Shown piece by piece: positions 1-64,000 of a stretch of DNA of 64,000 nucleotides. The stretch covers positions 2,300-66,299 of the forward strand of contig CAJQIN010000009.1 in the NCBI GenBank assembly GCA_905478465.1. Direction: 5' to 3'. The first letter of the stretch is position 1; the number at the start of each line of letters is the position of its first letter. The notes under the pieces are model-generated. The model saw only the letters and a program-made list of their open reading frames with translations. It was not told the DNA's origin and searched no databases. This DNA is from Minisyncoccota bacterium. Its GTDB lineage: Bacteria > Patescibacteriota > Minisyncoccia > Phycocordibacterales > CAJQIN01. The position numbers were made by a program, and so were the translations under genes.

Positions 1-49
1 AACATTACGATAGTAACAATAATTAGTGTTAATTTTTTTGAGTATTTAT

Positions 50-583
50 TCATTGTGTACGAAGTATTATTGTTATAGAGAATGATATGTCAGTATTTTG
101 TGCAAAGTTTGAAACGGGCAGGTCTACAGAAGAAACATATGTTTCTGTTTCTAAGTTTTGTTTGAATGTAAGTAGAGAATCTCTATCATCTGCATTTCCT
201 GAAAGCAGCAAGCGTTGTTCAAAATTATCTTGTATTGAAAAATTAAAACCACGTATGTGTATATTTGGACCAGAAAGTTCAGCGATATCACTTATTACAT
301 CGTACATACTTTGAGGAGCGTCTTGTTGTAGAGTATCTATTTTTGTATTTAATGCAGATACCGCGTCTTTAATTTCATTATTTTTTACATTTTCAGTATC
401 TTGCTCATTGTGTAAAACAACTTCTTTTTGTAGTTGTGAATTAAGTAGATGAAGTGGAATTATCATAACTATTGATGTCACAATAATACTCATAACAATT
501 TCAGCAAGAATAATTCTACGTCTGATGATGTATTCAGCTCTAATTTTTTTCTGTTCTTTTTTTGGAAGGAGGTTTATATTCAT
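50..583 (-). CDS. pilN: type IV pilus assembly protein PilN
   Basis: N-terminal 'MNINLLPKKEQKK..R' motif followed by a single TM helix, typical of PilN. Lies immediately downstream of the pilM homologue on the same strand. Confidence 0.7.
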   Translation of the reverse strand: MNINLLPKKEQKKIRAEYIIRRRIILAEIVMSIIVTSIVMIIPLHLLNSQLQKEVVLHNEQDTENVKNNEIKDAVSALNTKIDTLQQDAPQSMYDVISDIAELSGPNIHIRGFNFSIQDNFEQRLLLSGNADDRDSLLTFKQNLETETYVSSVDLPVSNFAQNTDISFSITIILRTQ

Positions 584-587
584 GTAT

Positions 588-1580
588 TTATTTTAACAAA
601 GTCATGCCTACAGCGGCTGCAAATCTAAGGGAATCTTTCCGGGGCATATCAGGAATAGTTTCTTCAAAGTTAAAAGCATTTACCCAAACATTCGCTATCT
701 CTGCAGGAGTACTTACATTGCTTCCAATGTAGTCGGTAAGTTCTATTTCATTTTTTATCGATCCACAAAATATAATTTTCTTTAATGCATCATCGGCTCC
801 ATCATGAGTTCTCCAGTAGGTCATGATTTTTTTGATTTCCCTTAGTAATATGGGCAAGTTCTTCTGTCCAAGAGAATCATCTTTTTTGAAAACATCAAGA
901 ACGTTAACATTAAATTCTCGTTCGGAGATTGAAGATGTGGAAGAGAAACGTACAACACCATCTGATACTATATAAAAACCAGCTTTATCTCCATGAATAT
1001 TTACAATAAGTTCTGTAGCACAGTCTTTGTCAGAAATAATAGCTTCTGCAACAGCTTGAGATTCAACCTGAAAAGATGTAGGGACAAGGTCTGCGGCTCT
1101 AAATACATCCATGTATTGAAGAACAACGGATTTTGGTAGAACAGAAACCATCACTTCTGTTTTCTGGTCCTCATGTTCTTGGATTATCATAAAATCAAAT
1201 ACTACCTCTGATGTGGGGTAGGGAACATTGTCAGGTATTTGCAGCTCAATATTATTTGTTATTTCTTTGAGGTTTTTTCCATAGACGAAAGTTTTAAACA
1301 AAAAGGATTTTTCTTCTGGAATAGAAACTTGTACGAATTTTAAATTGTGTTTCTTTTTAAACTCAGAGAGTGTTGATATTAGTTCTTTTGTTTTAACAAC
1401 ACTACCTTGAGAAATAACATCATCTGCAAGTTTTATCTCACCGTAGGTGTCTAGTTTTACCCGGCCACTTTTTGTGTCGCATATAACAAATTGAATAAGT
1501 CCATCAGAAATAGCCACACCACTTGTTTCCATTGAAAGAAACTTTGGTACAGGAAAAAGATCGAAGAGTTGTAATTTCAT
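588..1580 (-). CDS. pilM: type IV pilus assembly ATPase-like protein PilM (actin-like fold)
   Basis: 330 aa with PilM/FtsA-like architecture. Conserved adjacency pilM-pilN with 4-nt spacing. Confidence 0.7.
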   Translation of the reverse strand: MKLQLFDLFPVPKFLSMETSGVAISDGLIQFVICDTKSGRVKLDTYGEIKLADDVISQGSVVKTKELISTLSEFKKKHNLKFVQVSIPEEKSFLFKTFVYGKNLKEITNNIELQIPDNVPYPTSEVVFDFMIIQEHEDQKTEVMVSVLPKSVVLQYMDVFRAADLVPTSFQVESQAVAEAIISDKDCATELIVNIHGDKAGFYIVSDGVVRFSSTSSISEREFNVNVLDVFKKDDSLGQKNLPILLREIKKIMTYWRTHDGADDALKKIIFCGSIKNEIELTDYIGSNVSTPAEIANVWVNAFNFEETIPDMPRKDSLRFAAAVGMTLLK

Positions 1581-1608
1581 TAGTTTAATTATATCGGCAA
1601 GAGGCTAC

Positions 1609-1977
1609 TTATCCAAGTAAGCTACCAACAGGAACATCTGCACTTGGTTTGAAAATTGCAAAAGAATCACCATTAACGACACCTAAAATCATTGCTTGGC
1701 TTTCATAACCCATGATAGGTCGTGGTTCAAGATTGGTAACGAATACACATACTGTTTCTGGCAATTCTTCAGGAGAAAAATATTTTGCAATACCTGAAAC
1801 CACAGTTCTGATATCTTTTTCAGGTTCTAGGGGAGCTTCTTCAGTAGTTTCTATACTTTCTTTCAATCCAAAATCAACAGAAAGAAGAAGAAGTTTCTCT
1901 GACTTCTCAACTGCTTCGGCTGAAATAATTTTCCCTACACGCATTTCTACTTTTTTAAAATCTTCGTACCCAATCAT
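1609..1977 (-). CDS. tRNA-binding domain protein (Trbp111/CsaA/EMAP-like OB fold)
   Basis: 'EDFKKVEMRVGKIISAE...' and '...LEPRPIMGYESQAMILGV' match the C-terminal tRNA-binding domain of MetRS/CsaA. Confidence 0.7.
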   Translation of the reverse strand: MIGYEDFKKVEMRVGKIISAEAVEKSEKLLLLSVDFGLKESIETTEEAPLEPEKDIRTVVSGIAKYFSPEELPETVCVFVTNLEPRPIMGYESQAMILGVVNGDSFAIFKPSADVPVGSLLG

Positions 1978-2360
1978 ATTTTTTTATTATTATATGTATC
2001 TAAATAACTCTGTAAAACAATGGCTGCTGCTGAAGCATCTTGTTTCTTATTATACCCCTGTATATGTGATGCTTGCATGGAAGACATGAATTCTGGTTCG
2101 AAGTGGATAGTATATCCTAGCGATTCAAGCTTTTTGGCAAATATACGCGCATGCTTCATGACTGGATTATCTTCCATGTGAAAATCTTGAGATTCTCCAA
2201 TAACAATCTCAGTCACTTTCTCTTTTTTTGCAAGTGCATCAACGTATTCGACTGCTGTTGTCTGAGGAATAACATCGACAGGGAAGGCTAGAGTCCCATC
2301 TATACTTGAGAGAGCCAAACCTACTTTCTTTGTTCCATAATCTATACCAATGAGTTTCAT
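1974..2360 (-). CDS. ruvX: putative pre-16S rRNA nuclease / Holliday-junction resolvase-like YqgF
   Basis: 'MKLIGIDYGTKKVGLALSS' N-terminus is the YqgF/RuvX signature. 4-nt overlap with the upstream gene. Confidence 0.75.
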   Translation of the reverse strand: MKLIGIDYGTKKVGLALSSIDGTLAFPVDVIPQTTAVEYVDALAKKEKVTEIVIGESQDFHMEDNPVMKHARIFAKKLESLGYTIHFEPEFMSSMQASHIQGYNKKQDASAAAIVLQSYLDTYNNKKI

Positions 2361-2401
2361 GTGGGTAGTATGAGGGAAAAGAAGTTGATTTACAATATTT
2401 T

Positions 2402-2770
2402 CTATTTTAATTTTATATACGGCTTAATAGCCCGAAGCATCCCAACTCCAAATATAGAAATAACAACCAGGGTAATGATGAGTGTTGGGAAACCGGCTGA
2501 AGCAACAAGGTAACCACCGATTGTAGCAAAGGTCACACTTGTAATATCTGTGAGGGTAAAATAAATACCCCATTCAGTGCCTTCTTTGTTTTTATTAATA
2601 CGTCGAGTAAAGATGGCCATGTATGCAGGGTAGGTAAGGGTGGTAAAGGACCCAAGGGCAAACATGAACCATGTAGGGTTGTAATGGTTGTGAATTATAA
2701 GATAAAAGAGCGGTATGAGAGCTGTCAGTCCAGAAAAGATAATCAGAAGCCAGAAATCATCTTTTTCTCC
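2402..2770 (-). pseudogene. truncated paralogue (C-terminal ~120 codons) of the membrane protein gene at 7651..8268
   Basis: About 80 % nucleotide identity to 7651..8030, with a conserved 'YPAYMAIFTR..NKEGTEWGIYFTLTDITS' peptide. Homology stops abruptly near 2770. There is no N-terminal half and no credible start. Confidence 0.6.
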
Positions 2771-2862
2771 GCATACATTAAAATTTTATATTTAAACTTG
2801 CATATATTTATATATACAAGTAAGTTTAGATTAAACTAACGTTCTTTAACAGGAGACAGAAT

Positions 2863-3889
2863 ATGAACCTTTCAACTGAAGACTACTATGTACATGCGTA
2901 TAAATTTAATGGTAAAGAAATTCAAATCCGTGACACTCTAATGGAATGGTTACCTAACCAGATAATAGATGCTCATGCACACTGCAACCTTCGGTCACAT
3001 GTGATTGAAATAAGTGATAAGGCTATGGGTCATATGTTATCAACCTTTCCATATTTCTCGATTAGGGATTCAGTAAAATTACGGAAGTCATTTTTTCCAG
3101 GAAAAACAATACAATCACTTCGTTTTGCGAAGACGTTTCGTGGTCTAGACCATAGGGCCGCCAATAAATATCTGCTCGAGTCTAGTCCTGAATATGACAA
3201 GGTCGCACTCTTTGGCTTACCTGAGGATGTTTATTACACAAATCGGATGCTACACCATCCGCGTGTTTCCGCATTAAAAATGTACTGGTCTTATGTCGAA
3301 CCTACGGCTAAAACCATCTATGAGTTTTTTCTTCCAGAAATTCTAGAAGAGGCTCAGGCATTAGATATACCAGTTGTGTTACACCTACCTAAGGTAATAG
3401 TGAACTGTATAGATGATCTTCTTTAAGGTTGTTAATGATTTTCCGAAGTTACGTATTGTCTTAGCTCATCTAGGTTTGTCGGTATTGCCCATACCTGGTC
3501 TCAAAGAATCTTTTGAGGCAATTAAACCTTTTGAAACAGTTTTCATGGATAATTCCATGAATGAATCAGCAGATGTTACAAGAGAGGCTATTTCGATTCT
3601 AGGAAGCACACGAATATTATATGGTAGTGATGAGCCGCTTAATTTGATACGGTACACTACTTATGATCATCCTCAAAAAGGGCAACGTATTGTTTCTGAG
3701 TATCCTTATCACTGGGTAGATAAGGACGAGTTTAGAGAATACGGGCATCTTGCAAAAGGAGCAGTGCATTCCCATTGGGGCAACCTACTTGCACTCCAAC
3801 AGTGTATAGATGCATTGCCAAAAAGACAGCGCACGTCAGTGAAAGAGCACATTTTTTATAAAAATGCTGCTTCGGTGTATGGTTTCTAA
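2863..3889 (+). pseudogene. amidohydrolase-2 family metal-dependent hydrolase, split by an apparent +/-1 frameshift near 3405-3426
   Basis: ORF 2863..3426 carries the N-terminal motif 'IDAHAH' and '..PVVLHLP'. ORF 3413..3889, in another frame, carries 'VLAHLG' and 'GSDEPL'. Together they make one PF04909-like protein. The junction lies in a 'tcttcttt' run. Confidence 0.55.
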
Positions 3890-3901
3890 TAAAACCAACT
3901 T

Positions 3902-3930
3902 AAATACCTCTGCATAAGAGGTATTTTTTA
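3902..3930 (+). terminator. rho-independent terminator
   Basis: 'aatacctctgcataagaggtatttttt' hairpin followed by a T-run. Confidence 0.6.
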
Positions 3931-4145
3931 ATATCAGTTAATCTACTAAAACCTGGACTAGTCATGGATTTATGAGAAATTATACTCATTTTTAAACCAA
4001 AATCCTTTTGTCGTGTATGTATTTAACGATAAGGTGTTGATTTTTATATAGGAGCATGTATTCTGTCTCTAGAGTTGATTTTTGGAGATTTTGTTCTTTA
4101 ATAAAGTAACAATTTAGTTTTTAACCCATTTCAAAGGATATTACA

Positions 4146-5498
4146 ATGTCTAATGTAAACGAGCCTATTGTTGGAATAAGTGATGTGTTTGGTGCCCCGC
4201 TTAGAAAGAGAAATTATGTAATTAATCTCTTGAGTGGCCTGGCACAGAAATTTGGATTTCAACAACTTGAGGTTCCTGTTGTTGAGAAAGCTTCGTCATT
4301 TGACGAAAAAATAGTTGGTAAGTCGCCTTGGCCTGAATGGGACAAAAGGGGTTGTTTCTATCTCATGATTGATAACTACCAGAGTAGCTACGATATGAAA
4401 TCTTCAACAGAGATGGCATTACTTAATCCCGAGGGGACTATTTCAGTTACTCGTTGGCTTGGGAAAATGATACAAGAGATAGGAGTGGATTCGTTTCCAC
4501 TAAAACTCTTTTATGATGTTCAATGTTTTCGAAATGAGTTGGTGGGTAGTTTATCGCCAATAAAACATCGCCAATTCCGCCAATTTGGAATCGAAATACT
4601 AGGTTCAGCTTCAGTTGCCGCAGACACAGAAATTGCTTGCATGATAAACCAATCCTTACTCTTACTAGGTTTCCCCCAAGAATCGGTCGTTATGCGAATT
4701 AGTGATATCCGTATTTTTAAGCAATTGATAGAAGATTCTGGTATTACCTACGAAGATAGTTTGGAAATAAAAGAACTAATGGACTCTGTTGCAGAAAGTC
4801 GCGCAGGAAAGAATCCTTCACGAGCTCCTTCTCTTAAGAAAGAGCTCTGGACACTACTTAATTCGTATAACCTCGCAGAAAAGATTCAAAAAATGTGGAT
4901 GTGTATTTTAGATGATCCCCATAACCACATATCAGAGGAAACAAAGCAATTCTTTGGTAAGGAGTATTATAGTGCCTTTGATGCGCTAATAATGCTCACA
5001 ACGTCATTACAAAGTAACAACATCACAGCTAAAGCAGACCTCTGTGTAGTTAGGTCTCATGAGTATTACACAGGACTTTCGTTTGAAATTGATGTTGTAA
5101 GTAAGTCGGCCTCATATTACGAAATTGCTGGTGGTGGACGTTTCGACAAACTCGTTTCGAGTTTCCTGACGGAAGAAGATGGTGACACAGTTGTCCCGTC
5201 AACAGGTTTTGCTTTTGGTGTTGAACGACTCATTGAAGCAGCAACAGGTTTTGGGCTTATGTCTAATCTCAAATCCTTAGAGTTCTATAGTAACTTCGAT
5301 AAGTCTTCTGCTGACACACTTTTAGTTCCAAATAGTAAAGGTAACAAATGTATTAGTTACATAAAGTGTATGGAGGAAGTTAAAAATCTTTCTCCGGAAC
5401 TTAGGACAAACATATATGTCGGTGACAGCCCCACAGGAGTAAACATTGAAAAATATGCTCTGACTTGTGGAGTCAAAAATGTCAAATTAGATGAGTAA
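4146..5498 (+). CDS. histidyl-tRNA synthetase-like class II aaRS paralogue (divergent; HisZ-like or unknown function)
   Basis: Degenerate HisRS motifs are present: motif 2 'FRNELVGS..RQFRQFGIEILG' and motif 3 'AGGGRFDKLV..GFAFGVERL'. The canonical 'GMRD.LP' N-terminus is absent. Sits directly upstream of the bona fide hisS. Confidence 0.6.
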   Translation: MSNVNEPIVGISDVFGAPLRKRNYVINLLSGLAQKFGFQQLEVPVVEKASSFDEKIVGKSPWPEWDKRGCFYLMIDNYQSSYDMKSSTEMALLNPEGTISVTRWLGKMIQEIGVDSFPLKLFYDVQCFRNELVGSLSPIKHRQFRQFGIEILGSASVAADTEIACMINQSLLLLGFPQESVVMRISDIRIFKQLIEDSGITYEDSLEIKELMDSVAESRAGKNPSRAPSLKKELWTLLNSYNLAEKIQKMWMCILDDPHNHISEETKQFFGKEYYSAFDALIMLTTSLQSNNITAKADLCVVRSHEYYTGLSFEIDVVSKSASYYEIAGGGRFDKLVSSFLTEEDGDTVVPSTGFAFGVERLIEAATGFGLMSNLKSLEFYSNFDKSSADTLLVPNSKGNKCISYIKCMEEVKNLSPELRTNIYVGDSPTGVNIEKYALTCGVKNVKLDE

Positions 5499-5606
5499 TT
5501 TATTAGAGTCTATTTGTGCCCACCATATATTGTGGTTACATGTTATTCTTCTTATGATTATAAAACTATGCGACAAACAAATCACAACTAACAAAAGGTT
5601 ATTCAC

Positions 5607-6896
5607 ATGAAAAAAATTAGAAATAAAACATCATCAGTACCAATGCGCGGCATGCGTGACTTACTTCCTGCGGAAGTTACTCTTCGTCAGGCCGTAATAT
5701 CGAAAATTAAAGAGGTGTACGTAAGTTATGGTTTCTTAGAGATTGAGACACCAATTGTTGAAAGGAGTGACTTGTTAAATACCGGAGAAGGAGGGGATAA
5801 TGAAAAACAAACCTTTGGGATAATGAAGAGAGGAATGTCGCTAGATAACATAAAGAATATATCTTCAACTCAAGATATCGTAGATGGTGGATTACGCTTT
5901 GATTTGACAGTGCCTCTTGCTCGATACTACGCAAACAATCAAGCCCAGCTTCCGACACCGTTCAAAGTTCTGCAAATAGGTAGTGTCTTCCGTGCAGAAC
6001 GTCCTCAAAAAGGTCGCTATCGTCAATTTACGCAATGTGACATTGATATTATTGGTGACGAAAGTGGTTTAGCTGAACGAGAACTTGTTCTGGCCACATC
6101 TGAGGCATTGTCTCAGGTTGGCTTCACTGGATTTACTGTGCGAATTAATGACAGACGTATTTTAAAAGGAATTGCTGAAGCGTGCGGATACAAGGAAGAA
6201 GAGTTTGAAATGGTGTTTATCACAATAGATAAACTCGACAAAATCGGCTTAGATGGTGTTGAGAAAGAGCTTTCTGAAAAAAGCAGTCAGCCTGAGGCTT
6301 CTTCAAAATTAGTATGCTTCCTTCGTAAGGTAAGTGACAATATAAAAAACAATGATTTGTTTGAGTTTCTGCCCGTAGAAGTAAGTGAATATGTTGTTGA
6401 TGAGCTGAAACAAATAATGTTGTCTGTAGAGACTCTGTCGGATGGCGAATATAAGATCGTATTCGATCCAACCCTAGTCAGGGGAATGGGCTACTACACG
6501 GGCCCTATCTTTGAAATTGAAGATAAGGACTTCCCCTCATCAATTGCTGGCGGTGGTCGATATGACAACATGATTGGAAAGTATTCTGGTAAGGATGTAC
6601 CAGCATGTGGATTCTCTATTGGTTTTGAGAGGATTATGTCACTACTTGAGGAACGTGGATCATCTCTTGTTTGTAGTAACATCAAACAGGTAGTAATCTA
6701 TGATGTACAAAATGTAAGCGATGATTACGTGCTTGCATTTGCAAAAAAATCAAGAAATGGCAATAATACTGTCTCAATTCAAAAAAGAAGAAACAACACA
6801 AGAAAACAACTTGCTGATCTTGTTGGGCTAGGGTACAGTTCGTACTGCTTGTTAGATTCTGAGCTAGATGATCCTGAGTTCAGACCCATGCAATAA
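5607..6896 (+). CDS. hisS: histidyl-tRNA synthetase
   Basis: 'MRGMRDLLPAE' N-terminus, motif 2 'FRAERPQKGRYRQFTQCDIDIIG' and motif 3 'AGGGRYDNMIG...GFSIGFERI'. Confidence 0.92.
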   Translation: MKKIRNKTSSVPMRGMRDLLPAEVTLRQAVISKIKEVYVSYGFLEIETPIVERSDLLNTGEGGDNEKQTFGIMKRGMSLDNIKNISSTQDIVDGGLRFDLTVPLARYYANNQAQLPTPFKVLQIGSVFRAERPQKGRYRQFTQCDIDIIGDESGLAERELVLATSEALSQVGFTGFTVRINDRRILKGIAEACGYKEEEFEMVFITIDKLDKIGLDGVEKELSEKSSQPEASSKLVCFLRKVSDNIKNNDLFEFLPVEVSEYVVDELKQIMLSVETLSDGEYKIVFDPTLVRGMGYYTGPIFEIEDKDFPSSIAGGGRYDNMIGKYSGKDVPACGFSIGFERIMSLLEERGSSLVCSNIKQVVIYDVQNVSDDYVLAFAKKSRNGNNTVSIQKRRNNTRKQLADLVGLGYSSYCLLDSELDDPEFRPMQ

Positions 6897-6916
6897 AATC
6901 TAAATGACTCTTGCTA

Positions 6917-6949
6917 CTGCTTTGGACAATGTCCAAAGCAGTTTTTTAT
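6917..6949 (+). terminator. rho-independent terminator after hisS
   Basis: 'ctgctttggacaatgtccaaagcag' stem followed by 'ttttttat'. Confidence 0.65.
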
Positions 6950-7380
6950 AATTCAGGGAACAATCGAAAACTACTAACCCGTATGCACTCTTTAAATAAT
7001 TATAGCAGAAGCTACCTTTGTTGGTGACCTGCCTGGTCTCAAAATAAATAACATACTGTTGTTGATTAGTCAAATACTGGTAATTTTTTCTTTAGTGATA
7101 TTAAAATAATAAACAATTTATGTTTATTATTTTCTAAAAATGAGACTGGTCTGTATAATCTATAGACACTAAAAACCTGTATTTAGTAACTGGCTTAAGG
7201 ATCATATTTTAATATTTTTAATATATAGAACACATATTTAGTATGAATATATTTTCCATAACAAGGTTTATATCGCCATTTTTGTTTTTATTTGCAATCT
7301 CAGGTGCTTGGGTCGCACAACTTATTTAGGTGCACGGGAACACGCCGATACTAAATTGTTACTGCAGGCCGTTTCGAGCA

Positions 7381-7575
7381 CTAGTTCCAATCAAACCATA
7401 AAACTATTCCTGCGGCTATCATGATAACAGCAGTTGGCACAACCAATTTCCACAAAATATTATGTAGAAAATCTTGATTTGATTTCGGTTTATTTATAAC
7501 TTTTGACTTTTTAGTAACAATTGAATCCTTTTTTTGATTCTTGAATTCGCGACAAAAAAATTCAGGGTTATCCAC
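7381..7575 (-). CDS. small hypothetical protein with C-terminal TM helix
   Basis: 64-aa ORF in a ~700-bp AT-rich intergenic region. Has a C-terminal hydrophobic helix. No recognisable homology. Confidence 0.25.
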   Translation of the reverse strand: MDNPEFFCREFKNQKKDSIVTKKSKVINKPKSNQDFLHNILWKLVVPTAVIMIAAGIVLWFDWN

Positions 7576-7650
7576 AGTGTGGGTAACCCTGATTTCTTTT
7601 TATGCGCGAAGCGACCAATTTTTGACACAATTACTTGTGAGTCTAAGTTG

Positions 7651-8268
7651 TTATTTTAATTTTATATAGGGTTTAATGGTCCATAACATTCCAACTCCAA
7701 ATAAAGATAGAATAACTAGTGTGACGATGAGAGTTGGGAAGCCCGCTGAAGCAGCAAGATAACCACCTATAACAGCAAATGCTGCACTTGTGATATCTGT
7801 AAGTGTAAAATATATGCCCCATTCGGTACCTTCTTTGTTTTTGTCAATATGTCTAGTGAAAATGGCCATGTATGCAGGATAAGTAAAAGCTGTAAAGAAT
7901 CCAAGAGCAAACTGAACTAAATATAGTTGTAGTGGCGTGTGGATTATAAGATAAAAGAGTGGTATTAAAGCCGTCAGTCCAGAAAATATAATCAACATCC
8001 AGAAATCATCTTTTTCTCCGCGTATTTTATCTAAAACATGCGCAATAGGAATTTGTAGAACACTACGTGAAAATAGGTAGACACCGGCTGCGATACCTGC
8101 CACAGCTTCAGAATTTCCATCGATAAATTCCCCAATGAATAAAGCAAAGACTGGACCAAGAAGTCCTGCTGCTCCAATAAGTATGGTATCTGATACGATA
8201 AGAAAACGAATTACAGGATTAATTTCTTTAAGAAAGTAATTCTTTAAATTAGTTGCTCGTTGTTGCAT
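7651..8268 (-). CDS. 6-TM membrane protein (MFS-like half transporter / unknown)
   Basis: 205 aa with roughly six hydrophobic helices. Its C-terminal ~120 codons are duplicated at 2402..2770. Confidence 0.5.
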   Translation of the reverse strand: MQQRATNLKNYFLKEINPVIRFLIVSDTILIGAAGLLGPVFALFIGEFIDGNSEAVAGIAAGVYLFSRSVLQIPIAHVLDKIRGEKDDFWMLIIFSGLTALIPLFYLIIHTPLQLYLVQFALGFFTAFTYPAYMAIFTRHIDKNKEGTEWGIYFTLTDITSAAFAVIGGYLAASAGFPTLIVTLVILSLFGVGMLWTIKPYIKLK

Positions 8269-8332
8269 TTGATATAAGTAAAATAATAAAAATTATAGGT
8301 CTTAGCATAGGTCCGATACTAAAACCTGTCTG

Positions 8333-8419
8333 CGGAGGGAGAGGGATTCGAACCCTCGGTACCCTTTCGAGCACTCCAGTTTTCAAGACTGGTGCATTCA
8401 ACCTCTCTGCCATCCCTCC
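8333..8419 (-). tRNA. tRNA-Ser: tRNA-Ser (anticodon UGA)
   Basis: Manual fold shows acceptor GGAGGGA/TCCCTCC, a 3-bp D stem, anticodon loop 'cuUGAaa', a long variable arm and a T-loop 'TTCGAAT'. Confidence 0.85.
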
Positions 8420-8471
8420 ATTGGTTGTATGAAATTGTAAATTAACACATTTTTCTCCTTTCGTCTTCCTG

Positions 8472-8696
8472 CTACTTCTTTTCTTTTGGTAGTACTTCAG
8501 ATGACTTTACCTCATACTTGTCTGCTATAAAGAAGATATAGAATATTTCTAGAATAGCAAGGCTATTGATTAACAATAATACAATAAACCACTTTTTGTG
8601 AGAAAGGCGAGATGCTTTCCATAGGGCTACTCCTTTCCAGGGAAGTGACCATAGAGCAAGCAGTACTAATGTTGTTGTATTTATATCTGAAAACAT
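8472..8696 (-). CDS. small hypothetical membrane protein
   Basis: 74 aa with two hydrophobic helices. No recognisable homology. Confidence 0.3.
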   Translation of the reverse strand: MFSDINTTTLVLLALWSLPWKGVALWKASRLSHKKWFIVLLLINSLAILEIFYIFFIADKYEVKSSEVLPKEKK

Positions 8697-8717
8697 ACAA
8701 CAATTAGTCTAGCAGAA

Positions 8718-9182
8718 ATGATACAATGTACAAATATGATAGAGTGGCAAACTTTTGAACACGCACCAGTACAAAGAGGTGCAGATTGGTACTTCGCTAC
8801 AGGACTTATCGTCGTGGCACTTGCTGCTGCTTTAATTATTTTTGGAAATGTTCTACTTGCAGCTGTAATCATCATAGCATTTATTCTGACAGTAGCTGCT
8901 GGAAGAAAAGAACCAAGACAAATACGCGTACGTATTGATGGGGAAGGTGTTTTGATTGAGGATCATTTATACCCTTATGATAATCTGGAAAGTTTTTTTG
9001 TAGATAAAGATCGTGAGGTTCTGTTGTTAAAATCTAAAAAAGTATTCATGCCACATATCGTTGTAATGCTTGCTGATTATGTTGAGGTAGGGGATATATC
9101 TGAAGTACTTGAAGAGAATCTTGAAGAGGAAGAGATGTATGAAAATGTTTTTGAATTGTTTATGGAATACCTGGGCTTTTGA
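8718..9182 (+). CDS. hypothetical membrane protein with acidic C-terminus
   Basis: 154-aa ORF with two TM helices, followed by an E-rich tail. Confidence 0.35.
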   Translation: MIQCTNMIEWQTFEHAPVQRGADWYFATGLIVVALAAALIIFGNVLLAAVIIIAFILTVAAGRKEPRQIRVRIDGEGVLIEDHLYPYDNLESFFVDKDREVLLLKSKKVFMPHIVVMLADYVEVGDISEVLEENLEEEEMYENVFELFMEYLGF

Positions 9183-9216
9183 CGGATGCTGTATTCCTTG
9201 CTATTTTCTTTGTACT

Positions 9217-9288
9217 GTCCCTGTAGTTTAATGGATAGAACTAGAGACTTCTAATCTCTCGATACAGGTTCGATTCCTGTCAGGGGCA
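9217..9288 (+). tRNA. tRNA-Arg: tRNA-Arg (anticodon UCU)
   Basis: Manual cloverleaf shows acceptor GTCCCTG/CAGGGGC, anticodon loop 'cuUCUaa' and T-loop TTCGATT. Length 72 nt. Confidence 0.8.
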
Positions 9289-9295
9289 CAGATAA

Positions 9296-9340
9296 ACAAC
9301 CGGAAAGCGAAAGCTTTCCGGTTGTTGCTATTTGCAGTTT
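9296..9340 (+). terminator. rho-independent terminator after tRNA-Arg
   Basis: Perfect inverted repeat 'aacaaccggaaagc gaaa gctttccggttgtt' followed by a T-rich tract. Confidence 0.65.
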
Positions 9341-9369
9341 TTGCACAGGAATGAAATTATATAAGGTAT

Positions 9370-10140
9370 ATGAAAGACCTAAAACCATTTACACATAAAA
9401 CTATCATGACCGTACTTGCTTTCGTTCTTGCAAGTGGTGGGTATGGTGGATACAGGGTAGTGGAACACTATCAAACATATGGAACTGATTTTGAAACACG
9501 ACCACATCTTGTGGAGGAAGTAATCGACGGAGATACTCTCATCATAGAAAACAATATTCGTATACGTCTTCTGAATATTGATGCACCAGAACAAGATGCT
9601 TGTTATGGAATAGAAGCAAAAGAACAACTTTCAAAACTGGTCCTCGGAAAGAATATTATTTTAGAAAAAGATCAAACAGCTAAAGACTCATTTAATCGAT
9701 TACTTCGATATGTATTTATCCATACCGATAATCCGGAAGGGGATAATGTTTTTCTAAACAAAGAACTTGTGGAAATAGGTGCTGCACGTACTAAATACAT
9801 TGCGCCAAACAGGCGGTATCTCTCATCTCTCCAGGCATCTGAGCGTGAAGCAGAAGAATCTTCTCAAGGTTTATGGAATTCTTGTATACAAGAAGAGGTG
9901 TACAAACTTGATCGTGAACAAGAAAGTGATCCTAATAATCCATATTGTGTCATTAAGGGGAATATTAGTAGCGAATACACTAAAGACTATTTCATACCTG
10001 GATGTCCTAATTATAAGAGAGTGAAAATAGATGCCCGAAAAGGCGAGCAATGGTTCTGTTCTGAAAAAGAAGCACTGGATGCCGGATGGCAACGCAGTGC
10101 TTCATGTTCGAATATTTGGCAATTACAAGAAACTCCTTAG
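9370..10140 (+). CDS. secreted staphylococcal-nuclease (SNase/thermonuclease) homologue with C-terminal Cys-containing 'KGN..YH.PG' module
   Basis: N-terminal signal/TM segment. SNase motifs 'VIDGDT', 'IRLLNIDAPE' and 'GLW'. C-terminal ~80 aa reads 'C.IKGNIS....YF.PGCPNY......E.WFCSEKEA..AGW'. Confidence 0.8.
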   Translation: MKDLKPFTHKTIMTVLAFVLASGGYGGYRVVEHYQTYGTDFETRPHLVEEVIDGDTLIIENNIRIRLLNIDAPEQDACYGIEAKEQLSKLVLGKNIILEKDQTAKDSFNRLLRYVFIHTDNPEGDNVFLNKELVEIGAARTKYIAPNRRYLSSLQASEREAEESSQGLWNSCIQEEVYKLDREQESDPNNPYCVIKGNISSEYTKDYFIPGCPNYKRVKIDARKGEQWFCSEKEALDAGWQRSASCSNIWQLQETP

Positions 10141-10580
10141 GGAGTAATACAGAATGAATCATCTATGGGTCCTGATTGTATTCCAAAATCTGTTCGCTCT
10201 GCTATGAAATAGAAAGCATATTTTGGATTTAATTCTCCACAAACTGTACCTGCTGGAGCAGCTAAGTATGTATAGAAATAAGTATTTGTATTGAGTGGAT
10301 CTTTGGGAAGTATGCCATCAGGGAAACCTTCATCTAGGTCTGAGGCTAGGCTAGACCAATTATTGTAACTATTAGCATCTGTTGTTGGATAATCTCCACT
10401 ATTGCTCGTCGCATATAATTCAAGAGCATTCGATATAGATTTCATATCTGTGATCCTGTTAGCGTCTCTAGCAGACTTTCGTGATTCATTGAAAGTTCCA
10501 AGTGCAATACTTGTGAGGATACTGATAATTGATACTACGACCAGAAGTTCAATGAGTGTAAAACCGTTTATTTTTTTCAT
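10137..10580 (-). CDS. type IV pilin / pseudopilin (prepilin-type N-terminal cleavage/methylation domain)
   Basis: 'MKKINGFTLIELLVVVSIISIL' is a class III signal peptide with the G|FTLIE motif. Confidence 0.85.
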   Translation of the reverse strand: MKKINGFTLIELLVVVSIISILTSIALGTFNESRKSARDANRITDMKSISNALELYATSNSGDYPTTDANSYNNWSSLASDLDEGFPDGILPKDPLNTNTYFYTYLAAPAGTVCGELNPKYAFYFIAERTDFGIQSGPIDDSFCITP

Positions 10581-10588
10581 AGATATAT

Positions 10589-10885
10589 TTATTTTATAAA
10601 TTTACTTGGATAGATGGCTAGTATATCTGGGGGAAGGGTAGCTCGAGCTTCTAAAGAAATGTCTTCTCTGTAGATGACGCGCGGAGTGTTATTCTCTTTA
10701 AAAGAAATAATATATTTTGCTGAAAAGAAGAGAATAATCAGAGAAATAATTAGAAGTAAAATTTCTGCTTGTTTCCGGGTTTTGAGAAGACCTGTTCCTA
10801 ATACGAGACGGATAAGAAAAGGATTTTTTATTGCAGATTTATTTATAGGTTCGTATTTTATTTCTTCAAATTGTACGCTTGCCAT
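10589..10885 (-). CDS. small hypothetical membrane protein upstream of the pilin
   Basis: 98 aa with a central TM helix. No recognisable homology. Confidence 0.3.
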   Translation of the reverse strand: MASVQFEEIKYEPINKSAIKNPFLIRLVLGTGLLKTRKQAEILLLIISLIILFFSAKYIISFKENNTPRVIYREDISLEARATLPPDILAIYPSKFIK

Positions 10886-10977
10886 ATAATGTACATGATA
10901 CTAAACAGGTTCCAGCACGTCCACACTAAAGAAAAAAGAGTTGCGATTTTCTAGAATCTCTTTATAATCGTTTGTAT

Positions 10978-11050
10978 GCGCGATTAGCTCAGTTGGTAGA
11001 GCAACTCATTTACACTGAGAAGGTCGGGAGTTCAAATCTCTCATCGCGCA
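10978..11050 (+). tRNA. tRNA-Val: tRNA-Val (anticodon UAC)
   Basis: Acceptor GCGCGAT/ATCGCGC, D-loop 'AGTTGGTA', anticodon loop 'uuUACac' and T-loop TTCAAAT. Length 73 nt. Confidence 0.8.
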
Positions 11051-11134
11051 CATAAAATTATAGATAGAAGCTGTATACAAGACAGTCTATAATTTGCTAC
11101 TCTTTATGTATTAGTTACTTTATCTATATTAACC

Positions 11135-11416
11135 ATGGACATATCAAGAAAATTTGATGATTTGGTAAGACAAATCGACTCGTATAAGGAAAAGGTTGAA
11201 AAGATGCTACAAACAAGCACTCAATCTGCCCAACAGCAGCTTGATTCTGCTCGAGAAGCGCGACGAAAAGCAGACGCGGATATCTCTTCAGCAGAATCAA
11301 AACAAAGTAGCCTGAGGTCAGAAACGAGTACTTTTGAACGCGAAGCCCAAGAAATAAAGAAAGGATTACAGTCTTTGAAAGGAGAAGCCGAAAATCTAGA
11401 AAAGTCTGCTAAATAG
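11135..11416 (+). CDS. hypothetical coiled-coil protein
   Basis: 93 aa, highly charged and heptad-like. No recognisable homology. Confidence 0.35.
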   Translation: MDISRKFDDLVRQIDSYKEKVEKMLQTSTQSAQQQLDSAREARRKADADISSAESKQSSLRSETSTFEREAQEIKKGLQSLKGEAENLEKSAK

Positions 11417-11421
11417 TACAC

Positions 11422-11706
11422 ATGATCAATACTGAAAAAGAGGTTGAGTGTGTTTTTCGAGGTAAGGTGCAACAAGTTGGCTTCCGGCGCTTTGCCCAAA
11501 AGCATGCAGAAAAGATGGGCCTTGTTGGGTATGCAGAAAATGAAGAAGATGGTAGTCTCACTGTGGTTGCTCAGGGAGAAGAAGCTGATTTACTTTTATT
11601 TATAGACCTTCTAAAAAAAGGTCCATACTTTTCTCGAATAGATTCTTGTAATACACAATGGTCAACTCTCTTGCAAGATTCTTTAATCGATTTTTCAATT
11701 TTTTAA
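11422..11706 (+). CDS. acyP: acylphosphatase
   Basis: 'FRGKVQQVGFRRFA' matches the acylphosphatase signature (V.G.VQGV.FR), and the size fits (~90 aa). Confidence 0.75.
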   Translation: MINTEKEVECVFRGKVQQVGFRRFAQKHAEKMGLVGYAENEEDGSLTVVAQGEEADLLLFIDLLKKGPYFSRIDSCNTQWSTLLQDSLIDFSIF

Positions 11707-11709
11707 ACT

Positions 11710-12435
11710 ATGAACAATATTACTATTCTATACGAAGACGATCAGTCTCTGGTGATAAACAAACCCGCAGGGATGATGGTTCATCCTGACGGAACATCAA
11801 AGGATAAAACTTTGACTGACTGGATTATGGAAAAATATCCAGAACTTGAAAACATTGGCGAAGAGCAAACTCTTCGAACAGGGGAGACCATCAAGCGTCC
11901 TGGTATTGTTCACCGAATCGATAAGGACACCTCAGGTGTTTTGATTATTGCTAAAACACAGGAAGCATTCCTCCATCTGAAAGAACAATTCCAAGAAAGA
12001 ACGGTAGAAAAAGTCTATCAAGCTTTTGTATATGGACATTTTAATGAAGTAGAAGGAATTATCGACAGACCTATCGGAAAGAGTAAGAAAGACTTTCGAC
12101 GATGGTCTGCCCAGAGAGGTGCTCGTGGAACTCTACGAGAAGCAGTCACAGAATATAAAGTATTATTTTCCGCGAAAGAAGTGTCTTTTGTGGAGCTTTT
12201 CCCCAAGACAGGGCGTACTCACCAATTGCGTGTGCATATGAAAGCCATAAACCATCCATTAGTGAGTGATATTTTGTATGCTCCGAGTCATCAGAGTCTT
12301 TTAGGATTTAAGCGTTTGGCGCTCCATGCAAAGAGTGTTTCTTTTAATAGTCTCTCAGGAGATAGGATAGAGATAATAGCCCCGTATCCAGAGGATTTTG
12401 AGCAGGCTGTTGCGGAAATAAAGACCATGTGTTAG
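11710..12435 (+). CDS. RluA-family 23S/tRNA pseudouridine synthase
   Basis: 'HRIDKDTSGVLIIAKT' contains the catalytic Asp motif, and 'HQLRVH' is also present. Confidence 0.85.
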   Translation: MNNITILYEDDQSLVINKPAGMMVHPDGTSKDKTLTDWIMEKYPELENIGEEQTLRTGETIKRPGIVHRIDKDTSGVLIIAKTQEAFLHLKEQFQERTVEKVYQAFVYGHFNEVEGIIDRPIGKSKKDFRRWSAQRGARGTLREAVTEYKVLFSAKEVSFVELFPKTGRTHQLRVHMKAINHPLVSDILYAPSHQSLLGFKRLALHAKSVSFNSLSGDRIEIIAPYPEDFEQAVAEIKTMC

Positions 12436-12449
12436 AGTGGGCCTCACTT

Positions 12450-12938
12450 ATGAATACAATTATTTCACCAGTGAATATTGAGCAACGAAAAAATATTGAC
12501 CTCCAAGCAGGGGATACTGTTCGTGTGCATCAGAAAATTCAAGATAAAGGAAAGACTAGACTTCAGGTTTTTGAAGGTATTGTTCTTGCACGAAAACATG
12601 GAAGTGAAGCAGGAGCTACATTTACCGTACGACGTGTCTCACAGAGTGTTGGGGTAGAAAAGATTTTCCCACTATACTCTCCAAATATCGATAAGATTGA
12701 GGTTGTAAAACGATCAAAGGTTCGACGATCAAAGCTTTATCATATTCGAGAAAAGGCTGCTAAGGAAATCCGTCGACAAATGAGAAATATGGTTATGATG
12801 AATACTGTTATGGATGATGAAGAACCAAAAACAGAAGAAGCTGTTGTTGAGGATGAAGCGGTAACAGAAACTCCAGTAGAAACAGTTCCTGAAAAAGAAG
12901 AGGTTGTTGCGGAAGAGAAAACAGAAGAAGCTAAATAA
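12450..12938 (+). CDS. rplS: 50S ribosomal protein L19 with acidic C-terminal extension
   Basis: '...QVFEGIVLARKHGSEAGATFTVRRVSQSVGVEKIFPLYSP' matches the L19 core. ATG at 12450 chosen over the overlapping upstream ATG. Confidence 0.8.
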   Translation: MNTIISPVNIEQRKNIDLQAGDTVRVHQKIQDKGKTRLQVFEGIVLARKHGSEAGATFTVRRVSQSVGVEKIFPLYSPNIDKIEVVKRSKVRRSKLYHIREKAAKEIRRQMRNMVMMNTVMDDEEPKTEEAVVEDEAVTETPVETVPEKEEVVAEEKTEEAK

Positions 12939-12946
12939 ATAAAATC

Positions 12947-12972
12947 AAAAATACCCGAAAGGGTATTTTTTC
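12947..12972 (+). terminator. rho-independent terminator after rplS
   Basis: 'aaaaatacccgaaagggtattttttc'. Confidence 0.65.
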
Positions 12973-13011
12973 TTGAAAAGGATAAAATATTTGTGCATAA
13001 TGTTTTTGTAT

Positions 13012-13093
13012 GCGCGAGTGGTGAAATTGGTATACACGTACGCATGAGGTGCGTATGCCGTAAGGCGTGGAGGTTCAAGTCCTCTCTCGCGCA
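13012..13093 (+). tRNA. tRNA-Leu: tRNA-Leu (anticodon GAG)
   Basis: Acceptor GCGCGAG/CTCGCGC, anticodon stem tacgc/gcgta, loop 'auGAGgu' and a long variable arm. Confidence 0.75.
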
Positions 13094-13258
13094 CAAAAAG
13101 TAATTCTTTTCAAAAACAATATTAGGTTCCCAAATTTATCTAAAGGTGTATTATTTGTAGTAGATATTGTTTTCATGTCTCTTTTCTCCTGGACTCCTGC
13201 TAGTTGTGACGCCTAGCAGGGTCTTTTTATTTCATCTCTTTTCTGATAAAGTCGATAT

Positions 13259-13819
13259 ATGGCATTATTCACCGGAAAAGGAGATGACGGCACAACAAAG
13301 GTTTTTGATTGTGATCAACGAATATCAAAAAACTCTGCTATGGCAGAGGCACTTGGTGCACTTGATGAAGTAAATTCATTTTTGGGTGTGTGTAAAATTC
13401 AATCAAAAGAACAGAATTATTATGTCGGTATTGAGTATCCGTCTTTTGAGCATATTGTACACACTCTTCAAGAAGGATTATTTGTTGTTCAGGCAGAACT
13501 TGCCGGAGCAGATAAAACAATAAAAGAAGAAAGGGTAAAAGATATGGAAGATTGGATTAATGCGGCAGAAAAAGAAATGCCACCAATCACTACATTTTTT
13601 ATTTCTGGCGGAACAGATCTTGCGACTTCTTTTGATATTGCTCGAACACTTGCTCGACGAGCAGAAAGAAGAGTTGTGGAGGTGAATGATGTTGGCGAGA
13701 GAAAAATAGGGAAGCAGACTCTGGCTTTCCTGAATCGTCTTTCAAGTGTATTATATGCACTTGCTCGACTTTCTAACCATAAATTTGGTATAAAGGAGAG
13801 TGCACCTAAGTATAATTAG
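13259..13819 (+). CDS. PduO-type ATP:cob(I)alamin adenosyltransferase family protein (MMAB-like)
   Basis: 'MALFTGKGDDGTT' N-terminus is characteristic of the PduO/MMAB family. 186 aa. Confidence 0.7.
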   Translation: MALFTGKGDDGTTKVFDCDQRISKNSAMAEALGALDEVNSFLGVCKIQSKEQNYYVGIEYPSFEHIVHTLQEGLFVVQAELAGADKTIKEERVKDMEDWINAAEKEMPPITTFFISGGTDLATSFDIARTLARRAERRVVEVNDVGERKIGKQTLAFLNRLSSVLYALARLSNHKFGIKESAPKYN

Positions 13820-13832
13820 GTGAAAGTAATAT

Positions 13833-13908
13833 GGTGCCTATAGTGTAATGGTTAGCACTGGAGTTTGTGGAACTCCCAGTTCGGGTTCGAATCCCGGTAG
13901 GCACCCCA
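13833..13908 (+). tRNA. tRNA-His: tRNA-His (anticodon GUG) with genomically encoded G-1 and CCA
   Basis: Extra 5' G pairs with discriminator C. Acceptor GTGCCTA/TAGGCAC, anticodon loop 'uuGUGga' and a 3' 'cca'. Confidence 0.8.
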
Positions 13909-14436
13909 TTAAAATTTCTTAAACACTAAAATGAGGTGATGACTTTTGAGTCATGGCAACGGCTGGAAGTTGCAACAGAAGGTTAAGGATAAAATAGTGA
14001 AGATAAGTGTGGGGTAACTCAATAATTTTACGCGTAATAACGGGAAATTAACGGGAACCACTTTTTACTGGAGATAGTGATTAAGAGTGTGGGGTAGTAC
14101 CGTTTAAAAACGGTGAAAAAACGGCGGTCAACCCCCATTTAAAAAGGGTGGAAAATGGTGAACACCTGCATTTGCAGGTAAAATGCAGGAGTAAGATTAT
14201 TTTTGAGAAATAGTGAGCGCGGTAGTAGGGTAACAATTTTTCATGCTTGGAATGTAGATTGTAGCATCATCAATTTTCTCGAATATCTTGTGAACCTGCT
14301 CGACCACGCGACCTACTTATTGATACAGTGTATTTTTAATCGAGTAACATCCTTGACACAGTTATTAGTATGTGGCAATCTGTAAAATAGATTTTTCTAG
14401 TCAGATACATTCATTTAATCCAACAGGAGGTGTTCA

Positions 14437-14844
14437 TTGTTACAAGTTAAAATACGACAGTCTGCCGCAGTAATCTTAGTTGATACTCCGGAGGGTATAA
14501 TTCTTGTGAAAGATCCTTCCAAGTCTATGCCACATCTTTGGAAGATGCCAGGAGGAAAAAGCAAAGAAGGGGAAACTTTTCTAGAGTGTGCGGTACGGGA
14601 ACTTTTTGAAAAAACAGGACTTGTTATTTGTCCGGAGTCTTTACAGTTAGTAGCCAAAAATCGCAGAAAAAAACATACACATTATGTTTTCAAATGCACA
14701 TTATCTATGGTTCCCATTTTGAGAAAACCAAGGATTCACGGCGAGAAAATAAAAATCATTCCTATTGAATCTTTAAAGATGCATTTGGTGGAGGAATCAA
14801 TCCTATTTAGTCATGCTAAAATTCTGAATGATTATGTCTCGTGA
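14437..14844 (+). CDS. NUDIX hydrolase
   Basis: Nudix box 'GGKSKEGETFLECAVRELFEKTGL'. TTG start with a strong 'aggagg' RBS 6 nt upstream. Confidence 0.8.
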   Translation: MLQVKIRQSAAVILVDTPEGIILVKDPSKSMPHLWKMPGGKSKEGETFLECAVRELFEKTGLVICPESLQLVAKNRRKKHTHYVFKCTLSMVPILRKPRIHGEKIKIIPIESLKMHLVEESILFSHAKILNDYVS

Positions 14845-14920
14845 TTCAAAAATTTATGATTCCAAATCAGGTAGCACCCGCTACCTGATTTTTTGTATAT
14901 AAAAGTGTTAACATAAAAAC

Positions 14921-15265
14921 ATGATAAATCTTTTATTTTTTGTAGCCGGTATAGCTTTGGGATTTTTTTTGAATAGAAAAACACATACACCAGAAGAAAT
15001 GAATAAACTGAGAGCAGAATCAAAAGAAGCTCTAGCTGAAAGAACTAAAAAACGAAAGGAGAATATTTTGACATACATGAATACTCAAAAAGAAATAAGA
15101 GCTTGTAATATGTCTGAGCCCGAAGGGGTTACCAGGGAGGAAATAGAAAATCTGTTAGAAGTTTCCGGACAAACGGCTAGAAAATATCTTGATGAATTAG
15201 AGGATGAAAACAAAATTACTCAGATAGGTGAGAGAGGTCCAAATGTTCACTATATTTTGAAATAG
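14921..15265 (+). CDS. membrane-anchored winged-HTH protein (hypothetical regulator)
   Basis: N-terminal TM helix and a C-terminal wHTH-like 'VSGQTARKYLDELEDENKITQIGERG'. Confidence 0.4.
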   Translation: MINLLFFVAGIALGFFLNRKTHTPEEMNKLRAESKEALAERTKKRKENILTYMNTQKEIRACNMSEPEGVTREEIENLLEVSGQTARKYLDELEDENKITQIGERGPNVHYILK

Positions 15266-15345
15266 AAAAACTAGTATAATTTTATTTTTGTGATAGGTTT
15301 TATCTAGAACTAAAAACCAACACTTATCAACGAAGGAGAACTTTT

Positions 15346-15762
15346 ATGTACGTTGTGGCACATAGTATCGAGGTGATTACGAAAATACTCAGTAATCTTT
15401 TGGATGATAGATGTGACGGTCTACACGAAGTGTATTTTATGGATAGTACGGGATATGTTTTTTATTACATATGGAATGCTTCTGGCGGATACGGTAGAAC
15501 TTCGCACAATGTTTCTTTTGATTGGAAAGAAATCTCAAAAGACTATAAGCGTTGTAATTTGTCTCAAGGAACAGAGATGTTTAAAAAAATTGAACCTTTC
15601 CTGAGAACGCTCAAAAAGGAGCATGATGAGTCGGGTTACAAATCCATCCTTGTTGTCGTGTATGGAAAAAACAAGATTGCACGATATCTTTCTGGTCAGT
15701 ATATGTCTAATAAATGTCCAGGATTAGAACAATTGGAAGAAACTCTAGGACTACCTGTATAG
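15346..15762 (+). CDS. hypothetical protein
   Basis: 138-aa ORF with an RBS 'aaggag' upstream. No recognisable homology. Confidence 0.35.
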   Translation: MYVVAHSIEVITKILSNLLDDRCDGLHEVYFMDSTGYVFYYIWNASGGYGRTSHNVSFDWKEISKDYKRCNLSQGTEMFKKIEPFLRTLKKEHDESGYKSILVVVYGKNKIARYLSGQYMSNKCPGLEQLEETLGLPV

Positions 15763-15898
15763 GAATTATCTCAGCACATATTTTTTTAAAACCTCACATT
15801 GTGGGGTTTTTTAACAAACAACACATTTGCATATATTTATTTTAATGGTATAGTTTTTTTAGAACAATAAAGAACTTTTACACAAGGAGAAGCGTTCA

Positions 15899-16384
15899 AT
15901 GCGTATCATAATATTGCTTTTCGTAGCCACTTTCGTGGTGGCCTGTTCATCTCAAAGTCACATCAGTAAATATCAAGAAGAATCAAAAAACATGTGGCAG
16001 GAAAAAATTCTGATTGCTAAATCAGATGCCGAAGATTTTGCACGACATATTTGGTATGTATATGACATGAATGTCATAGCAGGTACTGACGGGTCCGGCA
16101 AAAGTTTTTGTCAGATCTCAATTCTTTTAGGAGATGAATACTTTCCAAAGTATTTCTTCAGAATCACAGAACATCATAAGTATGCACCAGCATGGTCTGC
16201 AATGGAGGAATTTGAAGTGGCAGGAGACAGGTTGATAAGAAGGGGATATTGTTTCAACTTTTCACAAACTACAAACAATATTCATGCAGAACACAGATTA
16301 GAAAGTTATGTGTTTCCGTCATCTACACAAACATTTATTTTTGTGGCAGATACTCCGAAAACATCTCTTTACGAAAGTGAATAA
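15899..16384 (+). CDS. hypothetical lipoprotein
   Basis: Signal peptide with lipobox 'VVACS'. RBS 'aaggaga'. Confidence 0.45.
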   Translation: MRIIILLFVATFVVACSSQSHISKYQEESKNMWQEKILIAKSDAEDFARHIWYVYDMNVIAGTDGSGKSFCQISILLGDEYFPKYFFRITEHHKYAPAWSAMEEFEVAGDRLIRRGYCFNFSQTTNNIHAEHRLESYVFPSSTQTFIFVADTPKTSLYESE

Positions 16385-16385
16385 T

Positions 16386-16688
16386 ATGTGCGTTACCGTT
16401 AAGCCAAACACCGGTGATATTATTTTGAATAAATTTTGTACAGGAGAGTATTATGGAGTTTTGTACCTTCCGTTTAGGGGAGAATTTATCACCTTCACAA
16501 CAATTCAGCAGTTTATGTTGTACAGTACTCTGCTACAATATCACGGTATTTTTTTAGAAGAATACTGTAGAGATTTGTTGGAATGTTTGCGTTCAGTAAA
16601 AATACTGCCAGACGGAAATATTACTGCTATGCAGGCGGAACACATTAATGCAATCCTTAAGCAAATTATTGTTAGGAATGAAATATAA
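16386..16688 (+). CDS. hypothetical protein
   Basis: ATG at 16386 overlaps the stop of the upstream lipoprotein (TAATATG). About 100 aa. No recognisable homology. Confidence 0.3.
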   Translation: MCVTVKPNTGDIILNKFCTGEYYGVLYLPFRGEFITFTTIQQFMLYSTLLQYHGIFLEEYCRDLLECLRSVKILPDGNITAMQAEHINAILKQIIVRNEI

Positions 16689-16695
16689 GGAGAAT

Positions 16696-16724
16696 AAAAA
16701 CGGGTACTCGGTACCCGTTTTTTT
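16696..16724 (+). terminator. rho-independent terminator
   Basis: 'aaaaacgggtactcggtacccgttttttt'. Confidence 0.7.
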
Positions 16725-16744
16725 ATTTGCTATAATATAATCCT

Positions 16745-17170
16745 ATGAAAAATATATTACTTGAATTCAAAAAATTTGCCCTACGCGGCAATGTTATAGA
16801 TTTGGCTGTCGGTATTATCATCGGTGCTTCATTTAATGGTGTAGTAAAGTCTCTAGTGGACGACGTTCTACTTCCTCCTATCGGTTGGATACTCGGACGA
16901 GTTGATTTCTCAAATTTGTATATAAGTTTATCCAAAACACATTATGATAGTCTGGCTGCTGCAAAGTCTGCTGGTATTGCAACTATTAACTATGGTTTGT
17001 TTATTAATACCATGATCAGTTTCTTGGTAACTGCCTGGGCTGTATTTATTCTAGTTAGATTGATCAACAGATTGCAAGAAGATAAGGATAAGGAAGAGGA
17101 GGCAAAAAAACCTGCTACCCCTGAAGATATCTTACTTCTTCGTGATATTAGAGACTCTTTAAAAAAATAA
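16745..17170 (+). CDS. mscL: large-conductance mechanosensitive channel
   Basis: 'FKKFALRGNVIDLAVGIIIGASFNGVVKSLVDDVLLPPIG' is the MscL signature. Confidence 0.9.
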   Translation: MKNILLEFKKFALRGNVIDLAVGIIIGASFNGVVKSLVDDVLLPPIGWILGRVDFSNLYISLSKTHYDSLAAAKSAGIATINYGLFINTMISFLVTAWAVFILVRLINRLQEDKDKEEEAKKPATPEDILLLRDIRDSLKK

Positions 17171-17209
17171 ACGCGGTGTAAGAAGTGCCTTTGTATTTCG
17201 TCTTCTATT

Positions 17210-17713
17210 GTGGAACAAAACAAATTACAACAAGATTTTCTTGAAATATATAATGAATTGTCAGATGCTATTTTTAAGCATTGCTTTTTCAGGGTTTCAA
17301 ATAGGGAAGCAGCACTTGATCTTACACAAGATACTTTCACAAAGACATGGGATTTTGTGTCTAAAGGAAATGATATTCATGACGTACGTGCTTTTGTATA
17401 CCGCGTAGCGAATAATCTAATTATTGATTTTTATCGAAAGAAAAAAAGCCAATCACTCGATGCATATCTCGAAGAAGTAGGGGATATCGCTGATACTCAT
17501 AATCAAGAAAACACATTACATCGCGCTGAACTTTCAGAAATTCTTTTAAAGGTGCGTTTACTTGAAGAACCGTACAGACAAGCGGTTGTCATGCGTTATG
17601 TGGATGGTCTTTCCCCAAAAGAAATTGCAGAAATTTTAAAGGAACAACCAAACACTATTTCGGTACGAATTAGTCGAGGAGTACAACAATTACAAACACT
17701 ATATGAAAAATAA
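17210..17713 (+). CDS. ECF-type RNA polymerase sigma-70 family factor
   Basis: Region 2 'LTQDTFTKTWDF', and region 4 '...VVMRYVDGLSPKEIAEIL..NTISVRISRG'. GTG start. Confidence 0.8.
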   Translation: MEQNKLQQDFLEIYNELSDAIFKHCFFRVSNREAALDLTQDTFTKTWDFVSKGNDIHDVRAFVYRVANNLIIDFYRKKKSQSLDAYLEEVGDIADTHNQENTLHRAELSEILLKVRLLEEPYRQAVVMRYVDGLSPKEIAEILKEQPNTISVRISRGVQQLQTLYEK

Positions 17714-19151
17714 TATACCAAATAATATAGAAGATTTGTTGCAACAAGCAGGGTCATCCGTGCGACTTTCTGATACAGAAAAAAACACACAGCGCACACT
17801 TCTAATGACTCATATTGAACAGAAGAAAAAACAAAAGTGGTATACAGCTATTTTACATGCTCAGACCACTCGTTTTGTGGTAGCTCCTCTAACAATCTGT
17901 CTTTTGGTTGTAACAGGTGTCTCAGCTTCTTCACTTGATGCATATCCGGGAGACATTTTGTACGGTATAAAAACAAATATTGTAGAACCTGTTGTTGCCT
18001 TGGTTCAATTTTCAGACGAGGCAGAGGTTCTGTATGAAAAAAAATTAACAGAACGTCGTTTAGATGAAGTTTTGGTACTTGCTGCAAGAAATACTCTAAA
18101 TGATGTAGACAAAGAATCTTTAGTGAGTGAGGCGGAACGACATCTGACGATACTATCTAAAAGTACAGAAACATTGTCACCAGAATTTGCCGTGGAAATA
18201 CTTTCTGATACAGAGGCAACTCTTCGTGCATATGAAAAACTTTTCTCTCGTGTAGATGAGAAAGAGACTACTGACATTTTGTCCTCACACGTTGCCATTT
18301 TAAACAAAAAAAGATTAACAAATGAAATGCAGATTTCTGGAAGTTATGTAAAAAAAGAAGATGCTGAAAAGAAGTCTCAGGATATAAAAGAATTTCTTGC
18401 TTTGGTTCAAGGTGGTGTGGATCTGGAAGGGCAAATGCAAGGTGCTTTGGAAGCCCAGGCTCAATTACGTCTGGCAGAAGAGGCACTACATTCTGGGGAA
18501 GAAAACATTTCTGCTGGATCGTATACACAAGCCATGCTGTCTTTCAGTCGAGCATCTAGATTCATTCGTGAAGCTCAAGTTGTATTTAACACCGGTGTTT
18601 ATTTAGCTATACGTCCTCAGACAGTAGAACGGGCAACTACAGATTCTATAAGGGTAAATGATGAAGCACCTGTTGCAATAGCTATAGCTCCTATAAAAAA
18701 AGAATCCAGTGAACTTGTAAATGAAGCAACGATGCTCTCAAAACAAGTAACAGCTTCTTTTGCACAAGAAACAAGCATGGTCTCCGTTGAGGTAATTGAT
18801 TCAGAAGATGTATATGAAATATTTAAAACTTTAATTAAAAGTAATATCGGTAATTATGAAATTACCCCTGTTTCTGTTATGAAAACATTTCCTGGTGTAC
18901 GGCCAGAGGATTTTAACAATGTGAATACAGAACACGGTGTATATATCATGACGGAAATAGGGCTACTTCTTCAAGCAAATGGTTCTCTTGAAAATGACAA
19001 TACAGAAGAAATTAGCGAGGCAGGGGAAAGGCAACTTCTTCTAAACATTGCTTTGCGCTTAAAAGTCGAGTTTGTAACACGGACAGATGTTGAATATATA
19101 GTAGGTATCATGAAAATAAAAGAGTCGTCTATAGAGACATCGCTTGAATAA
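17703..19151 (+). CDS. putative anti-sigma factor / single-pass membrane protein
   Basis: Overlaps the sigma factor stop. N-terminal cytoplasmic segment, one TM helix, then a long extracytoplasmic helical domain. Confidence 0.4.
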   Translation: MKNNIPNNIEDLLQQAGSSVRLSDTEKNTQRTLLMTHIEQKKKQKWYTAILHAQTTRFVVAPLTICLLVVTGVSASSLDAYPGDILYGIKTNIVEPVVALVQFSDEAEVLYEKKLTERRLDEVLVLAARNTLNDVDKESLVSEAERHLTILSKSTETLSPEFAVEILSDTEATLRAYEKLFSRVDEKETTDILSSHVAILNKKRLTNEMQISGSYVKKEDAEKKSQDIKEFLALVQGGVDLEGQMQGALEAQAQLRLAEEALHSGEENISAGSYTQAMLSFSRASRFIREAQVVFNTGVYLAIRPQTVERATTDSIRVNDEAPVAIAIAPIKKESSELVNEATMLSKQVTASFAQETSMVSVEVIDSEDVYEIFKTLIKSNIGNYEITPVSVMKTFPGVRPEDFNNVNTEHGVYIMTEIGLLLQANGSLENDNTEEISEAGERQLLLNIALRLKVEFVTRTDVEYIVGIMKIKESSIETSLE

Positions 19152-19182
19152 GGAGGATAACTCGACTAGTATACAAACTATT

Positions 19183-20046
19183 ATGTTACTTGATGGAAAA
19201 AGGGTTCGAGAGGGTATAAGACAGGATCTAAAGAATGAGATATTAGAAATTGGAATCGAACCAACTTTGGTGATTATTCAGATAGGAGACAAAGAAGAAT
19301 CAAATGCCTATATTGCACAAAAAAAACAATTTGGCCTATCTATTGGAGCAAAAGTTTTGCATGAGAAATTTCCTGAAAACGTTTCTGAAGAAGAAGTTAT
19401 TTCTTGTATTGAAATGTATAACATTCAAGACAATATTCAGGGAATCATCGTTCAACTTCCACTTCCTGCATCTTTTAATATACAAAAAGTTATAGACACT
19501 ATTGATCCTTCGAAAGATGTCGATGGACTTACATCTGTAAATGTAAGAAGGCTTGCTAAGGGAGATACTTCCGGATTCATTCCTGCAACCGCTGCAGGAA
19601 TTTTCACCCTTCTTGAAGATTATAAAATAGAGGTTTCAGGAAAAAAAGTTGTGGTGGTTGGAAGATCAGCTCTTGTCGGAAAACCTGTGGCAGAGCTTGC
19701 TCGTGCAAAAGGAGCGCATGTTGTTGTGTGTCATTCAAAAACTGTAGATGTGCCAAAGGAAACAAAACAGGCAGATATTCTGATTGTGGCTATTGGTGTT
19801 CCTGAATTTTTTAACAAAAATTTCGTCTCAAAAGGACAGACGGTAGTTGATGTTGGTATTAATCTTCGTACAGGTATTCATTTCGATGAAGAGATCCCAG
19901 GAAAAAAATACGTAGGGGATGTTGATTTTGACGAGGTTGTAAATATTGTTTCAGACATTAGTCCTGTTCCTGGTGGGGTAGGACCAATGACGGTAGCATC
20001 TTTATTTGAAAACTTGGTGCAGTCTCTTAGAAAAAATGTGTCATAA
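19183..20046 (+). CDS. folD: bifunctional methylenetetrahydrofolate dehydrogenase / methenyl-THF cyclohydrolase
   Basis: 'MLLDGKRVREGIRQDL...' aligns with the FolD N-terminus. 'GRSALVGKP' is the NAD(P) fold. C-terminal 'PVPGGVGPMTVA'. Confidence 0.9.
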   Translation: MLLDGKRVREGIRQDLKNEILEIGIEPTLVIIQIGDKEESNAYIAQKKQFGLSIGAKVLHEKFPENVSEEEVISCIEMYNIQDNIQGIIVQLPLPASFNIQKVIDTIDPSKDVDGLTSVNVRRLAKGDTSGFIPATAAGIFTLLEDYKIEVSGKKVVVVGRSALVGKPVAELARAKGAHVVVCHSKTVDVPKETKQADILIVAIGVPEFFNKNFVSKGQTVVDVGINLRTGIHFDEEIPGKKYVGDVDFDEVVNIVSDISPVPGGVGPMTVASLFENLVQSLRKNVS

Positions 20047-20114
20047 TTAAGAAAGACAAACGTCTAGTATAGGAGTACGTATTATTATTAGTATTTTATT
20101 AAATATTTACATAT

Positions 20115-20918
20115 ATGTTTCAAGAATATTCAAAAGAGATAAGAAAGTTTTTTAAGGCAGGTATTTTACTTGCTTTCATGCTGACATTCTTTCTGGCCGT
20201 ATTATCTGTTGTGGCTCTGAAAGAGTATAAACACATCGGAGAAGGGGTGTATCCAGCAAAAACATTATCAATATCTGGTAGTGGAGAGGTATATGCTGTG
20301 CCTGATATTGCACAATTTACATTTACAGTAACAGAGACCGAAGACATCATGTCTGATGCACAAAAAAGTGTAACAGAAAAAATTGATGCAGCTATCAAGG
20401 TTCTGACAGATGCTGGTATCGAGGATAAGGATATAAAAACAACAAACTATAATGCATATCCAAAATACACATATCCCGAGACTATTTGTTATAACGGTAT
20501 TTGTCCTTCTAGAGAACGTGTCCTTTCTGGATACACAGTTTCTCAAGGTATTTCAGTAAAGATTCGAGAAGTCGAACAAGCAGGAGATATTCTAGGTGCT
20601 GTAACTGAAACAGGCGTTTCAAATGTTAGCGGACTTTCTTTTGTGATTGATGACGAAGATGCTCTTCGTACAGAGGCACGAGCTAAAGCTATCGCAGATG
20701 CTCATGACAAAATTGACGTTCTTGCAAAAGAACTTGGTGTAAAGATAAAAGGTGTGACAGGATTCTATGAATCTAATGGATACGATTATCCGCGTCCTGA
20801 ATATGCTTTAAGTGCAAAAGGAGGGGTGTATTCTGAAGACTCGGCTGTATCAGCAAGTATTCCAAGTGGAGAAAATCTGATAAAAATTCAAGTTGATGTA
20901 ATCTATGAGATAGAGTAG
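20115..20918 (+). CDS. SIMPL-domain (DUF541) periplasmic protein
   Basis: TM anchor plus '...LSISGSGEVYAVPDIAQFTFTVTE', typical of the SIMPL / 26-kDa periplasmic immunogenic protein family. Confidence 0.65.
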   Translation: MFQEYSKEIRKFFKAGILLAFMLTFFLAVLSVVALKEYKHIGEGVYPAKTLSISGSGEVYAVPDIAQFTFTVTETEDIMSDAQKSVTEKIDAAIKVLTDAGIEDKDIKTTNYNAYPKYTYPETICYNGICPSRERVLSGYTVSQGISVKIREVEQAGDILGAVTETGVSNVSGLSFVIDDEDALRTEARAKAIADAHDKIDVLAKELGVKIKGVTGFYESNGYDYPRPEYALSAKGGVYSEDSAVSASIPSGENLIKIQVDVIYEIE

Positions 20919-20942
20919 AGGTAAGGATCAGGGTTTGAGAAT

Positions 20943-20974
20943 AAAAACGACATGAGTAAAATCATGTCGTTTTT
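20943..20974 (+). terminator. rho-independent terminator
   Basis: 'aaaaacgacatgagtaaaatcatgtcgttttt'. Confidence 0.65.
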
Positions 20975-21092
20975 GGTATTAAACCCTCACAGGACTTGTG
21001 TTTTATGTTTCTTGACTCTTTTTAGGTATTGAGGTAATATTATCTCATCGACGCCGAAAGGGCGTTTTTTTATAACCAATCATAATATCATT

Positions 21093-21272
21093 ATGAAACT
21101 TATATCTTATTTAAAAGAAACTAGAAGCGAAATGAAGCATGTAAGCTGGCCAACACGCCCGCAGGCTATTGCTTTTACAGTCATCGTTATTGTCATCTCT
21201 CTTTTGACGGCTCTATATCTTGGTGTATTTGACTACATCTTTACCCAAATTGTCTCATTAATTCTTAACTAA
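21093..21272 (+). CDS. secE: preprotein translocase subunit SecE
   Basis: 59-aa ORF, below the ORF-track cutoff: '[34 protein letters not shown]...'. Conserved position directly upstream of nusG. Confidence 0.75.
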
Positions 21273-21283
21273 TTTTTTACCAT

Positions 21284-21835
21284 ATGAGTACAGGAAAACA
21301 AAAAATTCAAGAGGGACGAAATTGGTATGCTATTCATACATATGCAGGATATGAAAATGCTGTGATGCGAAACCTTAAGCAACGAATTGAATCTCTTGGT
21401 ATGGAGGATCGTATTTTTGAAGTAGTTGTTCCTACCGAAACAAAGATCAAGGTAAAAGCAGGGAAACGGATAGAGGAAGAAGAAAAAATCTTCCCCGGAT
21501 ATATTCTTGTTGATATGATAGTGACCGATGACTCTTGGTATGTGGTACGAAATACTCCTCGAGTTACAGGGTTTGTTGGTTCAGGAGTATATCCTGTGCC
21601 AATTGCTCAGGCAGAAGTGGACAAATTATTTAGTCGAATGAATAGCGAGACTGCGAAGCATAAGATTGATTTTGAAGTAAATGATCTTGTAATAGTAATG
21701 GACGGTCCATTTAAGGAGCTTGAAGGAAAAATTAGTGAGGTAGATGAGAGTCGAGGAAAGATTAAGGTGATGGTTTCTATGTTCGGACGAGAAACTCCTG
21801 TAGAACTCGATTTCTTGCAAGTTAAGAAGGTTTAA
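21284..21835 (+). CDS. nusG: transcription termination/antitermination factor NusG
   Basis: '[14 protein letters not shown]' NGN domain, and a C-terminal KOW '[22 protein letters not shown]'. Confidence 0.92.
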
Positions 21836-21858
21836 GGTAATCTAACATTTATTCAACT

Positions 21859-22281
21859 ATGGCAAAACAAGTAGTAAAAAAAGTAAAAGTACAAGCAATG
21901 GGAGGCTCAGCTACACCAGCTCCTCCTCTTGGTCCCGCCTTGGGACAGGCAGGTGTGAACATTGGGGAATTTGTTACCCAGTTTAACGCTGCAACTCAAG
22001 ACAAGAAAGGTCAACTTATCCCTGCTGAAATTTCAGTATATGATGACCGAACATTTAGTTTTATCATTAAAACTCCACCAGCTTCAAATCTTATTCTAAA
22101 AGCTGCAAATATTCAGAAAGGTTCAGGAAAGAATAAGACAAGTAAGGTTGGTAGTATCACAAAGGCTCAGGCACAAGAAATCGCTGAGATTAAGATGCCA
22201 GACCTTAATGCTATGGATATCGAGGCTGCAACAAAAATTGTTGAGGGAACAGCTCGAAGTATGGGTATTGAAGTGAAGTAA
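21859..22281 (+). CDS. rplK: 50S ribosomal protein L11
   Basis: '[26 protein letters not shown]' is the L11 signature. Confidence 0.95.
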
Positions 22282-22296
22282 TTTACTGTCTCTAGA

Positions 22297-22340
22297 CAAA
22301 AACAAAAAACCACTACAAAAGTAGTGGTTTTTTGTTTTTG
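22297..22340 (+). terminator. rho-independent terminator after rplK
   Basis: 'aaaaacaaaaaaccactacaaaagtagtggttttttgtttttg'. Confidence 0.7.
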
Positions 22341-22366
22341 TCCTATTTTTGAGATATAGTACTACA

Positions 22367-22921
22367 ATGATGATTGCAAAAAACTTTGAAAGTCTCCAAT
22401 ATATTATTCAGAAAGAGAGAGATTCTGGAAAAAAAATAGTTCTTACTCAGGGGTCTTTTGACCTTGTACATATTGGACATGCTCGTTATTTACAAAAAGC
22501 AAAAGAACACGGAGATTTTTTGATTGTTGGTATTGATAGTGATAAAAAAATTCAAGTTAGAAAAGGTCCAGATAGGCCTGTTGTACCCCAAGATGAACGA
22601 ATGGAGATGCTGACACATATAAAACACGTTGATCTCGTTGTTCTTAAGGATCTTGATATGCCAAAATGGGGTTTGATAAAAATTGTTAAGCCTGACGTAC
22701 TCATTGGTGTAGAGGGAACATATGATAAGGCGCAGGTTTCTCAATTAGAGAAATTATGTGGACAAGTTACTATTCTTGAACGACAAGCTACTACATCAAC
22801 AAGTGCGAAAATTCGGCATCTTCAAATTGGACTTGCTGATAAGCTTTCAGAAGCTCTAACTCCAAAGATTATTGAAACTATTGAAGTTGTATTTGCTGAT
22901 ATAAAAGAAAAAAATAAATGA
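22367..22921 (+). CDS. cytidylyltransferase-superfamily nucleotidyltransferase, HldE/RfaE domain II-like
   Basis: 'VLTQGSFDLVHIGHARYLQKAKEHGDFLIVGIDSD...RPVVPQDERMEML..VDLVV' matches the heptose-1-P adenylyltransferase / TagD pattern. The upstream TTG lies inside the terminator T-tract, so ATG 22367 is preferred. Confidence 0.65.
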   Translation: MMIAKNFESLQYIIQKERDSGKKIVLTQGSFDLVHIGHARYLQKAKEHGDFLIVGIDSDKKIQVRKGPDRPVVPQDERMEMLTHIKHVDLVVLKDLDMPKWGLIKIVKPDVLIGVEGTYDKAQVSQLEKLCGQVTILERQATTSTSAKIRHLQIGLADKLSEALTPKIIETIEVVFADIKEKNK

Positions 22922-23751
22922 GTAAAATAATTGTTGCATATATTCCAGTTATTCATGAGGGGTATAGAATGTTTTTCGAAAATCATCAGGAGGCTGATAT
23001 TTTGTATCTATTTGGTAAAGATTTCATTTCTGAACATTATTATCTTGAGAAAGACTTACGCGCACTTCCTCCGGAACTTATAAAAAAATCATTAGAGGGA
23101 TGGGGAATTTTTTCAAAGATAGAGATTCTTTCTAAGGAAAATATGCAGAATCTTTCAGGTGCAGACATTATCATGCCAGATGAAGATATCGGTCATGATT
23201 TTGCAGAAAAATATCTTTCGGAAAAAACTAGTGTTTCGTATGATCCAATGTTTCTTCGGTGGGAGAAAGTAAATTTACGACGAGAAAAAAAGGTGGGCGT
23301 TAAGAAAGTGATTACTGAGAATGAATTTATGAATATGGCTTTTAAGCAATCTGAAAAAAGTTCTGATTGGTGGCGACAAGTAGGTGCTGTACTTATTAAA
23401 GATGGAGAAATTGTTTTTAGTCGGAATAATAATCATGTGCCATCACCACAACAGCCGTATGTTGATGGAGATCCTAGAGGTTTGTCCAAGAAGGGGCAAG
23501 ACCTTGATTTGTACACGGCCATTCATGCTGAAGCAGGTATTATCGCAGAGGCCGCAAAGAAGGGAATGTCTCTTGAAGGAACAGAAATGTACGTAACTGA
23601 TTTCCCGTGCCCAACGTGCGCAAAACAAATTGCTTATGCAGGTATAAAAAGAGTCTATTTTACCAATGGATATTCCGTATTAGACGGTGAGAGAATTCTA
23701 AAAAACAATAATGTTGAAATAATTAAAATAGAAAAAAAGGCCACTGAATAA
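22918..23751 (+). CDS. dCMP deaminase (ComEB/CDA fold) with ~135-aa N-terminal domain of unknown function
   Basis: The C-terminal half has 'HAEAGII...PCPTCAKQIAYAGIKRVYF' (H.E / PC..C zinc motifs). The N-terminal 'IVAYIPVIHEGYRMFFE..' domain is unrecognised. ATGA overlap with the upstream gene. Confidence 0.75.
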   Translation: MSKIIVAYIPVIHEGYRMFFENHQEADILYLFGKDFISEHYYLEKDLRALPPELIKKSLEGWGIFSKIEILSKENMQNLSGADIIMPDEDIGHDFAEKYLSEKTSVSYDPMFLRWEKVNLRREKKVGVKKVITENEFMNMAFKQSEKSSDWWRQVGAVLIKDGEIVFSRNNNHVPSPQQPYVDGDPRGLSKKGQDLDLYTAIHAEAGIIAEAAKKGMSLEGTEMYVTDFPCPTCAKQIAYAGIKRVYFTNGYSVLDGERILKNNNVEIIKIEKKATE

Positions 23752-23795
23752 AATCAGGGCCTTTTGTTTTTTGTACTCTTTGTCTGGGATGTTAA

Positions 23796-24419
23796 TTAGA
23801 CAAAATAAGGTTCGACGAGAGCATACTCCTCGTTGGAAAGACAATTTTCCGCTAGTTTTTTGTCATCGAATGAATGTTCTCCAGTGACAAACTCACGTGC
23901 TTCTTCCAGCTGAAACATCTTTATCCAGCAGGCGACGACCAATTTTTTCTTGGCGATTTTGGCCGGATCTTTTGCAATGGTCAATTTTACTTCACCTGTA
24001 CCATCAGGAACATAGATGTTGCAATGGAGATGTCGCATACTTTGAGCATTTTTGGCTGGATTGCCAAAACGCATTAAGAGTGCTCCACCATCAATGTCCT
24101 GTTCTTCGGTAATGATATTTGCAATACCTGCAAGATCTGCCCAGTCTTCACCTGTCATATCCTTGATGTGTGTAATATGACGTTTTGGAGCAATAACAAA
24201 GTGCTTTTCGATAGATTTTGCCATGAATTGTGGAGGACATGTCCACGTGTGCCAAAGTTCAAGGTCAAAAATAACTTTGTTTTTATTGGGATCAAGCTGG
24301 CAGAAAGAACATTCATTTTTACGAATTTGTAGGATCATGTCGCGTGCGTAGTGGTAATTACGGGCATTTTGAAGTAGCGTGATGTCCTGACTATCGAGAC
24401 CTGGGATCGTTTGGTTCAT
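23796..24419 (-). CDS. HIT-superfamily GalT/Ap4A-phosphorylase-like protein
   Basis: 'CSFCQ' zinc knuckle and a 'RHLHCNIYV' HIT-like motif (third His replaced). 207 aa. Confidence 0.5.
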   Translation of the reverse strand: MNQTIPGLDSQDITLLQNARNYHYARDMILQIRKNECSFCQLDPNKNKVIFDLELWHTWTCPPQFMAKSIEKHFVIAPKRHITHIKDMTGEDWADLAGIANIITEEQDIDGGALLMRFGNPAKNAQSMRHLHCNIYVPDGTGEVKLTIAKDPAKIAKKKLVVACWIKMFQLEEAREFVTGEHSFDDKKLAENCLSNEEYALVEPYFV

Positions 24420-24502
24420 TTAAGAACTCCTCATAAAAGAGATGTGTGAAATGTTCATTAATTCTGAACGAAATATTACCTATTTTTTATAGAAAGTCAA
24501 TA

Positions 24503-24988
24503 CTATGACTTCTTGTAATTTTTTGGTTGCCCAAATTTAAAACGCCAAGCTTCTGTTTCTTCGAGGGAATCAAGATCAGGTTCAATCATATGGGCATGTA
24601 TATGAAGCACACTGCTACCGTAGTTACCGTGCTCTGGGTTTGATCCAAAACGAAGGGCAACACCTCCACCTGGAATATTTCTCTTTATAGATTCTTCTTG
24701 GAACATTTTCATGAGTTCTGCTCCTGCTTCAGGCGCCATATCTTTTATATGTTCTATGTGTGTTTTATAGATAGCAAGGAGTTGGTGCTTTATCTTTTTG
24801 TACGGCCACTGATTATCTGTAAGTACCCAATATTTTCCTTCTTTAAGAATTGGATTCTTGTGATATGTTTCTAGGTTCTCACGACAAAAAGGGCAGTGTC
24901 CTGCACTATTTATTTCTTCCATAACCTTTTTCTGGTCATCTCTTCGGACAGAAGACATTTGGATAAATTTATTATTTTTGTCGTTCAT
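24503..24988 (-). CDS. HIT-superfamily GalT/Ap4A-phosphorylase-like protein
   Basis: 'CPFCREN' plus a canonical 'VLHIHAHMI' H.H.H.. motif. Paralogue of the adjacent gene. Confidence 0.55.
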   Translation of the reverse strand: MNDKNNKFIQMSSVRRDDQKKVMEEINSAGHCPFCRENLETYHKNPILKEGKYWVLTDNQWPYKKIKHQLLAIYKTHIEHIKDMAPEAGAELMKMFQEESIKRNIPGGGVALRFGSNPEHGNYGSSVLHIHAHMIEPDLDSLEETEAWRFKFGQPKNYKKS

Positions 24989-25451
24989 ATATATAATATG
25001 TTATATCAAAATTATTTTTCGTATCTTTTAAGTGTTCTTCTGAAAAGACACACTTCCAGTCATTAGAACTATGTTCTGGAAAGAGGGTATCTCCTTCCAC
25101 TTTTGTATGCACGAGGGTTAAGTATATTTTGTCAGCAAGTGGCAAGAATTTTTTGTATATCTCTGCACCACCAATAATAAAGACCTCTTGGTTTTTTGCA
25201 ATGTCTTTAATCTCTTCTATGTCATGCACAATAGTACAGCCGTCGATCAAAATATTTTGTCGGGTAAGAATGATGTTCTCTCTTTTGGGAAGTGGTTTAC
25301 CGATAGATTCGAATGTTTTTCGTCCCATAACAATAGGGTGTCCCATTGTTATTTCTTTGAAATATTTAAAATCACGAGGAAGATGCCATGGAATACCTCC
25401 TTTGTTTCCAATAACGTTATTTTCAGAAACTGCAGCAATGATAGATATCAT
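24972..25451 (-). CDS. folA: dihydrofolate reductase
   Basis: 'MISIIAAVSENNVIGNKGGIPWHLPRDFKYFKEITMGHPIVMGRKTFESIG' is the classic DHFR N-terminus. Confidence 0.92.
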   Translation of the reverse strand: MISIIAAVSENNVIGNKGGIPWHLPRDFKYFKEITMGHPIVMGRKTFESIGKPLPKRENIILTRQNILIDGCTIVHDIEEIKDIAKNQEVFIIGGAEIYKKFLPLADKIYLTLVHTKVEGDTLFPEHSSNDWKCVFSEEHLKDTKNNFDITYYIYERQK

Positions 25452-25453
25452 AT

Positions 25454-26389
25454 CTAGATAGCTACTGGAATAGCTTTTATTCCTGGGTGTGGATTGTAGT
25501 CGGAAAGTTCAAAATCAGTATGACGGAAATCAAAAAAGTTTGTTTTGTCGGTATTCATTTTCATTGTGGCAAGAGTTTTAGATTCACGTTTTAACATCTC
25601 CTCTACGGCTGGAACTTGGTCAACATATATATGGGCATCTGAAAAACTATGAACAAATTCATATGGTTCTGTTCCCGTTGCATGTGCAATGGCAAGAGTG
25701 AGAGCTGCATACTGAACCATATTTGAAGGAACCCCTACCGGTATATCAGCAGAACGCTGGATCATATGAAGAGTTAGCTTGTTATCAATAACACGAATAT
25801 GAATCCATCCGTGACACGGACAGATCGTTACTTTTTGTTGTCGGTCCGTGGTCCGTGCTGTGTATTGTGGTACCCACGGAGTGATGAAATGTGTTCGTAG
25901 ATGAGGTTGTTCTTTTATTTGTTGAATGATTGTTTCAAATTGATTAAAAGATTCACCTTCTGTGGTGGGGAAGTCGTGGAAAGCGGCACCGTATGAACCG
26001 GGTCCGAGGTCTCCTGTTTCAAGTCCACGTTTTGTGCATTTTGCTTCTGTTGCCCATGGATCCCACCAGTTACAGTCAAAGGAACGAATTTCATCGAGAC
26101 GTCTTGCTCCATTTGCGAAAGCAAAAATTTCTCCAATAGCTTGTCTCCAGATAGTAACAGGAAGTCTTTCGGATTCTTTTGGTGCCATGTTTCGTTCATT
26201 GATAATAGGGAAACCATTATCAAGTTTGAAATGTAGGGACGGAGGAGCTATGTGTGTAATAGCATCAACCCCTTGCTGGCTATTGGTTACTCGACCATTT
26301 TCTAATATTGATTTTAGTAAATTTTTATACTGCTCGTCAGGAGTTCGATCACTGACAGGCTTCATATTGGCTGTATTTGTAAATGTCAT
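25454..26389 (-). CDS. thyA: thymidylate synthase family protein (divergent ThyA)
   Basis: Catalytic 'ICPCHGW' Cys motif and '..IQRSADIPVGVPSNMVQYAALT' (compare ThyA 'YQRS.D..LG.PFNIASYALLT'). Start chosen at the internal ATG 26389; the longest ORF reaches 26509. Confidence 0.7.
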   Translation of the reverse strand: MTFTNTANMKPVSDRTPDEQYKNLLKSILENGRVTNSQQGVDAITHIAPPSLHFKLDNGFPIINERNMAPKESERLPVTIWRQAIGEIFAFANGARRLDEIRSFDCNWWDPWATEAKCTKRGLETGDLGPGSYGAAFHDFPTTEGESFNQFETIIQQIKEQPHLRTHFITPWVPQYTARTTDRQQKVTICPCHGWIHIRVIDNKLTLHMIQRSADIPVGVPSNMVQYAALTLAIAHATGTEPYEFVHSFSDAHIYVDQVPAVEEMLKRESKTLATMKMNTDKTNFFDFRHTDFELSDYNPHPGIKAIPVAI

Positions 26390-26494
26390 AATGTGTACAT
26401 TATACACGTTTGGGGTTTTATGTACGAAGATGAATTTTGGGGTATAAGTCAATGGTGTATTGATGGTTTTTTTCTTGATACACTTACAAGTATT

Positions 26495-27667
26495 ATGAAA
26501 GACAAACACATAGCAAAGCTAATTGCACAAGAAAAAAAGCGACAAAACAGTGTTATTAACCTTATCCCATCAGACAACCATTCTTCAGAAGATGTTTTTG
26601 AAGCCCTTGGTTCATGTTTTTCAAATAAGTATTCAGAAGGATACCCTGGAAAACGCTATTATGGAGGACAAGAATTTACCGACAATCTAGAGCTACTCAC
26701 CCAAGAGCGAGCGTTGAAAGCTTTTAAGCTTTCACCCAAAAAATGGCAAGTGAATGTCCAGCCTCTATCTGGTTCTCCGGCAAATCTGGCTACATATATT
26801 GCACTGATGCCAAAGGGAGGAAAAATCATGGGTATGACTCTCAGAAGCGGGGGACATCTAACCCACGGACAGAAGGTGTCTGCCACAGGGATGTTTTTCA
26901 AACAAATTCCGTATGAGGTTGATCCGAAAACAGAACGACTAGACTATGACGCTCTATACAAACTAGCAAAGAAAGAAAAACCAAATGTCATCGTAGCAGG
27001 ATTTACCGCATATCCTCGAAAAATAAATTTCAAAAAATTCAGATTCATCGCTGATAGTTGTGGCGCATACCTCGTGGTAGACATGTCGCATATTGCCGGA
27101 CTCATTGCAGGTGGTGCACATCCATCTCCTTTTCTATATGCTGATGTGGTAACAACAACTACACACAAAACACTTCGTGGACCACGAGGGGCAATGATTT
27201 TTTCTCGGAAAGATGATCGAGACCTTGGTACAAAAATTGATAAAGCTATTTTCCCCGGACTTCAAGGTGGTCCACACATGAACAAGATCGCAGCACTTGC
27301 TGTGACTTTGAATGAGGCAATGACACCTGCTTTCAAAACATATGCAAAAAATGTTGTAGCGAATACAAAGAAACTTGCAGACGAACTAAAAAAGCGAGGA
27401 TGGCGAATTGTCTCTGGCGGAACGGATAATCATTTAATGCTTGTAGATGTCTGGATGGATGGAAAGGGAGTAACTGGAAAGGAGGCAGAGCAAAGACTTG
27501 AAAAGGTTGGGATTATTGTTAACAAAAATACTATTCCTGGGGACAAGCGTTCACCATTTAACCCTTCTGGAATTCGACTTGGAGCAGCAGAGGTAACAAC
27601 AAGAGGAATGAAAGAAAAAGATATGGTGAAGATTGCAGAGAGTATTGATAAAGCTCTTCGAGGATAA
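26495..27667 (+). CDS. glyA: serine hydroxymethyltransferase
   Basis: 'VTTTTHKTLRGPRGAMIF' PLP-lysine motif, and 'LIPSDNHSSEDV'. Confidence 0.92.
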   Translation: MKDKHIAKLIAQEKKRQNSVINLIPSDNHSSEDVFEALGSCFSNKYSEGYPGKRYYGGQEFTDNLELLTQERALKAFKLSPKKWQVNVQPLSGSPANLATYIALMPKGGKIMGMTLRSGGHLTHGQKVSATGMFFKQIPYEVDPKTERLDYDALYKLAKKEKPNVIVAGFTAYPRKINFKKFRFIADSCGAYLVVDMSHIAGLIAGGAHPSPFLYADVVTTTTHKTLRGPRGAMIFSRKDDRDLGTKIDKAIFPGLQGGPHMNKIAALAVTLNEAMTPAFKTYAKNVVANTKKLADELKKRGWRIVSGGTDNHLMLVDVWMDGKGVTGKEAEQRLEKVGIIVNKNTIPGDKRSPFNPSGIRLGAAEVTTRGMKEKDMVKIAESIDKALRG

Positions 27668-27668
27668 C

Positions 27669-28097
27669 ATGTCACTTGTATTAAAAATAAAAAAATTAGA
27701 TACTGATCTCCCAACTCCAGCATATGGATATATAGGAGACGCTGCTTTTGACCTTTTTGCTAAAGAAACAACAATTCTCAAGCCAGGAGAAAGAAAAGCT
27801 ATCCCAACAGGACTCGCCCTAGAAATTCCTGATGGATATGTGGGTCTTGTATGGGACAAAAGTGGTATTGGGATAAAGGAAGGGGTAAAGACTCTCGGAG
27901 GTGTTGTCGATGCAACATATCGAGGAGAAGTACTTGTCGGAGTGGTAAACCTTTCCGAAAAAGAATACACCTTTGAACGAGGACATAAGGTTGCTCAGAT
28001 GATTATTCAAAAAAAAGAAGAAGTACAAATTGAAATTGTTGAGGAATTAACAGAAACAGAAAGGGGTGAGGGTAAGTTTGGATCAACAGGAAAATGA
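27669..28097 (+). CDS. dut: dUTP diphosphatase
   Basis: 'YGYIGDAAFDLFA', '...GLVWDKSGIG', 'RGEV' dUTPase motifs. Confidence 0.9.
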   Translation: MSLVLKIKKLDTDLPTPAYGYIGDAAFDLFAKETTILKPGERKAIPTGLALEIPDGYVGLVWDKSGIGIKEGVKTLGGVVDATYRGEVLVGVVNLSEKEYTFERGHKVAQMIIQKKEEVQIEIVEELTETERGEGKFGSTGK

Positions 28098-28309
28098 TAA
28101 AAATTGGAGAAAAATACAAACACTTTAAAGGACGCGAATATGAAATCGTGTCTTTGGCAAAAGACTCAGAAACACTAGAGGACGTGGTGATATACAAAGG
28201 GCTATATGAGCCATATCAAACATGGACACGACTACTTTCAAACTTCGAAGAAGAGGTGGAAAGACCAGAGATTCCATACAAGGGCCCAAGGTTCGTGAGA
28301 ACAGTTTGA
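28094..28309 (+). CDS. DUF1653-family small protein
   Basis: 'YKHFKGREYEIVSLAKDSETLEDVVIYKGLY' matches the DUF1653 pattern. ATGA overlap with dut. Confidence 0.55.
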   Translation: MIKIGEKYKHFKGREYEIVSLAKDSETLEDVVIYKGLYEPYQTWTRLLSNFEEEVERPEIPYKGPRFVRTV

Positions 28310-28405
28310 CCTTAACTTTTGTTTTTATTATTATACTTTATACACAGAGAATGGTTCTCTGTAAAATTCATGTAATGCACGGACGCCAAATATAAGGGGT
28401 TTTAA

Positions 28406-28870
28406 ATGGTAACTACAAGTAGGTATTTTATTCGACATGATTATCGTGATGAGAATGGGGACGAGCAGACGATGTGGATGTTCCAGTATGAAGAAAAATG
28501 TTATGTCATTGATGAGGGGATAGTGTCTTATTTGGCTAATGATTTTCCAGAATACTCACTTTTTGATCTTGCTGTTCTTTCTATTTTCATTAAGCGGATA
28601 GAAAGTGTTATATTTTTTAGTCAGCAATATGCTATTTCTATAGCCCAACAAGAAGACCGGCGAGTAAGGTTGGCAAAAGAAAGTCAGAACACAAGATCTT
28701 CTTTAAACGAAGTTTCTCCTAGTCGTATAAGGGGTATCTTTTTTGAAAAAGATTTCAATCCAAAAGGTACCTTGTCTATGGGGAATTTGGTCTCAGGTAT
28801 GACAGAAGACTGTCGTTGGAGTGGCTCATGGGATAACGGAGTGCGTGCTATGGAGGATAGAAATTATTGA
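28406..28870 (+). CDS. hypothetical protein
   Basis: 154 aa. No recognisable homology. Confidence 0.35.
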   Translation: MVTTSRYFIRHDYRDENGDEQTMWMFQYEEKCYVIDEGIVSYLANDFPEYSLFDLAVLSIFIKRIESVIFFSQQYAISIAQQEDRRVRLAKESQNTRSSLNEVSPSRIRGIFFEKDFNPKGTLSMGNLVSGMTEDCRWSGSWDNGVRAMEDRNY

Positions 28871-28876
28871 AGTTTT

Positions 28877-28930
28877 CCCGCACTTCATATGATATGTATA
28901 CACATATCATATGAAGTGCGGGTTTTTTCT
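28877..28930 (+). terminator. 46-nt perfect palindrome followed by T6 (strong terminator)
   Basis: 'cccgcacttcatatgatatgtatacacatatcatatgaagtgcggg' followed by 'tttttt'. Confidence 0.7.
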
Positions 28931-28951
28931 TTTTCTGCTACTCTATCAGTA

Positions 28952-30667
28952 ATGACTATTCAGGAACAATTAACACAATCTATTAAAGAAGCCCTTTTAA
29001 ATCTTGGTATTGAGGGTATTGAAATACACCTTGAACATCCAACAGAAAACCTGCATGGAGACTTTTCAACTAATGTAGCACTTGCAAGCGCCAAGAAGGT
29101 AGGAAAAAATCCACAAGATGTTGCAGATGACATCATCAGAGAACTTGAAAAAAACAAATTAAATATAATAGAAAAAATAGAAAAAGCCGGACCCGGATTT
29201 ATCAACTTCTACTTAACAAAAGAATTTTTCATACAATCTATAAAAGAAATTTTAGATAATAAAAAAAGTGTAGGATCTAATAATCGATTAAAAAACAAAA
29301 AAGTTCTGATCGAACACACAAGCCCGAATGCTTTTAAGCTTCTGCATATTGGGCACTTCATGGCGAATGCCGTTGGTGAGGCAACAGCAAGACTTCTTGA
29401 GTATTCTGGAGCAGAAGTAAAGCGCGCAACATATGCAAGTGATATAGGTCTGCCCGTGGCTAAAGCTGTGTGGGGAATGATGCAGATGCAGGCTGAGATG
29501 CCAGAAGATACGGATAGTGTTTCAAGAAAAGTTGAGTTCATTGGCAATGCATATACACATGGTGCGGGAATGTATGAGAGTGATGAAGAAATAAAAAAAC
29601 AGATTGATGAGATAAATATTCATATCTATAAAAAAGATGATGAGGATATAATATCTCTGTATACCAAAGGACGAGCTTGGAGCTTGATGTATCTCGAGGA
29701 AATGTACAAAAAACTAGATACTAATTTTGATTATCGTTTTTTTGAGAGTGAAGTATTTGATGAAGGGTCTCGAATAGTACGAGCACATCTCGGAAAAGTA
29801 TTTGAAGAAAGTGAGGGAGCTATTGTTTTCAAAGGAGAAGACTACGGATTACATACCAGAGTATTCATTAGTTCAAAGGGTGCGCCAACCTATGAGGCAA
29901 AAGAGCTTGGACTACAAACAAAGAAAGCAGAAATACCCTATGACATTTCTATTGTGGTAACTGGCAATGAACAGTCTGCTGTAATGGAGGTAGGACTGAA
30001 GGCTTTTGAGCAGATTGATGCTGAACGGGCGAATAAAACTGAACACATTAGCCACGGACTGATGCTTGGAAAAAATGGAAAAAAGATGTCTTCCCGAAAA
30101 GGAGGTTCACTTTCTGCAGAAGAACTAATTGAGAGTGTAAAAACAGAAGTACTGAAGAAAATGAAAGAAGGTGAAGATGTTCTTTCAAACATAGAGGAAG
30201 TGGCAGAAAAGGTGGCAGTAGGAGCGCTAAAGTATCAGATACTGAAACAAGGTTCAGGAAAAAATATTGTTTTTGATATTGAACAGGCACTTTCTTTTGA
30301 AGGAGACTCGGGTCCATATTTGCAATATACATATGCACGAACAAATTCACTTTTGGAAAAAGGAAAAGAAGCTGGAATTGAAATAAAAACAGGGGTGTAC
30401 GAAGCAAGTGCGGAATCTGTTTATAAACTTATATACCAATTCTCTGAGGTGGTGGAACGAGCCGGTGAGGAATACACACCTCAAACTGTCACTACATTTC
30501 TAATGGAACTTGCATCAAGATTCAATGCCTATTATGCAGGAGAAAAAATCATTGATATAGAAAAAAAAGAAAAAAGTTCTGAGAAACTGGCACTTGTTGA
30601 TGCTGTGAATACTGTACTCAAGAGGGGACTTGTTGTGCTGGGAATACCTGCGGTGGAAAGAATGTAG
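28952..30667 (+). CDS. argS: arginyl-tRNA synthetase
   Basis: 'TSPNAFKLLHIGH' HIGH motif and 'KKMSSRKG' (KMSKS-like). Start moved to the ATG after the palindrome. Confidence 0.9.
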   Translation: MTIQEQLTQSIKEALLNLGIEGIEIHLEHPTENLHGDFSTNVALASAKKVGKNPQDVADDIIRELEKNKLNIIEKIEKAGPGFINFYLTKEFFIQSIKEILDNKKSVGSNNRLKNKKVLIEHTSPNAFKLLHIGHFMANAVGEATARLLEYSGAEVKRATYASDIGLPVAKAVWGMMQMQAEMPEDTDSVSRKVEFIGNAYTHGAGMYESDEEIKKQIDEINIHIYKKDDEDIISLYTKGRAWSLMYLEEMYKKLDTNFDYRFFESEVFDEGSRIVRAHLGKVFEESEGAIVFKGEDYGLHTRVFISSKGAPTYEAKELGLQTKKAEIPYDISIVVTGNEQSAVMEVGLKAFEQIDAERANKTEHISHGLMLGKNGKKMSSRKGGSLSAEELIESVKTEVLKKMKEGEDVLSNIEEVAEKVAVGALKYQILKQGSGKNIVFDIEQALSFEGDSGPYLQYTYARTNSLLEKGKEAGIEIKTGVYEASAESVYKLIYQFSEVVERAGEEYTPQTVTTFLMELASRFNAYYAGEKIIDIEKKEKSSEKLALVDAVNTVLKRGLVVLGIPAVERM

Positions 30668-31065
30668 TATTTGACAAATTTATATTTTTAGGCATTATGA
30701 AACTTAGACAAAGGGTGTTCTTTTGTGTGTTTTAATATTCTATTTTTTACATAAGGAAATGTATCATTGCAAAAAAAAGAAACACAATGTGATCAGGTTG
30801 ATTGGGTGATGAAGGCAGTTGAACAGACTAAGAAACGTCTAGAGAAAATAGCTCAAACACTATGGTTAAATCAAGAGTCGGTTCAGCAATCCAGTGTTCA
30901 TTAATGACAAGGAGGTCGAATGCAAAGAAGACGAATATTTTTGAGACGTACGTGTCTTTTTATTGTGGCACTTCTTCAGTATAGATTACATCTTGTTAAA
31001 ACAAAAAAACTGAAAGGTCTTCATTTGGTGAAATAGGGTAGATTAAGGATTGTGATTTTATCTTG

Positions 31066-31097
31066 CGCGATAACAGAGGTTGTCGCGCTTTTTTCTT
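31066..31097 (+). terminator. rho-independent terminator in argS-ileS intergenic region
   Basis: 'gcgcgataacagaggttgtcgcgc' followed by 'ttttttc'. Confidence 0.55.
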
Positions 31098-31176
31098 GAC
31101 AAAATCTAATTTTACTGTAATATCTTGCGAAGCGTTATATTTTTAGATTCATGGTTCTTTTTTGAAAGGTATTGAA

Positions 31177-31395
31177 ATGGCAGAACAAGATCCCGGTATT
31201 GAAGAAGCGTTGGTGAAAGCTTATCGGAAAAATTATTCCGAAAGTACCAAAGGTCGGGATGATGACTGTGTGCTGCAAATGATTCGTAATCTGACAAGCC
31301 ATTGTTTTAACACACTGTGCCAGAATGCCGGTATTCCTGATTCTGAAGCACGTTTGTGGCAGGAGCAACAATTTGATGTTCCTGTGTCGGCATAA
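31177..31395 (+). CDS. small hypothetical protein, compositionally atypical (GC-richer, different codon usage)
   Basis: 72-aa ORF 'MAEQDPGIEEALVKAYRKNY...'. GC is visibly higher than its surroundings, with frequent ctg/ccg/gcg codons. Followed by its own terminator. Confidence 0.4.
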   Translation: MAEQDPGIEEALVKAYRKNYSESTKGRDDDCVLQMIRNLTSHCFNTLCQNAGIPDSEARLWQEQQFDVPVSA

Positions 31396-31420
31396 AACGG
31401 ATTCTGTTTCATTTTCTGCG

Positions 31421-31453
31421 AAAACACGCCTCTTTATAAGAGCGTGTTTTTTT
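31421..31453 (+). terminator. rho-independent terminator
   Basis: 'aaaacacgcctctttataagagcgtgttttttt'. Confidence 0.65.
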
Positions 31454-31478
31454 ATTGCTCCCAAAATGCTAGTATTCT

Positions 31479-34400
31479 TTGTATATTATGAGTGAAGAAC
31501 AGAAATCTGATATCGCCAAGAGGGAAGAGGAAATCTTGTCTTTTTGGCAAAAAAACGATATTTTCAAAAAAAGTCTCGCAAAACCTGCACCCGGAGGTAA
31601 TTTTGTTTTTTATGATGGGCCTCCTTTTGCCACAGGTCTTCCTCATTATGGACACATTCTAGCTGGAACAATGAAGGATGTTATTCCCCGATATCAAACA
31701 ATGAAAGGAAAATATGTTCGACGTGTTTGGGGATGGGATTGCCATGGTCTACCTATTGAAAAACTGATTCAAGAAGAATTAGGTGTAAAAACAAAAGCAG
31801 ATATCGAGGATCTTGGTATAGAAAAATTTAATGAATCAGCACGTTCAAGTGTTTTTCGGTATGATCGTGAGTGGCAAAAAGTTGTGCCACGTACTGGACG
31901 CTTCGTGGACATGGAGAATCAATACACAACCATGGATCCAAACTTTACCGAATCTGTGTGGTGGGGATTTAAGGAGATTCATAAGAAAGGCTTGGTGTAT
32001 GAAGATTTTAAATCTATGCATCTTTCTCCGCTTCTTGAAACACCTCTTTCTAACTTTGAGGTTAATCAGAATTATAAAGATATAGAAGATATTTCTATCT
32101 ATGTGGAATTTCGATTACTTGATGAACCGGACACATCTCTCATTGCTTGGACAACGACACCGTGGACCATTCCTGGAAATGTAGCTTTGGCTGTAGGAGA
32201 AGATATTGAATATGTCGAAATAGAAAAAAAGGATGAGGGAGATGTAAAATTCATTCTTGCTAAAGAACGTCTTAAAGATGTCCTGAAAGACAGCGAGTAT
32301 GAAATCACGCGTACTTTTAAAGGAAAAGATCTAATCGGAAAATCATACAAACCAGTCTTTGACTGCTATGCAAACGATGAAACTCTAGAAAACCGAGAAA
32401 ATGGCTGGAAGGTATATGGTGCAGATTTTGTAACCACGGAAGACGGAACAGGAATCGTGCACATTGCACCTGCTTTCGGAGAAGATGACTTGTTATTGGG
32501 TAGGGAACATAACCTTCCTTTTGTTCAGCATGTCAAAATGGACGGAACTATAAAACCAGAAGTAGCCGAATTTGCTGGTCGACAAGCAAAACCAAAAAGT
32601 ACTAAAGAAGAGCCAAAGAAACATCAAGAAACTGATATTGAAGTATTGAAAGTAATTGCCCATAAAGGATTTTTGTTCGCAAAAGAAAAATACACCCACT
32701 CATATCCACATTGTTGGAGAACAGATGCTCCGCTTCTAAACTACGCTATGAGTTCCTGGTTTATTAAAGTTACCGAAATAAAAGATGCACTGATACGAGA
32801 AAACCAAACAACTAACTGGGTACCGAAGGATATAAAAGATGGACGTTTTGGAAAGTGGCTTGAAGGTGCACGTGACTGGGCTATTTCTCGAAATCGATAT
32901 TGGGGCGCACCTATACCTATTTGGCAATCTGAGGACAAAAAAGAAACAGAAGTGATTGGATCTATTGCAGAACTACAAGAAAAAAGACCAGATCTTCTCA
33001 GAGATATATACGTCATGCGTCACGGGGAGAGTGAAAAAAATATTCTTGGTTTGTATGATAAGGAACTTGAAAAATATCCATTGACTGAAAAGGGAAGAGA
33101 ACAGGTGCAGACATCTGTTCAAGGTCTAAAAGAATCTGGTATTGATATGATCATTTCTTCCCCAGTTCTTCGTGCCCGAGAAACAGCAGAGATTGTCGGA
33201 AAAGGTCTGGGACTTGATGTGGAAATTCGCCAAGAACTAATGGAAGTTGATAGCGGGGAATGGGATGGGGAAAAGGAAAAAGATATTGCTGAGAAAAATA
33301 CCTATAACCTTTCTTCTGATGAAGACTACTACACTACCAAACGCGGTGAGACAGGGGAGTCTTGGCAGAGTGTGGAAGATCGAGCCAAAAGTTTCGTTGA
33401 GGGTATTTTAAAAGAATTTCCAGGAAAGAAAATACTTCTTGTGACACACGGAGGAGTGATTTTGTATATGGTAAAACATCTGAAAAGGCTTTCTGTTGCT
33501 CAAACAAGAAAATTATTTGATGTTTCTACATACGACTCGTATGCAACAGCATCACATTTTGTAGTGGATATGAATACTGGAAAAGCCTTTGATTTCCACC
33601 GACCATATATAGATAACATCACATGGAAAAATAAAGATGGTCAGGAAATGAAACGCATTGAAGCTGTATTTGATACATGGATTGATTCTGGTTCAATGCC
33701 TTTTGCTCAAGTGCATTATCCATTTGAAAATAAAGAATCTTTTGAGCAAAAAGATAGCCCTCTTTTTCCAGCAGATTTTATTGCTGAAGGGCTTGATCAG
33801 ACTCGCGGATGGTTTTACACACTTATGGTTCTGAATACAGGTCTTTTTGATAGGACGCCTTTTAAGAACGTTATCGTGAATGGTCTTGTTCTTGCTGAAG
33901 ATGGAAAGAAGATGTCAAAGAGTTTGAAAAACTATCCTGATGTTTTTGATATTTTCAATAAATATGGAGCAGATGCTATGCGTTATTACATGCTGGCATC
34001 TCCTATTGTGAAAGCTGAGGACTTAGCTTTTTCTGAAAAAGGAGTTGATGAAGTAGTAAAAAAAATAATACGTCGATTAAAAAATGTTTATTCTTTTTAT
34101 GAACTATATAAAACAGAAGATGCACAAACAGCATGTCCAGAAAGCACTAACGTACTCGATACTTGGTTATTGGCACGATTAACAGAACTCGGGGGAGAGG
34201 TAACACGTTCTCTGGATTCATTTGAACTTGATAGGGCAACTCGACCTTTTGGAGATTTTGTGGATGACCTGTCTACCTGGTATCTTCGACGTTCACGAGA
34301 TCGAGTAAAAGGAGACGACGAAGTAGACAAGCGTTATGCATTAGAAACTCTTTCTTTTGTATTGAGAGAAGTATCAAAATATCTGGCACCATTTATGCCA

Positions 34401-34988
34401 TTTTTGGCAGAAGACTTGTATCAGAGTTTGAAACTTGAGTCAGATGTTGAAAGTGTTCACCTTGAGAACTGGCCAGAAACAAAAGAATTAACTGAGGATC
34501 AGAAAGAAAACATTATATTAATGAAGGAAACTCGAGAGGTTATTTCTTTGGCCCTTGAATTACGTTCAAAATCTGGAATAAAAGTACGACAACCTCTGCA
34601 GAAAGTTACTATTGATAATAAAAATCTAACAGGAAAAGATAGCCTTCTTGATCTTGTAAAAGATGAGATGAATGTAAAAGAAGTGATTGTTGGAGATGAA
34701 CTTTCTTTGGATACTGTTATTACACCAGTATTAAAAGAAGAGGGAGCCGTGCGAGATATCATACGAGCAGTACAAGACTTGCGAAAGAAAACAGATCTTG
34801 TGCCTGATGATGTTATTTCATTAAATTTTGATACTTCAGAATCTGTAAAGAAAATAATTGAAACCTATATACAAGATCTTCAAAAACAAGTGAATGCTGT
34901 ATCTGTTGATTTTGCTGCTACTGAAGGAACACTTGTCCAAACTGAATGTGGTGATGTTTCTATCTCCCTACAAAAAGTATCTACATAA
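31479..34988 (+). CDS. ileS: isoleucyl-tRNA synthetase (type 2) carrying an inserted histidine-phosphatase (PGAM/SixA-like) domain
   Basis: 'PPFATGLPHYGHIL' (HIGH), 'WAISRNRYWGAPIPIW' and 'KKMSKSLKNYPD'. An in-frame ~195-aa insertion at nt ~33005..33590 contains 'VMRHGESEKN', 'SSPVLRARETA' and 'LLVTHGGVI'. Confidence 0.9.
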   Translation: MYIMSEEQKSDIAKREEEILSFWQKNDIFKKSLAKPAPGGNFVFYDGPPFATGLPHYGHILAGTMKDVIPRYQTMKGKYVRRVWGWDCHGLPIEKLIQEELGVKTKADIEDLGIEKFNESARSSVFRYDREWQKVVPRTGRFVDMENQYTTMDPNFTESVWWGFKEIHKKGLVYEDFKSMHLSPLLETPLSNFEVNQNYKDIEDISIYVEFRLLDEPDTSLIAWTTTPWTIPGNVALAVGEDIEYVEIEKKDEGDVKFILAKERLKDVLKDSEYEITRTFKGKDLIGKSYKPVFDCYANDETLENRENGWKVYGADFVTTEDGTGIVHIAPAFGEDDLLLGREHNLPFVQHVKMDGTIKPEVAEFAGRQAKPKSTKEEPKKHQETDIEVLKVIAHKGFLFAKEKYTHSYPHCWRTDAPLLNYAMSSWFIKVTEIKDALIRENQTTNWVPKDIKDGRFGKWLEGARDWAISRNRYWGAPIPIWQSEDKKETEVIGSIAELQEKRPDLLRDIYVMRHGESEKNILGLYDKELEKYPLTEKGREQVQTSVQGLKESGIDMIISSPVLRARETAEIVGKGLGLDVEIRQELMEVDSGEWDGEKEKDIAEKNTYNLSSDEDYYTTKRGETGESWQSVEDRAKSFVEGILKEFPGKKILLVTHGGVILYMVKHLKRLSVAQTRKLFDVSTYDSYATASHFVVDMNTGKAFDFHRPYIDNITWKNKDGQEMKRIEAVFDTWIDSGSMPFAQVHYPFENKESFEQKDSPLFPADFIAEGLDQTRGWFYTLMVLNTGLFDRTPFKNVIVNGLVLAEDGKKMSKSLKNYPDVFDIFNKYGADAMRYYMLASPIVKAEDLAFSEKGVDEVVKKIIRRLKNVYSFYELYKTEDAQTACPESTNVLDTWLLARLTELGGEVTRSLDSFELDRATRPFGDFVDDLSTWYLRRSRDRVKGDDEVDKRYALETLSFVLREVSKYLAPFMPFLAEDLYQSLKLESDVESVHLENWPETKELTEDQKENIILMKETREVISLALELRSKSGIKVRQPLQKVTIDNKNLTGKDSLLDLVKDEMNVKEVIVGDELSLDTVITPVLKEEGAVRDIIRAVQDLRKKTDLVPDDVISLNFDTSESVKKIIETYIQDLQKQVNAVSVDFAATEGTLVQTECGDVSISLQKVST

Positions 34989-34991
34989 TAT

Positions 34992-35585
34992 ATGGCATAT
35001 CATGTGCATAAGACATTAGGATTTGTGCTTGCAAGTATTCCTGTAAAAGAAGCAAATACTTTTGTTATTGTTTTCACTAGAGAGCTTGGATTGATTAAGG
35101 CTCAGGCACAAGGAACACAGAAAGTTGCCTCAAAACTTCGATATGGCTTACAGAAGTTTTCTTTTTCACAACTCTCATTTATATACGGAAAACACACATG
35201 GAAAGTAACAAATGTGGTTCCACTTGAGAATATTTTTTACTTACTCCAAGAAAAAAAAGAAAAGTTACTTGTATGTGCACACGTGAGTGTCCTTCTGCAA
35301 AGATTCCTAACCGGTGAAGAAAAGAATGAAGAGTTATTTGATTTGGTTATGGATGCAATGCTTTTTCTTGGAGAAAATAATATATCTCAAGAAGACCTTT
35401 CTTCCTTTGAATATCTTTTTGTCCTACGTATTTTATATAATTTAGGATATATAAGTGGTACAGGGGAGCTTGAACATTTAGCACGTGGTACTGAGTGGGG
35501 TACGGAGTATTTGGCACGCCTTGCAAAACAAAAAAAAGAAGTAGTCTCGGCTATTAACCGCGCTATTTCAGAGAGTCAGCTATAA
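34992..35585 (+). CDS. recO: DNA repair protein RecO (short form, OB-fold + helical domain, no C-terminal zinc finger)
   Basis: '...GFVLASIPVKEANTFVIVFTRELGLIKAQAQGTQK' resembles the RecO N-terminal OB fold. 'FEYLFVLRILYNLGY' resembles the RecO helical region. Confidence 0.55.
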   Translation: MAYHVHKTLGFVLASIPVKEANTFVIVFTRELGLIKAQAQGTQKVASKLRYGLQKFSFSQLSFIYGKHTWKVTNVVPLENIFYLLQEKKEKLLVCAHVSVLLQRFLTGEEKNEELFDLVMDAMLFLGENNISQEDLSSFEYLFVLRILYNLGYISGTGELEHLARGTEWGTEYLARLAKQKKEVVSAINRAISESQL

Positions 35586-35677
35586 TATTGACATATTAAC
35601 TTATTTGTGGAATATGGTAGAAAGTAAGAGGTGTTCTTTTATGTTTTAGAAAAAACTTTTCATAAGGAGAAAAGGGT

Positions 35678-36109
35678 ATGCTGGTTTTAACGTTAGCGGG
35701 TGTTAGCACAATAGTGCTAATTATGTGTGGAGTCTCAATAGAGAAGAATGAAAAAATTTCTTATATTTTTTTTGGCGTCATAGGATTTTTGATTGTTCTT
35801 GGTCTGTCTTTCGGTTGGCTGATGTTATATAGTGGACAAATAAGTCCCAGGGTGTCTTTAAACGAAGGTCATCTTTATCGAGCAGTTTCTTCAGTAGCTC
35901 TCTCTACCGAGGCTGCTAAAAAAGAAGGTGGCAAATATGTTCTTTGTTTAGAGGACGAACAGGCAACTATTCGTGTCATGTTGTCCAACGAACCATTAAC
36001 AGATGGCACATTAGTCCAATGGAAAGATAAAAAACTCATTGCTGTTGCTTTCCAACCAAATGGACCACTGAATACTCCTGTATCTGTACCGATCCCGACA
36101 AGTGAATAA
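35678..36109 (+). CDS. hypothetical membrane protein
   Basis: 143 aa with two N-terminal TM helices. Confidence 0.35.
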   Translation: MLVLTLAGVSTIVLIMCGVSIEKNEKISYIFFGVIGFLIVLGLSFGWLMLYSGQISPRVSLNEGHLYRAVSSVALSTEAAKKEGGKYVLCLEDEQATIRVMLSNEPLTDGTLVQWKDKKLIAVAFQPNGPLNTPVSVPIPTSE

Positions 36110-36131
36110 GTACACTGATAAAAAAACAAAC

Positions 36132-36164
36132 AAAGCCTGCGTATAATATTGCGCAGGCTTTTTT
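36132..36164 (+). terminator. rho-independent terminator
   Basis: 'aaagcctgcgtataatattgcgcaggctttttt'. Confidence 0.7.
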
Positions 36165-36219
36165 AATAAAAAATTATCTTGCAATTTAACACAAACGCTA
36201 TGATATAATTTCAAGATAT

Positions 36220-38142
36220 ATGTTTGAAGATGAAAAAGATAATATAGAGAGGGTAAAAGAAAATCTGTACTCTAGAAACTATAAGAAGGTCGACTACCGT
36301 CGGCAGGGTATTACTCGTAAAAAAGTCTCAGAAGATATTAGTCGTGACTGGAAAGACGAAGATCTGTCTAGTACAAAACAAGGAAGACCTGAAGGATTTT
36401 GGATAAAATGGTTCCTTTTACTATCCATCTTATTCTTTGTCGTATCATTTATTATTGCTGCTTTTGTTTTCATGCGAGGTGATGCCAATATATCTTCTCG
36501 TAATGTTGATGTTCGAGTACTAGGTCCTGTGTCTATTGCAGGAGGAGATGAATTATCTTTTGATATTCTTATCGATAATAAAAACAATACAACTATTGAA
36601 GCAGCAACTGTCTTTGTCACATATCCAGAAGGAACACGGAGTGTAGAAAATATTGAAACAGAACTTATCCGTGACCAGCAAGAGTACGGAGAAATTTTAT
36701 CTGGAGGAACTGCACGAAAAACTTTTTCATCTATCTTTTTTGGAGAAAAAGATAGTGTTGAAAATATATACGTGACTGTTGAATATCGTGTAAAAGGTTC
36801 AAGTGCTACATTTAAAAAAGAAAAGACATATGAAATAAAAATAAGTTCTTCTCCGGTTATTATGAATATTTCATATCCGCAGGAGACAAGTTCAAATCAA
36901 GAGATTGAATTTTCTCTTGATGTCATTTCTAACTCAAGTACAGATCTTAACAATTTGCTATTAACCGCCGAATATCCTTTTGGTTTTTCTTTTGTATCTT
37001 CGAATATACAACCTTCATTTGATACAAATAAATGGGTATTAGGAAAACTTGAGCCAGAAAAAAAGGTAAGAATAACAATTCAGGGTGTTTTGCAAGGTCA
37101 AGATAATGAAGAAAGAACATTTAGATTTAATATAGGAACACAAAGTAGCGCTGACGAGAGAACTCTGGGAACTGTTTTTGTGGCAACAAATCGAACTATT
37201 GCTATCAAACAAACAGATTTAGGTTTGTTTGCACAAGTGAACGGAAATTCTGGTGATAATATTGTCATACATGCCGGAGACAGTGTTCAGACTAATATTT
37301 CCTGGTTGAATAATTTACCAACGCGTCTTGTCGATGCTCAAATTCTTGCACGTTTTTCAGGAGATTTATTTGATGAAAATGTTGTTTCAGCAAATTCTGG
37401 AGGTTTCTATCAATCTACATCAAAAGAAGTGCTGTGGACGTCTGCAACAAAAAATGATCTTTCAGAAATTATTCCTGGAAAAGGAAGTAGTGCCAGTTTT
37501 GAAATTGCTACCAAGCCTCTAACCTCTGCACTTGCTTCAAATTTGCGAAACCCTGCACTTTATCTACAAATGCAAATTGCTGGTAAGCAGTTTTCTGACG
37601 GAGGTTCATCAGAAGATGCGCAGACTATTATTAACAAAACTATAAAAATTGCTTCAGATCTAGATCTTTCTGCCAGAGTTTTGCATTCATCTGGTCCTAT
37701 TGAAAATAGCGGACCTATACCGCCCAAGGTCGGACAAGCTACGACATATACAGTAATTTGGTCTCTGACAAATTCATTTAATAATGTTTCAAATGTACAA
37801 GTGCAAGCAGAACTTCCTTCGTATGTTACCTGGAGTGGTATTACCACACCTTCAAGTGAATTAATTTCTTTTGATGAGGTAACACGACAAATTACATGGG
37901 ATGCTAAAGCTGTGAGCGCTGGTGCTGGGTACAATAATGTTATTCGGCAGGTGGCTTTTCGGGTAAGTATAATACCAAGTATCAGTCAGATTGGAGTATC
38001 TCCATCTCTGCTAGGGGAAAGTGCTGTAATAGGTTTGGATACTTTTACAAACACACGCTTGTCTGATTCTGAGCTTGGATTAACTACACGTACCTATACA
38101 GATCCTGAATATGTAAATGATTCTGACAAGGTTGTTCAGTAA
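36220..38142 (+). CDS. large single-pass membrane/surface protein, beta-rich extracellular region
   Basis: 640 aa with a charged cytoplasmic N-terminus, one TM helix and a long S/T/N-rich extracellular region. No enzymatic motif seen. Confidence 0.45.
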   Translation: MFEDEKDNIERVKENLYSRNYKKVDYRRQGITRKKVSEDISRDWKDEDLSSTKQGRPEGFWIKWFLLLSILFFVVSFIIAAFVFMRGDANISSRNVDVRVLGPVSIAGGDELSFDILIDNKNNTTIEAATVFVTYPEGTRSVENIETELIRDQQEYGEILSGGTARKTFSSIFFGEKDSVENIYVTVEYRVKGSSATFKKEKTYEIKISSSPVIMNISYPQETSSNQEIEFSLDVISNSSTDLNNLLLTAEYPFGFSFVSSNIQPSFDTNKWVLGKLEPEKKVRITIQGVLQGQDNEERTFRFNIGTQSSADERTLGTVFVATNRTIAIKQTDLGLFAQVNGNSGDNIVIHAGDSVQTNISWLNNLPTRLVDAQILARFSGDLFDENVVSANSGGFYQSTSKEVLWTSATKNDLSEIIPGKGSSASFEIATKPLTSALASNLRNPALYLQMQIAGKQFSDGGSSEDAQTIINKTIKIASDLDLSARVLHSSGPIENSGPIPPKVGQATTYTVIWSLTNSFNNVSNVQVQAELPSYVTWSGITTPSSELISFDEVTRQITWDAKAVSAGAGYNNVIRQVAFRVSIIPSISQIGVSPSLLGESAVIGLDTFTNTRLSDSELGLTTRTYTDPEYVNDSDKVVQ

Positions 38143-38218
38143 CTATTGACATAGGTATAGATATTGGTATAACTGAAGATAGTTCTTTTAAATTATACTT
38201 GAATAGTGATTAACCAAG

Positions 38219-38905
38219 GTGGTTGATCTAAGATATTCATTTTCTTGCTATAAAACAAGAGAAGGGTTCTTTGGCACATGTGCCAGAAAGGAAGATGACA
38301 TGTCGTCTTATAAAGAAGGACAAGTACATTTGTTGATGGAAGCTTTAGAAAGAAAAGGGTGGACAGGGGAAGACTTGACTCTTTTGGGTCAATTTGGAGA
38401 TAGGAATATATTACGGCCTATTCTTTATGGCGATGCTAGTGTTGCGTATCTTTTAGATCTATCCAAACCTCCAAAACTTCCATTTCTTGGTGCTAGTGTT
38501 CTAAAACATGAAGTTGGAGAGATCGGACCCATCGAGCTATGCTCAGACAATTTGTATATTGGCGGAAAAAAAGTTGAAATTTTTTTGTCTGAAGGGCAGA
38601 ATGAAGTTGGTGGAATTTATGGTCACAAATTACGTGAAGAACTCGAAGGTGGGAGTCGAGCACTTTTGAACTCTAATCTACTTGATTATCTCTACAAATA
38701 TCCAGAACTCTACCCAGAGCACTGGAAACAGAATGAACAGGGTGGGCAACTTGATATTACTTCTTGGGGTTCTTTGTTTCAAGGTGGAGAATCTCAAGTG
38801 TTTGTCCGTTTTATGTACTGGCGTAACGGTAAGCCATGTACAGGTCACCACTGTCTGAAGAGTAATTTTAATAGATTTAAGCGGTCGGCTTGCCTGGAAA
38901 CCTAA
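38219..38905 (+). CDS. hypothetical protein
   Basis: 228-aa ORF; the true start may be the internal ATG near 38297. No recognisable homology. Confidence 0.3.
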   Translation: MVDLRYSFSCYKTREGFFGTCARKEDDMSSYKEGQVHLLMEALERKGWTGEDLTLLGQFGDRNILRPILYGDASVAYLLDLSKPPKLPFLGASVLKHEVGEIGPIELCSDNLYIGGKKVEIFLSEGQNEVGGIYGHKLREELEGGSRALLNSNLLDYLYKYPELYPEHWKQNEQGGQLDITSWGSLFQGGESQVFVRFMYWRNGKPCTGHHCLKSNFNRFKRSACLET

Positions 38906-38918
38906 TCAAGTAGGAAAG

Positions 38919-38958
38919 TATCTTTTTAGCTCTGCATATCACAAATGCAGAGCTTTTT
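38919..38958 (+). terminator. rho-independent terminator
   Basis: 'tagctctgcatatcacaaatgcagagcttttta'. Confidence 0.6.
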
Positions 38959-38995
38959 ATTGAAACAATACGTAAAAAAGGTTAAAGTTAGTCGT

Positions 38996-40360
38996 ATGAA
39001 TACAAATGAAAATTCAATGGAAAAACTAATATCGCTAGCAAAACGTCGAGGATTTATTTTCCAAGGATCAGAAATATACGGAGGACTCACTGGTACATGG
39101 GATTACGGTCCTTTGGGTGTCGCTCTCAAGAATAATATCAAAGCTTCATGGTGGAATACCTTTGTTGATTCTCGTGAAGATGTGTACGGACTTGATGCTG
39201 CTATTTTGATGAATCATAAGGTGTGGGAAGCTAGTGGTCATGTTGGTGGATTTACCGATCCTCTTGTGGAAGATATAAAAACAGGAAAACGATATCGAGC
39301 AGATCATCTCTTGGAAGATGCTGGTATTGATGTGTCTGGAATGAGTATTGAACAACTCGGGGAGATGATAAAGGAAAAAGGAATTAAAAGCCCTGATGGA
39401 AATGAGCTTGGAGACACTAGAACATTTAACATGATGTTCAAAACAACCGTAGGACCTGTGGCAGATGATGATTCTGTTTCGTACCTTCGACCAGAAACAG
39501 CTCAGGGTATTTTTGTGAACTTCAAAAATGTTGTGGATACTATGCGACCACGACTTCCTTTTGGTATCGGACAAATTGGAAAGGCCTTTCGAAATGAGAT
39601 TGCGCCGCGTGATTTTGTTTTTCGTTCACGAGAATTTGAACAGATGGAAATTGAATACTTTGTTCGAAAAGAAAATTGGGAAGAGTCTTTCACTATGTGG
39701 AAAGAGACAATGATCGGATGGATGAAAAAAATTGGTCTTGATATGAACAAAGTACATGAGCTAGATGTGCCAGAAGCTGACCGAGCACACTACTCAAAGA
39801 AAACTATTGATTTTGAATTTGATTTTTCTTTTGGAAAAAAAGAGCTATATGGTCTTGCATATAGAACAGATTACGACCTTTCAAAACACATGGAACATTC
39901 AGGACAAAGTATGGAATATATTAATCCAGAGGATAATAAAGAAAAATTTATTCCACATGTTATTGAACCATCTCTTGGTGTAGACCGAACCGTTCTTGCC
40001 GTTCTTTCATCTGCATATGCAGAAGAGGGAGAAGGGGATGACACCCGCGTCTTTTTGAAACTTGCACCAGAGATTGCTCCAATAAAAGTAGCCGTATTTC
40101 CTTTGATGAAGAATAAACCAGAACTTGTAGCAAAGGCACGAGAGGTATATGAAATGATTAGAAAAGAAATTCCCCAGGTAATGTTTGATGATAATGGAAA
40201 TGTAGGGAAGCGATATCGAAGACAGGATGAAATTGGAACACCTAAATGTATTACTATTGATTTTGACACTCTTGAAGATGCTACTGTAACAGTACGTGAC
40301 CGAGATACTGGGGAACAGGAAAGAGTTGCTACTTCTGATATTTTGGAAAAATTGAAATAA
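38996..40360 (+). CDS. glyQS: glycyl-tRNA synthetase (alpha2, GlyQS type)
   Basis: 'MEKLISLAKRRGFIFQGSEIYGGLTGTWDYGPLG' is the classic GlyRS N-terminus, with class II motifs further on. Confidence 0.9.
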   Translation: MNTNENSMEKLISLAKRRGFIFQGSEIYGGLTGTWDYGPLGVALKNNIKASWWNTFVDSREDVYGLDAAILMNHKVWEASGHVGGFTDPLVEDIKTGKRYRADHLLEDAGIDVSGMSIEQLGEMIKEKGIKSPDGNELGDTRTFNMMFKTTVGPVADDDSVSYLRPETAQGIFVNFKNVVDTMRPRLPFGIGQIGKAFRNEIAPRDFVFRSREFEQMEIEYFVRKENWEESFTMWKETMIGWMKKIGLDMNKVHELDVPEADRAHYSKKTIDFEFDFSFGKKELYGLAYRTDYDLSKHMEHSGQSMEYINPEDNKEKFIPHVIEPSLGVDRTVLAVLSSAYAEEGEGDDTRVFLKLAPEIAPIKVAVFPLMKNKPELVAKAREVYEMIRKEIPQVMFDDNGNVGKRYRRQDEIGTPKCITIDFDTLEDATVTVRDRDTGEQERVATSDILEKLK

Positions 40361-40467
40361 AAAACATTGTCACATTTTAGTGTGCTGGGGGTGAGTTGAC
40401 TTTTTTATAAAAATCAGTATTCTAAATTCTAGATTCCCAGAACTATAAAAAGAAAGGTTGGTGTATT

Positions 40468-40851
40468 TTGAATATCCAAAGAATTATCTGTGTTGAGAGT
40501 GTGGGCAGACTTCCCGAGCTGGAGATTAATAACAGGTTGCACAGATGTCAGGGAAATGTTATTTCTACGGAAACAAATGTGTGCACCCTCGCTGACGGTA
40601 GTTTGTTGTATATAATTACAGCCATTATTGAATGTCATATACAACATCACCTTTTGTTTAAGGCTGTTGATGAATTGAATTTATCTATTCAGATTTTGAA
40701 TATTCTGAAAGAAAATGGGGTCACAAACATTGGGCAATTGATAGAAATTGAACCTTCAGCCCTTAGATCATTTCCTGGTATGGGGAAGAGGTCTATTGAT
40801 CGTGTTAAGGACGTTCTTAAAAAACGTGATTTGTGTTTCAGGTATGAATAA
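40468..40851 (+). CDS. small helix-hairpin-helix protein resembling RNA polymerase alpha-subunit C-terminal domain
   Basis: C-terminal 'IQILNILKENGVTNIGQLIEIEPSALRSFPGMGKRSIDRVKDVL' is alpha-CTD/HhH-like. The N-terminal half of the ORF may not be coding; TTG ~40648 is a possible real start. Confidence 0.35.
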   Translation: MNIQRIICVESVGRLPELEINNRLHRCQGNVISTETNVCTLADGSLLYIITAIIECHIQHHLLFKAVDELNLSIQILNILKENGVTNIGQLIEIEPSALRSFPGMGKRSIDRVKDVLKKRDLCFRYE

Positions 40852-40962
40852 ATACCAGATTAAAAAACTATAATATAAATAACCTCTACCACCATACTAA
40901 CGTATGGTGGTTTTTTATATTTATTCACGGTAGGATACGTGCATTGATATAATATTTTTATA

Positions 40963-42231
40963 ATGAATTACACCAAAAAAACACTCAAAAATGGACTCCG
41001 AATCATTACTGTTCCGGTAAAAGGAAATCCAACAGTTTCTGTCATGGCTTTTGTTGAAACTGGCTCAAACTACGAAACAGAAAAACAAAACGGCCTCTCT
41101 CATTTCTTGGAGCATATGTTTTTCAAAGGAACTGAGAATAGAACTTTACATGATATTACCGAAGAATTAGACGGAGTTGGTGCAGTGAGTAATGCTTTCA
41201 CTGGAGATGAATACACTGCATATTGGGCAAAGGCACATTATAAGCATCGAACAAAATTGATTGATGTTATTTCTGACATGTATCTAAACTCCACTTTTCC
41301 AAAAGAAGAGATTGAAAAAGAAAGAGGAGTTATTATCGAAGAAATTAATATGTATGAAGATCTTCCTCAAAGAAAGGTCTGGGAAGTTCTTGAAGAGGTG
41401 ATGTATGAAGGCCAACCTGCAAGTCGTCCGATCATCGGACCAAAAGAAAATATAAAATCTTTTCTACGAAAAGATTTTGTGAACTATCGAAAGAAACACT
41501 ATGTGGCTGAAAAAACTTTGATCGTCGTGGCAGGGAAGATAGATGAAAAAGAGGTGCAAAAAGAAATAGAAAAAGCTTTTAAAGATATTGCTAATACGAA
41601 AGGTGGCACAAAACAAAAAACAAAAGATATTCAATCTGCACCTTGCATGAAGATTGTCCCAAAGAAAACAGATCAGACGCACTTCGTTCTTGGTTTTCGT
41701 GGATTTGATGCAAAAAGCAAGAAGTCTGCCGCATTAGAAGTCCTTTCAGCTATCTTAGGAAAGGGTATGAGTTCTCGACTCTTCAAAAAAATGCGAGACG
41801 AACTTGGTATATGCTATTACGTGAAAGCAGGACATGGAGCAAGTACAGACCACGGAGCTTTTACTGTCAGTGCGGGCGTTGCTAACAACCGTTTCGAAGA
41901 AGCTTTGGAGACAATTATTGGTTTATTGCGTGATATAAAGAATGAAAAGGTTTCGATTAAGGAGCTTAATAAAGCAAAAGAATATCTACTCGGTTCAACG
42001 GCATTGTCTTTGGAGTCTTCTGATGCTTGGGCACAGTTCTATGTATTTCAGGAAGTCTTGGAAGGAAAAATTCAGACATTGCCAGACATTTCAAAAGAAA
42101 TACGTAAGGTCACTGCTGATGAAGTTATGGCTGTAGCACAAGAGCTCTTTGTGTCTAAAGGTATTAATCTTGCGGTAGTGGGAAATATAAAGAAAAACAA
42201 GAAAATAGAAACACTTCTCGCTAGCGTATAG
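40963..42231 (+). CDS. M16-family zinc metallopeptidase (insulinase/pitrilysin-like)
   Basis: Inverted zinc motif 'HFLEHMFFKGT' (H..EH). Confidence 0.85.
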   Translation: MNYTKKTLKNGLRIITVPVKGNPTVSVMAFVETGSNYETEKQNGLSHFLEHMFFKGTENRTLHDITEELDGVGAVSNAFTGDEYTAYWAKAHYKHRTKLIDVISDMYLNSTFPKEEIEKERGVIIEEINMYEDLPQRKVWEVLEEVMYEGQPASRPIIGPKENIKSFLRKDFVNYRKKHYVAEKTLIVVAGKIDEKEVQKEIEKAFKDIANTKGGTKQKTKDIQSAPCMKIVPKKTDQTHFVLGFRGFDAKSKKSAALEVLSAILGKGMSSRLFKKMRDELGICYYVKAGHGASTDHGAFTVSAGVANNRFEEALETIIGLLRDIKNEKVSIKELNKAKEYLLGSTALSLESSDAWAQFYVFQEVLEGKIQTLPDISKEIRKVTADEVMAVAQELFVSKGINLAVVGNIKKNKKIETLLASV

Positions 42232-42244
42232 AGGTGGTAGTATT

Positions 42245-43318
42245 ATGTATATGAATACATCCAAAAAAGACCACGTTGTGTTTCAAATAGACACAATGAG
42301 TGTTGTTAGAGTCATCCTTGTTATTTTTCTTTTCGCTGCTGCTTATGTATTACGAGATTTACTCCTGATACTACTTGCAGCTGTAGTTATTGCTTCAGCT
42401 ATTGAACCTATGGTGAAGTGGTTTCGACAATATCGAGTTGCACGTTTACCTGCAGTAATGGCTATTTATCTATCTCTGGCGGTGCTCATTGTGGCAGCGA
42501 CATCATTTCTACTTATTCCATTACTTAACGAAACATCGTCCCTTCTTAACCGTTTGCCAGAATATGTAAGTTCAGTAAATCTATGGGAGCCATTAGGGAA
42601 TGATTCTATTATCGGATCACAACAATTCATACAAAACCTTTCTGCCAATTTCTCAGTACAAGATATTGTCACACAGGTGCAGTCTTTCACAAATAATATT
42701 TCTGCCGGTATCTTTTCTACAATAAGTCTTTTGTTTGGAAGTTTGATAAGTTTCTTGCTTATTGCTGTTATTTCTTTCTACTTAGCTGTACAAGAAGATG
42801 GTATTCATAATTTTCTCAAAACAATTACCCCAAATGACCACCGAGAATATGTTCTTGATTTGTGGAAGCGATCACAGAAAAAAATTGGACTCTGGTTTCA
42901 AGGACAATTACTTCTGGTGGTCATTATTGCTGTATTAACATATCTAGGACTTGCTTTGATTGGCGTTGAGTATGCTTTAGCACTAGCTGTTCTTGCGGGG
43001 CTCTTTGAACTCATTCCACTCTTCGGACCTATTCTTGCTGCTATTCCTGCTATTGCTTTGGCATTTCTTGCTGACGGTCCCACTACAGCTCTTATCGTTC
43101 TTGCTTTCTATATTGTTATTCAACAATTTGAAAATCAACTAATTTATCCGCTGGTGGTGAAGAAGGTGGTAGGGGTACCTGCTATTATTGTTATCGTAGC
43201 CCTTATTGCTGGAGGAACACTGGCTGGATTTTTTGGAATGTTGCTCTCAGTCCCTATTGCTGCTATTTTGATGGAGCTCTTTACTGATATGCAGAAGGGG
43301 GTTTTTGCTCGAAAATAA
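42245..43318 (+). CDS. AI-2E family transporter (PerM/UPF0118)
   Basis: Eight or so TM helices. C-terminal 'IPLFGPILAAIPAIALAF...YPLVVKKVVGVPA' is typical of AI-2E. Confidence 0.7.
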   Translation: MYMNTSKKDHVVFQIDTMSVVRVILVIFLFAAAYVLRDLLLILLAAVVIASAIEPMVKWFRQYRVARLPAVMAIYLSLAVLIVAATSFLLIPLLNETSSLLNRLPEYVSSVNLWEPLGNDSIIGSQQFIQNLSANFSVQDIVTQVQSFTNNISAGIFSTISLLFGSLISFLLIAVISFYLAVQEDGIHNFLKTITPNDHREYVLDLWKRSQKKIGLWFQGQLLLVVIIAVLTYLGLALIGVEYALALAVLAGLFELIPLFGPILAAIPAIALAFLADGPTTALIVLAFYIVIQQFENQLIYPLVVKKVVGVPAIIVIVALIAGGTLAGFFGMLLSVPIAAILMELFTDMQKGVFARK

Positions 43319-43331
43319 TACTATTAAACAC

Positions 43332-44810
43332 ATGAAAGAATCTTTTTACATAACAACCACATTACCGTATGTGAATGCTAAGCCTCATATAGGGCACGCA
43401 CTTGAATTTATTCGTGCTGATGCTATTGCTCGCTACAAAGCACTTCAAGGACATCCTGTATTTTTCAACACTGGAGCAGATGAACATGGATTAAAAATAT
43501 ACCAAAAAGCCCAAGCTGAAGGGAAAGAAATACAAACATATGTTGACGAAAATGCTGAACACATAAAGACCATGATTGAAATGTTGGGTATGGCAACTGA
43601 TGTACCTAATATAACTTTCAATTTTAGTCGCACAACTGATGAAAAGCATATTAAAGCAGCACAAAAATTCTGGAAGTTGTGTGATGAAAAAGGATTTATT
43701 GAAAAACGAACATATAAAGGTTTGTATTGTGTTGGTGATGAACTTTTCATGACAGAAAAAGAGTTAGTGAATGGTCGTTGTCCTAATCATCCCGATCAAG
43801 AACTCGAAGAAATTGAAGAAGAGAATTACTTTTTCAAAGCAAGTAGTTTTACCGAAAGACTTCTTGAAGAATATGAAAAGAACCCACAATTCATTTTGCC
43901 AGAGGCTCGCCTGAATGAGATGAAATCTCTTTTGAAACAACATGGACTGGAAGATTTCAGTATCTCTCGGGTGAAAGAAAAAATGCCTTGGGGAGTACCG
44001 GTACCAGGAGATGAAGACCAGGTGATGTATGTATGGTTTGACGCTCTGATCAACTATATTGTAGCTATTGGATGGCCTGATGATATGGAGAGTTTTGAGA
44101 AGTGGGGAAGAATGACTCAGTATTGCGGAAAGGATAACACTCGACAACAAAGTGCTATGTGGCAAGCGATGTTGTTATCTGTCGGATTGCCTCTATCAAA
44201 GCAAATTATTGTGAATGGTTTTGTAACGGCCGAGGGTGGGATAAAAATGTCGAAGTCTCTTGGAAATGTTGTTGATCCTGTGGAACTCATTAATGAATAT
44301 GGAACTGATGCTCTTCGATACTATGTTCTTCGTGAAGTGCATCCATTTGAGGATTCTGCTTTTACTCTAGAGCGTTTCAAAGAAACCTATAATGCAAACT
44401 TGGTTAACGGACTTGGAAATCTTCTTTCCCGAGTTTTGAAAATGTCAGAAGATTTTGGTGTTCAATATACTGAAGAACAGATAGGGGAGATTATTGAGCG
44501 TATTGAAGAAGATGTATTTGAACTAAACCGAGAATATCGAACAAGTATAGAAAGCTTTAACCTTATGTCCGCTATGGATGAAATTTGGAAAGAGGTAAAG
44601 TCAGCAGATACCTTTATTCAAGAAACAGCTCCTTTCAAGATGGTAAAAGAAAACAAAACAAAAGCACAAGAGGATGTCTATACATGTATACTCTCTCTGA
44701 TTAAAATAGCCCACATGCTTAGGCCAATGATGCCTGATACTGCGGAGAAGATGTTTAAGTCTATTCGTGTCAATAAAAAACCAGAAGAATCTTTGTTTCC
44801 GAGGAAATAA
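43332..44810 (+). CDS. metG: methionyl-tRNA synthetase
   Basis: 'TTTLPYVNAKPHIGHALEFI' HIGH region and 'KMSKSLGNVVDP'. Confidence 0.92.
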   Translation: MKESFYITTTLPYVNAKPHIGHALEFIRADAIARYKALQGHPVFFNTGADEHGLKIYQKAQAEGKEIQTYVDENAEHIKTMIEMLGMATDVPNITFNFSRTTDEKHIKAAQKFWKLCDEKGFIEKRTYKGLYCVGDELFMTEKELVNGRCPNHPDQELEEIEEENYFFKASSFTERLLEEYEKNPQFILPEARLNEMKSLLKQHGLEDFSISRVKEKMPWGVPVPGDEDQVMYVWFDALINYIVAIGWPDDMESFEKWGRMTQYCGKDNTRQQSAMWQAMLLSVGLPLSKQIIVNGFVTAEGGIKMSKSLGNVVDPVELINEYGTDALRYYVLREVHPFEDSAFTLERFKETYNANLVNGLGNLLSRVLKMSEDFGVQYTEEQIGEIIERIEEDVFELNREYRTSIESFNLMSAMDEIWKEVKSADTFIQETAPFKMVKENKTKAQEDVYTCILSLIKIAHMLRPMMPDTAEKMFKSIRVNKKPEESLFPRK

Positions 44811-44984
44811 TAGCATTGTAATTTCTTCTGTAAAATCTGTCACCTACGAAGAGGTACTTAAGGTATTTTGTGAATAAGTAGTTTTGATTCTGTTTACATT
44901 TGTTATTCAGTACAAGTTTTATTGGTATTTTTTAGATAGAAAGACGCTTGCGAAGTTCTCGTATTTCTCTACTATAAACCACAC

Positions 44985-45803
44985 ATGACACAAATTACCC
45001 AACTATCCTGCCTAGAAGAAGCTTGTAAGCGTTTAAACCTGCCTTCGCGAGCATATGACACACATCACAACGTACTCGGCATCATGGTGTCTGGTAGAGA
45101 ACAAATGTTTGTAAAAGGAGCTGTACCGCTTGGAAGTGTCTCTGACAGAATGCTTTTTAATGACAAGGAATTCACATATGATACCTGTCAGGAAATACTC
45201 CCTATGCCAAAAACAAAAGGGTATTTTAACCCAGAACCAAAGAAAACTTCTCAAAAGAAATATGCTGGAAATTTAGATATCAATGAAATTGTCTCGGATA
45301 TTGAAAAAGAATTTTCATACCCCGTGGTAGTCAAAATGAATTCCGGTACCAAGAGTCGGTTTGTATTTTTGTGTCACAATCATGACGAAATAAAAGATGC
45401 AGTGCAGAGTATTTTTGAAAAGGCAGATAACATTGTTCTTGCAGAAACATGTATTAGTATAAAAAAAGAATATAGAGCTATTATTTTAAATGGAAATTTG
45501 GAATTATTATACGAAAAGACGCCAAAGTTTTTCTCTAAAGAAGATAGGAAAAAAGTACAAAACAGATTAAAAGAATCTGAATATGGATTAGACCAGGAAC
45601 TTCAAAAAAAATGCATGGAGTTGCTCGATCCTTTATGCTCTGTTCGAAATATCTCATATGCTGGTATTGATATTGTGGAAGATCAGGGTGGAAAACTATG
45701 GGTTTTGGAAGTAAATACGACACCTCTTTTCGATGCTTTCATAACTCGTTATGGACGAGAATTACTTATACAAATGTACATGAAGATGCTACGATCATTA
45801 TAA
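44985..45803 (+). CDS. ATP-grasp domain protein
   Basis: 'YPVVVKMNSGTKSRFVFLCHNHDE' and 'GIDIVEDQGGKLWVLEVNTTP' match ATP-grasp B and C motifs. Confidence 0.6.
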   Translation: MTQITQLSCLEEACKRLNLPSRAYDTHHNVLGIMVSGREQMFVKGAVPLGSVSDRMLFNDKEFTYDTCQEILPMPKTKGYFNPEPKKTSQKKYAGNLDINEIVSDIEKEFSYPVVVKMNSGTKSRFVFLCHNHDEIKDAVQSIFEKADNIVLAETCISIKKEYRAIILNGNLELLYEKTPKFFSKEDRKKVQNRLKESEYGLDQELQKKCMELLDPLCSVRNISYAGIDIVEDQGGKLWVLEVNTTPLFDAFITRYGRELLIQMYMKMLRSL

Positions 45804-45812
45804 TGAAACCAG

Positions 45813-46645
45813 AATACATAGATACTCATACACATACAAACTTCGCTCTTTTTGACGAGGACAGGGAAGAAGTTATTGACCGAGCTCTCGCACAAAAGAC
45901 TTGGATTATTAATGTAGGTACGCAAAAAGATACTTCAAAGAGTGCTGTAACACTTGCAGAGAAATATGATGAAGGGGTATATGCCATAGTTGGTGTGCAT
46001 CCTATACATACAACAGAAAGTTTTCATGATGAGGATGAGCTTGGAGAGGGGAATAAGAATTTTGTTTCTAGAGGGGAAGTTTTTGATTCAAAATACTATG
46101 AAGAACTAGCGCAGCATTCGAAGGTTGTGGCAATAGGGGAAACTGGTTTAGATTATTTTCATCTCAATTCGGATACTATCGAAAAACAACGAGAGAGTTT
46201 TATTGTACAAATACAACTTGCAAACAAGGTGGGGAAGCCTCTAATGCTACATATCCGTCCATCAAAAGAAAATTTAAACGTATATAGAGATGCCCTTGAT
46301 ATCTTGAAGCGGTATGCAAAAGTTCGAGGAAATGCGCACTTCTTTGCTGGATCTCTAGAGGATGCTAAGGGATTCTTAGATATTGGATATACTATTTCTT
46401 TTACTGGCGTGATTACATTTACACATGATTACGATGAGATTATAAAATATACTCCACTCACATCTCTTTTATCAGAAACTGACGCACCGTATGTGGCACC
46501 AACACCACACAGGGGGAGGCGAAATGAACCTGTCTATGTACAAGAAACAGTAAAACGTATGGCGGAGATAAAAGGGATTGAATTAGGGGATATAAAGAAG
46601 CAGTTGGTAGAAAATGCTTTTGATCTGTTTAAATTAACCTCTTGA
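45813..46645 (+). CDS. tatD: TatD-family metal-dependent DNase/hydrolase
   Basis: 'IDTHTHTNF', 'GETGLDYF' and 'MLHIR' TatD motifs. Conserved metG-tatD adjacency. Confidence 0.85.
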
Positions 46646-46654
46646 TAAGATGTG

Positions 46655-46683
46655 TTGACAACATTTCTTAGTATGCTATATTA
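46655..46683 (+). promoter_or_regulatory. sigma70-like promoter (TTGACA-16/17-TATATT)
   Basis: 'ttgacaacatttcttagtatgctatatt' directly upstream of the structured GC-rich segment. Confidence 0.5.
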
Positions 46684-46689
46684 TTTTTT

Positions 46690-46972
46690 GTTATAGGAAG
46701 TTTACACAAGAGGTATTACCACTTGGCTTTCTGTACATTGTTCTTTAATAGAGGATTCTCAAAGGGATCATCCTGGCGGCGGTTGCTGCTAACAGTTCTA
46801 TCTGCTCACACCACCCGGTAAAACAGGGAAAGGAGGGGTCCATGATCTCATGGAGTCGATGGTCTTTCGGATATTTCTAATGTTCTCGAATATGCGCCTT
46901 AAAATTCCAGGCAAGAGTCCATCCGCCCAGTTTACAAATTCTCTTCGGAGAGGCTGTAAACTGGGTTTTTTT
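46690..46972 (+). ncRNA. candidate structured non-coding RNA of unknown class
   Basis: A ~280-nt GC-elevated segment between a consensus promoter and a strong terminator ('cccagtttacaa...ttgtaaactggg' followed by T7). No credible ORF; several internal inverted repeats. Confidence 0.4.
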
Positions 46973-47081
46973 ATTTTTTATATTATGTTATTCTAAAAAA
47001 TGAATTTGTTCTTCGCTTGCATCTTGCAGACGTGTTGTTTGTAAAGAAATGTAAGCTTGGCTACGTCTTGAAAAGGAGGCC

Positions 47082-55373: not shown

Positions 55374-57401
55374 ATGAGGGATGTTATTAAAAATTTAAAT
55401 TTTAGTCATATGACACTACGAAAAATCGAGGCTACAAAGCTCGTTGCAGGAATTGCGATTCTTGGAATGTTTGCTTTAGCTCTTATTTCTGTAGCACCAA
55501 AGGCACAAGCTCTTTCACAGAGTGAAGTTGATCTTATCTGCACAATCACAAACTGTGATGCTGCAACTAAGACTGCACTTCAAGCACTTGTATCTGGAGG
55601 TACTACAACTTCGTCTTACACATTCACTGCAAACCTTACAACAGGTGCAAACGGTGAAGATGTTCGACAATTACAAATGTTTTTGAATAACAAGGGATAC
55701 ACAGTTGCTGCAACAGGAGCTGGATCAGTTGGAAACGAATCAACATATTTTGGTTCTGCTACAACTGCAGCCCTTGCTAAGTTCCAAGCTGCGCAAGGAA
55801 TTGCACCAGCTGTTGGATACTTCGGCCCAATCACACGAAATGCTGTGAACGGAATGATGACTACAACAACAGGAACTACAACTACAACAACTACTTCAAC
55901 CGGACTTATGGGTGGAGCAGGATCAGTTGACTCATACACAATCATCTCATCACTTTCTAACGAAGAAGTTGGAGAAGGGCAAGATGATGTAGAAGTTGCT
56001 GGACTTGAAATTGAAGTTGACGATGGTTCAGACATCGAGATTACAGCTGTAAAGCTTGTATTTGATGAAGGAACTGCCGGAAGTGATTTCGAGGATTATG
56101 CTTCAGAAGTTTCTATTACCCTTGACGGTGTAGAAGTTGCTCGAGTTGATGCTGATCTATTCACAGACGACAATGATTGGACAAAAACAATCTCACTTGA
56201 TGACGCTGTTATCGAGGAAGGAGAGACTGCTGACCTTATCGTTGCTGTTTCAGGAATCAATAACCTTGATTCAGGAGATGCAGAAGATACATGGACAGTT
56301 GATTTCCGACAAGTTCGATTCAAGGATGCAGACGGGGCTACTGTTTCAGAAGACCCAACAACTGCTGCTCGAACATTCTCATTTGAAGATTTCGCAACTG
56401 CAACAGACGTTGAGTTGAAAATTACTTCAGGTGACGACACAATCAACGATGCGCACGTAATTAACGTTGATTCTTCAGACGATACTGATAAAGTTGAAAT
56501 CTTCTCATTCGAACTAGAAGCAGAAGGAGACTCTGATATCGAGGTTAAGGACCTACCACTTCTATTCACAGTTACAGGAGCTACAGGAGTTGAGGATCTA
56601 ATTAACACTGCATACATCTTCGTTGACGGTGAAGAGATGGGATCAGAATCAATTACTTCAGCAGCTACAACACTAACTCAAGTCTTTGAAGATCTTGATT
56701 TCGTGATTGACGCTGGAGATACTGTAGAAGTTGTCGTAAAGGCAGACTTCAATTCAACATCTGACGATCTTGATGAAGGAGATACTATCTCTGTAGAAAT
56801 TGGAGAAACTCAAACAGACCTTTCTTCATTTGACGCAGAAGATGAGGAAGGAAACAACCTTTCTGATGCCAATAAAACAGGATCAGCTTCATCAGAGGCT
56901 AGTGTTGTTTACGACGCTGGAATCATGGTTACTCTTGTTTCTACATCAGAAACAGTTGCAACTGACGATGGATCAGATGACGATACAGGAACATTTGTTA
57001 TCAAGTTCCTTGTAGAAGCATTTGACGGAACTGTATATATTGCTGATACTTCAGCTGCAACAGTTTCAAGTTCAATTGCTGAAACATCACTTACTGATGC
57101 TAATGGAGTTCTTTACCTTGTAGAGGATTCAGGAACAGCTACAACTGATGATCTTGCTGACCTTCTTACAGAGTCAGGAGATGCTTCACAAGTTGCTAGT
57201 GGTAACTGGGAATTGGAAGATGGTGAATCATCAACCTTCACTCTTACAATTACACAAACAAACGACTCAATTGAGGATGATGGACTATACCGAGCGCTTC
57301 TTAAGTCAATCGGATGGAACACAACAGACTCAGCAACAGTTTACAATGTGTATGACTTTGATCTTGAAGACTTCAAGACAGATCCAATCTCACTTAACTA
57401 G
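55374..57401 (+). CDS. surface protein: N-terminal anchor, peptidoglycan-binding (PG_binding_1-like) domain, Thr-rich linker, long acidic D/E/T-rich region
   Basis: 'GEDVRQLQMFLNNKGY...FGSATTAALAKFQAAQGIAPAVGYFGPITRNAV' matches the PGRP-like PG-binding motif, followed by 'TTTTGTTTTTTTSTG'. The remainder is low-complexity acidic sequence. The gene is noticeably GC-richer. Confidence 0.6.
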   Translation: MRDVIKNLNFSHMTLRKIEATKLVAGIAILGMFALALISVAPKAQALSQSEVDLICTITNCDAATKTALQALVSGGTTTSSYTFTANLTTGANGEDVRQLQMFLNNKGYTVAATGAGSVGNESTYFGSATTAALAKFQAAQGIAPAVGYFGPITRNAVNGMMTTTTGTTTTTTTSTGLMGGAGSVDSYTIISSLSNEEVGEGQDDVEVAGLEIEVDDGSDIEITAVKLVFDEGTAGSDFEDYASEVSITLDGVEVARVDADLFTDDNDWTKTISLDDAVIEEGETADLIVAVSGINNLDSGDAEDTWTVDFRQVRFKDADGATVSEDPTTAARTFSFEDFATATDVELKITSGDDTINDAHVINVDSSDDTDKVEIFSFELEAEGDSDIEVKDLPLLFTVTGATGVEDLINTAYIFVDGEEMGSESITSAATTLTQVFEDLDFVIDAGDTVEVVVKADFNSTSDDLDEGDTISVEIGETQTDLSSFDAEDEEGNNLSDANKTGSASSEASVVYDAGIMVTLVSTSETVATDDGSDDDTGTFVIKFLVEAFDGTVYIADTSAATVSSSIAETSLTDANGVLYLVEDSGTATTDDLADLLTESGDASQVASGNWELEDGESSTFTLTITQTNDSIEDDGLYRALLKSIGWNTTDSATVYNVYDFDLEDFKTDPISLN

Positions 57402-57454
57402 TTCGCTAGTTTCGTAAGACAAGAATGTCTTAAGTTTTCTCGAGAAGAGAAAAA

Positions 57455-57483
57455 CAAAAAACCACCTTCGGGTGGTTTTTTGT
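57455..57483 (+). terminator. rho-independent terminator
   Basis: 'aaaaaaccaccttcgggtggttttttg'. Confidence 0.7.
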
Positions 57484-57538
57484 TGTCTGAGTAATATTTT
57501 TTTGTGCTGTTCTTCCAGGTAGGGTACTATATACGGAT

Positions 57539-59500
57539 ATGGAAAAAAGAACTTGGTTCGGAGTAATTATAGGTATATGTGTAGCTATACTGCCTTTTGT
57601 TATTTCACAAAATATCTTCTATGGAGCAGATGCCGCAAAATATTTTTTTGTTGTAGGAGTAACTTCTATTATGGTGCTATATTTTTGCTACCTTGTATTC
57701 TCTGGAAAACACACTATCCAAGCTGGTGCTAGATGGCTTGTGCTTCTGGGGTCACTTTCTATAGGGGTGTTGTATTTGTCTGCTTTTAAGGGTGTGTATC
57801 CTGCGCAGTCTCTCTTGCCCGACACTCTTAGATCTACCGGAGTCTTTTTTCTTACATACGTAGCACTCTTTGCATTTATTATTAGTGAGTTATTTTCGCG
57901 AGCTGATTGGCAATTTACTCGCAGGGCAGTTGTTTTCTCTGGATTACTTTTTGCTATTTTGACATATTTTGGCGGGGAAGGGGGGTTTGGTATTGGTGGA
58001 AAGTTTGGATATATAAACCTGTCTCAATCTGGATTAACCTTTGCAAACTCTACATTTGCCGGATCTTTTCTTGTTTTGGTATTAATATTTGCTTTGATAG
58101 AATTTTGTTTATCTAATAAAAATACTGAAAGATATATATATGGCATATCTGCTTTAGCTATTTTATTCTCCCCAGTTCTTCTGCATCCTTTTGATTTTTC
58201 TTTGGGACATCCTTTTGGAATACTAGGTTCTGCTAGAGCATCTTCTGCAACGGCATTGGCATTTTTCATATACACAGGAGGTCTTTTGGGTCTGAAGAAG
58301 ATTGCAAAAGAAAAACTGATGATGGTGTGGAGTATTCTTTGGGTGCTGGGTATCATCACCTCTCTTTCTTTATTATTTGTATCTGGCAGTGTTATTCAGC
58401 AAAAATATATAGAAGAATCTGGAAGTGCGCGTATTTTGGTATGGGAACAGTCGTATGATGCTTTCAAGGAAAAACCTGTGTTTGGCTGGGGTCCAGAGAA
58501 TATGTCGCTCGCTCTTGAGGGACATGTTGATAGTAATTTGTATCTAAAAGAAAACGGAGGAGAGGTGTGGTTTGATAGGGCGCATAATGTATTGGTTGAT
58601 TCATTGGTGAGTGTGGGAATATTTGGTGTTCTGGTGTTTCTGCTAACGTTTGTGTACCTTCTTTTTCTTATTGTCCGTTCTGTACAAAAAAGGATTATTG
58701 TAGGAATAGAAGGGTACCTCCTGGGAGCATTTTTTGTAGCACATTTTCTACAATTACAAACTTCTTTTAATATAGCTGGAACGTATGTTCTGTGTGCCTT
58801 AGTATTTGGATATATTCTCTTTTTAGAGAGGCAATCAGTCAAAGAGAGGGTTCTAGCTACTGTGTATGCACGTGCTATCGCCGGAGTTCTTACTCTTTTG
58901 GTACTTGTAGCTTCTCAGAGCTTATTTTTTGGAGAATATGCCCGCAAACATGCACTGTTTGATATATTCACAACGAAAGACCCCGTGCAACAAGAGAAGC
59001 TTATTGTGCGAGCACTATCTGAGCCAGCAGACTTTGAGGCGATACGCCTGTCTTCCATGTCTCTTATTAAAGGTCTTCTTTCTCAAATTGAAGGTGATCC
59101 GCAAGAGGCAGGAAAGATTGTTTCGTTAGGTCTTTCGCAGCTAGATCTTTATGAAAATGCTTACCAGGCTGCTATTGAAGCACGCCCAAATGATTATCGT
59201 ATCCGAATGAATTATGCGTACCTGCTTATTATTGAAACGACTTTAGGGAATAACAAACTGACTGAAGCAAAACAAATACTGGATTATTCATACAAACTTT
59301 CTCCACAGAGTCCTATTACTCCGACGCTTGATTCTATTGTTGAATTGTATAGTGGAAATATCACTGGAGCAAAAGAGAAAATAGAGGAGGCTTTGAATTT
59401 GAATTCTGAAGTTCCTTTTGTTCAAGAGGTACAGGTGTATCTTCTTGAACAGGAGAAAAACTTTCCAAATATTACGGTTATTAAACTTCAGAATCTGTAG
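57539..59500 (+). CDS. O-antigen ligase/polymerase-like (Wzy_C) polytopic membrane protein with C-terminal TPR-like domain
   Basis: About 12 TM helices with a large loop '...VWEQSYDAFKEKPVFGWGPENMS', reminiscent of the Wzy_C/WaaL/PglL family. C-terminal ~200 aa is soluble and helical (TPR-like). Confidence 0.5.
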   Translation: MEKRTWFGVIIGICVAILPFVISQNIFYGADAAKYFFVVGVTSIMVLYFCYLVFSGKHTIQAGARWLVLLGSLSIGVLYLSAFKGVYPAQSLLPDTLRSTGVFFLTYVALFAFIISELFSRADWQFTRRAVVFSGLLFAILTYFGGEGGFGIGGKFGYINLSQSGLTFANSTFAGSFLVLVLIFALIEFCLSNKNTERYIYGISALAILFSPVLLHPFDFSLGHPFGILGSARASSATALAFFIYTGGLLGLKKIAKEKLMMVWSILWVLGIITSLSLLFVSGSVIQQKYIEESGSARILVWEQSYDAFKEKPVFGWGPENMSLALEGHVDSNLYLKENGGEVWFDRAHNVLVDSLVSVGIFGVLVFLLTFVYLLFLIVRSVQKRIIVGIEGYLLGAFFVAHFLQLQTSFNIAGTYVLCALVFGYILFLERQSVKERVLATVYARAIAGVLTLLVLVASQSLFFGEYARKHALFDIFTTKDPVQQEKLIVRALSEPADFEAIRLSSMSLIKGLLSQIEGDPQEAGKIVSLGLSQLDLYENAYQAAIEARPNDYRIRMNYAYLLIIETTLGNNKLTEAKQILDYSYKLSPQSPITPTLDSIVELYSGNITGAKEKIEEALNLNSEVPFVQEVQVYLLEQEKNFPNITVIKLQNL

Positions 59501-59663
59501 TATATTGTATTTATGTTTGATAGAACTTTTTTCCGGCTTCTGTTCAGATTTTTTTTGATAATTGTTATTAGTTTGATAATTATTTTAATCGCTAGTATTT
59601 TTGCAAGATTTTCTAAATAAAAACACACCTTTTTAGGGGTGTGTGGGATGATATCTCGCATAT

Positions 59664-59951
59664 TTAATTATAAATAATACGTTTGATATCTTTTAATTTG
59701 AGGCTTCCTTCGGGCACTACCCATAGGCTGTAGTCCGCTATTGTTGCCAGTTTTTTGCAGTTTTCAAGAATATCTCTATCTGTGATACAAAATCCTTTTA
59801 ACGGTTTTTTTGTTGTAAGACCTTGTAAAACAAAAACAAGCTGGAGATTAACTTCCCGAAGTATAGCAAGGGGTATTTTCTCTTCGTCCCCGATAAATCG
59901 AACCCCTAAACCATTTGTAACCTGATCTAGGTTGGTGACACTTTGACACAT
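59664..59951 (-). CDS. hypothetical protein
   Basis: 95-aa ORF divergent from the rplJ leader. No recognisable homology. Confidence 0.3.
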   Translation of the reverse strand: MCQSVTNLDQVTNGLGVRFIGDEEKIPLAILREVNLQLVFVLQGLTTKKPLKGFCITDRDILENCKKLATIADYSLWVVPEGSLKLKDIKRIIYN

Positions 59952-59959
59952 TTTTTGCC

Positions 59960-60221
59960 CCTATCTATAAAGAACCCTTTTTTCTTCGATCACGTCCATG
60001 TGTCGAACCTATGCTTATTAAAGCACCTATCGACCCTGAAGTCAAATATGAGTCTTTACATTATTTTTTAAATCTGTATACTTCTTCTTCATAAGGTCAA
60101 AGACAGTAGGCGTTTATAAGTCCTACCGAGACTACAAGTAACTACTTGACCTTATACACTAAAAGGTCGAATATAAAAATAAGAAATACAGTATTTTATA
60201 TTGTATTTATAACAATTATTT
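59960..60221 (+). promoter_or_regulatory. candidate rplJ (L10) leader / autoregulatory 5'UTR
   Basis: Long untranslated leader with a hairpin 'aaggtcaaagacagtaggcg...ctacttgacctt' upstream of rplJ. L10-L12 operons are commonly regulated by L10(L12)4 binding to a structured leader. Confidence 0.35.
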
Positions 60222-60722
60222 ATGGCACTTACAAAATCAAAAAAGAAGGAGGTTATCGATACTCTAAAGAGTGCTGTTGCATCTGCAACTTCTCTTGTAT
60301 TTGTAAACTTCCACGGAATCAACGTTGAAAATGTGAACGCATTTCGTCGACAGCTTCATGAGAACGGAGTGAAATATCTTGTTTCAAAAAAGACTCTTGC
60401 ACAAAGAGCATTAAGTGAGTCTTCGCTTGAAGGGGATATTCCTGTTCTTGAAGGAGAGCTCGGTATTGCGTACTCTACTGGAGATATGACGGTTCCTGCA
60501 CGAGAGGTCTTTGGTTTCCAAAAGAAACTAAAAGGAGTTGTCTCTATTATAGGAGGAGTATTTGAAGGGAAGCTAATGGATAAAGAGCAGATGACTGAAA
60601 TTGCTCAGATTCCAGATATGCATACTCTTCAGGCTCAGTTTGTGAATGTTATTAATTCACCTATTCAAGGTCTTGCAGTGGTGTTAAATGCAATCGCAGA
60701 GTCTAAAGAACAAAAAGTTTAA
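60222..60722 (+). CDS. rplJ: 50S ribosomal protein L10
   Basis: L10 family sequence. Precedes rplL. Confidence 0.9.
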   Translation: MALTKSKKKEVIDTLKSAVASATSLVFVNFHGINVENVNAFRRQLHENGVKYLVSKKTLAQRALSESSLEGDIPVLEGELGIAYSTGDMTVPAREVFGFQKKLKGVVSIIGGVFEGKLMDKEQMTEIAQIPDMHTLQAQFVNVINSPIQGLAVVLNAIAESKEQKV

Positions 60723-60767
60723 TTTGTTCTTGGAAATTATATTATTTAAAAACAATAAAAAATTATT

Positions 60768-61232
60768 ATGTCAGAAGAAATAAAGAAAGAGGAGCAGGCT
60801 ACACCTGTTGAGGAGACAAAGACAGAAGCAACACCTGCTGAAGCAGTGGTTGAAGAAGTTGAAGTTCCTGCAAAGTTTAAAACAATCGTTGAGGCAATTG
60901 AAAAAATGTCAGTTATGGAGCTACATGAGCTTGTGAAGCTTTTTGAGAATAAGTTCGGAGTATCAGCTGCAGCAGTTGCTGTTGCTGGACCTGCTGCTGG
61001 AGGTGAAGAGGCGGAAGAAAAAGATTCATTTAATGTTGAACTTTCTGATGCTGGAGCACAAAAAATTGCTGTTATTAAGGTAGTGAAAGCTGCTCTTGGT
61101 CTTGGCCTAAAAGAAGCAAAGGATCTTATTGACGGAGTACCTTCAATGCTTAAAGAAGGAATGAAGAAAGCCGAGGCTGAAGATCTAAAGAAACAAATCG
61201 AAGAAGCTGGAGGAAAGGTAGAATTGAAATAA
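60768..61232 (+). CDS. rplL: 50S ribosomal protein L7/L12
   Basis: Ala-rich hinge '[18 protein letters not shown]', and a C-terminal '[25 protein letters not shown]...EAGGKVELK'. Confidence 0.95.
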
Positions 61233-61260
61233 GTATTTCAATAAAATCTTATCTAAAAAT

Positions 61261-61294
61261 AAAACACCGTGTGCGAAAGCACATGGTGTTTTTG
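61261..61294 (+). terminator. rho-independent terminator after rplL
   Basis: 'aaaacaccgtgtgcgaaagcacatggtgtttttg'. Confidence 0.65.
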
Positions 61295-61307
61295 TATGAA
61301 TACTTGG

Positions 61308-61892
61308 TTAAGAAAAGAACCTTTTGAAGAGTAGTTGTATTAGATATACGGGCATCTTGTAAAATATTTCTTGGAACCACTCTTTTTTGCTAAAAGCATG
61401 ATCTGCTTTTATGAGATGTAGTTTCCAGTGTTGTGGCTTTCTTAGAATCTTCCAGCAAAGCCATACTCTTCCAAAAAGATGTCCTGGATTTGAGGAAATG
61501 TAAATATGTACCTCTTCACCTGGAGATGTTTCTTCGATTCCTTGGATACGATCAATGGCGTACTCAATTTCTGCCATAGTTCCCCAAACATGATGTTCAC
61601 AATGTGCAAAAAAAAGTTTTTTGTACTCTGGATAGTGCGAAGACATGTACTCTCTTATTTGTGTTGCAAGAGATTCTTGTTTAGGGTCTTTTGTCCCAGC
61701 ACTTGAAATTATGCTACAGGAAACCTCTTTTCCTAGTGTCTCGAGTACTGCGGAAATACGTTTTTCTGTGCCTCCGTTATTACGTGGTTTTTCTGAAATA
61801 TAATTATAGGCTAAGATTACTGTGTATACGTGCGTCGTGGACATTCCAGCCTCTCTTTCTTTGTTAAGGTTTCTGGTAAGAATAATGAACAT
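61308..61892 (-). CDS. hypothetical protein (possibly DUF218/YdcF-like)
   Basis: 194 aa. Weak resemblance to the DUF218 core ('..IYISSNPGHLFGRVWL..'). Low certainty. Confidence 0.3.
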   Translation of the reverse strand: MFIILTRNLNKEREAGMSTTHVYTVILAYNYISEKPRNNGGTEKRISAVLETLGKEVSCSIISSAGTKDPKQESLATQIREYMSSHYPEYKKLFFAHCEHHVWGTMAEIEYAIDRIQGIEETSPGEEVHIYISSNPGHLFGRVWLCWKILRKPQHWKLHLIKADHAFSKKEWFQEIFYKMPVYLIQLLFKRFFS

Positions 61893-61945
61893 TTGTGAGA
61901 AAATGTCAATAATTTTATCTTTATCTTAGTGGTATAATATTATGT

Positions 61946-62530
61946 ATGAAATCTATGGAAGTTTTAGAAAAAATATTTGGTAATGCAACGAAGGTTAAAA
62001 TCATGAGACTTTTTCTTTTTAATCAGGAAGAATCTTTTAATATGGATGATATCGTGGAGCGCACAAAAGTCTCTAGAGATAAGGTTAGAAAGGAGGTGAA
62101 TGTACTTGAGAAAATTCACTTAATAAAGAAATCTCGTCGAAGTAAAAAACCAACATGGTCACTTAATGCAAAGTTTTCTTATATAAAACCTTTGCGAGAA
62201 TTTCTTGTTGAAATGGCTCCTTTGAAACATCGTGATATTTTAGATAGGGTTAAGAATACAGGACAAATAAAGCTAATTGTTTTAGCGGGACTCTTCATAC
62301 AAGACCCCGATAGTCGTCTTGATATGCTTGTGGTGGGGGATAAACTAAATGAAAAAGTTCTTGATTCTGTAGTACGTAACATGGAAGCGGAGATTGGTAG
62401 AGAATTAGAGTACGCCTTTTTTGATACAGGAGATTTTGAATATCGCTTAAGTATGTATGATAAGTTGATTCGAGATGTCTTAGATTATCCACATGAGATA
62501 GTTGTGAATAAGATAGAAGACTTATCTTAG
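61946..62530 (+). CDS. hypothetical protein with N-terminal winged-HTH
   Basis: N-terminal 'KVKIMRLFLFNQEESFNMDDIVERTKVSRDKVRKEVNVLEKIHLIKK' is wHTH-like. Confidence 0.4.
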   Translation: MKSMEVLEKIFGNATKVKIMRLFLFNQEESFNMDDIVERTKVSRDKVRKEVNVLEKIHLIKKSRRSKKPTWSLNAKFSYIKPLREFLVEMAPLKHRDILDRVKNTGQIKLIVLAGLFIQDPDSRLDMLVVGDKLNEKVLDSVVRNMEAEIGRELEYAFFDTGDFEYRLSMYDKLIRDVLDYPHEIVVNKIEDLS

Positions 62531-62765
62531 GTACTCTGTGGTAATATATAAGTAGGGTTGATCCTTGTGTAAGTTTGTTGTTTGCTGCTTCTGAACAGAA
62601 TGTGTGTACAGATGCTGAGCCGATGACTCTTTATTAGTAACGTACTTGTGTTTATCGAGTGAGGAACTAATAAAGGGTATATGCTCTGTGGCAAACAAGC
62701 TCTATGTGAGTTTAACTTGTCTTTAAGGGTTTTACCTTTATTAGTTATTTTAATAAATATTATAT

Positions 62766-63455
62766 ATGCCAGTAAATACATGGAGTGAGGTCCTTCTTGG
62801 ATCTTTCAATGATCTTTGGTCAGGAATTCTTTTGTACCTACCAAATCTTGTTGTGGCTCTTGTTATCCTTATTGTAGGGTTAATCATCGGAGCACTATTT
62901 GGACGAGTTGTATCACAACTTTTCAAATCATTAAAAATTGACGGCGCACTTGAAAAAGCGGGAGTGTCAGAGGTTCTTGAAAAAGCAGGAGTACCTCTTA
63001 ATTCAGGGGCATTTGTTGGGGCACTTGTAAAATGGTTCTTCATCATCGTCTTCTTGGTTGCAGCATTTGATGTTCTTGGGCTTTCACAAGTAAACGTCTT
63101 TCTACAACAAGTAGTACTTTCATATCTACCACAGGTAATCGTTGCAGCACTTGTTCTTGTTGTTGCTGGAGTACTTGGGGATATTACTAAGCGCGTTGTG
63201 ACAGGTTCAGTAAAAGCTGCTGGATTTGGACATTCAAATGCTGCTGGAAGTATTTCAAAATGGTCAATCTGGATTTTCGGTCTTCTTGTTGCACTTAGTC
63301 AACTTGGTATTGGTGCCGCATTCATTCAGACACTTTTCACAGGTGTTATCGTTGCACTTGCTCTTGCATTAGGACTTTCATTCGGTCTTGGAGGACAAGA
63401 AGCTGCATCACGATTCATTGAAAAAACACGAAAAGAAATCGAGAATAAGGACTAG
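62766..63455 (+). CDS. polytopic membrane protein with repeated 'conserved TM helix' segments
   Basis: 229 aa with several Gly/Ala-rich TM helices and a repeated 'LEKAGVSEVLEKAGVPL' segment. Confidence 0.45.
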   Translation: MPVNTWSEVLLGSFNDLWSGILLYLPNLVVALVILIVGLIIGALFGRVVSQLFKSLKIDGALEKAGVSEVLEKAGVPLNSGAFVGALVKWFFIIVFLVAAFDVLGLSQVNVFLQQVVLSYLPQVIVAALVLVVAGVLGDITKRVVTGSVKAAGFGHSNAAGSISKWSIWIFGLLVALSQLGIGAAFIQTLFTGVIVALALALGLSFGLGGQEAASRFIEKTRKEIENKD

Positions 63456-63477
63456 GTCTCTAGTTCGTTTTTTGTAG

Positions 63478-63520
63478 ACAAAAACACCCCGTATTTTTAG
63501 GAATACAGGGTGTTTTTTGA
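63478..63520 (+). terminator. rho-independent terminator
   Basis: 'aaacaccccgtatttttaggaatacagggtgttttttg' is an imperfect hairpin followed by a T-run. Confidence 0.5.
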
Positions 63521-63580
63521 TATTTTTGGTGTGAGCGTGTTTATGTAGGTTTAAATCATGTTTTCCCTAAAAAATGTGTT

Positions 63581-63615
63581 GACATTGAAAGGTTTGTGCG
63601 TATACTTGTATTCAC
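63581..63615 (+). promoter_or_regulatory. strong sigma70-type promoter upstream of 23S rRNA
   Basis: 'ttgacattgaaaggtttgtgcgtatact' (TTGACA-16-TATACT). Confidence 0.55.
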
Positions 63616-63831
63616 GTGTCTATGTATGAGAATCAAAGGTTATTATAGATTACAAGAGTAACTGTTGGGGTCGCCTTGTATGTCTATGCGCACAGAAGCG
63701 GACTTTTTGTTTTCTGTAGGCAAGAACTTTGACAATTTAATCGTTGTGATTCTACACAACAGAATACAGATAAAAAGAGGTAACACATCACGTAATGTGA
63801 TGTATTATCACCGAGAGAAAATAAAACTAAG

Positions 63832-64000
63832 ATAAGCGGTTTTTAAATTTCCTAATAGGAAATTAAGAGCATATGGTGGATGCCTAGACTCTAAAAGACG
63901 ATGAAGGACGTGGCATGGCTGCGATAAGCTTCGGGGAAGTGCCTAGCAACTTTTGATCCGAAGATGTCCGAATGGGGAAACCCTCCTGTTTTTTAACAGG
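63832..64000 (+). rRNA. rrl: 23S ribosomal RNA, 5' end (partial, continues beyond window)
   Basis: '...atggtggatgcctagac...gatgaaggacgtgg...gcgataagcttcgggga...ttgatccgaagatgtccgaatggggaaaccc' matches the universally conserved 23S 5' domain (GGTGGATGCCTTGGC / GATGAAGGACG / CCGAATGGGGAAACC). Confidence 0.85.

Follow-up and report, generated by a model that had tools for sequence, protein, structure and literature searches.

A window of 64 kb, by which we mean the whole stretch of DNA that was analysed, contains a gene (gene A) for a member of a widespread and previously undescribed family of proteins resembling histidyl-tRNA synthetase (HisRS), which is distinct from HisZ. Gene A is a real gene kept by purifying selection (dN/dS of ~0.10 against a relative at 86%, L011), and it lies between a split amidohydrolase gene and gene B, which encodes a genuine HisRS. 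Sequence comparison, gene context and analogy with known systems suggest that histidine is probably ligated by the product of gene A to a non-tRNA acceptor. The features of the region are as follows.

2402..2665 (-), remnant open reading frame in the left repeat, 87 aa, MFS-derived
2403..2780, left copy of a direct repeat, diverged, a partial 3' copy of the MFS gene
2863..3889 (+), Amidohydro_2-family hydrolase, split into open reading frames 2863..3426 and 3413..3889
3902..3926 (+), terminator-like hairpin 3' of the amidohydrolase, dividing it from the A-B transcription unit
3959..3986 (+), promoter-like site 5' of A, matching the consensus only weakly
4146..5498 (+), gene A, HisRS-like paralogue, 450 aa, open reading frame confirmed
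5607..6896 (+), gene B, genuine HisRS, archaeal/eukaryal-like, 429 aa, or 417 aa from an alternative start at 5643
6916..6942 (+), strong terminator-like hairpin with a T-run, directly 3' of B
7652..8029, right copy of the direct repeat, within the full MFS gene at 7651..8268 (-)
13833..13908 (+), tRNA-His(GTG) with encoded G-1, C73 and CCA, the expected substrate of B, given for context only

A HisRS-like family distinct from HisZ

Three parts make up the product of gene A: the catalytic core, an insertion domain particular to the family and, at residues ~375-450, a small C-terminal domain of the alpha/beta type. A preliminary description of this DNA had taken A for a divergent HisRS paralogue on account of its class II motifs, and this assignment stands. 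The motif 2 string quoted there, 'CFRNELVGSLSPIKHRQFRQFGIEILG', and the motif 3 strings 'AGGGRFD' and 'GFAFGVERL' were all found in the translation, and motifs 2 and 3 are present in A on alignment. The N terminus had been described as lacking the canonical 'GMRDLLP'; it is indeed diverged but not lost, with 'GISDVFG' in register and with G10 and D13 at least 90% conserved within the family. The Pfam profile tRNA-synt_His matched A at 96.7 bits over all of its 308 positions. On the NCBIfam hisS model (TIGR00442, cutoff 286.75 bits), A scored 150.3 bits compared with 321.7 bits for B, and the best score of A on any HisZ model (equivalogs TIGR00443 and PRK12292/12295) was 131.5 bits, below the cutoff of 271.65 bits; on the 17 other HisZ models A was far below the cutoff throughout. 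A is thus a member of the HisRS family that is equivalent to neither HisRS nor HisZ, as the profile comparison suggested in the preliminary description makes clear. A and B share 26% protein sequence identity. An AF2 model of A (pLDDT 90.9) has a full-length HisRS fold, for which HisRS structures, including the tRNA complex 4rdx, gave the best matches, with HisZ behind.

Like A, HisZ is a HisRS-derived paralogue that has kept the histidine pocket, and HisZ is the name that automatic annotation usually gives to A-family proteins. The earlier doubt that A is a HisZ orthologue was well founded. A falls below every HisZ cutoff, whereas control HisZ proteins scored ~350 bits on the HisZ model; A possesses an alpha/beta domain at its C terminus and has its motif-2 residues intact, both of which the control proteins lack; and A is never found beside hisG, its partners being instead a HisRS gene together with genes for a hydrolase or for biosynthesis. 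No histidine-biosynthesis genes had been noted near A, and a tblastn search with a verified HisG sequence detected no hisG in the 64-kb window or in ~40 A-family loci (best E-value >2), and matched every control HisZ locus. With these positive controls in place, the reading of A as a HisZ acting together with HisG was rejected for the window and the loci searched. In archaea, an A-like gene with a neighbouring gene of ~240 aa was considered as a HisZ and HisG pair and likewise rejected, the small gene encoding a creatininase-family hydrolase or an M42 peptidase.

The A family comprises hundreds of full-length proteins, in which over 60 positions are invariant from phylum to phylum, and is represented in Saccharibacteria, actinomycetes, Firmicutes and Acidobacteria, with a sister family in DPANN archaea. 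Given their scant biosynthetic capacity, ultra-small Saccharibacteria would not be expected to carry the A family, nor DPANN archaea the sister family. Invariant motifs of the family are SPWPEW, AE[CS][RK]AGK and RSHEYY, the second being part of an invariant KE..D..AE[CS][RK]AGK in the insertion domain. Together, the insertion-domain motifs and SPWPEW point to a putative new binding site. Reviews of aminoacyl-tRNA synthetase (aaRS) paralogues up to 2022 (PMC9437257) and 2026 give HisZ as the sole HisRS-derived paralogue of bacteria, and our literature search found no publication on the A family. If A is, as it appears, a catalytic HisRS paralogue mis-annotated as HisZ, hundreds of database entries would have to be corrected.

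Some homologous loci are located in mobile or defence-like islands, which gave rise to the idea of a role in anti-phage defence. This was abandoned after the PADLOC-DB defence models returned zero matches for A, for B, for both amidohydrolase halves and for the polyprenyl-synthase-like protein that accompanies A in other lineages. Carriage of A by phages or plasmids was rejected as well, with no relatives of A found in viral contigs or, using two queries, among PLSDB plasmids.

The paired synthetase, the hydrolase and other partners

Gene B had been described as the canonical hisS. B carries motifs of the archaeal/eukaryal type (RFDLTVP, NDRRIL and DKLDK) and is only 27% identical to E. coli HisRS, so that this label does not fit, although its motif-2 loop, RPQKGRYRQF, is the E. 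coli sequence. B is 44-50% identical to the B partners of A in four phyla, and its dN/dS is 0.09. Nor is the tandem arrangement a chance one. A and B adjoin at 18 of the 24 genome loci and at 13 of the 15 loci from metagenomes, and they co-diverge (mirror-tree r = 0.93, p <= 2e-4). The 108-nt spacer between A and B contains no terminator and a strong one follows B, indicating that the two genes are probably co-transcribed as a bicistronic unit. Five loci (L006, L016, L023, L025 and L107) have A and no B within 10 kb. In four others (L018, L024, L036 and L040), remnants or frameshifted copies of A adjoin an intact B.

B is probably the working HisRS of the window organism. At a syntenic locus of related CPR genomes, B-type enzymes occur alone (L093 compared with L096), which makes B the probable housekeeping HisRS of the CPR lineage. 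We take B to be the sole HisRS of the window genome, and the actinomycetes and Firmicutes that bear the module presumably own a standard hisS in addition; both assumptions follow what is generally known of HisRS and the setting of the Carnobacterium locus among mobile elements. The only tRNA-His of the window is of the standard G-1:C73 type.

The amidohydrolase upstream of A, correctly reported as frameshifted, is broken by the insertion of a single T within 'CTT CTT TAA G' (~3421-3424). Removal of this T restores a 341-aa amidohydrolase collinear with intact homologues, and the identical break is present in four independent assemblies. The gene is not incidental debris: intact homologues adjoin A and B in TM7i (L022), in Svornostia (L026) and at L113, and the amidohydrolase is a recurrent third component of the A-B module. 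Selection continues to act on A here although the hydrolase gene is frameshifted, so that A does not strictly require the hydrolase. The cassette of amidohydrolase, A and B is bracketed by the two copies of the direct repeat, which are spaced 5249 nt apart and share 80-87% nucleotide and 82% amino-acid identity. The 750-nt spacer 3' of B was considered as an alternative RNA acceptor and rejected, its sole Rfam match being below threshold (23 bits compared with 80) and its fold being dominated by a hairpin that we read as a bidirectional terminator.

Across lineages, the partner hydrolases at the equivalent position are non-homologous (Amidohydro_2, creatininase-family, M42 peptidase and DDAH-like), and in many actinomycetes A is accompanied by genes for a polyprenyl-synthase-like protein and an APH-like kinase. 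A PP-binding domain with a GLDS serine motif is fused to A in P0028 and P0031; in Carnobacterium, the fused domain is N-terminal, and the fusion gene adjoins two genes for AMP-binding enzymes and an ABC exporter. These adjacent AMP-binding enzymes, instead of A, could load the Carnobacterium carrier domain. One family member sits within an NRPS cluster, and at a locus from Eubacteriales A and B are joined by genes for an MFS transporter and a pair of ATP-grasp ligases. A further compact cluster, in Risungbinella, has the layout A-PP-B-kinase. Near the three-gene cassette of the window, we found no gene for a carrier protein or for building a scaffold; the acceptor would thus have to be some common metabolite or come from genes at another place.

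Active site, motif-2 loop and C-terminal domain of A

The preliminary description had raised the conservation of the histidine- and ATP-binding residues, and here we observed that A and E. coli HisRS have the same residue at 16 of the 18 active-site positions checked, the departures being R121K and, in the window copy, Y288F. The shared positions include the R and E of motif 2, R259, YY, GGGR[YF]D and the R of motif 3, and most active-site positions are invariant over 28 diverse members of the A family. A thus carries the HisRS-specific motifs HisA (R-G-x-x-Y-Y) and HisB (GGGRYD) in addition to motifs 2 and 3. Control HisZ proteins, which according to the literature have no adenylation activity, also keep most of the pocket residues. 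Conserved residues are thus a poor proof that A is catalytic, which weakens the argument that A must be active because every catalytic residue is kept. A differs from the control HisZ proteins at three positions: it retains E115 and R123 and has K at 121, and the controls lack E115, R121 and R123.

In HisRS, the motif-2 loop (RPQKGR) contacts G-1:C73 of tRNA-His. In A, this sequence is replaced by 'LVGSLSPIKH', with an insertion of three residues, and the mean charge of the loop is +0.5 in A compared with +2.5 in B. A is also the more acidic protein overall, although net charge is no more than suggestive as a test of tRNA binding. According to the AF2 models, the C-terminal domain of A is a short beta-alpha-beta-alpha-beta fold with the topology of the anticodon-binding domain at the C terminus of B; in A it is weakly conserved and slightly acidic, and Pfam HGTP_anticodon matched neither A nor B. 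With this topology common to both proteins, A may still bind tRNA.

Proposed function and rival explanations

We tentatively propose, with slightly less than even confidence, that A is the core of a horizontally mobile histidyl-conjugate module. A would still bind histidine and an adenine nucleotide and would probably make histidyl-adenylate itself, the histidyl group then being passed to a non-tRNA nucleophile, which in some lineages may be the phosphopantetheine of a carrier protein. The co-transcribed B would keep tRNA-His charged while A draws on histidine; alternatively, or in addition, B may be insensitive to the product of A. The neighbouring hydrolase, here the frameshifted Amidohydro_2 enzyme, would remove or process the histidyl group. 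Among the roles for A raised earlier, amino-acid ligation to an acceptor other than tRNA has the best support, from the carrier-domain fusion, the NRPS and ATP-grasp contexts and the altered acceptor-stem loop. Like catalysis by A and the roles of B and the hydrolase, it is an inference. Nothing was found in support of an editing function.

There are precedents for parts of this proposal. Amino acid:carrier-protein ligases, according to the account of Mocibob et al. given in PMC9437257, are SerRS-like class II homologues that activate an amino acid and transfer it to a phosphopantetheine arm in place of tRNA. They resemble A in being class II aaRS homologues, and the A family, too, includes a fusion with a PP-binding domain. 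They differ from A in their origin from atypical SerRS instead of the HisRS family and in having lost the tRNA-binding domain, whereas A keeps its C-terminal domain, and the window is without a carrier protein. Accessory synthetases are known from AbmK, a SerRS copy in the albomycin cluster (PMC8323819), and from hisRS2, an extra HisRS in a lactobacillal histidine decarboxylase cluster (PMC4122935). B of actinomycetes and Firmicutes resembles such an accessory synthetase of a pathway that consumes the synthetase's amino acid or targets the housekeeping enzyme; in the CPR lineage, by contrast, B is probably no extra copy but the housekeeping HisRS. If confirmed, A would add a HisRS branch to the synthetase-like small-molecule enzymes (amino acid:carrier-protein ligases, AcmF and SbzA), and the pairing of A with a second HisRS would be a marker for possible new histidine-derived metabolites or HisRS inhibitors.

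A close parallel in layout comes from ascamycin biosynthesis, in which an extra genuine aaRS, AcmD, supplies aminoacyl-tRNA and resists the product (PMC12945691). AcmF, a non-canonical aaRS-like protein in a clade of its own, aminoacylates a small molecule, and the hydrolase AcmE removes the aminoacyl group, as summarized in that source with reference to Zheng et al. 2024. The three-part logic of AcmD, AcmF and AcmE recurs in B, A and the hydrolase, with a synthetase of the same specificity and an amidohydrolase flanking A in the window. It is thus conceivable, although rather unlikely, that A works in the manner of AcmF: without activation of its own, it would move histidyl from His-tRNA(His) made by B to a small molecule bound in the former AMP pocket, B would be both supplier and resistant target, and the hydrolase would cleave the conjugate. 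The tight linkage and co-divergence of A and B, the C-terminal domain of A with the topology of B's anticodon-binding domain and the exporters in several clusters are consistent with this. However, AcmF is truncated and has lost the residues for ATP and amino-acid activation, whereas A is full-length and these residues are invariant; the motif-2 loop of A, the reader of the tRNA-His acceptor end, is remodelled and less basic; and there are the five loci with A and no B within 10 kb. The parent enzyme also differs (class II AlaRS for AcmF, HisRS for A), and the acm cluster contains genes for a nucleoside sulfamate, in contrast to the mere three genes of the window cassette.

HisRS enzymes, being of class II, work as dimers, and A could still charge tRNA, either as a second HisRS (for stress, an antibiotic-resistant state or an unusual tRNA) or as a subunit of a heterodimer with B. 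The full-length HisRS architecture, the top structural matches to HisRS including 4rdx, the retention of all activation residues and the co-transcription with B agree with such a role. We nevertheless regard it as distinctly unlikely, given the hisS score (150 bits against a cutoff of 287), a G-1:C73-reading loop that is not conserved and an insertion domain swapped for a family-specific one; moreover, the sole tRNA-His of the window is standard, related syntenic CPR genomes make do with the B-type enzyme alone, and a carrier-domain fusion and NRPS or ATP-grasp contexts are unexpected for a translation enzyme. Less probable again is a non-catalytic, HisZ-like histidine sensor that regulates the hydrolase, the polyprenyl-synthase-like protein or B in place of HisG. 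HisZ is a precedent for a HisRS paralogue turned allosteric subunit (PMC9437257), A keeps the histidine pocket and bears the HisZ label in public annotation, and an enzyme partner always adjoins it. Yet A is below all HisZ model cutoffs, hisG is absent from the window and the A loci and present beside each true HisZ, and A keeps E115, R123, a basic residue 121 and the C-terminal domain that HisZ lacks; partners that are non-homologous would also be awkward for a specific protein-protein regulator. Most improbable of all is a decaying, functionless hisS duplicate, which the frameshifted amidohydrolase and the A remnants beside intact B would bring to mind. For the window copy, decay is effectively refuted by the dN/dS of 0.10 and by the family's hundreds of full-length members with their invariant positions, and the high-confidence AF2 model also speaks against it.

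A bolder version of the histidyl-conjugate proposal, which we consider unlikely, is that the cassette is a self-contained mobile system in which A would make a HisRS-poisoning histidyl(-adenylate-like) antimetabolite, B would be both insensitive target and supplier and the hydrolase would serve as immunity or activation enzyme. If so, it would be the first natural pathway to a HisRS-directed inhibitor and A the first catalytic HisRS paralogue. The cassette could then act as a minimal chemical weapon or counter-weapon of an epibiotic Saccharibacterium toward its actinomycete hosts. Actinomycetes themselves carry enlarged versions of this module.

Protein A and its family

The HisRS-like paralogue A lies between a split amidohydrolase gene and a downstream hisS gene, B, and these three genes (the cassette) are bracketed by a direct repeat:

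2403-2780 and 7652-8029, diverged direct repeat, 80-87% identity, spacing 5249 nt, bracketing amidohydrolase-A-B
2863..3426 and 3413..3889 (strand: +), halves of one Amidohydro_2 gene, split by one surplus T at CTT CTT TAA G
4146..5498 (strand: +), A, 450-aa ORF
5607..6896 (strand: +), B, 429-aa ORF, 108 nt after A

A is functional and belongs to a populous family that had not been described. It covers the entire Pfam tRNA-synt_His profile (96.7 bits) and is 26% identical to B. In NCBIfam, it stays below both equivalog cutoffs, at 150 bits against 287 for hisS and 131 bits against 272 for hisZ. All motif strings quoted for A in the preliminary description were found, but the 'GMRDLLP' N terminus thought to be lost has instead diverged to 'GISDVFG', of which G10 and D13 are conserved in the family. 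A database search yielded hundreds of homologues. The best 120 all exceed 320 bits, with lengths of about 445 aa and 37-86% identity to A, and represent Saccharibacteria together with other CPR bacteria, Acidobacteria, Actinomycetota (Streptomyces, Frankia, Nocardiopsis, Sphaerisporangium, and Kitasatospora), and Firmicutes (Carnobacterium, Risungbinella, and Eubacteriales). The closest named relative is from an uncultured Candidatus Saccharibacteria MAG (86% identity), and related genes occur in other Saccharibacteria, including the complete TM7i genome. Where family members carry a database name, it is 'ATP phosphoribosyltransferase regulatory subunit' or 'histidyl-tRNA synthetase'.

More than 60 positions are invariant among 28 diverse members, and the family-specific motifs G-x-SPWPEW (residues 58-65), KE..D..AE[CS][RK]AGK (209-222), and RSHEYY (303-308) draw a clean line between the strict family and its sister groups, which occur in DPANN archaea, Dojkabacteria, and some Saccharibacteria. 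In comparison with the 86% relative, dN/dS is 0.10 for A and 0.09 for B. A confident AlphaFold model of A (pLDDT 90.9, pTM 0.91) has a full-length HisRS fold, with trypanosomal, Thermus, and human HisRS as best PDB matches and HisZ ranking lower. One sister family of shorter proteins (362-387 aa; L029, L030, L034, L035, and L117-L126, from DPANN archaea and metagenome contigs) lacks SPWPEW and the C-terminal domain; a creatininase-family hydrolase or M42 aminopeptidase gene consistently comes next, often followed by a B-like HisRS.

Genuine HisZ proteins from alphaproteobacterial loci (about 350 bits to a HisZ model) served as controls. By tblastn, a verified HisG from these loci (165 bits; cutoff 76) detected a homologue beside every control HisZ and none in the 64-kb window or at any A-family locus. 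Of 18 active-site positions of E. coli HisRS, 16 are unchanged in A; the exceptions are R121K and Y288F, of which the latter is limited to the window copy. The HisZ controls lack E115, R121, and R123 and keep the others. A thus retains active-site residues absent from the controls (E115 and R123) and is more HisRS-like than HisZ; as the same controls show, a conserved pocket by itself is no proof of catalysis. The C-terminal alpha/beta domain modelled for A is a further difference from HisZ. Together with both missed equivalog cutoffs, these results indicate that A is not HisZ; the preliminary description had suggested a different role.

Gene B and the probable mobility of the A-B pair

The downstream hisS had been called canonical. 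B exceeds the NCBIfam hisS cutoff (321.7 bits; cutoff 287), but it is just 27% identical to E. coli HisRS, bears archaeal/eukaryal-type signatures (RFDLTVP, NDRRIL, and DKLDK), and is instead a recurrent partner of A, 44-50% identical to the second HisRS-family gene beside A in Carnobacterium, Risungbinella, Sphaerisporangium, and a Pyrinomonadaceae MAG. Based on these signatures, complete catalytic motifs, a motif-2 loop (RPQKGRYRQF) identical to that of E. coli, a modelled beta-alpha-beta-alpha-beta C-terminal domain, and a tRNA-His in the window with encoded G-1, C73, and CCA, B is a credible working HisRS.

Among 24 distinct genome-derived loci onto which seed proteins were mapped, 18 have B at most about 3 kb from A, as do 13 of 15 informative metagenome contigs scanned independently. 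Across 13 loci, the pairwise identities of A correlate with those of B (r = 0.93, Mantel p <= 2e-4). The saccharibacterial pair at L013 is nearest to an Acidobacteria pair (64/55%, versus 44/48% to the window pair), which argues for transfer of A-B as a unit, and in Carnobacterium the module lies inside an integrase/Rep-bearing element. In the window, terminator-like hairpins follow the amidohydrolase and, strongly, B, with none between A and B, suggesting an A-B bicistron. Downstream of A-B at L013 (3651-5305), a 100-aa ORF that weakly matches the ProRS C terminus precedes a 451-aa class II synthetase carrying an HGTP anticodon domain; this may be a prolyl-tRNA synthetase that was rearranged or split.

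B-type enzymes also occur without A. On a CPR contig (L093), a stand-alone B (64% identical to window B) directly adjoins Fer4 and Peptidase_U32 genes; on another contig with the same neighbours (L096), A (74%) separates them from B (79%). In this lineage, B thus resembles a resident HisRS, and A resembles a gene that was acquired or lost just upstream of it. Actinomycete B is presumably an additional copy. A is frameshifted or fragmentary in several actinomycete loci (L018:1384-2727, L024:10001-10756, L036:355-1023, and L040:9998-10432); since B is intact in L018, L036, and L040, A can decay while B stays. Three marine contigs (L089/L090/L091, ~4342-7251) carry a stand-alone B-type HisRS (56% to window B) beside serine recombinase and metal-transport genes, hinting that B-type hisS genes are themselves mobile.

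The left repeat copy partially duplicates the 3' end of the MFS gene at 7651..8268, which encodes a half-size transporter of 205 aa. The locus of the 86% relative (L011) shares just A and B with the window, which together with the repeat suggests that the cassette moved or was inserted as a block. A tRNA-Ser gene (8332-8419) lies just past the right copy, and this arrangement suggests cassette insertion or recombination from a related lineage. A 14-bp perfect hairpin between an A-run and a T-run (7562-7592), for which the sole Rfam match is far below threshold, is probably a bidirectional terminator for the MFS gene. Two kilobases upstream of A, a 122-aa stand-alone tRNA-binding-domain protein (Pfam tRNA_bind; 1609-1977, strand: -) adjoins RuvX and is probably an unrelated housekeeping gene.

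Biosynthetic contexts and the proposed reaction of A

A divergent polyprenyl-synthase-like partner, often joined by an APH-family kinase, accompanies A at 10 loci from genomes and at several from metagenomes. Elsewhere, A is found with two ATP-grasp ligases and an MFS transporter, within an NRPS cluster, with FkbM-type methyltransferases, or with ABC exporters. Carnobacterium A has an N-terminal fusion to a PP-binding domain with a GLDS motif and lies beside two AMP-binding enzymes. Around the window cassette there are neither carrier nor scaffold genes. In an Acidimicrobiia MAG, a class I Trp/Tyr-type tRNA synthetase (L036:3578-4876) directly follows the A remnant, B, and the polyprenyl-synthase-like gene, a second synthetase gene in the same small cluster.

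Ligation to a non-tRNA acceptor, one of the roles suggested in the preliminary description, is the most economical reading: A would bind histidine and an adenine nucleotide, then pass the histidyl group to that acceptor. Four observations disfavour tRNA-His in this role: the motif-2 loop is remodelled and has become less basic, the insertion domain contains an invariant motif that is new, A is more acidic overall, and carrier-domain, NRPS, and ATP-grasp contexts occur. Precedents for a synthetase gene accompanying a pathway that uses its amino acid are AbmK in albomycin (PMC8323819) and hisRS2 in a histidine decarboxylase cluster (PMC4122935). Ascamycin biosynthesis relies on a cluster AlaRS that provides Ala-tRNA and is resistant to the product, on an AlaRS-like enzyme by which a sulfamoyl-adenosine is aminoacylated, and on a hydrolase that cleaves off the alanyl group (PMC12945691). 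The arrangement of A, B, and the hydrolase mirrors this AcmF/AcmD/AcmE trio, which has been characterised experimentally, and histidyl transfer from an aminoacyl-tRNA is accordingly one candidate for A. Unlike AcmF, however, A keeps all activation residues; we therefore tentatively prefer direct ATP-dependent activation and regard the tRNA-dependent route as unlikely. The C-terminal domain of A, which shares the topology of that of B, is one reason to retain two further readings: a tRNA-charging enzyme or heterodimer partner, which is improbable given the features that disfavour tRNA-His, and a HisZ-like sensor, which is more improbable still given the comparison with the HisZ controls.

A literature search found no published description of the family. 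HisZ is the sole HisRS-derived paralogue given in a 2022 review (PMC9437257), and histidine is absent from a 2026 review of synthetase-like biosynthetic enzymes. We rate the A family, which is easy to test, as a putative further case of synthetase paralogues recruited to non-translational chemistry.

Hydrolases associated with A

The frameshift reported in the amidohydrolase is real and identical in four assemblies from different samples. Without the extra T, the gene encodes 341 aa that are collinear with intact homologues and retain the HxH, His, and Asp ligands. At 3415-3426 (CTT CTT TAA G), peptidyl-tRNA-Leu slipping by +1 from CUU onto UUU at the in-frame stop would restore the frame exactly, an arrangement matching the prfB frameshift geometry (CUU UGA C). 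There is no visible Shine-Dalgarno-like stimulator upstream, so the break may simply be a recent 1-nt insertion. Intact homologues adjoin A/B in TM7i, the actinobacterium Svornostia, and metagenome contig L113; DPANN archaea have a creatininase-family enzyme or an M42 peptidase in the hydrolase position, and other CPR bacteria a DDAH-like enzyme. At five loci from Saccharibacteria and Dojkabacteria (L027, L031, L033, L112, and L113), an A-like gene precedes one for a DDAH/arginine-dihydrolase-like enzyme, with a 7TM histidine kinase following as well at three of them; L113 combines A, DDAH-like, and B-like genes with an Amidohydro_2 gene (59% identity to the seeds).

Follow-up and report, generated by a model that had tools for sequence, protein, structure and literature searches.

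Within the 64,000-nucleotide stretch of Minisyncoccota DNA analysed here (the window), we identified nine genes at 22367–28309 on the basis of open reading frames and of Pfam and NCBIfam matches (Table 1). A first-pass annotation had proposed that the complete thymidylate cycle is encoded at this one locus, and the genes concerned, namely, folD, glyA, thyA, folA, dut and one with a DCTD-type deaminase domain, were all present. Also as proposed, folD is located nearby, 2.3 kb upstream of the thymidylate cluster, and is separated from it by SIMPL and secE–nusG–rplK, all confirmed by Pfam. The interval itself spans 5.9 kb, and the originally given extent of ~9 kb applies only when folD is counted in. 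The ATGA-type overlaps and divergent arrangement were likewise recovered: NT (a nucleotidyltransferase-family protein) overlaps the deaminase gene by 4 nt, dut overlaps DUF1653 by 4 nt, and thyA and glyA are divergent with ~108 bp between them. Based on the coordinates, folA overlaps the start of HIT161 by 17 nt, and the gaps of thyA/folA and glyA/dut are 2 nt and 1 nt, respectively. The SHMT Pfam alignment of glyA opens at Met 26498, and the alternative start given by the gene caller is 26420. The dut product matched NF001862 with 136 bits (cut-off, 103), and ORF154 had no match in Pfam, NCBIfam, PADLOC or PHROGs.

Table 1. Features of the thymidylate locus and its upstream flank (positions in the window)
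Feature	Position	Strand	Description
folD (methylene-THF dehydrogenase/cyclohydrolase)	19183..20046	+	Upstream outlier of cluster; Pfam THF_DHG_CYH, THF_DHG_CYH_C
SIMPL	20115..20918	+	Intervening housekeeping gene (block 20115..22281); Pfam
secE	21093..21272	+	Intervening housekeeping gene; Pfam, SecE match 66 bits
nusG	21284..21835	+	Intervening housekeeping gene; Pfam
rplK	21859..22281	+	Intervening housekeeping gene; Pfam
Strong intrinsic terminator	22295..22342	+	3' of rplK, upstream boundary of cluster; 20-pair stem then T-run
NT, 184 aa	22367..22921	+	Stand-alone cytidylyl/adenylyl-transferase-family, HldE-domain-II/TagD-like; PF01467 CTP_transf_like 72.6 bits
Deaminase, 277 aa	22918..23751	+	Two-domain dCMP deaminase
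Deaminase N-domain, residues ~1–130	22918..23310	+	Predicted cytidylyltransferase-fold domain outside Pfam
dCMP-deaminase (DCTD-type) catalytic domain	23317..23751	+	PF00383 dCMP_cyt_deam_1, 62.7 bits
HIT207	23796..24419	-	Accessory HIT-superfamily paralogue; weak DcpS_C and HIT Pfam matches
HIT161	24503..24988	-	HIT-superfamily protein, thyA/folA-coupled; DcpS_C 26.8 bits
folA (dihydrofolate reductase)	24972..25451	-	PF00186 211.7 bits
thyA (thymidylate synthase, 311 aa)	25454..26389	-	PF00303 211 bits; reduced phosphate clamp
Divergent thyA/glyA intergenic region	26390..26497		Shared promoters presumed here
glyA (serine hydroxymethyltransferase)	probably 26498..27667	+	PF00464 553 bits
dut (dUTP diphosphatase)	27669..28097	+	PF00692 92.7 bits
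DUF1653 small protein	28094..28309	+	PF07866 71 bits
ORF154	28406..28870	+	Last ORF ahead of downstream terminator
Strong intrinsic terminator	28877..28922	+	Downstream boundary of cluster; 20-pair stem, 9 G-C pairs, then T-run

GTDB species that encode the two-domain deaminase number at least 553 and belong to many classes of Patescibacteria; the protein falls into 1214 clusters at 90% identity. We compared 82 related loci, drawn from many Patescibacteria classes, for the genes lying up to 5 kb from the deaminase. NT immediately preceded the deaminase in 81 of the 82 loci, usually in translational coupling; the gap between its stop and the deaminase start was 15 nt or less in 49 of 55, with an ATGA-type overlap in 16. 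Within the same 5 kb, we detected thyA (75/82), HIT161 (69/82), folA (66/82), glyA (42/82), dut (39/82, often adjoining thyA) and a folD homologue (13/82; 25/82 in 10-kb flanks), which was immediately 3' of glyA in four loci (L032, L036, L042 and L052). Genes for tmk and a YfbR-like dNMP nucleotidase were frequent in the same clusters. HIT161 shared the strand of thyA in all 68 loci carrying both as separate genes, directly adjoining it in 52 and with folA in between in 15. In seven or eight loci (L021, L032, L042, L044/L049, L058, L063 and L084), it formed the C-terminal part of a fusion with DHFR. HIT207 was found in 26 of the 82 loci, in either orientation, with three further tandem double-HIT versions. 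DUF1653 had no homologue in 80 related loci, and this gene is specific to this lineage. The NT–deaminase neighbourhood persists across deep Patescibacteria lineages at 40–58% protein identity, while the other neighbours change. Recurrence in 82 related loci puts the clustering far beyond chance. The locus is a thymidylate (deoxypyrimidine) supra-operon that is conserved vertically and widespread in the ultra-small Patescibacteria. These comparisons show that NT, the deaminase N-domain and HIT161 are three lineage-specific fixed parts of this unit, and that HIT207 is an optional extra. The assignment of the atypical NT and HIT genes to the thymidylate cluster, which had hinged on synteny in relatives, was borne out by the NT–deaminase adjacency, the co-strand position of HIT161 and thyA, and the DHFR–HIT fusions.

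Pfam dCMP_cyt_deam_1 covers only residues 134–248 of the deaminase. Residues 1–130 matched no Pfam, NCBIfam, PHROG or PADLOC family, in agreement with the earlier description of a domain without known family. The N-domain carries the motifs AYIPVxHxGY, K45/R48, IMPDED and FLRWD, of which HxGY, K/R, PDED and FLRW were invariant in the family. An AF2 model of the N-domain (pLDDT 87.8, pTM 0.78) gave the Fom1 cytidylyltransferase domain, TagD, 3glv, PPAT and CCT as top Foldseek matches. The N-domain is confidently predicted to adopt a cytidylyltransferase fold; its HxGY motif has Tyr in place of the second His of HxGH. Among the best 150 of 427 clusters at 50% identity, it was N-terminal in proteins of ~275–300 aa or in shorter fragments, with a single exception (P0343, 224 aa, match at residues 73–198). 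The full-length deaminase model had a pTM of 0.58, with uncertain inter-domain geometry. The catalytic domain matched the PHROG dCMP deaminase family (122.7 bits), its best sequence and structure matches were the S-TIM5, T4, S. mutans and human dCMP deaminases, and its HAE and PCxxC motifs were invariant in the family. The core also partially matched anti-phage dCTP deaminase models (NCBIfam, PADLOC). The DCTD allosteric motif, defined as G(Y/W)N(A/G) (PMC12088426), was degenerate in this family, with R-N-N-N in the window.

The best NCBIfam match of NT was rfaE domain II (TIGR02199), at 119 bits against a cut-off of 181.5, and its solved relatives were ECT, HldC, TagD and CCT. NT is publicly annotated as 'heptose 1-phosphate adenylyltransferase', and a sugar-nucleotide-type role had been implied for it at first; with a score below the HldE-type cut-off, that role was not supported. 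Neither heptose-pathway nor sugar genes were detected in the neighbourhoods of the window and related loci, and no GmhA, HldE-kinase, GmhB or TagF-type genes were found near NT in the window. The motifs HxGH, KGPxRP and ATTSTSAKIR were conserved across the NT family, whose catalytic set HxGH/KGPxRP/ATTSTS, that of active cytidylyltransferases, is intact and near-invariant. Comparison of the N-domain with the NT family by hhalign aligned the HxGH region in register at a non-significant E of 0.11. Because of this value, and because no NT–deaminase fusion occurred among the 120 closest NT relatives, a physical complex of the two proteins can only be inferred.

HIT161 carries the motifs CPFC, RFG and HxHxH/Q, and its closest relatives among the matches listed, including those of Zambryskibacteria and Uhrbacteria, were 71–87% identical. 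HIT207, which aligns with the HIT161 family, has an HLHxN motif, in which the third motif residue is H, N or Q across relatives, and a C-terminal extension of ~60 aa. Both proteins had been described as GalT/Ap4A-phosphorylase-like. This identity was not supported, given that the nearest solved relatives are of the Hint/Fhit type (E 6e-7 for the HIT161 family profile, compared with only 0.003–0.1 for GalT). Since an ordinary, separate HinT is encoded elsewhere in the genome, the HIT genes of the cluster appear to be specialised paralogues.

The thyA product scored 174.7 bits with TIGR03284 (cut-off, 108) and was 30% identical to E. coli ThyA, relative to which it retains C146, H147, Q165, R166, S167, D169, N177, H207, Y209 and E58. 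In the ThyA family, Cys146, Glu58, His147, Tyr94 and Asn177, the residue responsible for dUMP specificity, were invariant. Two of the four phosphate-binding arginines were lost across the family, with R21 replaced by Q in 64 of 76 members and R127 by T in 74 of 76. In mutagenesis, R21 and R127 are the most mutation-tolerant arginines of the clamp. The description of this thyA as divergent is thus correct for the overall sequence and for these two arginines, but not otherwise, as every catalytic residue and all methylase residues are kept. Judging from these residues, thyA encodes a genuine thymidylate synthase.

We tentatively favour, as possible rather than probable, a mechanism in which NT and the N-domain would act as a front end to the deaminase, handling (d)CTP, and a HIT enzyme would resolve a nucleotidyl conjugate. 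NT would pair with the N-domain of related fold, as do the two cytidylyltransferase domains of ECT or the paired subunits in homodimeric TagD and CCT. The pair would take (d)CTP and move (d)CMP onto a phosphorylated acceptor with the release of PPi, and the HIT enzyme would then cut the resulting nucleotidyl phosphoanhydride, a bond type matching HIT chemistry. The net result would be the conversion of dCTP to dCMP, needed by organisms whose deaminase works at the monophosphate level. The deaminase would convert dCMP to dUMP and ThyA would convert dUMP to dTMP, with further dUMP supplied from dUTP by Dut; FolA would return DHF to THF, to be recharged by GlyA and FolD. Mammalian cytidylyltransferases, which produce dCDP-choline and dCDP-ethanolamine whose turnover gives dCMP, would be a precedent for the chemistry proposed for NT. 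Also in its favour are the wide synteny and tight coupling of the genes, the predicted fold and invariant motifs of the N-domain, the conserved catalytic motifs of NT, the degenerate DCTD allosteric motif, the separate HinT and the lack of heptose-pathway or sugar genes in the neighbourhoods. Several points speak against this mechanism. The coupling partners of HIT161 are thyA and folA rather than the deaminase, contrary to what a simple dCMP-releasing role would lead one to expect, and two-enzyme hydrolysis of dCTP is more complex than that by a MazG- or Nudix-type pyrophosphatase. The non-significant similarity of the N-domain to NT, the lack of NT–deaminase fusions among the 120 closest NT relatives and the uncertain inter-domain geometry of the full-length model count against it as well.

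The degenerate allosteric motif is also consistent with another role, in which the N-domain, with or without NT, would be a dCTP/dTTP sensor controlling the deaminase allosterically in place of the canonical inter-subunit site, and HIT161 would independently trim nucleotides. A nucleotide-binding N-domain joined to a DCTD-like domain is precedented in the anti-phage dCTP deaminase, whose models partially match the deaminase core, and in CDADC1, and the Tyr of HxGY fits binding without catalysis. However, near-invariant catalytic motifs in NT are unlikely for a pure sensor, and the equally conserved HIT161–thyA coupling and the DHFR–HIT fusions are left unexplained; we consider such a sensor rather unlikely. 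Alternatively, NT might turn deoxycytidylate into an activated conjugate, dCDP-X, to serve as substrate of the deaminase (giving dUDP-X) and then of ThyA (giving dTDP-X), and HIT161 might free dTMP, or dTDP by phosphorolysis. HIT161 is invariably co-directional with thyA, NT chemistry makes the same bond type that HIT chemistry breaks, and the R21Q and R127T replacements would give room and less charge round the substituted phosphate. This scheme is nevertheless improbable: Dut, which yields free dUMP, Tmk, which takes dTMP, and the YfbR-like dNMP nucleotidase imply free monophosphate intermediates, no candidate for X is encoded, and in Vibrio a naturally occurring thymidylate synthase with R127' changed to Gly works on dUMP all the same (PMC6005164).

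The public annotation of NT, its best curated model, the proximity of the HIT161 profile to generic Hint proteins and the small, gene-dense genomes would also suit an NT that makes sugar or alcohol nucleotides for the envelope (as an ADP-heptose or CDP-glycerol type of synthase), with generic Hint-like hydrolases for HITs and an adjacency due to genome compactness only. This is hard to reconcile with an adjacency kept over deep lineages among changing neighbours, conserved start/stop overlaps, DHFR–HIT fusions and a deaminase domain predicted to share the fold of NT; moreover, NT falls under the HldE equivalog cut-off, the GmhA, HldE-kinase, GmhB and TagF-type partners are absent nearby, and the canonical HinT is elsewhere. 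We regard it as improbable. The first-pass annotation had raised a nucleotide-salvage or modified-pyrimidine pathway, of which a nucleotide-processing add-on is likely but a modified-base pathway is unsupported. In the latter, suggested by the divergent thyA sequence and by the transferase-type enzymes adjoining it, the thyA homologue would encode a hydroxymethylase or some similar enzyme, with NT and HIT adding groups to the base in the manner of phage DNA hypermodification. Such a pathway is very improbable in view of the invariant ThyA residues, including Asn177, and of the tight coupling of thyA to DHFR, required only when true methylation yields dihydrofolate. In addition, dut, tmk and the YfbR-like nucleotidase share the clusters, which are chromosomally conserved in the species counted above. 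No phage relatives of the cluster were found, PADLOC gave no complete defence-system match, and the cluster contained no glycosyl- or amino-transferases. The presence of three uncharacterised nucleotide-handling proteins in a conserved cluster hints at an undescribed step of dTMP synthesis in Patescibacteria.

The locus encodes a complete dTMP cycle together with three fixed accessory modules, namely, a stand-alone nucleotidyltransferase of 184 aa (NT), an additional N-terminal domain of the deaminase (N-domain), and a HIT-superfamily protein, HIT161; a second HIT protein, HIT207, is an optional extra (both designated after their lengths in amino acids). ORF, Pfam and NCBIfam analyses resolved the cluster into three tightly packed transcription units between two strong terminators, and showed that every gene named in the first-pass annotation of this thymidylate/folate supercluster is real and correctly placed. 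The scores of folA, glyA, dut and folD were far over the family thresholds, and the identity of secE, located between folD and the cluster, was confirmed. The segment is chromosomal with a low GC content (approximately 37%), its nearest named relatives are Paceibacterota/Patescibacteria MAGs, and identical or near-identical copies are present in marine metagenome assemblies. DUF1653 had no counterpart in any of the 80 related loci checked, which makes it a lineage-specific passenger outside the core of the cluster. ORF154 had no homologue in the related loci either, and searches of Pfam, NCBIfam, PHROGs and PADLOC yielded no match for it.

Features of the thymidylate cluster, and number of loci (82 loci around deaminase homologues) with a homologue counted within 5 kb of the deaminase
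Feature	Position	Strand	Arrangement	Loci
folD	19183-20046		2.3 kb upstream of cluster; SIMPL, secE, nusG and rplK in between	13/82
Strong terminator	22295-22342		after rplK; upstream bracket of cluster	
NT	22367-22921	+	4-nt overlap with deaminase gene	81/82
Deaminase	22918-23751	+	directly after NT	
HIT207	23796-24419	-	83-nt gap with promoter-like site ahead	26/82, plus 3 double-HIT forms
HIT161	24503-24988	-	downstream of folA	69/82; DHFR-fused loci additional
folA	24972-25451	-	17-nt overlap with HIT161	66/82
thyA	25454-26389	-	2-nt gap to folA	75/82
glyA	26498-27667	+	divergent from thyA	42/82
dut	27669-28097	+	glyA unit	39/82
DUF1653	28094-28309	+	4-nt overlap with dut (translational coupling)	
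ORF154	28406-28870	+	final ORF ahead of closing terminator	
Strong terminator	28877-28922		downstream bracket of cluster	
tmk				15/82
YfbR-like HD nucleotidase				10/82

Several features of the surrounding DNA were also recorded. The usual array secE-nusG-rplK-rplA-rplJ-rplL is broken (21093-22281 versus 60222-61232): rplK is followed by the terminator and the thymidylate cluster, rplJ and rplL lie approximately 38 kb off, and no rplA was seen beside rplK. At 63853-64000 (+), the window closes within the 5' part of a 23S rRNA gene, and five tRNA genes are located at 8.3-13.9 kb. An isoleucyl-tRNA synthetase-like ORF of 1169 aa (31479-34988, +) carries a complete His_Phos_1 domain (phosphoglycerate-mutase-type histidine phosphatase; residues 510-679, 138 bits) inside its class-I catalytic domain. 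Tandem HisRS-family paralogues were found at 4146-5498 (+) and 5607-6896 (+), with tRNA-synt_His scores of 97 and 158 bits, of which one may be HisZ-like or otherwise diverged.

The two-domain deaminase forms 1214 clusters at 90% identity and is present in at least 553 GTDB species, the labelled lineages including Paceibacteria, Woesebacteria, WWE3, Moranbacteria, Uhrbacteria, Taylorbacteria, Zambryskibacteria and Kaiserbacteria. The gap between the NT stop and the deaminase start was 15 nt or less in 49 of the 55 loci with a placeable start, including 16 with an ATGA-type overlap. HIT161 was co-directional with thyA in all 68 loci compared, either directly adjacent (52 loci) or with folA in between (15 loci), and DHFR and the HIT161 domain form one polypeptide in seven to eight loci (L021, L032, L042, L044/L049, L058, L063 and L084). 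The operon interpretation of the first-pass annotation had been staked on synteny of the NT and HIT genes with thymidylate genes in relatives, and this linkage was retained. Phage origin of the cluster was rejected, as a tblastn search of 50,697 phage records with HIT161 and the N-domain returned no match. At one Woesebacteria locus (L014), neither thyA nor HIT161 was present within 10 kb, and the NT-deaminase pair is separated from folA-dut-tmk by a gene of the F420-0:gamma-glutamyl-ligase family (11020-11808, +; 122 bits), which may encode a folate/cofactor glutamylation enzyme.

Residues 134-248 of the deaminase matched dCMP_cyt_deam_1 (PF00383; 62.7 bits), and the HAE and PCxxC zinc motifs (H203, E205, C231 and C234) were invariant in the family. 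The top sequence and fold matches of this domain were the dCMP deaminases of S-TIM5, T4, S. mutans, human and PBCV-1, and the domain has the HxE and PCxxC zinc site of DCTD-type enzymes (T4 Cd, S-TIM5, S. mutans and human DCTD), to which it is 27-31% identical. These enzymes are single-domain proteins of approximately 20 kDa that form homohexamers and are regulated at the allosteric motif G(Y/W)N(A/G) (PMC12088426). In contrast, the protein of the window is 277 aa long with an extra N-terminal domain of 130 aa, and its allosteric motif is degenerate ([A/R/G][H/Y/F]N[Q/K/H/E/R] in the family and R-N-N-N in the window, only the Asn being invariant).

Residues 1-130 could be assigned to no family of Pfam, NCBIfam, PHROGs or PADLOC, and carry the invariant motifs AYIPVxHxGY, K45/R48, IMPDED and FLRWD. 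A confident AlphaFold2 model (pLDDT 87.8, pTM 0.78) was compared by Foldseek, and the matches pointed to the cytidylyltransferase/HUP nucleotidyltransferase fold, the best being the Fom1 cytidylyltransferase domain, TagD, Thermoplasma 3glv, PPAT and CCT (5x3d at E 6.9e-4, 1coz, 2b7l and 3glv; probability 0.99-1.0, TM about 0.55-0.6). The HxGY motif sits after strand 1, and hhalign placed this loop exactly on the HxGH loop of NT in an alignment of the two families that was itself not significant (E 0.11). On the model, the N-domain adopts a cytidylyltransferase fold, a claim resting on fold and not on sequence-level proof. An exhaustive HMMER scan detected the N-domain in 427 clusters at 50% identity; in the best 150 of these, it was located at the N-terminus of proteins of approximately 275-300 aa or of shorter fragments, with P0343 (224 aa, match at residues 73-198) as the lone architectural outlier.

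An accessory N-terminal domain before a DCTD-like catalytic domain is also found in the AvcD-type anti-phage dCTP deaminases and in vertebrate CDADC1, but there it is P-loop-kinase-like or an inactive deaminase domain. The deaminase core alone aligned with NF041025 (80.8 bits; cut-off 400) and with the PADLOC dCTPase profile (82 bits). We rejected a defence-system reading: PADLOC yielded this partial match and a marginal ThsC-HIT match, and the context is one of housekeeping thymidylate genes, unlike the defence context of AvcD-type enzymes.

NT is a clear member of PF01467 (72.6 bits; cut-off 21), with HldE domain II, ECT, HldC and TagD as the nearest families, and its catalytic signatures, GSFDxxHIGH, RKGPxRP and ATTSTSAKIR, were near-invariant. 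Compared with the PF01467 families TagD, CCT, ECT, HldE domain II and Fom1, NT retains all the catalytic motifs; the N-domain shares the fold, but Tyr replaces the second His of HxGH (HxGY), no RTEGISTT signature is present, and Pfam does not detect the domain. The public annotation of NT is heptose-1-phosphate adenylyltransferase, an LPS-heptose enzyme. The score against the HldE-II equivalog TIGR02199 was 119.3 bits, under the cut-off of 181.5, the TagD equivalog cut-off was likewise missed, and the Pfam annotation of neighbouring genes, in the window as well as in three related entries (L004 and L005/L006), showed no heptose-pathway gene (GmhA, heptokinase or GmhB). No NT-deaminase fusion was detected among the best 120 NT relatives. 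Active and divergent cytidylyltransferase domains can function as a pseudo-dimer in ECT; we know of no PF01467 member that serves as a deaminase partner.

Both HIT proteins carry a CxFC motif and the His-x-His core (HIHAH in HIT161 and HLHCN in HIT207). HIT161 scored 26.8 bits against DcpS_C (cut-off 24) and 17 bits against PF01230, below the cut-off of 21.5, and its relatives, those of Zambryskibacteria and Uhrbacteria included, showed 71-87% identity among the 120 listed. The label of GalT/Ap4A-phosphorylase, proposed in the first-pass annotation, found no support in Pfam, where no GalT or ATP_transf match was obtained at E < 0.01, or in the structure-profile search, since the HIT family profile matched Hint/Fhit-type structures at E 6e-7 and GalT less well, at E 0.003-0.1. 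The HIT profile, the CxxC and the His-x-His nucleophile motif are shared with the Hint/Fhit branch, GalT being more distant; HIT161 and HIT207 differ from this branch as separate lineage-specific families, of which HIT161 is genomically tied to the thyA-folA pair and, at some loci, is part of a DHFR fusion protein. In each of the two families, the third residue of the HIT motif varied among H, Q and N, so that either a hydrolase or a transferase would be compatible with the sequences. A canonical HinT-type protein of 144 aa with clear DcpS_C and HIT Pfam matches is encoded upstream of the window on the same contig (L088, 2791-3225, +). This brings the HIT paralogues of the organism to three (HinT, HIT161 and HIT207), and with an ordinary HinT encoded outside the cluster, the cluster copies are regarded as specialised. 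In some relatives, the HIT207-type gene is replaced by one for a protein of approximately 300 aa: L004 9021-9914 (-), L033 5537-6124 (-) and L035 10006-11097 (-). The L004 protein (297 aa) has two tandem HIT-like halves aligning to HIT207, recalling the two-half architecture of GalT; the L033 and L035 proteins were matched to the one of L004.

ThyA of the window was described in the first-pass annotation as divergent. This holds for the sequence, which is 30% identical to that of E. coli ThyA and has lost two phosphate-clamp arginines, but not for the family assignment or the catalytic residues. The scores were 211.3 bits against PF00303 (cut-off 24.3) and 174.7 bits against the equivalog TIGR03284 (cut-off 108.35), and alignment to E. 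coli ThyA, whose numbering is used here, showed retention of Cys146, His147, Glu58, Tyr94, Gln165, Arg166, Ser167, Asp169, Asn177, His207 and Tyr209, and of the C-terminal PHPGIKAxPVAI. C146, E58, H147 and Y94 were invariant in 76/76 family members, and N177, the uracil (dUMP) specificity residue, was conserved in 75/76. From these residues, the protein is predicted to be a true dUMP-methylating synthase and not a hydroxymethylase; methyl transfer from CH2-THF to dUMP, with DHF as the product, is supported indirectly by the obligate coupling with folA. In the dUMP phosphate clamp (R21, R126', R127' and R166), R166 and R126 are kept, whereas R21 is replaced by Gln in 64 and R127 by Thr in 74 of the 76 orthologues, indicating a family-wide trait. 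The thymidylate synthase of VAAP-clade Vibrio, an otherwise canonical enzyme, has a natural Arg127'-to-Gly substitution, reported as a first, which raises the Km and leaves activity (PMC6005164). By analogy with this single loss, the missing arginines do not exclude membership of the ThyA family; the double loss (R21Q, R127T) in Patescibacteria is unusual, yet not proof of another substrate. The exceptions among the loci were too few for a correlation between arginine status and the presence of HIT161.

Taken as a whole, the Patescibacteria cluster works as a canonical thymidylate operon, with genuine ThyA, DHFR, SHMT, FolD and Dut and a DCTD-type deaminase. The logic is that of known thyA-folA/dTMP clusters, in which ThyA yields dTMP and DHF, DHFR converts DHF to THF, and SHMT and FolD recharge the cofactor; the difference is that a two-domain deaminase and an enzyme of the cytidylyltransferase family are obligate members. 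Consecutive enzymes are also tightly coupled or fused in known systems, as in the DHFR-TS of protozoa and plants, but the DHFR partner there is thymidylate synthase, and in Patescibacteria a HIT domain. The departures are the fusion of a cytidylyltransferase fold with the deaminase, the obligate coupled NT, the HIT protein coupled to thyA or fused to DHFR, and a ThyA devoid of two arginines. The core of the cluster is ordinary, and it is the conserved additions that lack an explanation. No description of an NT-deaminase-HIT thymidylate cluster was found in the literature searched, although coverage elsewhere is possible.

NT-type enzymes convert an NTP and a phosphorylated acceptor to NMP-P-acceptor and PPi, and HIT enzymes attack the alpha-phosphate of NMP-X; the two chemistries are complementary. 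Because deamination at the monophosphate level demands a step from dCTP to dCMP, we tentatively favour a model in which NT and the N-domain would act as a (d)CTP-handling front end supplying the fused deaminase. The second cytidylyltransferase-fold module, located on the deaminase, could be the partner of NT in a pair of the kind known from ECT or from TagD/CCT dimers, and a HIT enzyme would resolve the nucleotidyl intermediate. A purely allosteric role of the N-domain and NT is possible but rather doubtful: it fits the degenerate DCTD allosteric motif, but not the intact catalytic set of NT.

A carrier-linked pathway on dNDP-X conjugates would account for both the trimmed phosphate clamp of ThyA and the thyA-HIT coupling, but the presence of dut, tmk and a dNMP nucleotidase in the clusters implies free monophosphates, and such a pathway is unlikely. 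Its explicit form, in which NT would make dCDP-X from dCTP, the deaminase and the trimmed-clamp ThyA (R21Q, R127T) would process the conjugate, and HIT would release dTMP or dTDP, appears quite improbable; if true, it would hold down the pools of free dUMP and dUTP in cells whose repair capacity is minimal, and would represent a new form of the universal dTMP pathway. Mere hitch-hiking of the NT and HIT genes is likewise unlikely and is poorly supported; the synteny of NT and HIT161, the overlaps and the fusions are standard genomic signatures of functional linkage. The modified-pyrimidine pathway suggested in the first-pass annotation is equally poorly supported and highly improbable, and the corresponding modified-base/hydroxymethylase reading of thyA was rejected based on the conserved active site and the coupling of thyA to DHFR.

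Thymidylate synthesis is among the best-understood and most drug-targeted pathways, with an enzyme set generally regarded as complete. Nevertheless, at least 553 species-level genomes of a very large bacterial radiation, in which nucleotide economy is central to the symbiotic lifestyle, carry three conserved nucleotide-handling modules fixed to this pathway. The roles of NT, the N-domain and HIT161 could reveal a dCTP-to-dCMP route in organisms with a monophosphate-level deaminase, or a new regulation or channelling of dUMP supply, and function would be assigned to widespread ‘hypothetical’ or misnamed genes of Patescibacteria.

Follow-up and report, generated by a model that had tools for sequence, protein, structure and literature searches.

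Aminoacyl-tRNA synthetases (aaRSs) are among the best-studied enzymes, and the domains added to them are normally RNA-binding, editing or protein-interaction modules. To our knowledge, a second enzyme of different chemistry nested in the catalytic body of a synthetase has not been described. The locus studied here belongs to a window of 64,000 nucleotides from a Minisyncoccota bacterium (contig CAJQIN010000009.1), and it raises the question of why the gene of an isoleucyl-tRNA synthetase (IleRS) should hold, in frame, what looks like a whole histidine phosphatase, and on what such a phosphatase might act. An initial annotation made from the sequence alone had pointed to this arrangement and knew of no earlier description; our literature search agrees, since it found no paper describing a phosphatase nested in IleRS.

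Results

An isoleucyl-tRNA synthetase of type 2

The window contains a single ileS, at positions 31479..34988 of the + strand, on which all genes and motifs given below also lie. It codes for 1169 residues plus a stop codon; the listed start is a TTG (31479), and an alternative ATG is found at codon 4 (31488). The ORF reached 881.3 bits with the TIGR00392 ileS model, above the equivalog cut-off of 621.4, in two stretches flanking the insert discussed below, and Pfam recognized tRNA-synt_1, Anticodon_1 and DUF5915, the latter over aa 1076-1164. With the domain names of PMC7955072 and PMC7191050, the N-terminal part (aa 1-501, 31479..32981) comprises the first half of the Rossmann fold, the CP1 editing domain, CP2, the CP2-3 linker and the start of CP3. 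The C-terminal part (aa 700-1169, 33576..34985) is made of the remainder of CP3, the second Rossmann half, the stem-contact fold, the anticodon-binding domain and the C-terminal DUF5915.

Looking at the N-terminal part, we found the HIGH motif in the form HYGH (aa 56-59, 31644-31655), the CP1 editing motifs WTTTPWT (aa 224-230, 32148-32168) and GTGIVH (aa 323-328, 32445-32462), the CP2-3 linker WAISRNRYWGAPIPIW (aa 467-482, 32877-32924) and, at the start of CP3, GSIAELQE (32958-32981). Downstream of the insert come DFHRPYID in the CP3 remainder (aa 705-712, 33591-33614), FPADFIAEG/GLDQTRGWF in the second Rossmann half (33765-33815) and KMSKS (aa 811-815, 33909-33923). Residues H56, G58, H59, K811, M812 and K814 were invariant among 68 homologues, the two editing motifs were invariant in the family, and the isolated editing domain of T. 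thermophilus (1WK8) matched aa 198-411.

The best sequence and fold matches were the human, yeast, P. megaterium (IleRS2) and T. thermophilus enzymes, type-2 sequence matches reaching E=1e-205 to 1e-226, and type-1 enzymes scored far lower. Because the eukaryote-like, mupirocin-resistant IleRSs are the closest and a DUF5915-type C-terminus replaces the type-1 zinc-binding domain, we assigned the protein to type 2, as the initial annotation had done from motifs that were indeed all present. It is well supported that this gene encodes what should be, judging by its sequence, a working type-2 IleRS.

A histidine phosphatase nested in CP3

When the protein was aligned with human cytoplasmic IleRS (9w01_B), query residues 13-501 corresponded to 13-490 and query residues 700-1072 to 493-883. 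At the point where the human enzyme has about 2 residues, the window IleRS thus has about 198, which bears out the earlier statement that reference type-2 IleRSs carry a short linker here. The inserted segment (aa 502-699, 32982..33575) opens with KRPDLL and closes with ...VVDMN|TGK. Within it, His_Phos_1 proper (PF00300) covers aa 510-679 (33006-33515), with tRNA-synt_1 matches on both sides. The PF00300 match had E=3e-40 and 138.4 bits in the whole protein, and E=8e-42 and 143.5 bits for the excised segment (gathering threshold 21.7; profile positions 1-169 of 194 covered), so that the proposed membership in the histidine phosphatase superfamily is confirmed. The limits first given for the feature, 33005-33590, have the right location and need correction at both ends: 33005 falls on the third base of codon 509 and opens an out-of-frame reading with 16 stops, the Pfam match starting at 33006, and 33590 lies 5 codons into conserved IleRS sequence, the aligned insert ending at 33575.

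The domain had also been said to lie inside the catalytic core. It does lie within the IleRS body, but in the CP3 connective-peptide subdomain, in a peripheral loop and not in the core Rossmann strands. CP3 carries a zinc knuckle in many relatives and directly follows the CP2-3 linker, which lines the pocket for the tRNA CCA end.

All the hallmark residues of the superfamily are found in the insert. The motif RHGESEKN (aa 514-521, 33018..33041) provides R514, the nucleophile H515 (33021-33023), G516 and N521; SSPVLRARETA (aa 560-570, 33156-33188) contains the second phosphate-binding arginine, R565 (33171..33173); EVDSGEWDG contains E589, the putative general acid/base (33243..33245); and VTHGG (aa 655-659, 33441-33455) contains the second catalytic histidine, H657 (33447..33449). 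As to their conservation, R514, H515, R565 and E589 were each present in 121/121 homologues, H657 in 120/121 and N521 in 118/121. We then considered the copies inserted at the same CP3 site, hereafter site a. The arginine and the histidine of the motif were each kept in 266/267 of these copies, and in all copies at other sites; R565 and H657 were likewise kept in 266/267, and the position of E589 was occupied by E in 258 and by D in 6 of the 267. Mean pairwise identity was about 40% for the phosphatase domain, compared with 62-68% for the IleRS core, and its rate of evolution equals that of the least constrained domain of IleRS. The catalytic set is near-invariant despite this overall conservation of only about 40%.

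We next asked which branch of the superfamily the insert resembles. The solved chains of CobC, PspA and PhoE matched it at E=7e-16 to 2e-13. The best-scoring specific NCBIfam model was that of the CobC alpha-ribazole phosphatase (TIGR03162), with 100.5-105.4 bits, below the cut-off of 162.9. The second-best was PRK07238 (92-96 bits, cut-off 326), which we take to be the bifunctional RNase H/acid phosphatase of actinobacteria, of the Rv2228c and SCO2299 type. Membership in either family was therefore rejected on score, and the same holds for PspA (77 bits against 350) and for the cofactor-dependent phosphoglycerate mutases (pgm_1, with TIGR01258, NF038349 and related models tested, 33 against 81.7 bits; dPGM_arch, 89-93 against 225). 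The 'SixA-like' label given at first is not supported, since the TIGR00249 match (37-40 bits against 74.5) was limited to the first 78 residues. The domain appears nearest to the broad-specificity phosphatases of the PhoE/CobC/PspA type, and because no equivalog cut-off was reached, its substrate cannot be transferred by annotation.

An AlphaFold model of the whole protein (pLDDT 91.2, pTM 0.83) was confident over aa 505-700, with block pLDDT values of 81-97 over the insert and an alternating strand/helix pattern. A Foldseek search with the whole model returned synthetases alone, with TM-scores of 0.78-0.87 (target-normalised) to type-2 IleRS structures. This confident model, of the kind suggested at first, predicts an IleRS body that is intact around the insert; the whole-model search gave the fold of the synthetase and not the orientation of the phosphatase. 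Taken together, these data give good support to the insert being a complete branch-1 histidine phosphatase of the PhoE/CobC-like type, apparently active, nested in a surface loop of CP3.

The insert is neither an artefact nor an intein

The feature could be unreal if the assembly were chimeric, if two genes had been joined by a frameshift, or if the insert were an intein or a mobile element. As far as can be judged from sequence data, the probability of this is in our opinion negligible, and what speaks for it is the prior probability alone. The ORF is continuous over 3510 nt, the N2-phosphatase junction has an identical counterpart on a separate contig (P0001), and the insert is carried by over 170 full-length homologues that are independent of each other and lie on different contigs (NCBI, JGI, ENA, Logan). 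This rejects a misassembly and vindicates the claim that the continuous frame is genuine. The intein was also rejected, as it had been at first sight: the Pfam scan contained no Hint or intein family, and the splice-junction residues (an N-terminal Cys/Ser, a penultimate His) are absent. As for a mobile element with target-site duplication, we found merely short chance repeats near the boundaries, and the GC content across the insert (0.37-0.41) is the same as in the rest of ileS. One related locus, L001, is frameshifted, which we attribute to the quality of its assembly.

Distribution among Patescibacteria

A search of related genomes for the same insertion had been suggested, and it was positive: PF00300 was present in 120/120 of the closest full-length homologues (52-71% identity), which come from many contigs and sources. 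At E<=1e-30, 188 clusters (50% identity) matched; 177 full-length site-a proteins were classified, and about 40 GTDB species representatives with the insert belong to Paceibacteria, Moranbacteria, Magasanikbacteria, Peribacteria, Gracilibacteria and others. It is well supported that the nested phosphatase is no one-off: a large clade of Patescibacteria, which are tiny uncultured bacteria, inherits this architecture as its standard form of IleRS. Public databases have contained it, under generic names, ever since genomes of the group were first deposited.

The coupling appears specific to IleRS. When 185,579 species genomes were searched with the phosphatase alone, every IleRS-sized embedded match among the 80 best loci was an IleRS, and the ArgRS and MetRS of the window have no such domain. 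In a single, possibly coincidental observation, free phosphatase genes adjoin CysRS genes in two Thermoplasmatota (L042 and L056).

Other insertion sites, free copies and companion domains

The phosphatase also occurs in at least four further IleRS loops, hence in at least five loops of the catalytic body overall. The number of copies in one protein ranges from one to four, and four were found in a 2165-aa IleRS from Gracilibacteria. In the additional-site and multiple copies the catalytic residues are all intact. All the insertion sites are variable surface loops on the catalytic body, and they may merely be tolerant places. Among the proteins and loci classified, we saw no N- or C-terminal fusion of phosphatase and IleRS. 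A terminal fusion is what an upstream gene overlapping ileS would most easily give rise to, and its absence suggests that placement on the catalytic body matters. As regards the origin of the other-site copies, by duplication of a site-a copy or by independent capture, pairwise identities were saturated at 30-45% in every comparison and do not tell the two apart.

In the window, ileS is preceded by argS (28889..30667), a conserved upstream neighbour, and followed by recO (34992..35585; RecO_N, RecO_C). The argS...ileS synteny was also observed in L002, L078 and L076, and recO is likewise the downstream neighbour in L002. Between argS and ileS lies an 811-bp spacer (30668..31478) that contains no convincing ORF. 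In L078 this position is held by a free-standing phosphatase gene: the order is argS, free phosphatase gene and insert-less ileS, and the phosphatase gene overlaps ileS by 17 nt. A decayed free gene and a regulatory RNA were both rejected for the window spacer, in which a six-frame check revealed no phosphatase remnant and which gave no credible Rfam match. Free phosphatase copies near ileS were also found in L076, L015 and L002, and in L078 and the Moranbacteria clade free and embedded copies are reciprocal closest relatives. With this evidence of the Rosetta-stone kind, the same phosphatase lineage is tied to IleRS in several independent ways, namely insertion into at least five loops, presence in one to four copies, or, in some genomes, encoding by a separate gene directly upstream.

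Some of these IleRSs also host domains of unrelated families, namely GNAT, NUDIX and possibly a serine hydrolase. In L078 the stop codon of ileS is overlapped by a NUDIX gene, and in P0345 and P0388 a NUDIX domain is embedded along with the phosphatase; the association amounts to four or five cases. In P0199, a GNAT domain in CP1 accompanies the phosphatase in CP3. The embedded phosphatase domains are mildly acidic, with a median pI of about 6, and are for this reason not obvious RNA binders on their own; as a hint on RNA binding, the charge is weakly negative evidence at most.

Comparison with known systems

The IleRS2 of Priestia megaterium (8C8U/8C8V), the Thermus thermophilus enzyme (1ILE) and yeast cytoplasmic IleRS (7D5C, 8WND) share with the window protein HIGH, KMSKS, the CP1 editing motifs, the CP2-3 linker, the anticodon-binding domain and the DUF5915-type C-terminus. 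The solved type-2 IleRSs, however, have a short linker or a zinc knuckle at the point of CP3 where the window IleRS has a 198-residue enzyme domain. PhoE (1H2E), CobC (6NRU, 6E4B) and PspA (4IJ5) share with the insert the fold family (by sequence), the size of about 190 aa and the catalytic set (RHG, second Arg, Glu, second His), but they are free-standing, whereas the window phosphatase is nested inside another enzyme. In the actinobacterial RNase H/acid phosphatase, a CobC-like histidine phosphatase is likewise covalently joined to a nucleic-acid enzyme, in this case by an end-to-end fusion and not by a nested insertion.

The family NF040702 ('ileS_w_GNAT') is an earlier example of an IleRS that hosts a catalytic domain, although both the inserted domain and the site differ; the window protein does not belong to it (299 bits against a cut-off of 1999, no GNAT match). 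In PFK-2/FBPase-2 and PPIP5K/Vip1, an ATP-using domain and a histidine-phosphatase domain stand in tandem, and the phosphatase reverses the product of its partner. One polypeptide pairs both domain types in the window IleRS as well, but IleRS makes no phosphomonoester product and its phosphatase domain is nested.

Discussion

Possible roles of the nested phosphatase

We consider it very likely that the domain is real and ancient and that it is coupled to IleRS in function. Its wide conservation in Patescibacteria, its occurrence in at least five loops and in up to four copies, and its alternation with a neighbouring or overlapping gene make the pairing look selected for. Our working model, which we put forward tentatively and with the odds somewhat against it, is that the phosphatase acts in cis on a phosphomonoester of a nucleotide or of a tRNA end. 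It would be an accessory enzyme, dealing with a nucleotide-type ligand at the synthetic site, and its preferred substrate would be the 3'(2')-phosphorylated CCA end of tRNA(Ile), which is not chargeable. H515 would take the phosphate, with E589 as the general acid/base, and the chargeable 3' end would be restored on the same enzyme, which would then aminoacylate it. Where a NUDIX domain or gene accompanies the phosphatase, it could first trim a 3'-pyrophosphate to the monophosphate. A nucleotide-type substrate is supported by the nearest characterised relatives, CobC and PhoE, since these act on ribose or sugar phosphates, and by the NUDIX domain or gene that accompanies IleRS in some cases.

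An established toxin mechanism, that of the toxSAS FaRel2 (PMC11559606), is the phosphorylation of tRNAs at their 3' end, which blocks charging and is isoacceptor-specific. [quoted passage not shown] We consider this form quite unlikely as it stands. If true, it would be a new, enzyme-embedded way of healing tRNA ends and a counter-measure in host-symbiont or phage conflicts, and the repeated insertions and multiple copies would reflect selection for the repair activity. Several points weigh against the model of action in cis as a whole: there is no obvious reason why general tRNA-end repair should be confined to IleRS, a single cis-acting step hardly accounts for enzymes with two to four copies, the domains are acidic, the insertion loops are possibly just tolerant, and the NUDIX link concerns four or five cases. 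We also know of no branch-1 histidine phosphatase that acts on RNA ends.

The acidic domains and the multiple copies, which would simply add capacity, would fit nucleotide housecleaning. Here the phosphatase, again with NUDIX, would degrade by-products or look-alikes of adenylation (Ap4A/Ap3A-derived nucleotides, AMP, 2'/3'-phosphorylated adenosine nucleotides, ADP-ribose-type compounds), and would so clear the IleRS site or recycle nucleosides in salvage-dependent organisms. The aminoacyl-adenylate is a source from which aaRSs do make Ap4A, a NUDIX gene or domain accompanies some of these IleRSs, and small ribose or sugar compounds that carry phosphate are the substrates of the closest characterised relatives. 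A diffusible substrate, however, needs neither a covalent link to IleRS nor a phosphatase in this synthetase alone. Histidine phosphatases act on terminal monoesters and not on Ap4A itself, and the NUDIX partner is found in a minority of cases. We hold both the degradation of such compounds and its proposed benefits to be rather unlikely. A comparable, low probability goes to a passenger metabolic enzyme, a general sugar-phosphate or phosphoglycerate phosphatase/mutase unrelated to aminoacylation. Such an enzyme, encoded by a co-transcribed neighbour of ileS, would have been captured into tolerant loops, IleRS giving it merely expression and stability in very small genomes. The broad-specificity family models that match while no specific equivalog is passed, the location of all sites in variable loops, the acceptance of GNAT, NUDIX and a possible serine hydrolase by these IleRSs, and the rate of evolution equal to that of the least constrained IleRS domain would all agree with this. 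Yet the domain was repeatedly retained at five or more sites, its catalytic residues being intact even where there are as many as four copies, free and embedded forms have interconverted and always lie next to ileS, and there are neither terminal fusions nor other host proteins. Taken together, these features go beyond what one would expect of neutral capture; the dPGM models, for their part, score far below their cut-offs.

There are two further readings, and we regard each of them as very unlikely. Branch 1 includes some protein phosphatases (SixA, PGAM5, Sts), and GltX and TrpS lose their activity when HipA/HipT toxins phosphorylate the loop at the ATP site. By analogy, the insert could remove an inhibitory phosphate from IleRS, for instance from a serine near the KMSKS loop modified by a HipA-type toxin or a regulatory kinase, and so make the synthetase self-reactivating. 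The position of all insertion sites on the catalytic body and the strict coupling to IleRS would suit such a role, but no kinase partner was seen in the neighbourhoods examined, the SixA model matches the first 78 residues alone and below its cut-off, and the NUDIX association does not fit. The NUDIX association does find a place in an on-target antibiotic defence, where the phosphatase, joined in some lineages by GNAT or NUDIX, would inactivate a natural IleRS inhibitor, either phosphorylated or resembling a nucleotide, before the active site is blocked. Natural products frequently target IleRS, the GNAT enzymes MccE and RimL detoxify aminoacyl-adenylate mimics, the three kinds of domain embedded in these IleRSs all modify small molecules, and extra copies would raise the local capacity. 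This reading is entirely inferential; we know of no IleRS inhibitor that bears a phosphomonoester, and near-universal vertical inheritance across a large clade resembles housekeeping and not sporadic resistance.

Significance

A practical consequence concerns annotation. Current pipelines frequently give these proteins no more than the name 'histidine phosphatase family protein' or 'class I tRNA ligase family protein', and the essential ileS can then be missed in completeness or metabolic analyses. For the biology of these minimal symbiotic bacteria, the question raised is which phosphorylated molecule IleRS, and apparently IleRS alone, has to handle; the answer may be a new route of tRNA damage and repair, a new quality control by a synthetase, or a resistance mechanism.

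Results

A histidine phosphatase domain is nested in the isoleucyl-tRNA synthetase

The ileS gene is an uninterrupted forward-strand ORF of 1169 codons (positions 31479 to 34988) whose product is a type-2 IleRS, with a score of 881 bits against TIGR00392 (cut-off 621) in two matching blocks that flank the insert. Pfam recognized tRNA-synt_1 (residues 19–503 and onward), Anticodon_1 and DUF5915, together with His_Phos_1 at residues 510–679 (E=3e-40 in the whole protein, 8e-42 with the segment excised). All the motifs quoted in the initial annotation were found, and the segment that it had placed in the histidine phosphatase superfamily does belong there. When the protein was aligned to human cytoplasmic IleRS (9w01_B), residues 13–501 corresponded to human residues 13–490 and residues 700–1072 to human residues 493–883; since these blocks leave about two human residues between them, the insert was delimited as residues 502–699 (positions 32982 to 33575). 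The short linker stated for other type-2 enzymes at this point was seen in the human protein, and also in the CP3 of insert-less relatives such as the Moraniibacteriota locus L078 ('...SSQKELKERSGKELPDLHKPYIDDI'). The interval first proposed, 33005 to 33590, was correct as to location; its start was one base out of frame, and the segment was taken as 33006 to 33590. GC content is uniform along the whole gene, insert included.

In an alignment of full-length homologues, residues R514, H515, R565, E589 and R635 were present in 121 of 121 sequences, H657 and E627 in 120 and N521 in 118. Likewise, the catalytic residues were kept in 258–266 of the 267 copies found at the same insertion point in CP3 (site a). 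Mean pairwise identity was 40% for the phosphatase domain, compared with 62–68% for the IleRS core. Near-invariant catalytic residues in so divergent a domain give the pattern of a quickly evolving unit whose chemistry is strictly constrained, and the nested phosphatase looks active.

The insert is a member of branch 1 of the superfamily; among characterised proteins, CobC (6NRU, E=7e-16), PspA and PhoE come closest to it. None of the NCBIfam equivalog cut-offs was passed (CobC, 105 bits for a cut-off of 163; dPGM_arch, 93 for 225; PspA, 77 for 350; SixA, 40 for 74.5), so membership of the CobC, dPGM, PspA and SixA families was ruled out and homology does not assign a substrate. The 'SixA-like' label finds no support, the SixA model covering just 78 residues of the match.

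The insert lies within CP3

The AlphaFold2 model of the window IleRS, a prediction suggested at the outset, was computed from a 68-sequence alignment (mean pLDDT 91.2, pTM 0.83), and the insert was confidently modelled (block pLDDT 81–97). The IleRS body superposed on 8C8U/8C8V, 8WND, 7D5C and 1ILE with target-normalised TM-scores of 0.78–0.87; all these type-2 structures share the body, and the phosphatase domain is absent from each of them. CP3 (residues 459–526 in ScIleRS) is directly C-terminal to the CP2-3 linker, 'ARDWNVSRNRYWG', which walls the pocket for the tRNA CCA end and reveromycin (PMC7955072). The insert is C-terminal to the β-hairpin and helix 'PIPIW...GSIAELQE' of CP3 and N-terminal to 'DFHRPYID'. 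CP3 of Thermus thermophilus IleRS carries a zinc-binding motif (PMC7191050). This knuckle is shared by about half of the family, Cys pairs at 484/487 and 718/720 bracketing the insert in 60 of 121 members, but it is lost in the window protein, which lacks all four cysteines (positions 32925 to 32945 and 33627 to 33640; residues 483–489 and 717–721).

The architecture recurs in independent genomes

The best 120 matches to the full-length query (52–71% identity, 1137–1325 residues, contigs of up to 981 kb from NCBI, JGI, ENA and Logan) all contained PF00300 together with the IleRS domains, and a separate ENA contig (P0001) was identical to the window over the left junction. When 1.84 billion cluster representatives were searched exhaustively, 188 clusters matched at E≤1e-30, the majority aligning over the insert and both flanks as a single stretch, and custom segment profiles read 177 full-length proteins as N1-CP1-N2-HP-C1-ABD-Cter. 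An intein was ruled out, as Pfam gave no intein-family match and splice-junction residues are missing at the insert ends. The initial view of a genuine insertion, neither artefact nor intein, is upheld by these independent contigs. No repeats of note were found around the insert boundaries in the window ileS.

We then used a phosphatase-only alignment to scan 185,579 species, each represented by one genome, and classified the matches. The site-a architecture occurred in about 40 species representatives, including Paceibacteria, Taylor-, Nomura-, Specht-, Wildermuth-, Buchanan-, Moran- and Magasanik-bacteria, Peribacteria, Minisyncoccia and Gracilibacteria. IleRS was the only host protein of its size in the 80 top-ranking loci; all others were free genes of about 190–280 residues, apart from two Thermoleophilia proteins of about 450 residues. 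In the latter (L059:3628-5025 and L069:3682-5025), the sole other multi-domain context among these loci, the phosphatase is C-terminal to a part of about 270 residues.

Several sites and several copies

Segment profiles and Pfam also revealed other arrangements. At site b, which separates the stem-contact fold from the anticodon-binding domain, the phosphatase occurs in P0333 (an intact gene, 1273 residues, on a 267-kb NCBI contig), P0365 and L001, the CP3 linker being of normal, short length. In L001 (2799-6437, Logan ERR14373514) frameshifts break the gene into several calls, most likely through sequencing or assembly error of that dataset rather than a natural split. P0242 (1419 residues) carries the domain at sites a and b, and P0251 (1468 residues) two copies in tandem at site a; in such tandems the first copies form one orthologous group across proteins and the second copies another. 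Site c, a loop between 'PFENK' and 'FPADFIAEG', is occupied in P0384, P0319 and P0322, and P0260 has the domain upstream of the N2 segment. The Gracilibacteria locus L072 (2776-9270, JANPGO010000063, genetic code 25) encodes one IleRS of 2165 residues with four phosphatase domains: two at site a, each followed by the host motif 'LHKPYID..ILAP', one at site b and one in another loop, immediately ahead of the KMSKS strand. An additional stretch of about 200 residues in this protein has a GSLGG motif and weakly matches PF06821 Ser_hydrolase (22.5 bits, cut-off 22). Catalytic residues are intact in all copies at all sites. Copies within one protein are 23–36% identical, meaning that the insertions are old and the copies retained; those at sites other than a may descend from site-a copies or stem from captures of their own. 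The association with IleRS is recurrent, in several forms.

Free phosphatases and companion hydrolases beside ileS

In L078 (JBDTWF010000022) a free gene for a phosphatase of 202 residues (4471-5079) lies downstream of argS and overlaps by 17 nt an insert-less ileS (5063-8095), whose stop codon is in turn overlapped by a NUDIX gene (8092-8631), an operon-like order of argS, phosphatase, ileS and NUDIX (4471-8631). In L076 a free phosphatase gene is preceded by argS and followed, after 2.2 kb, by an insert-less ileS, and in L015 and L002 a free phosphatase is just upstream of an insert-bearing ileS. The closest relative of the insert-less IleRS of L078 and L076 is the insert-bearing enzyme of L045 (Moranbacteria; 54–58%), and in that clade free and embedded phosphatases are each other's closest relatives; in L002 and L015 the free copies most resemble embedded copies from other lineages (50–56%). 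The free-adjacent and nested states have therefore interconverted, the association with ileS being kept throughout. Neither segment-profile mapping nor the classified genome-scan loci showed a phosphatase fused to either IleRS terminus, although the simplest path to fusion would be read-through from an overlapping upstream gene. In two Thermoplasmatota loci (L042:3099-5696 and L056:4456-7080) a CysRS gene follows a free phosphatase of the same subfamily after about 600 bp, which may be one chance arrangement since both genomes are related.

The window shares argS...ileS...recO synteny with related loci. Where L078 has its free phosphatase gene, the window has an 811-bp spacer (30668 to 31478), in which we found no convincing ORF, Rfam match or phosphatase remnant. 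ArgRS (28889 to 30667) has no phosphatase domain and MetRS (43272 to 44807, 512 residues, PF09334, E=6e-92) no inserted domain, so that among the window's class I synthetases the phosphatase is restricted to IleRS. Elsewhere in the window are five loosely clustered tRNA genes (8332 to 13908; Ser-TGA, Arg-TCT, Val-TAC, Leu-GAG, His-GTG). A 23S rRNA gene extends past the window end, so that only its 5' part (63853 to 64000) is included.

Alongside the phosphatase, a NUDIX domain is nested in CP1 of P0345 (residues 226–343) and P0388 (270–396), and a GNAT domain in CP1 of P0199 (285–415); NCBIfam has an existing model, 'ileS_w_GNAT'. In L072 an ORF with a Nudix box precedes ileS by about 650 bp. 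These cases are few, agree with L078 and point to nucleotide-directed hydrolases collecting on IleRS.

Discussion

Comparison across genomes shows a phosphatase that is real, ancient and catalytically intact, and coupled to IleRS both genetically and physically. As a tentative model, to which we give rather less than even weight, the phosphatase would act in cis with IleRS on a nucleotide or tRNA-end phosphomonoester. The 3'(2')-phosphorylated end of tRNA(Ile) would be the favoured substrate because the coupling singles out IleRS and its catalytic body, because relatives of the phosphatase use ribose or sugar phosphates, and because NUDIX partners could convert a pyrophosphate to a monophosphate ahead of it. 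Moreover, toxins that pyrophosphorylate the CCA end and block charging exist: FaRel2 does so on tRNAGly and tRNAThr in an isoacceptor-specific manner (PMC11559606).

Against this model, the phosphatase domains are acidic, and the presence of several copies in one enzyme is difficult to account for. We also know of no precedent for the histidine phosphatase superfamily acting on RNA ends. The domain might instead be a nucleotide housecleaning enzyme, which we consider unlikely, or a metabolic enzyme carried as a passenger, which seems to us no more probable. Still less credible are a protein phosphatase directed at IleRS itself and, equally improbable, a detoxifier of an IleRS inhibitor.

Synthetases with an added domain are known as a category. 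The closest architectural analogues include the GNAT-containing IleRS, in which the nested domain is a GNAT and not a phosphatase, and the actinobacterial RNase H/acid-phosphatase fusions, in which no phosphatase is nested in a synthetase. No published description of a phosphatase nested in IleRS was found in the literature searched, whose coverage was incomplete, and the arrangement is apparently undescribed, even though public databases have contained such sequences for years under unspecific labels, among them 'class I tRNA ligase family protein', 'Isoleucine-tRNA ligase' and 'histidine phosphatase family protein, partial'. For specialists, the interest lies mainly in the insertion recurring at many sites, in its presence in more than one copy and in the Rosetta-stone pattern; together these make it hard to dismiss a functional link between the phosphatase and IleRS.
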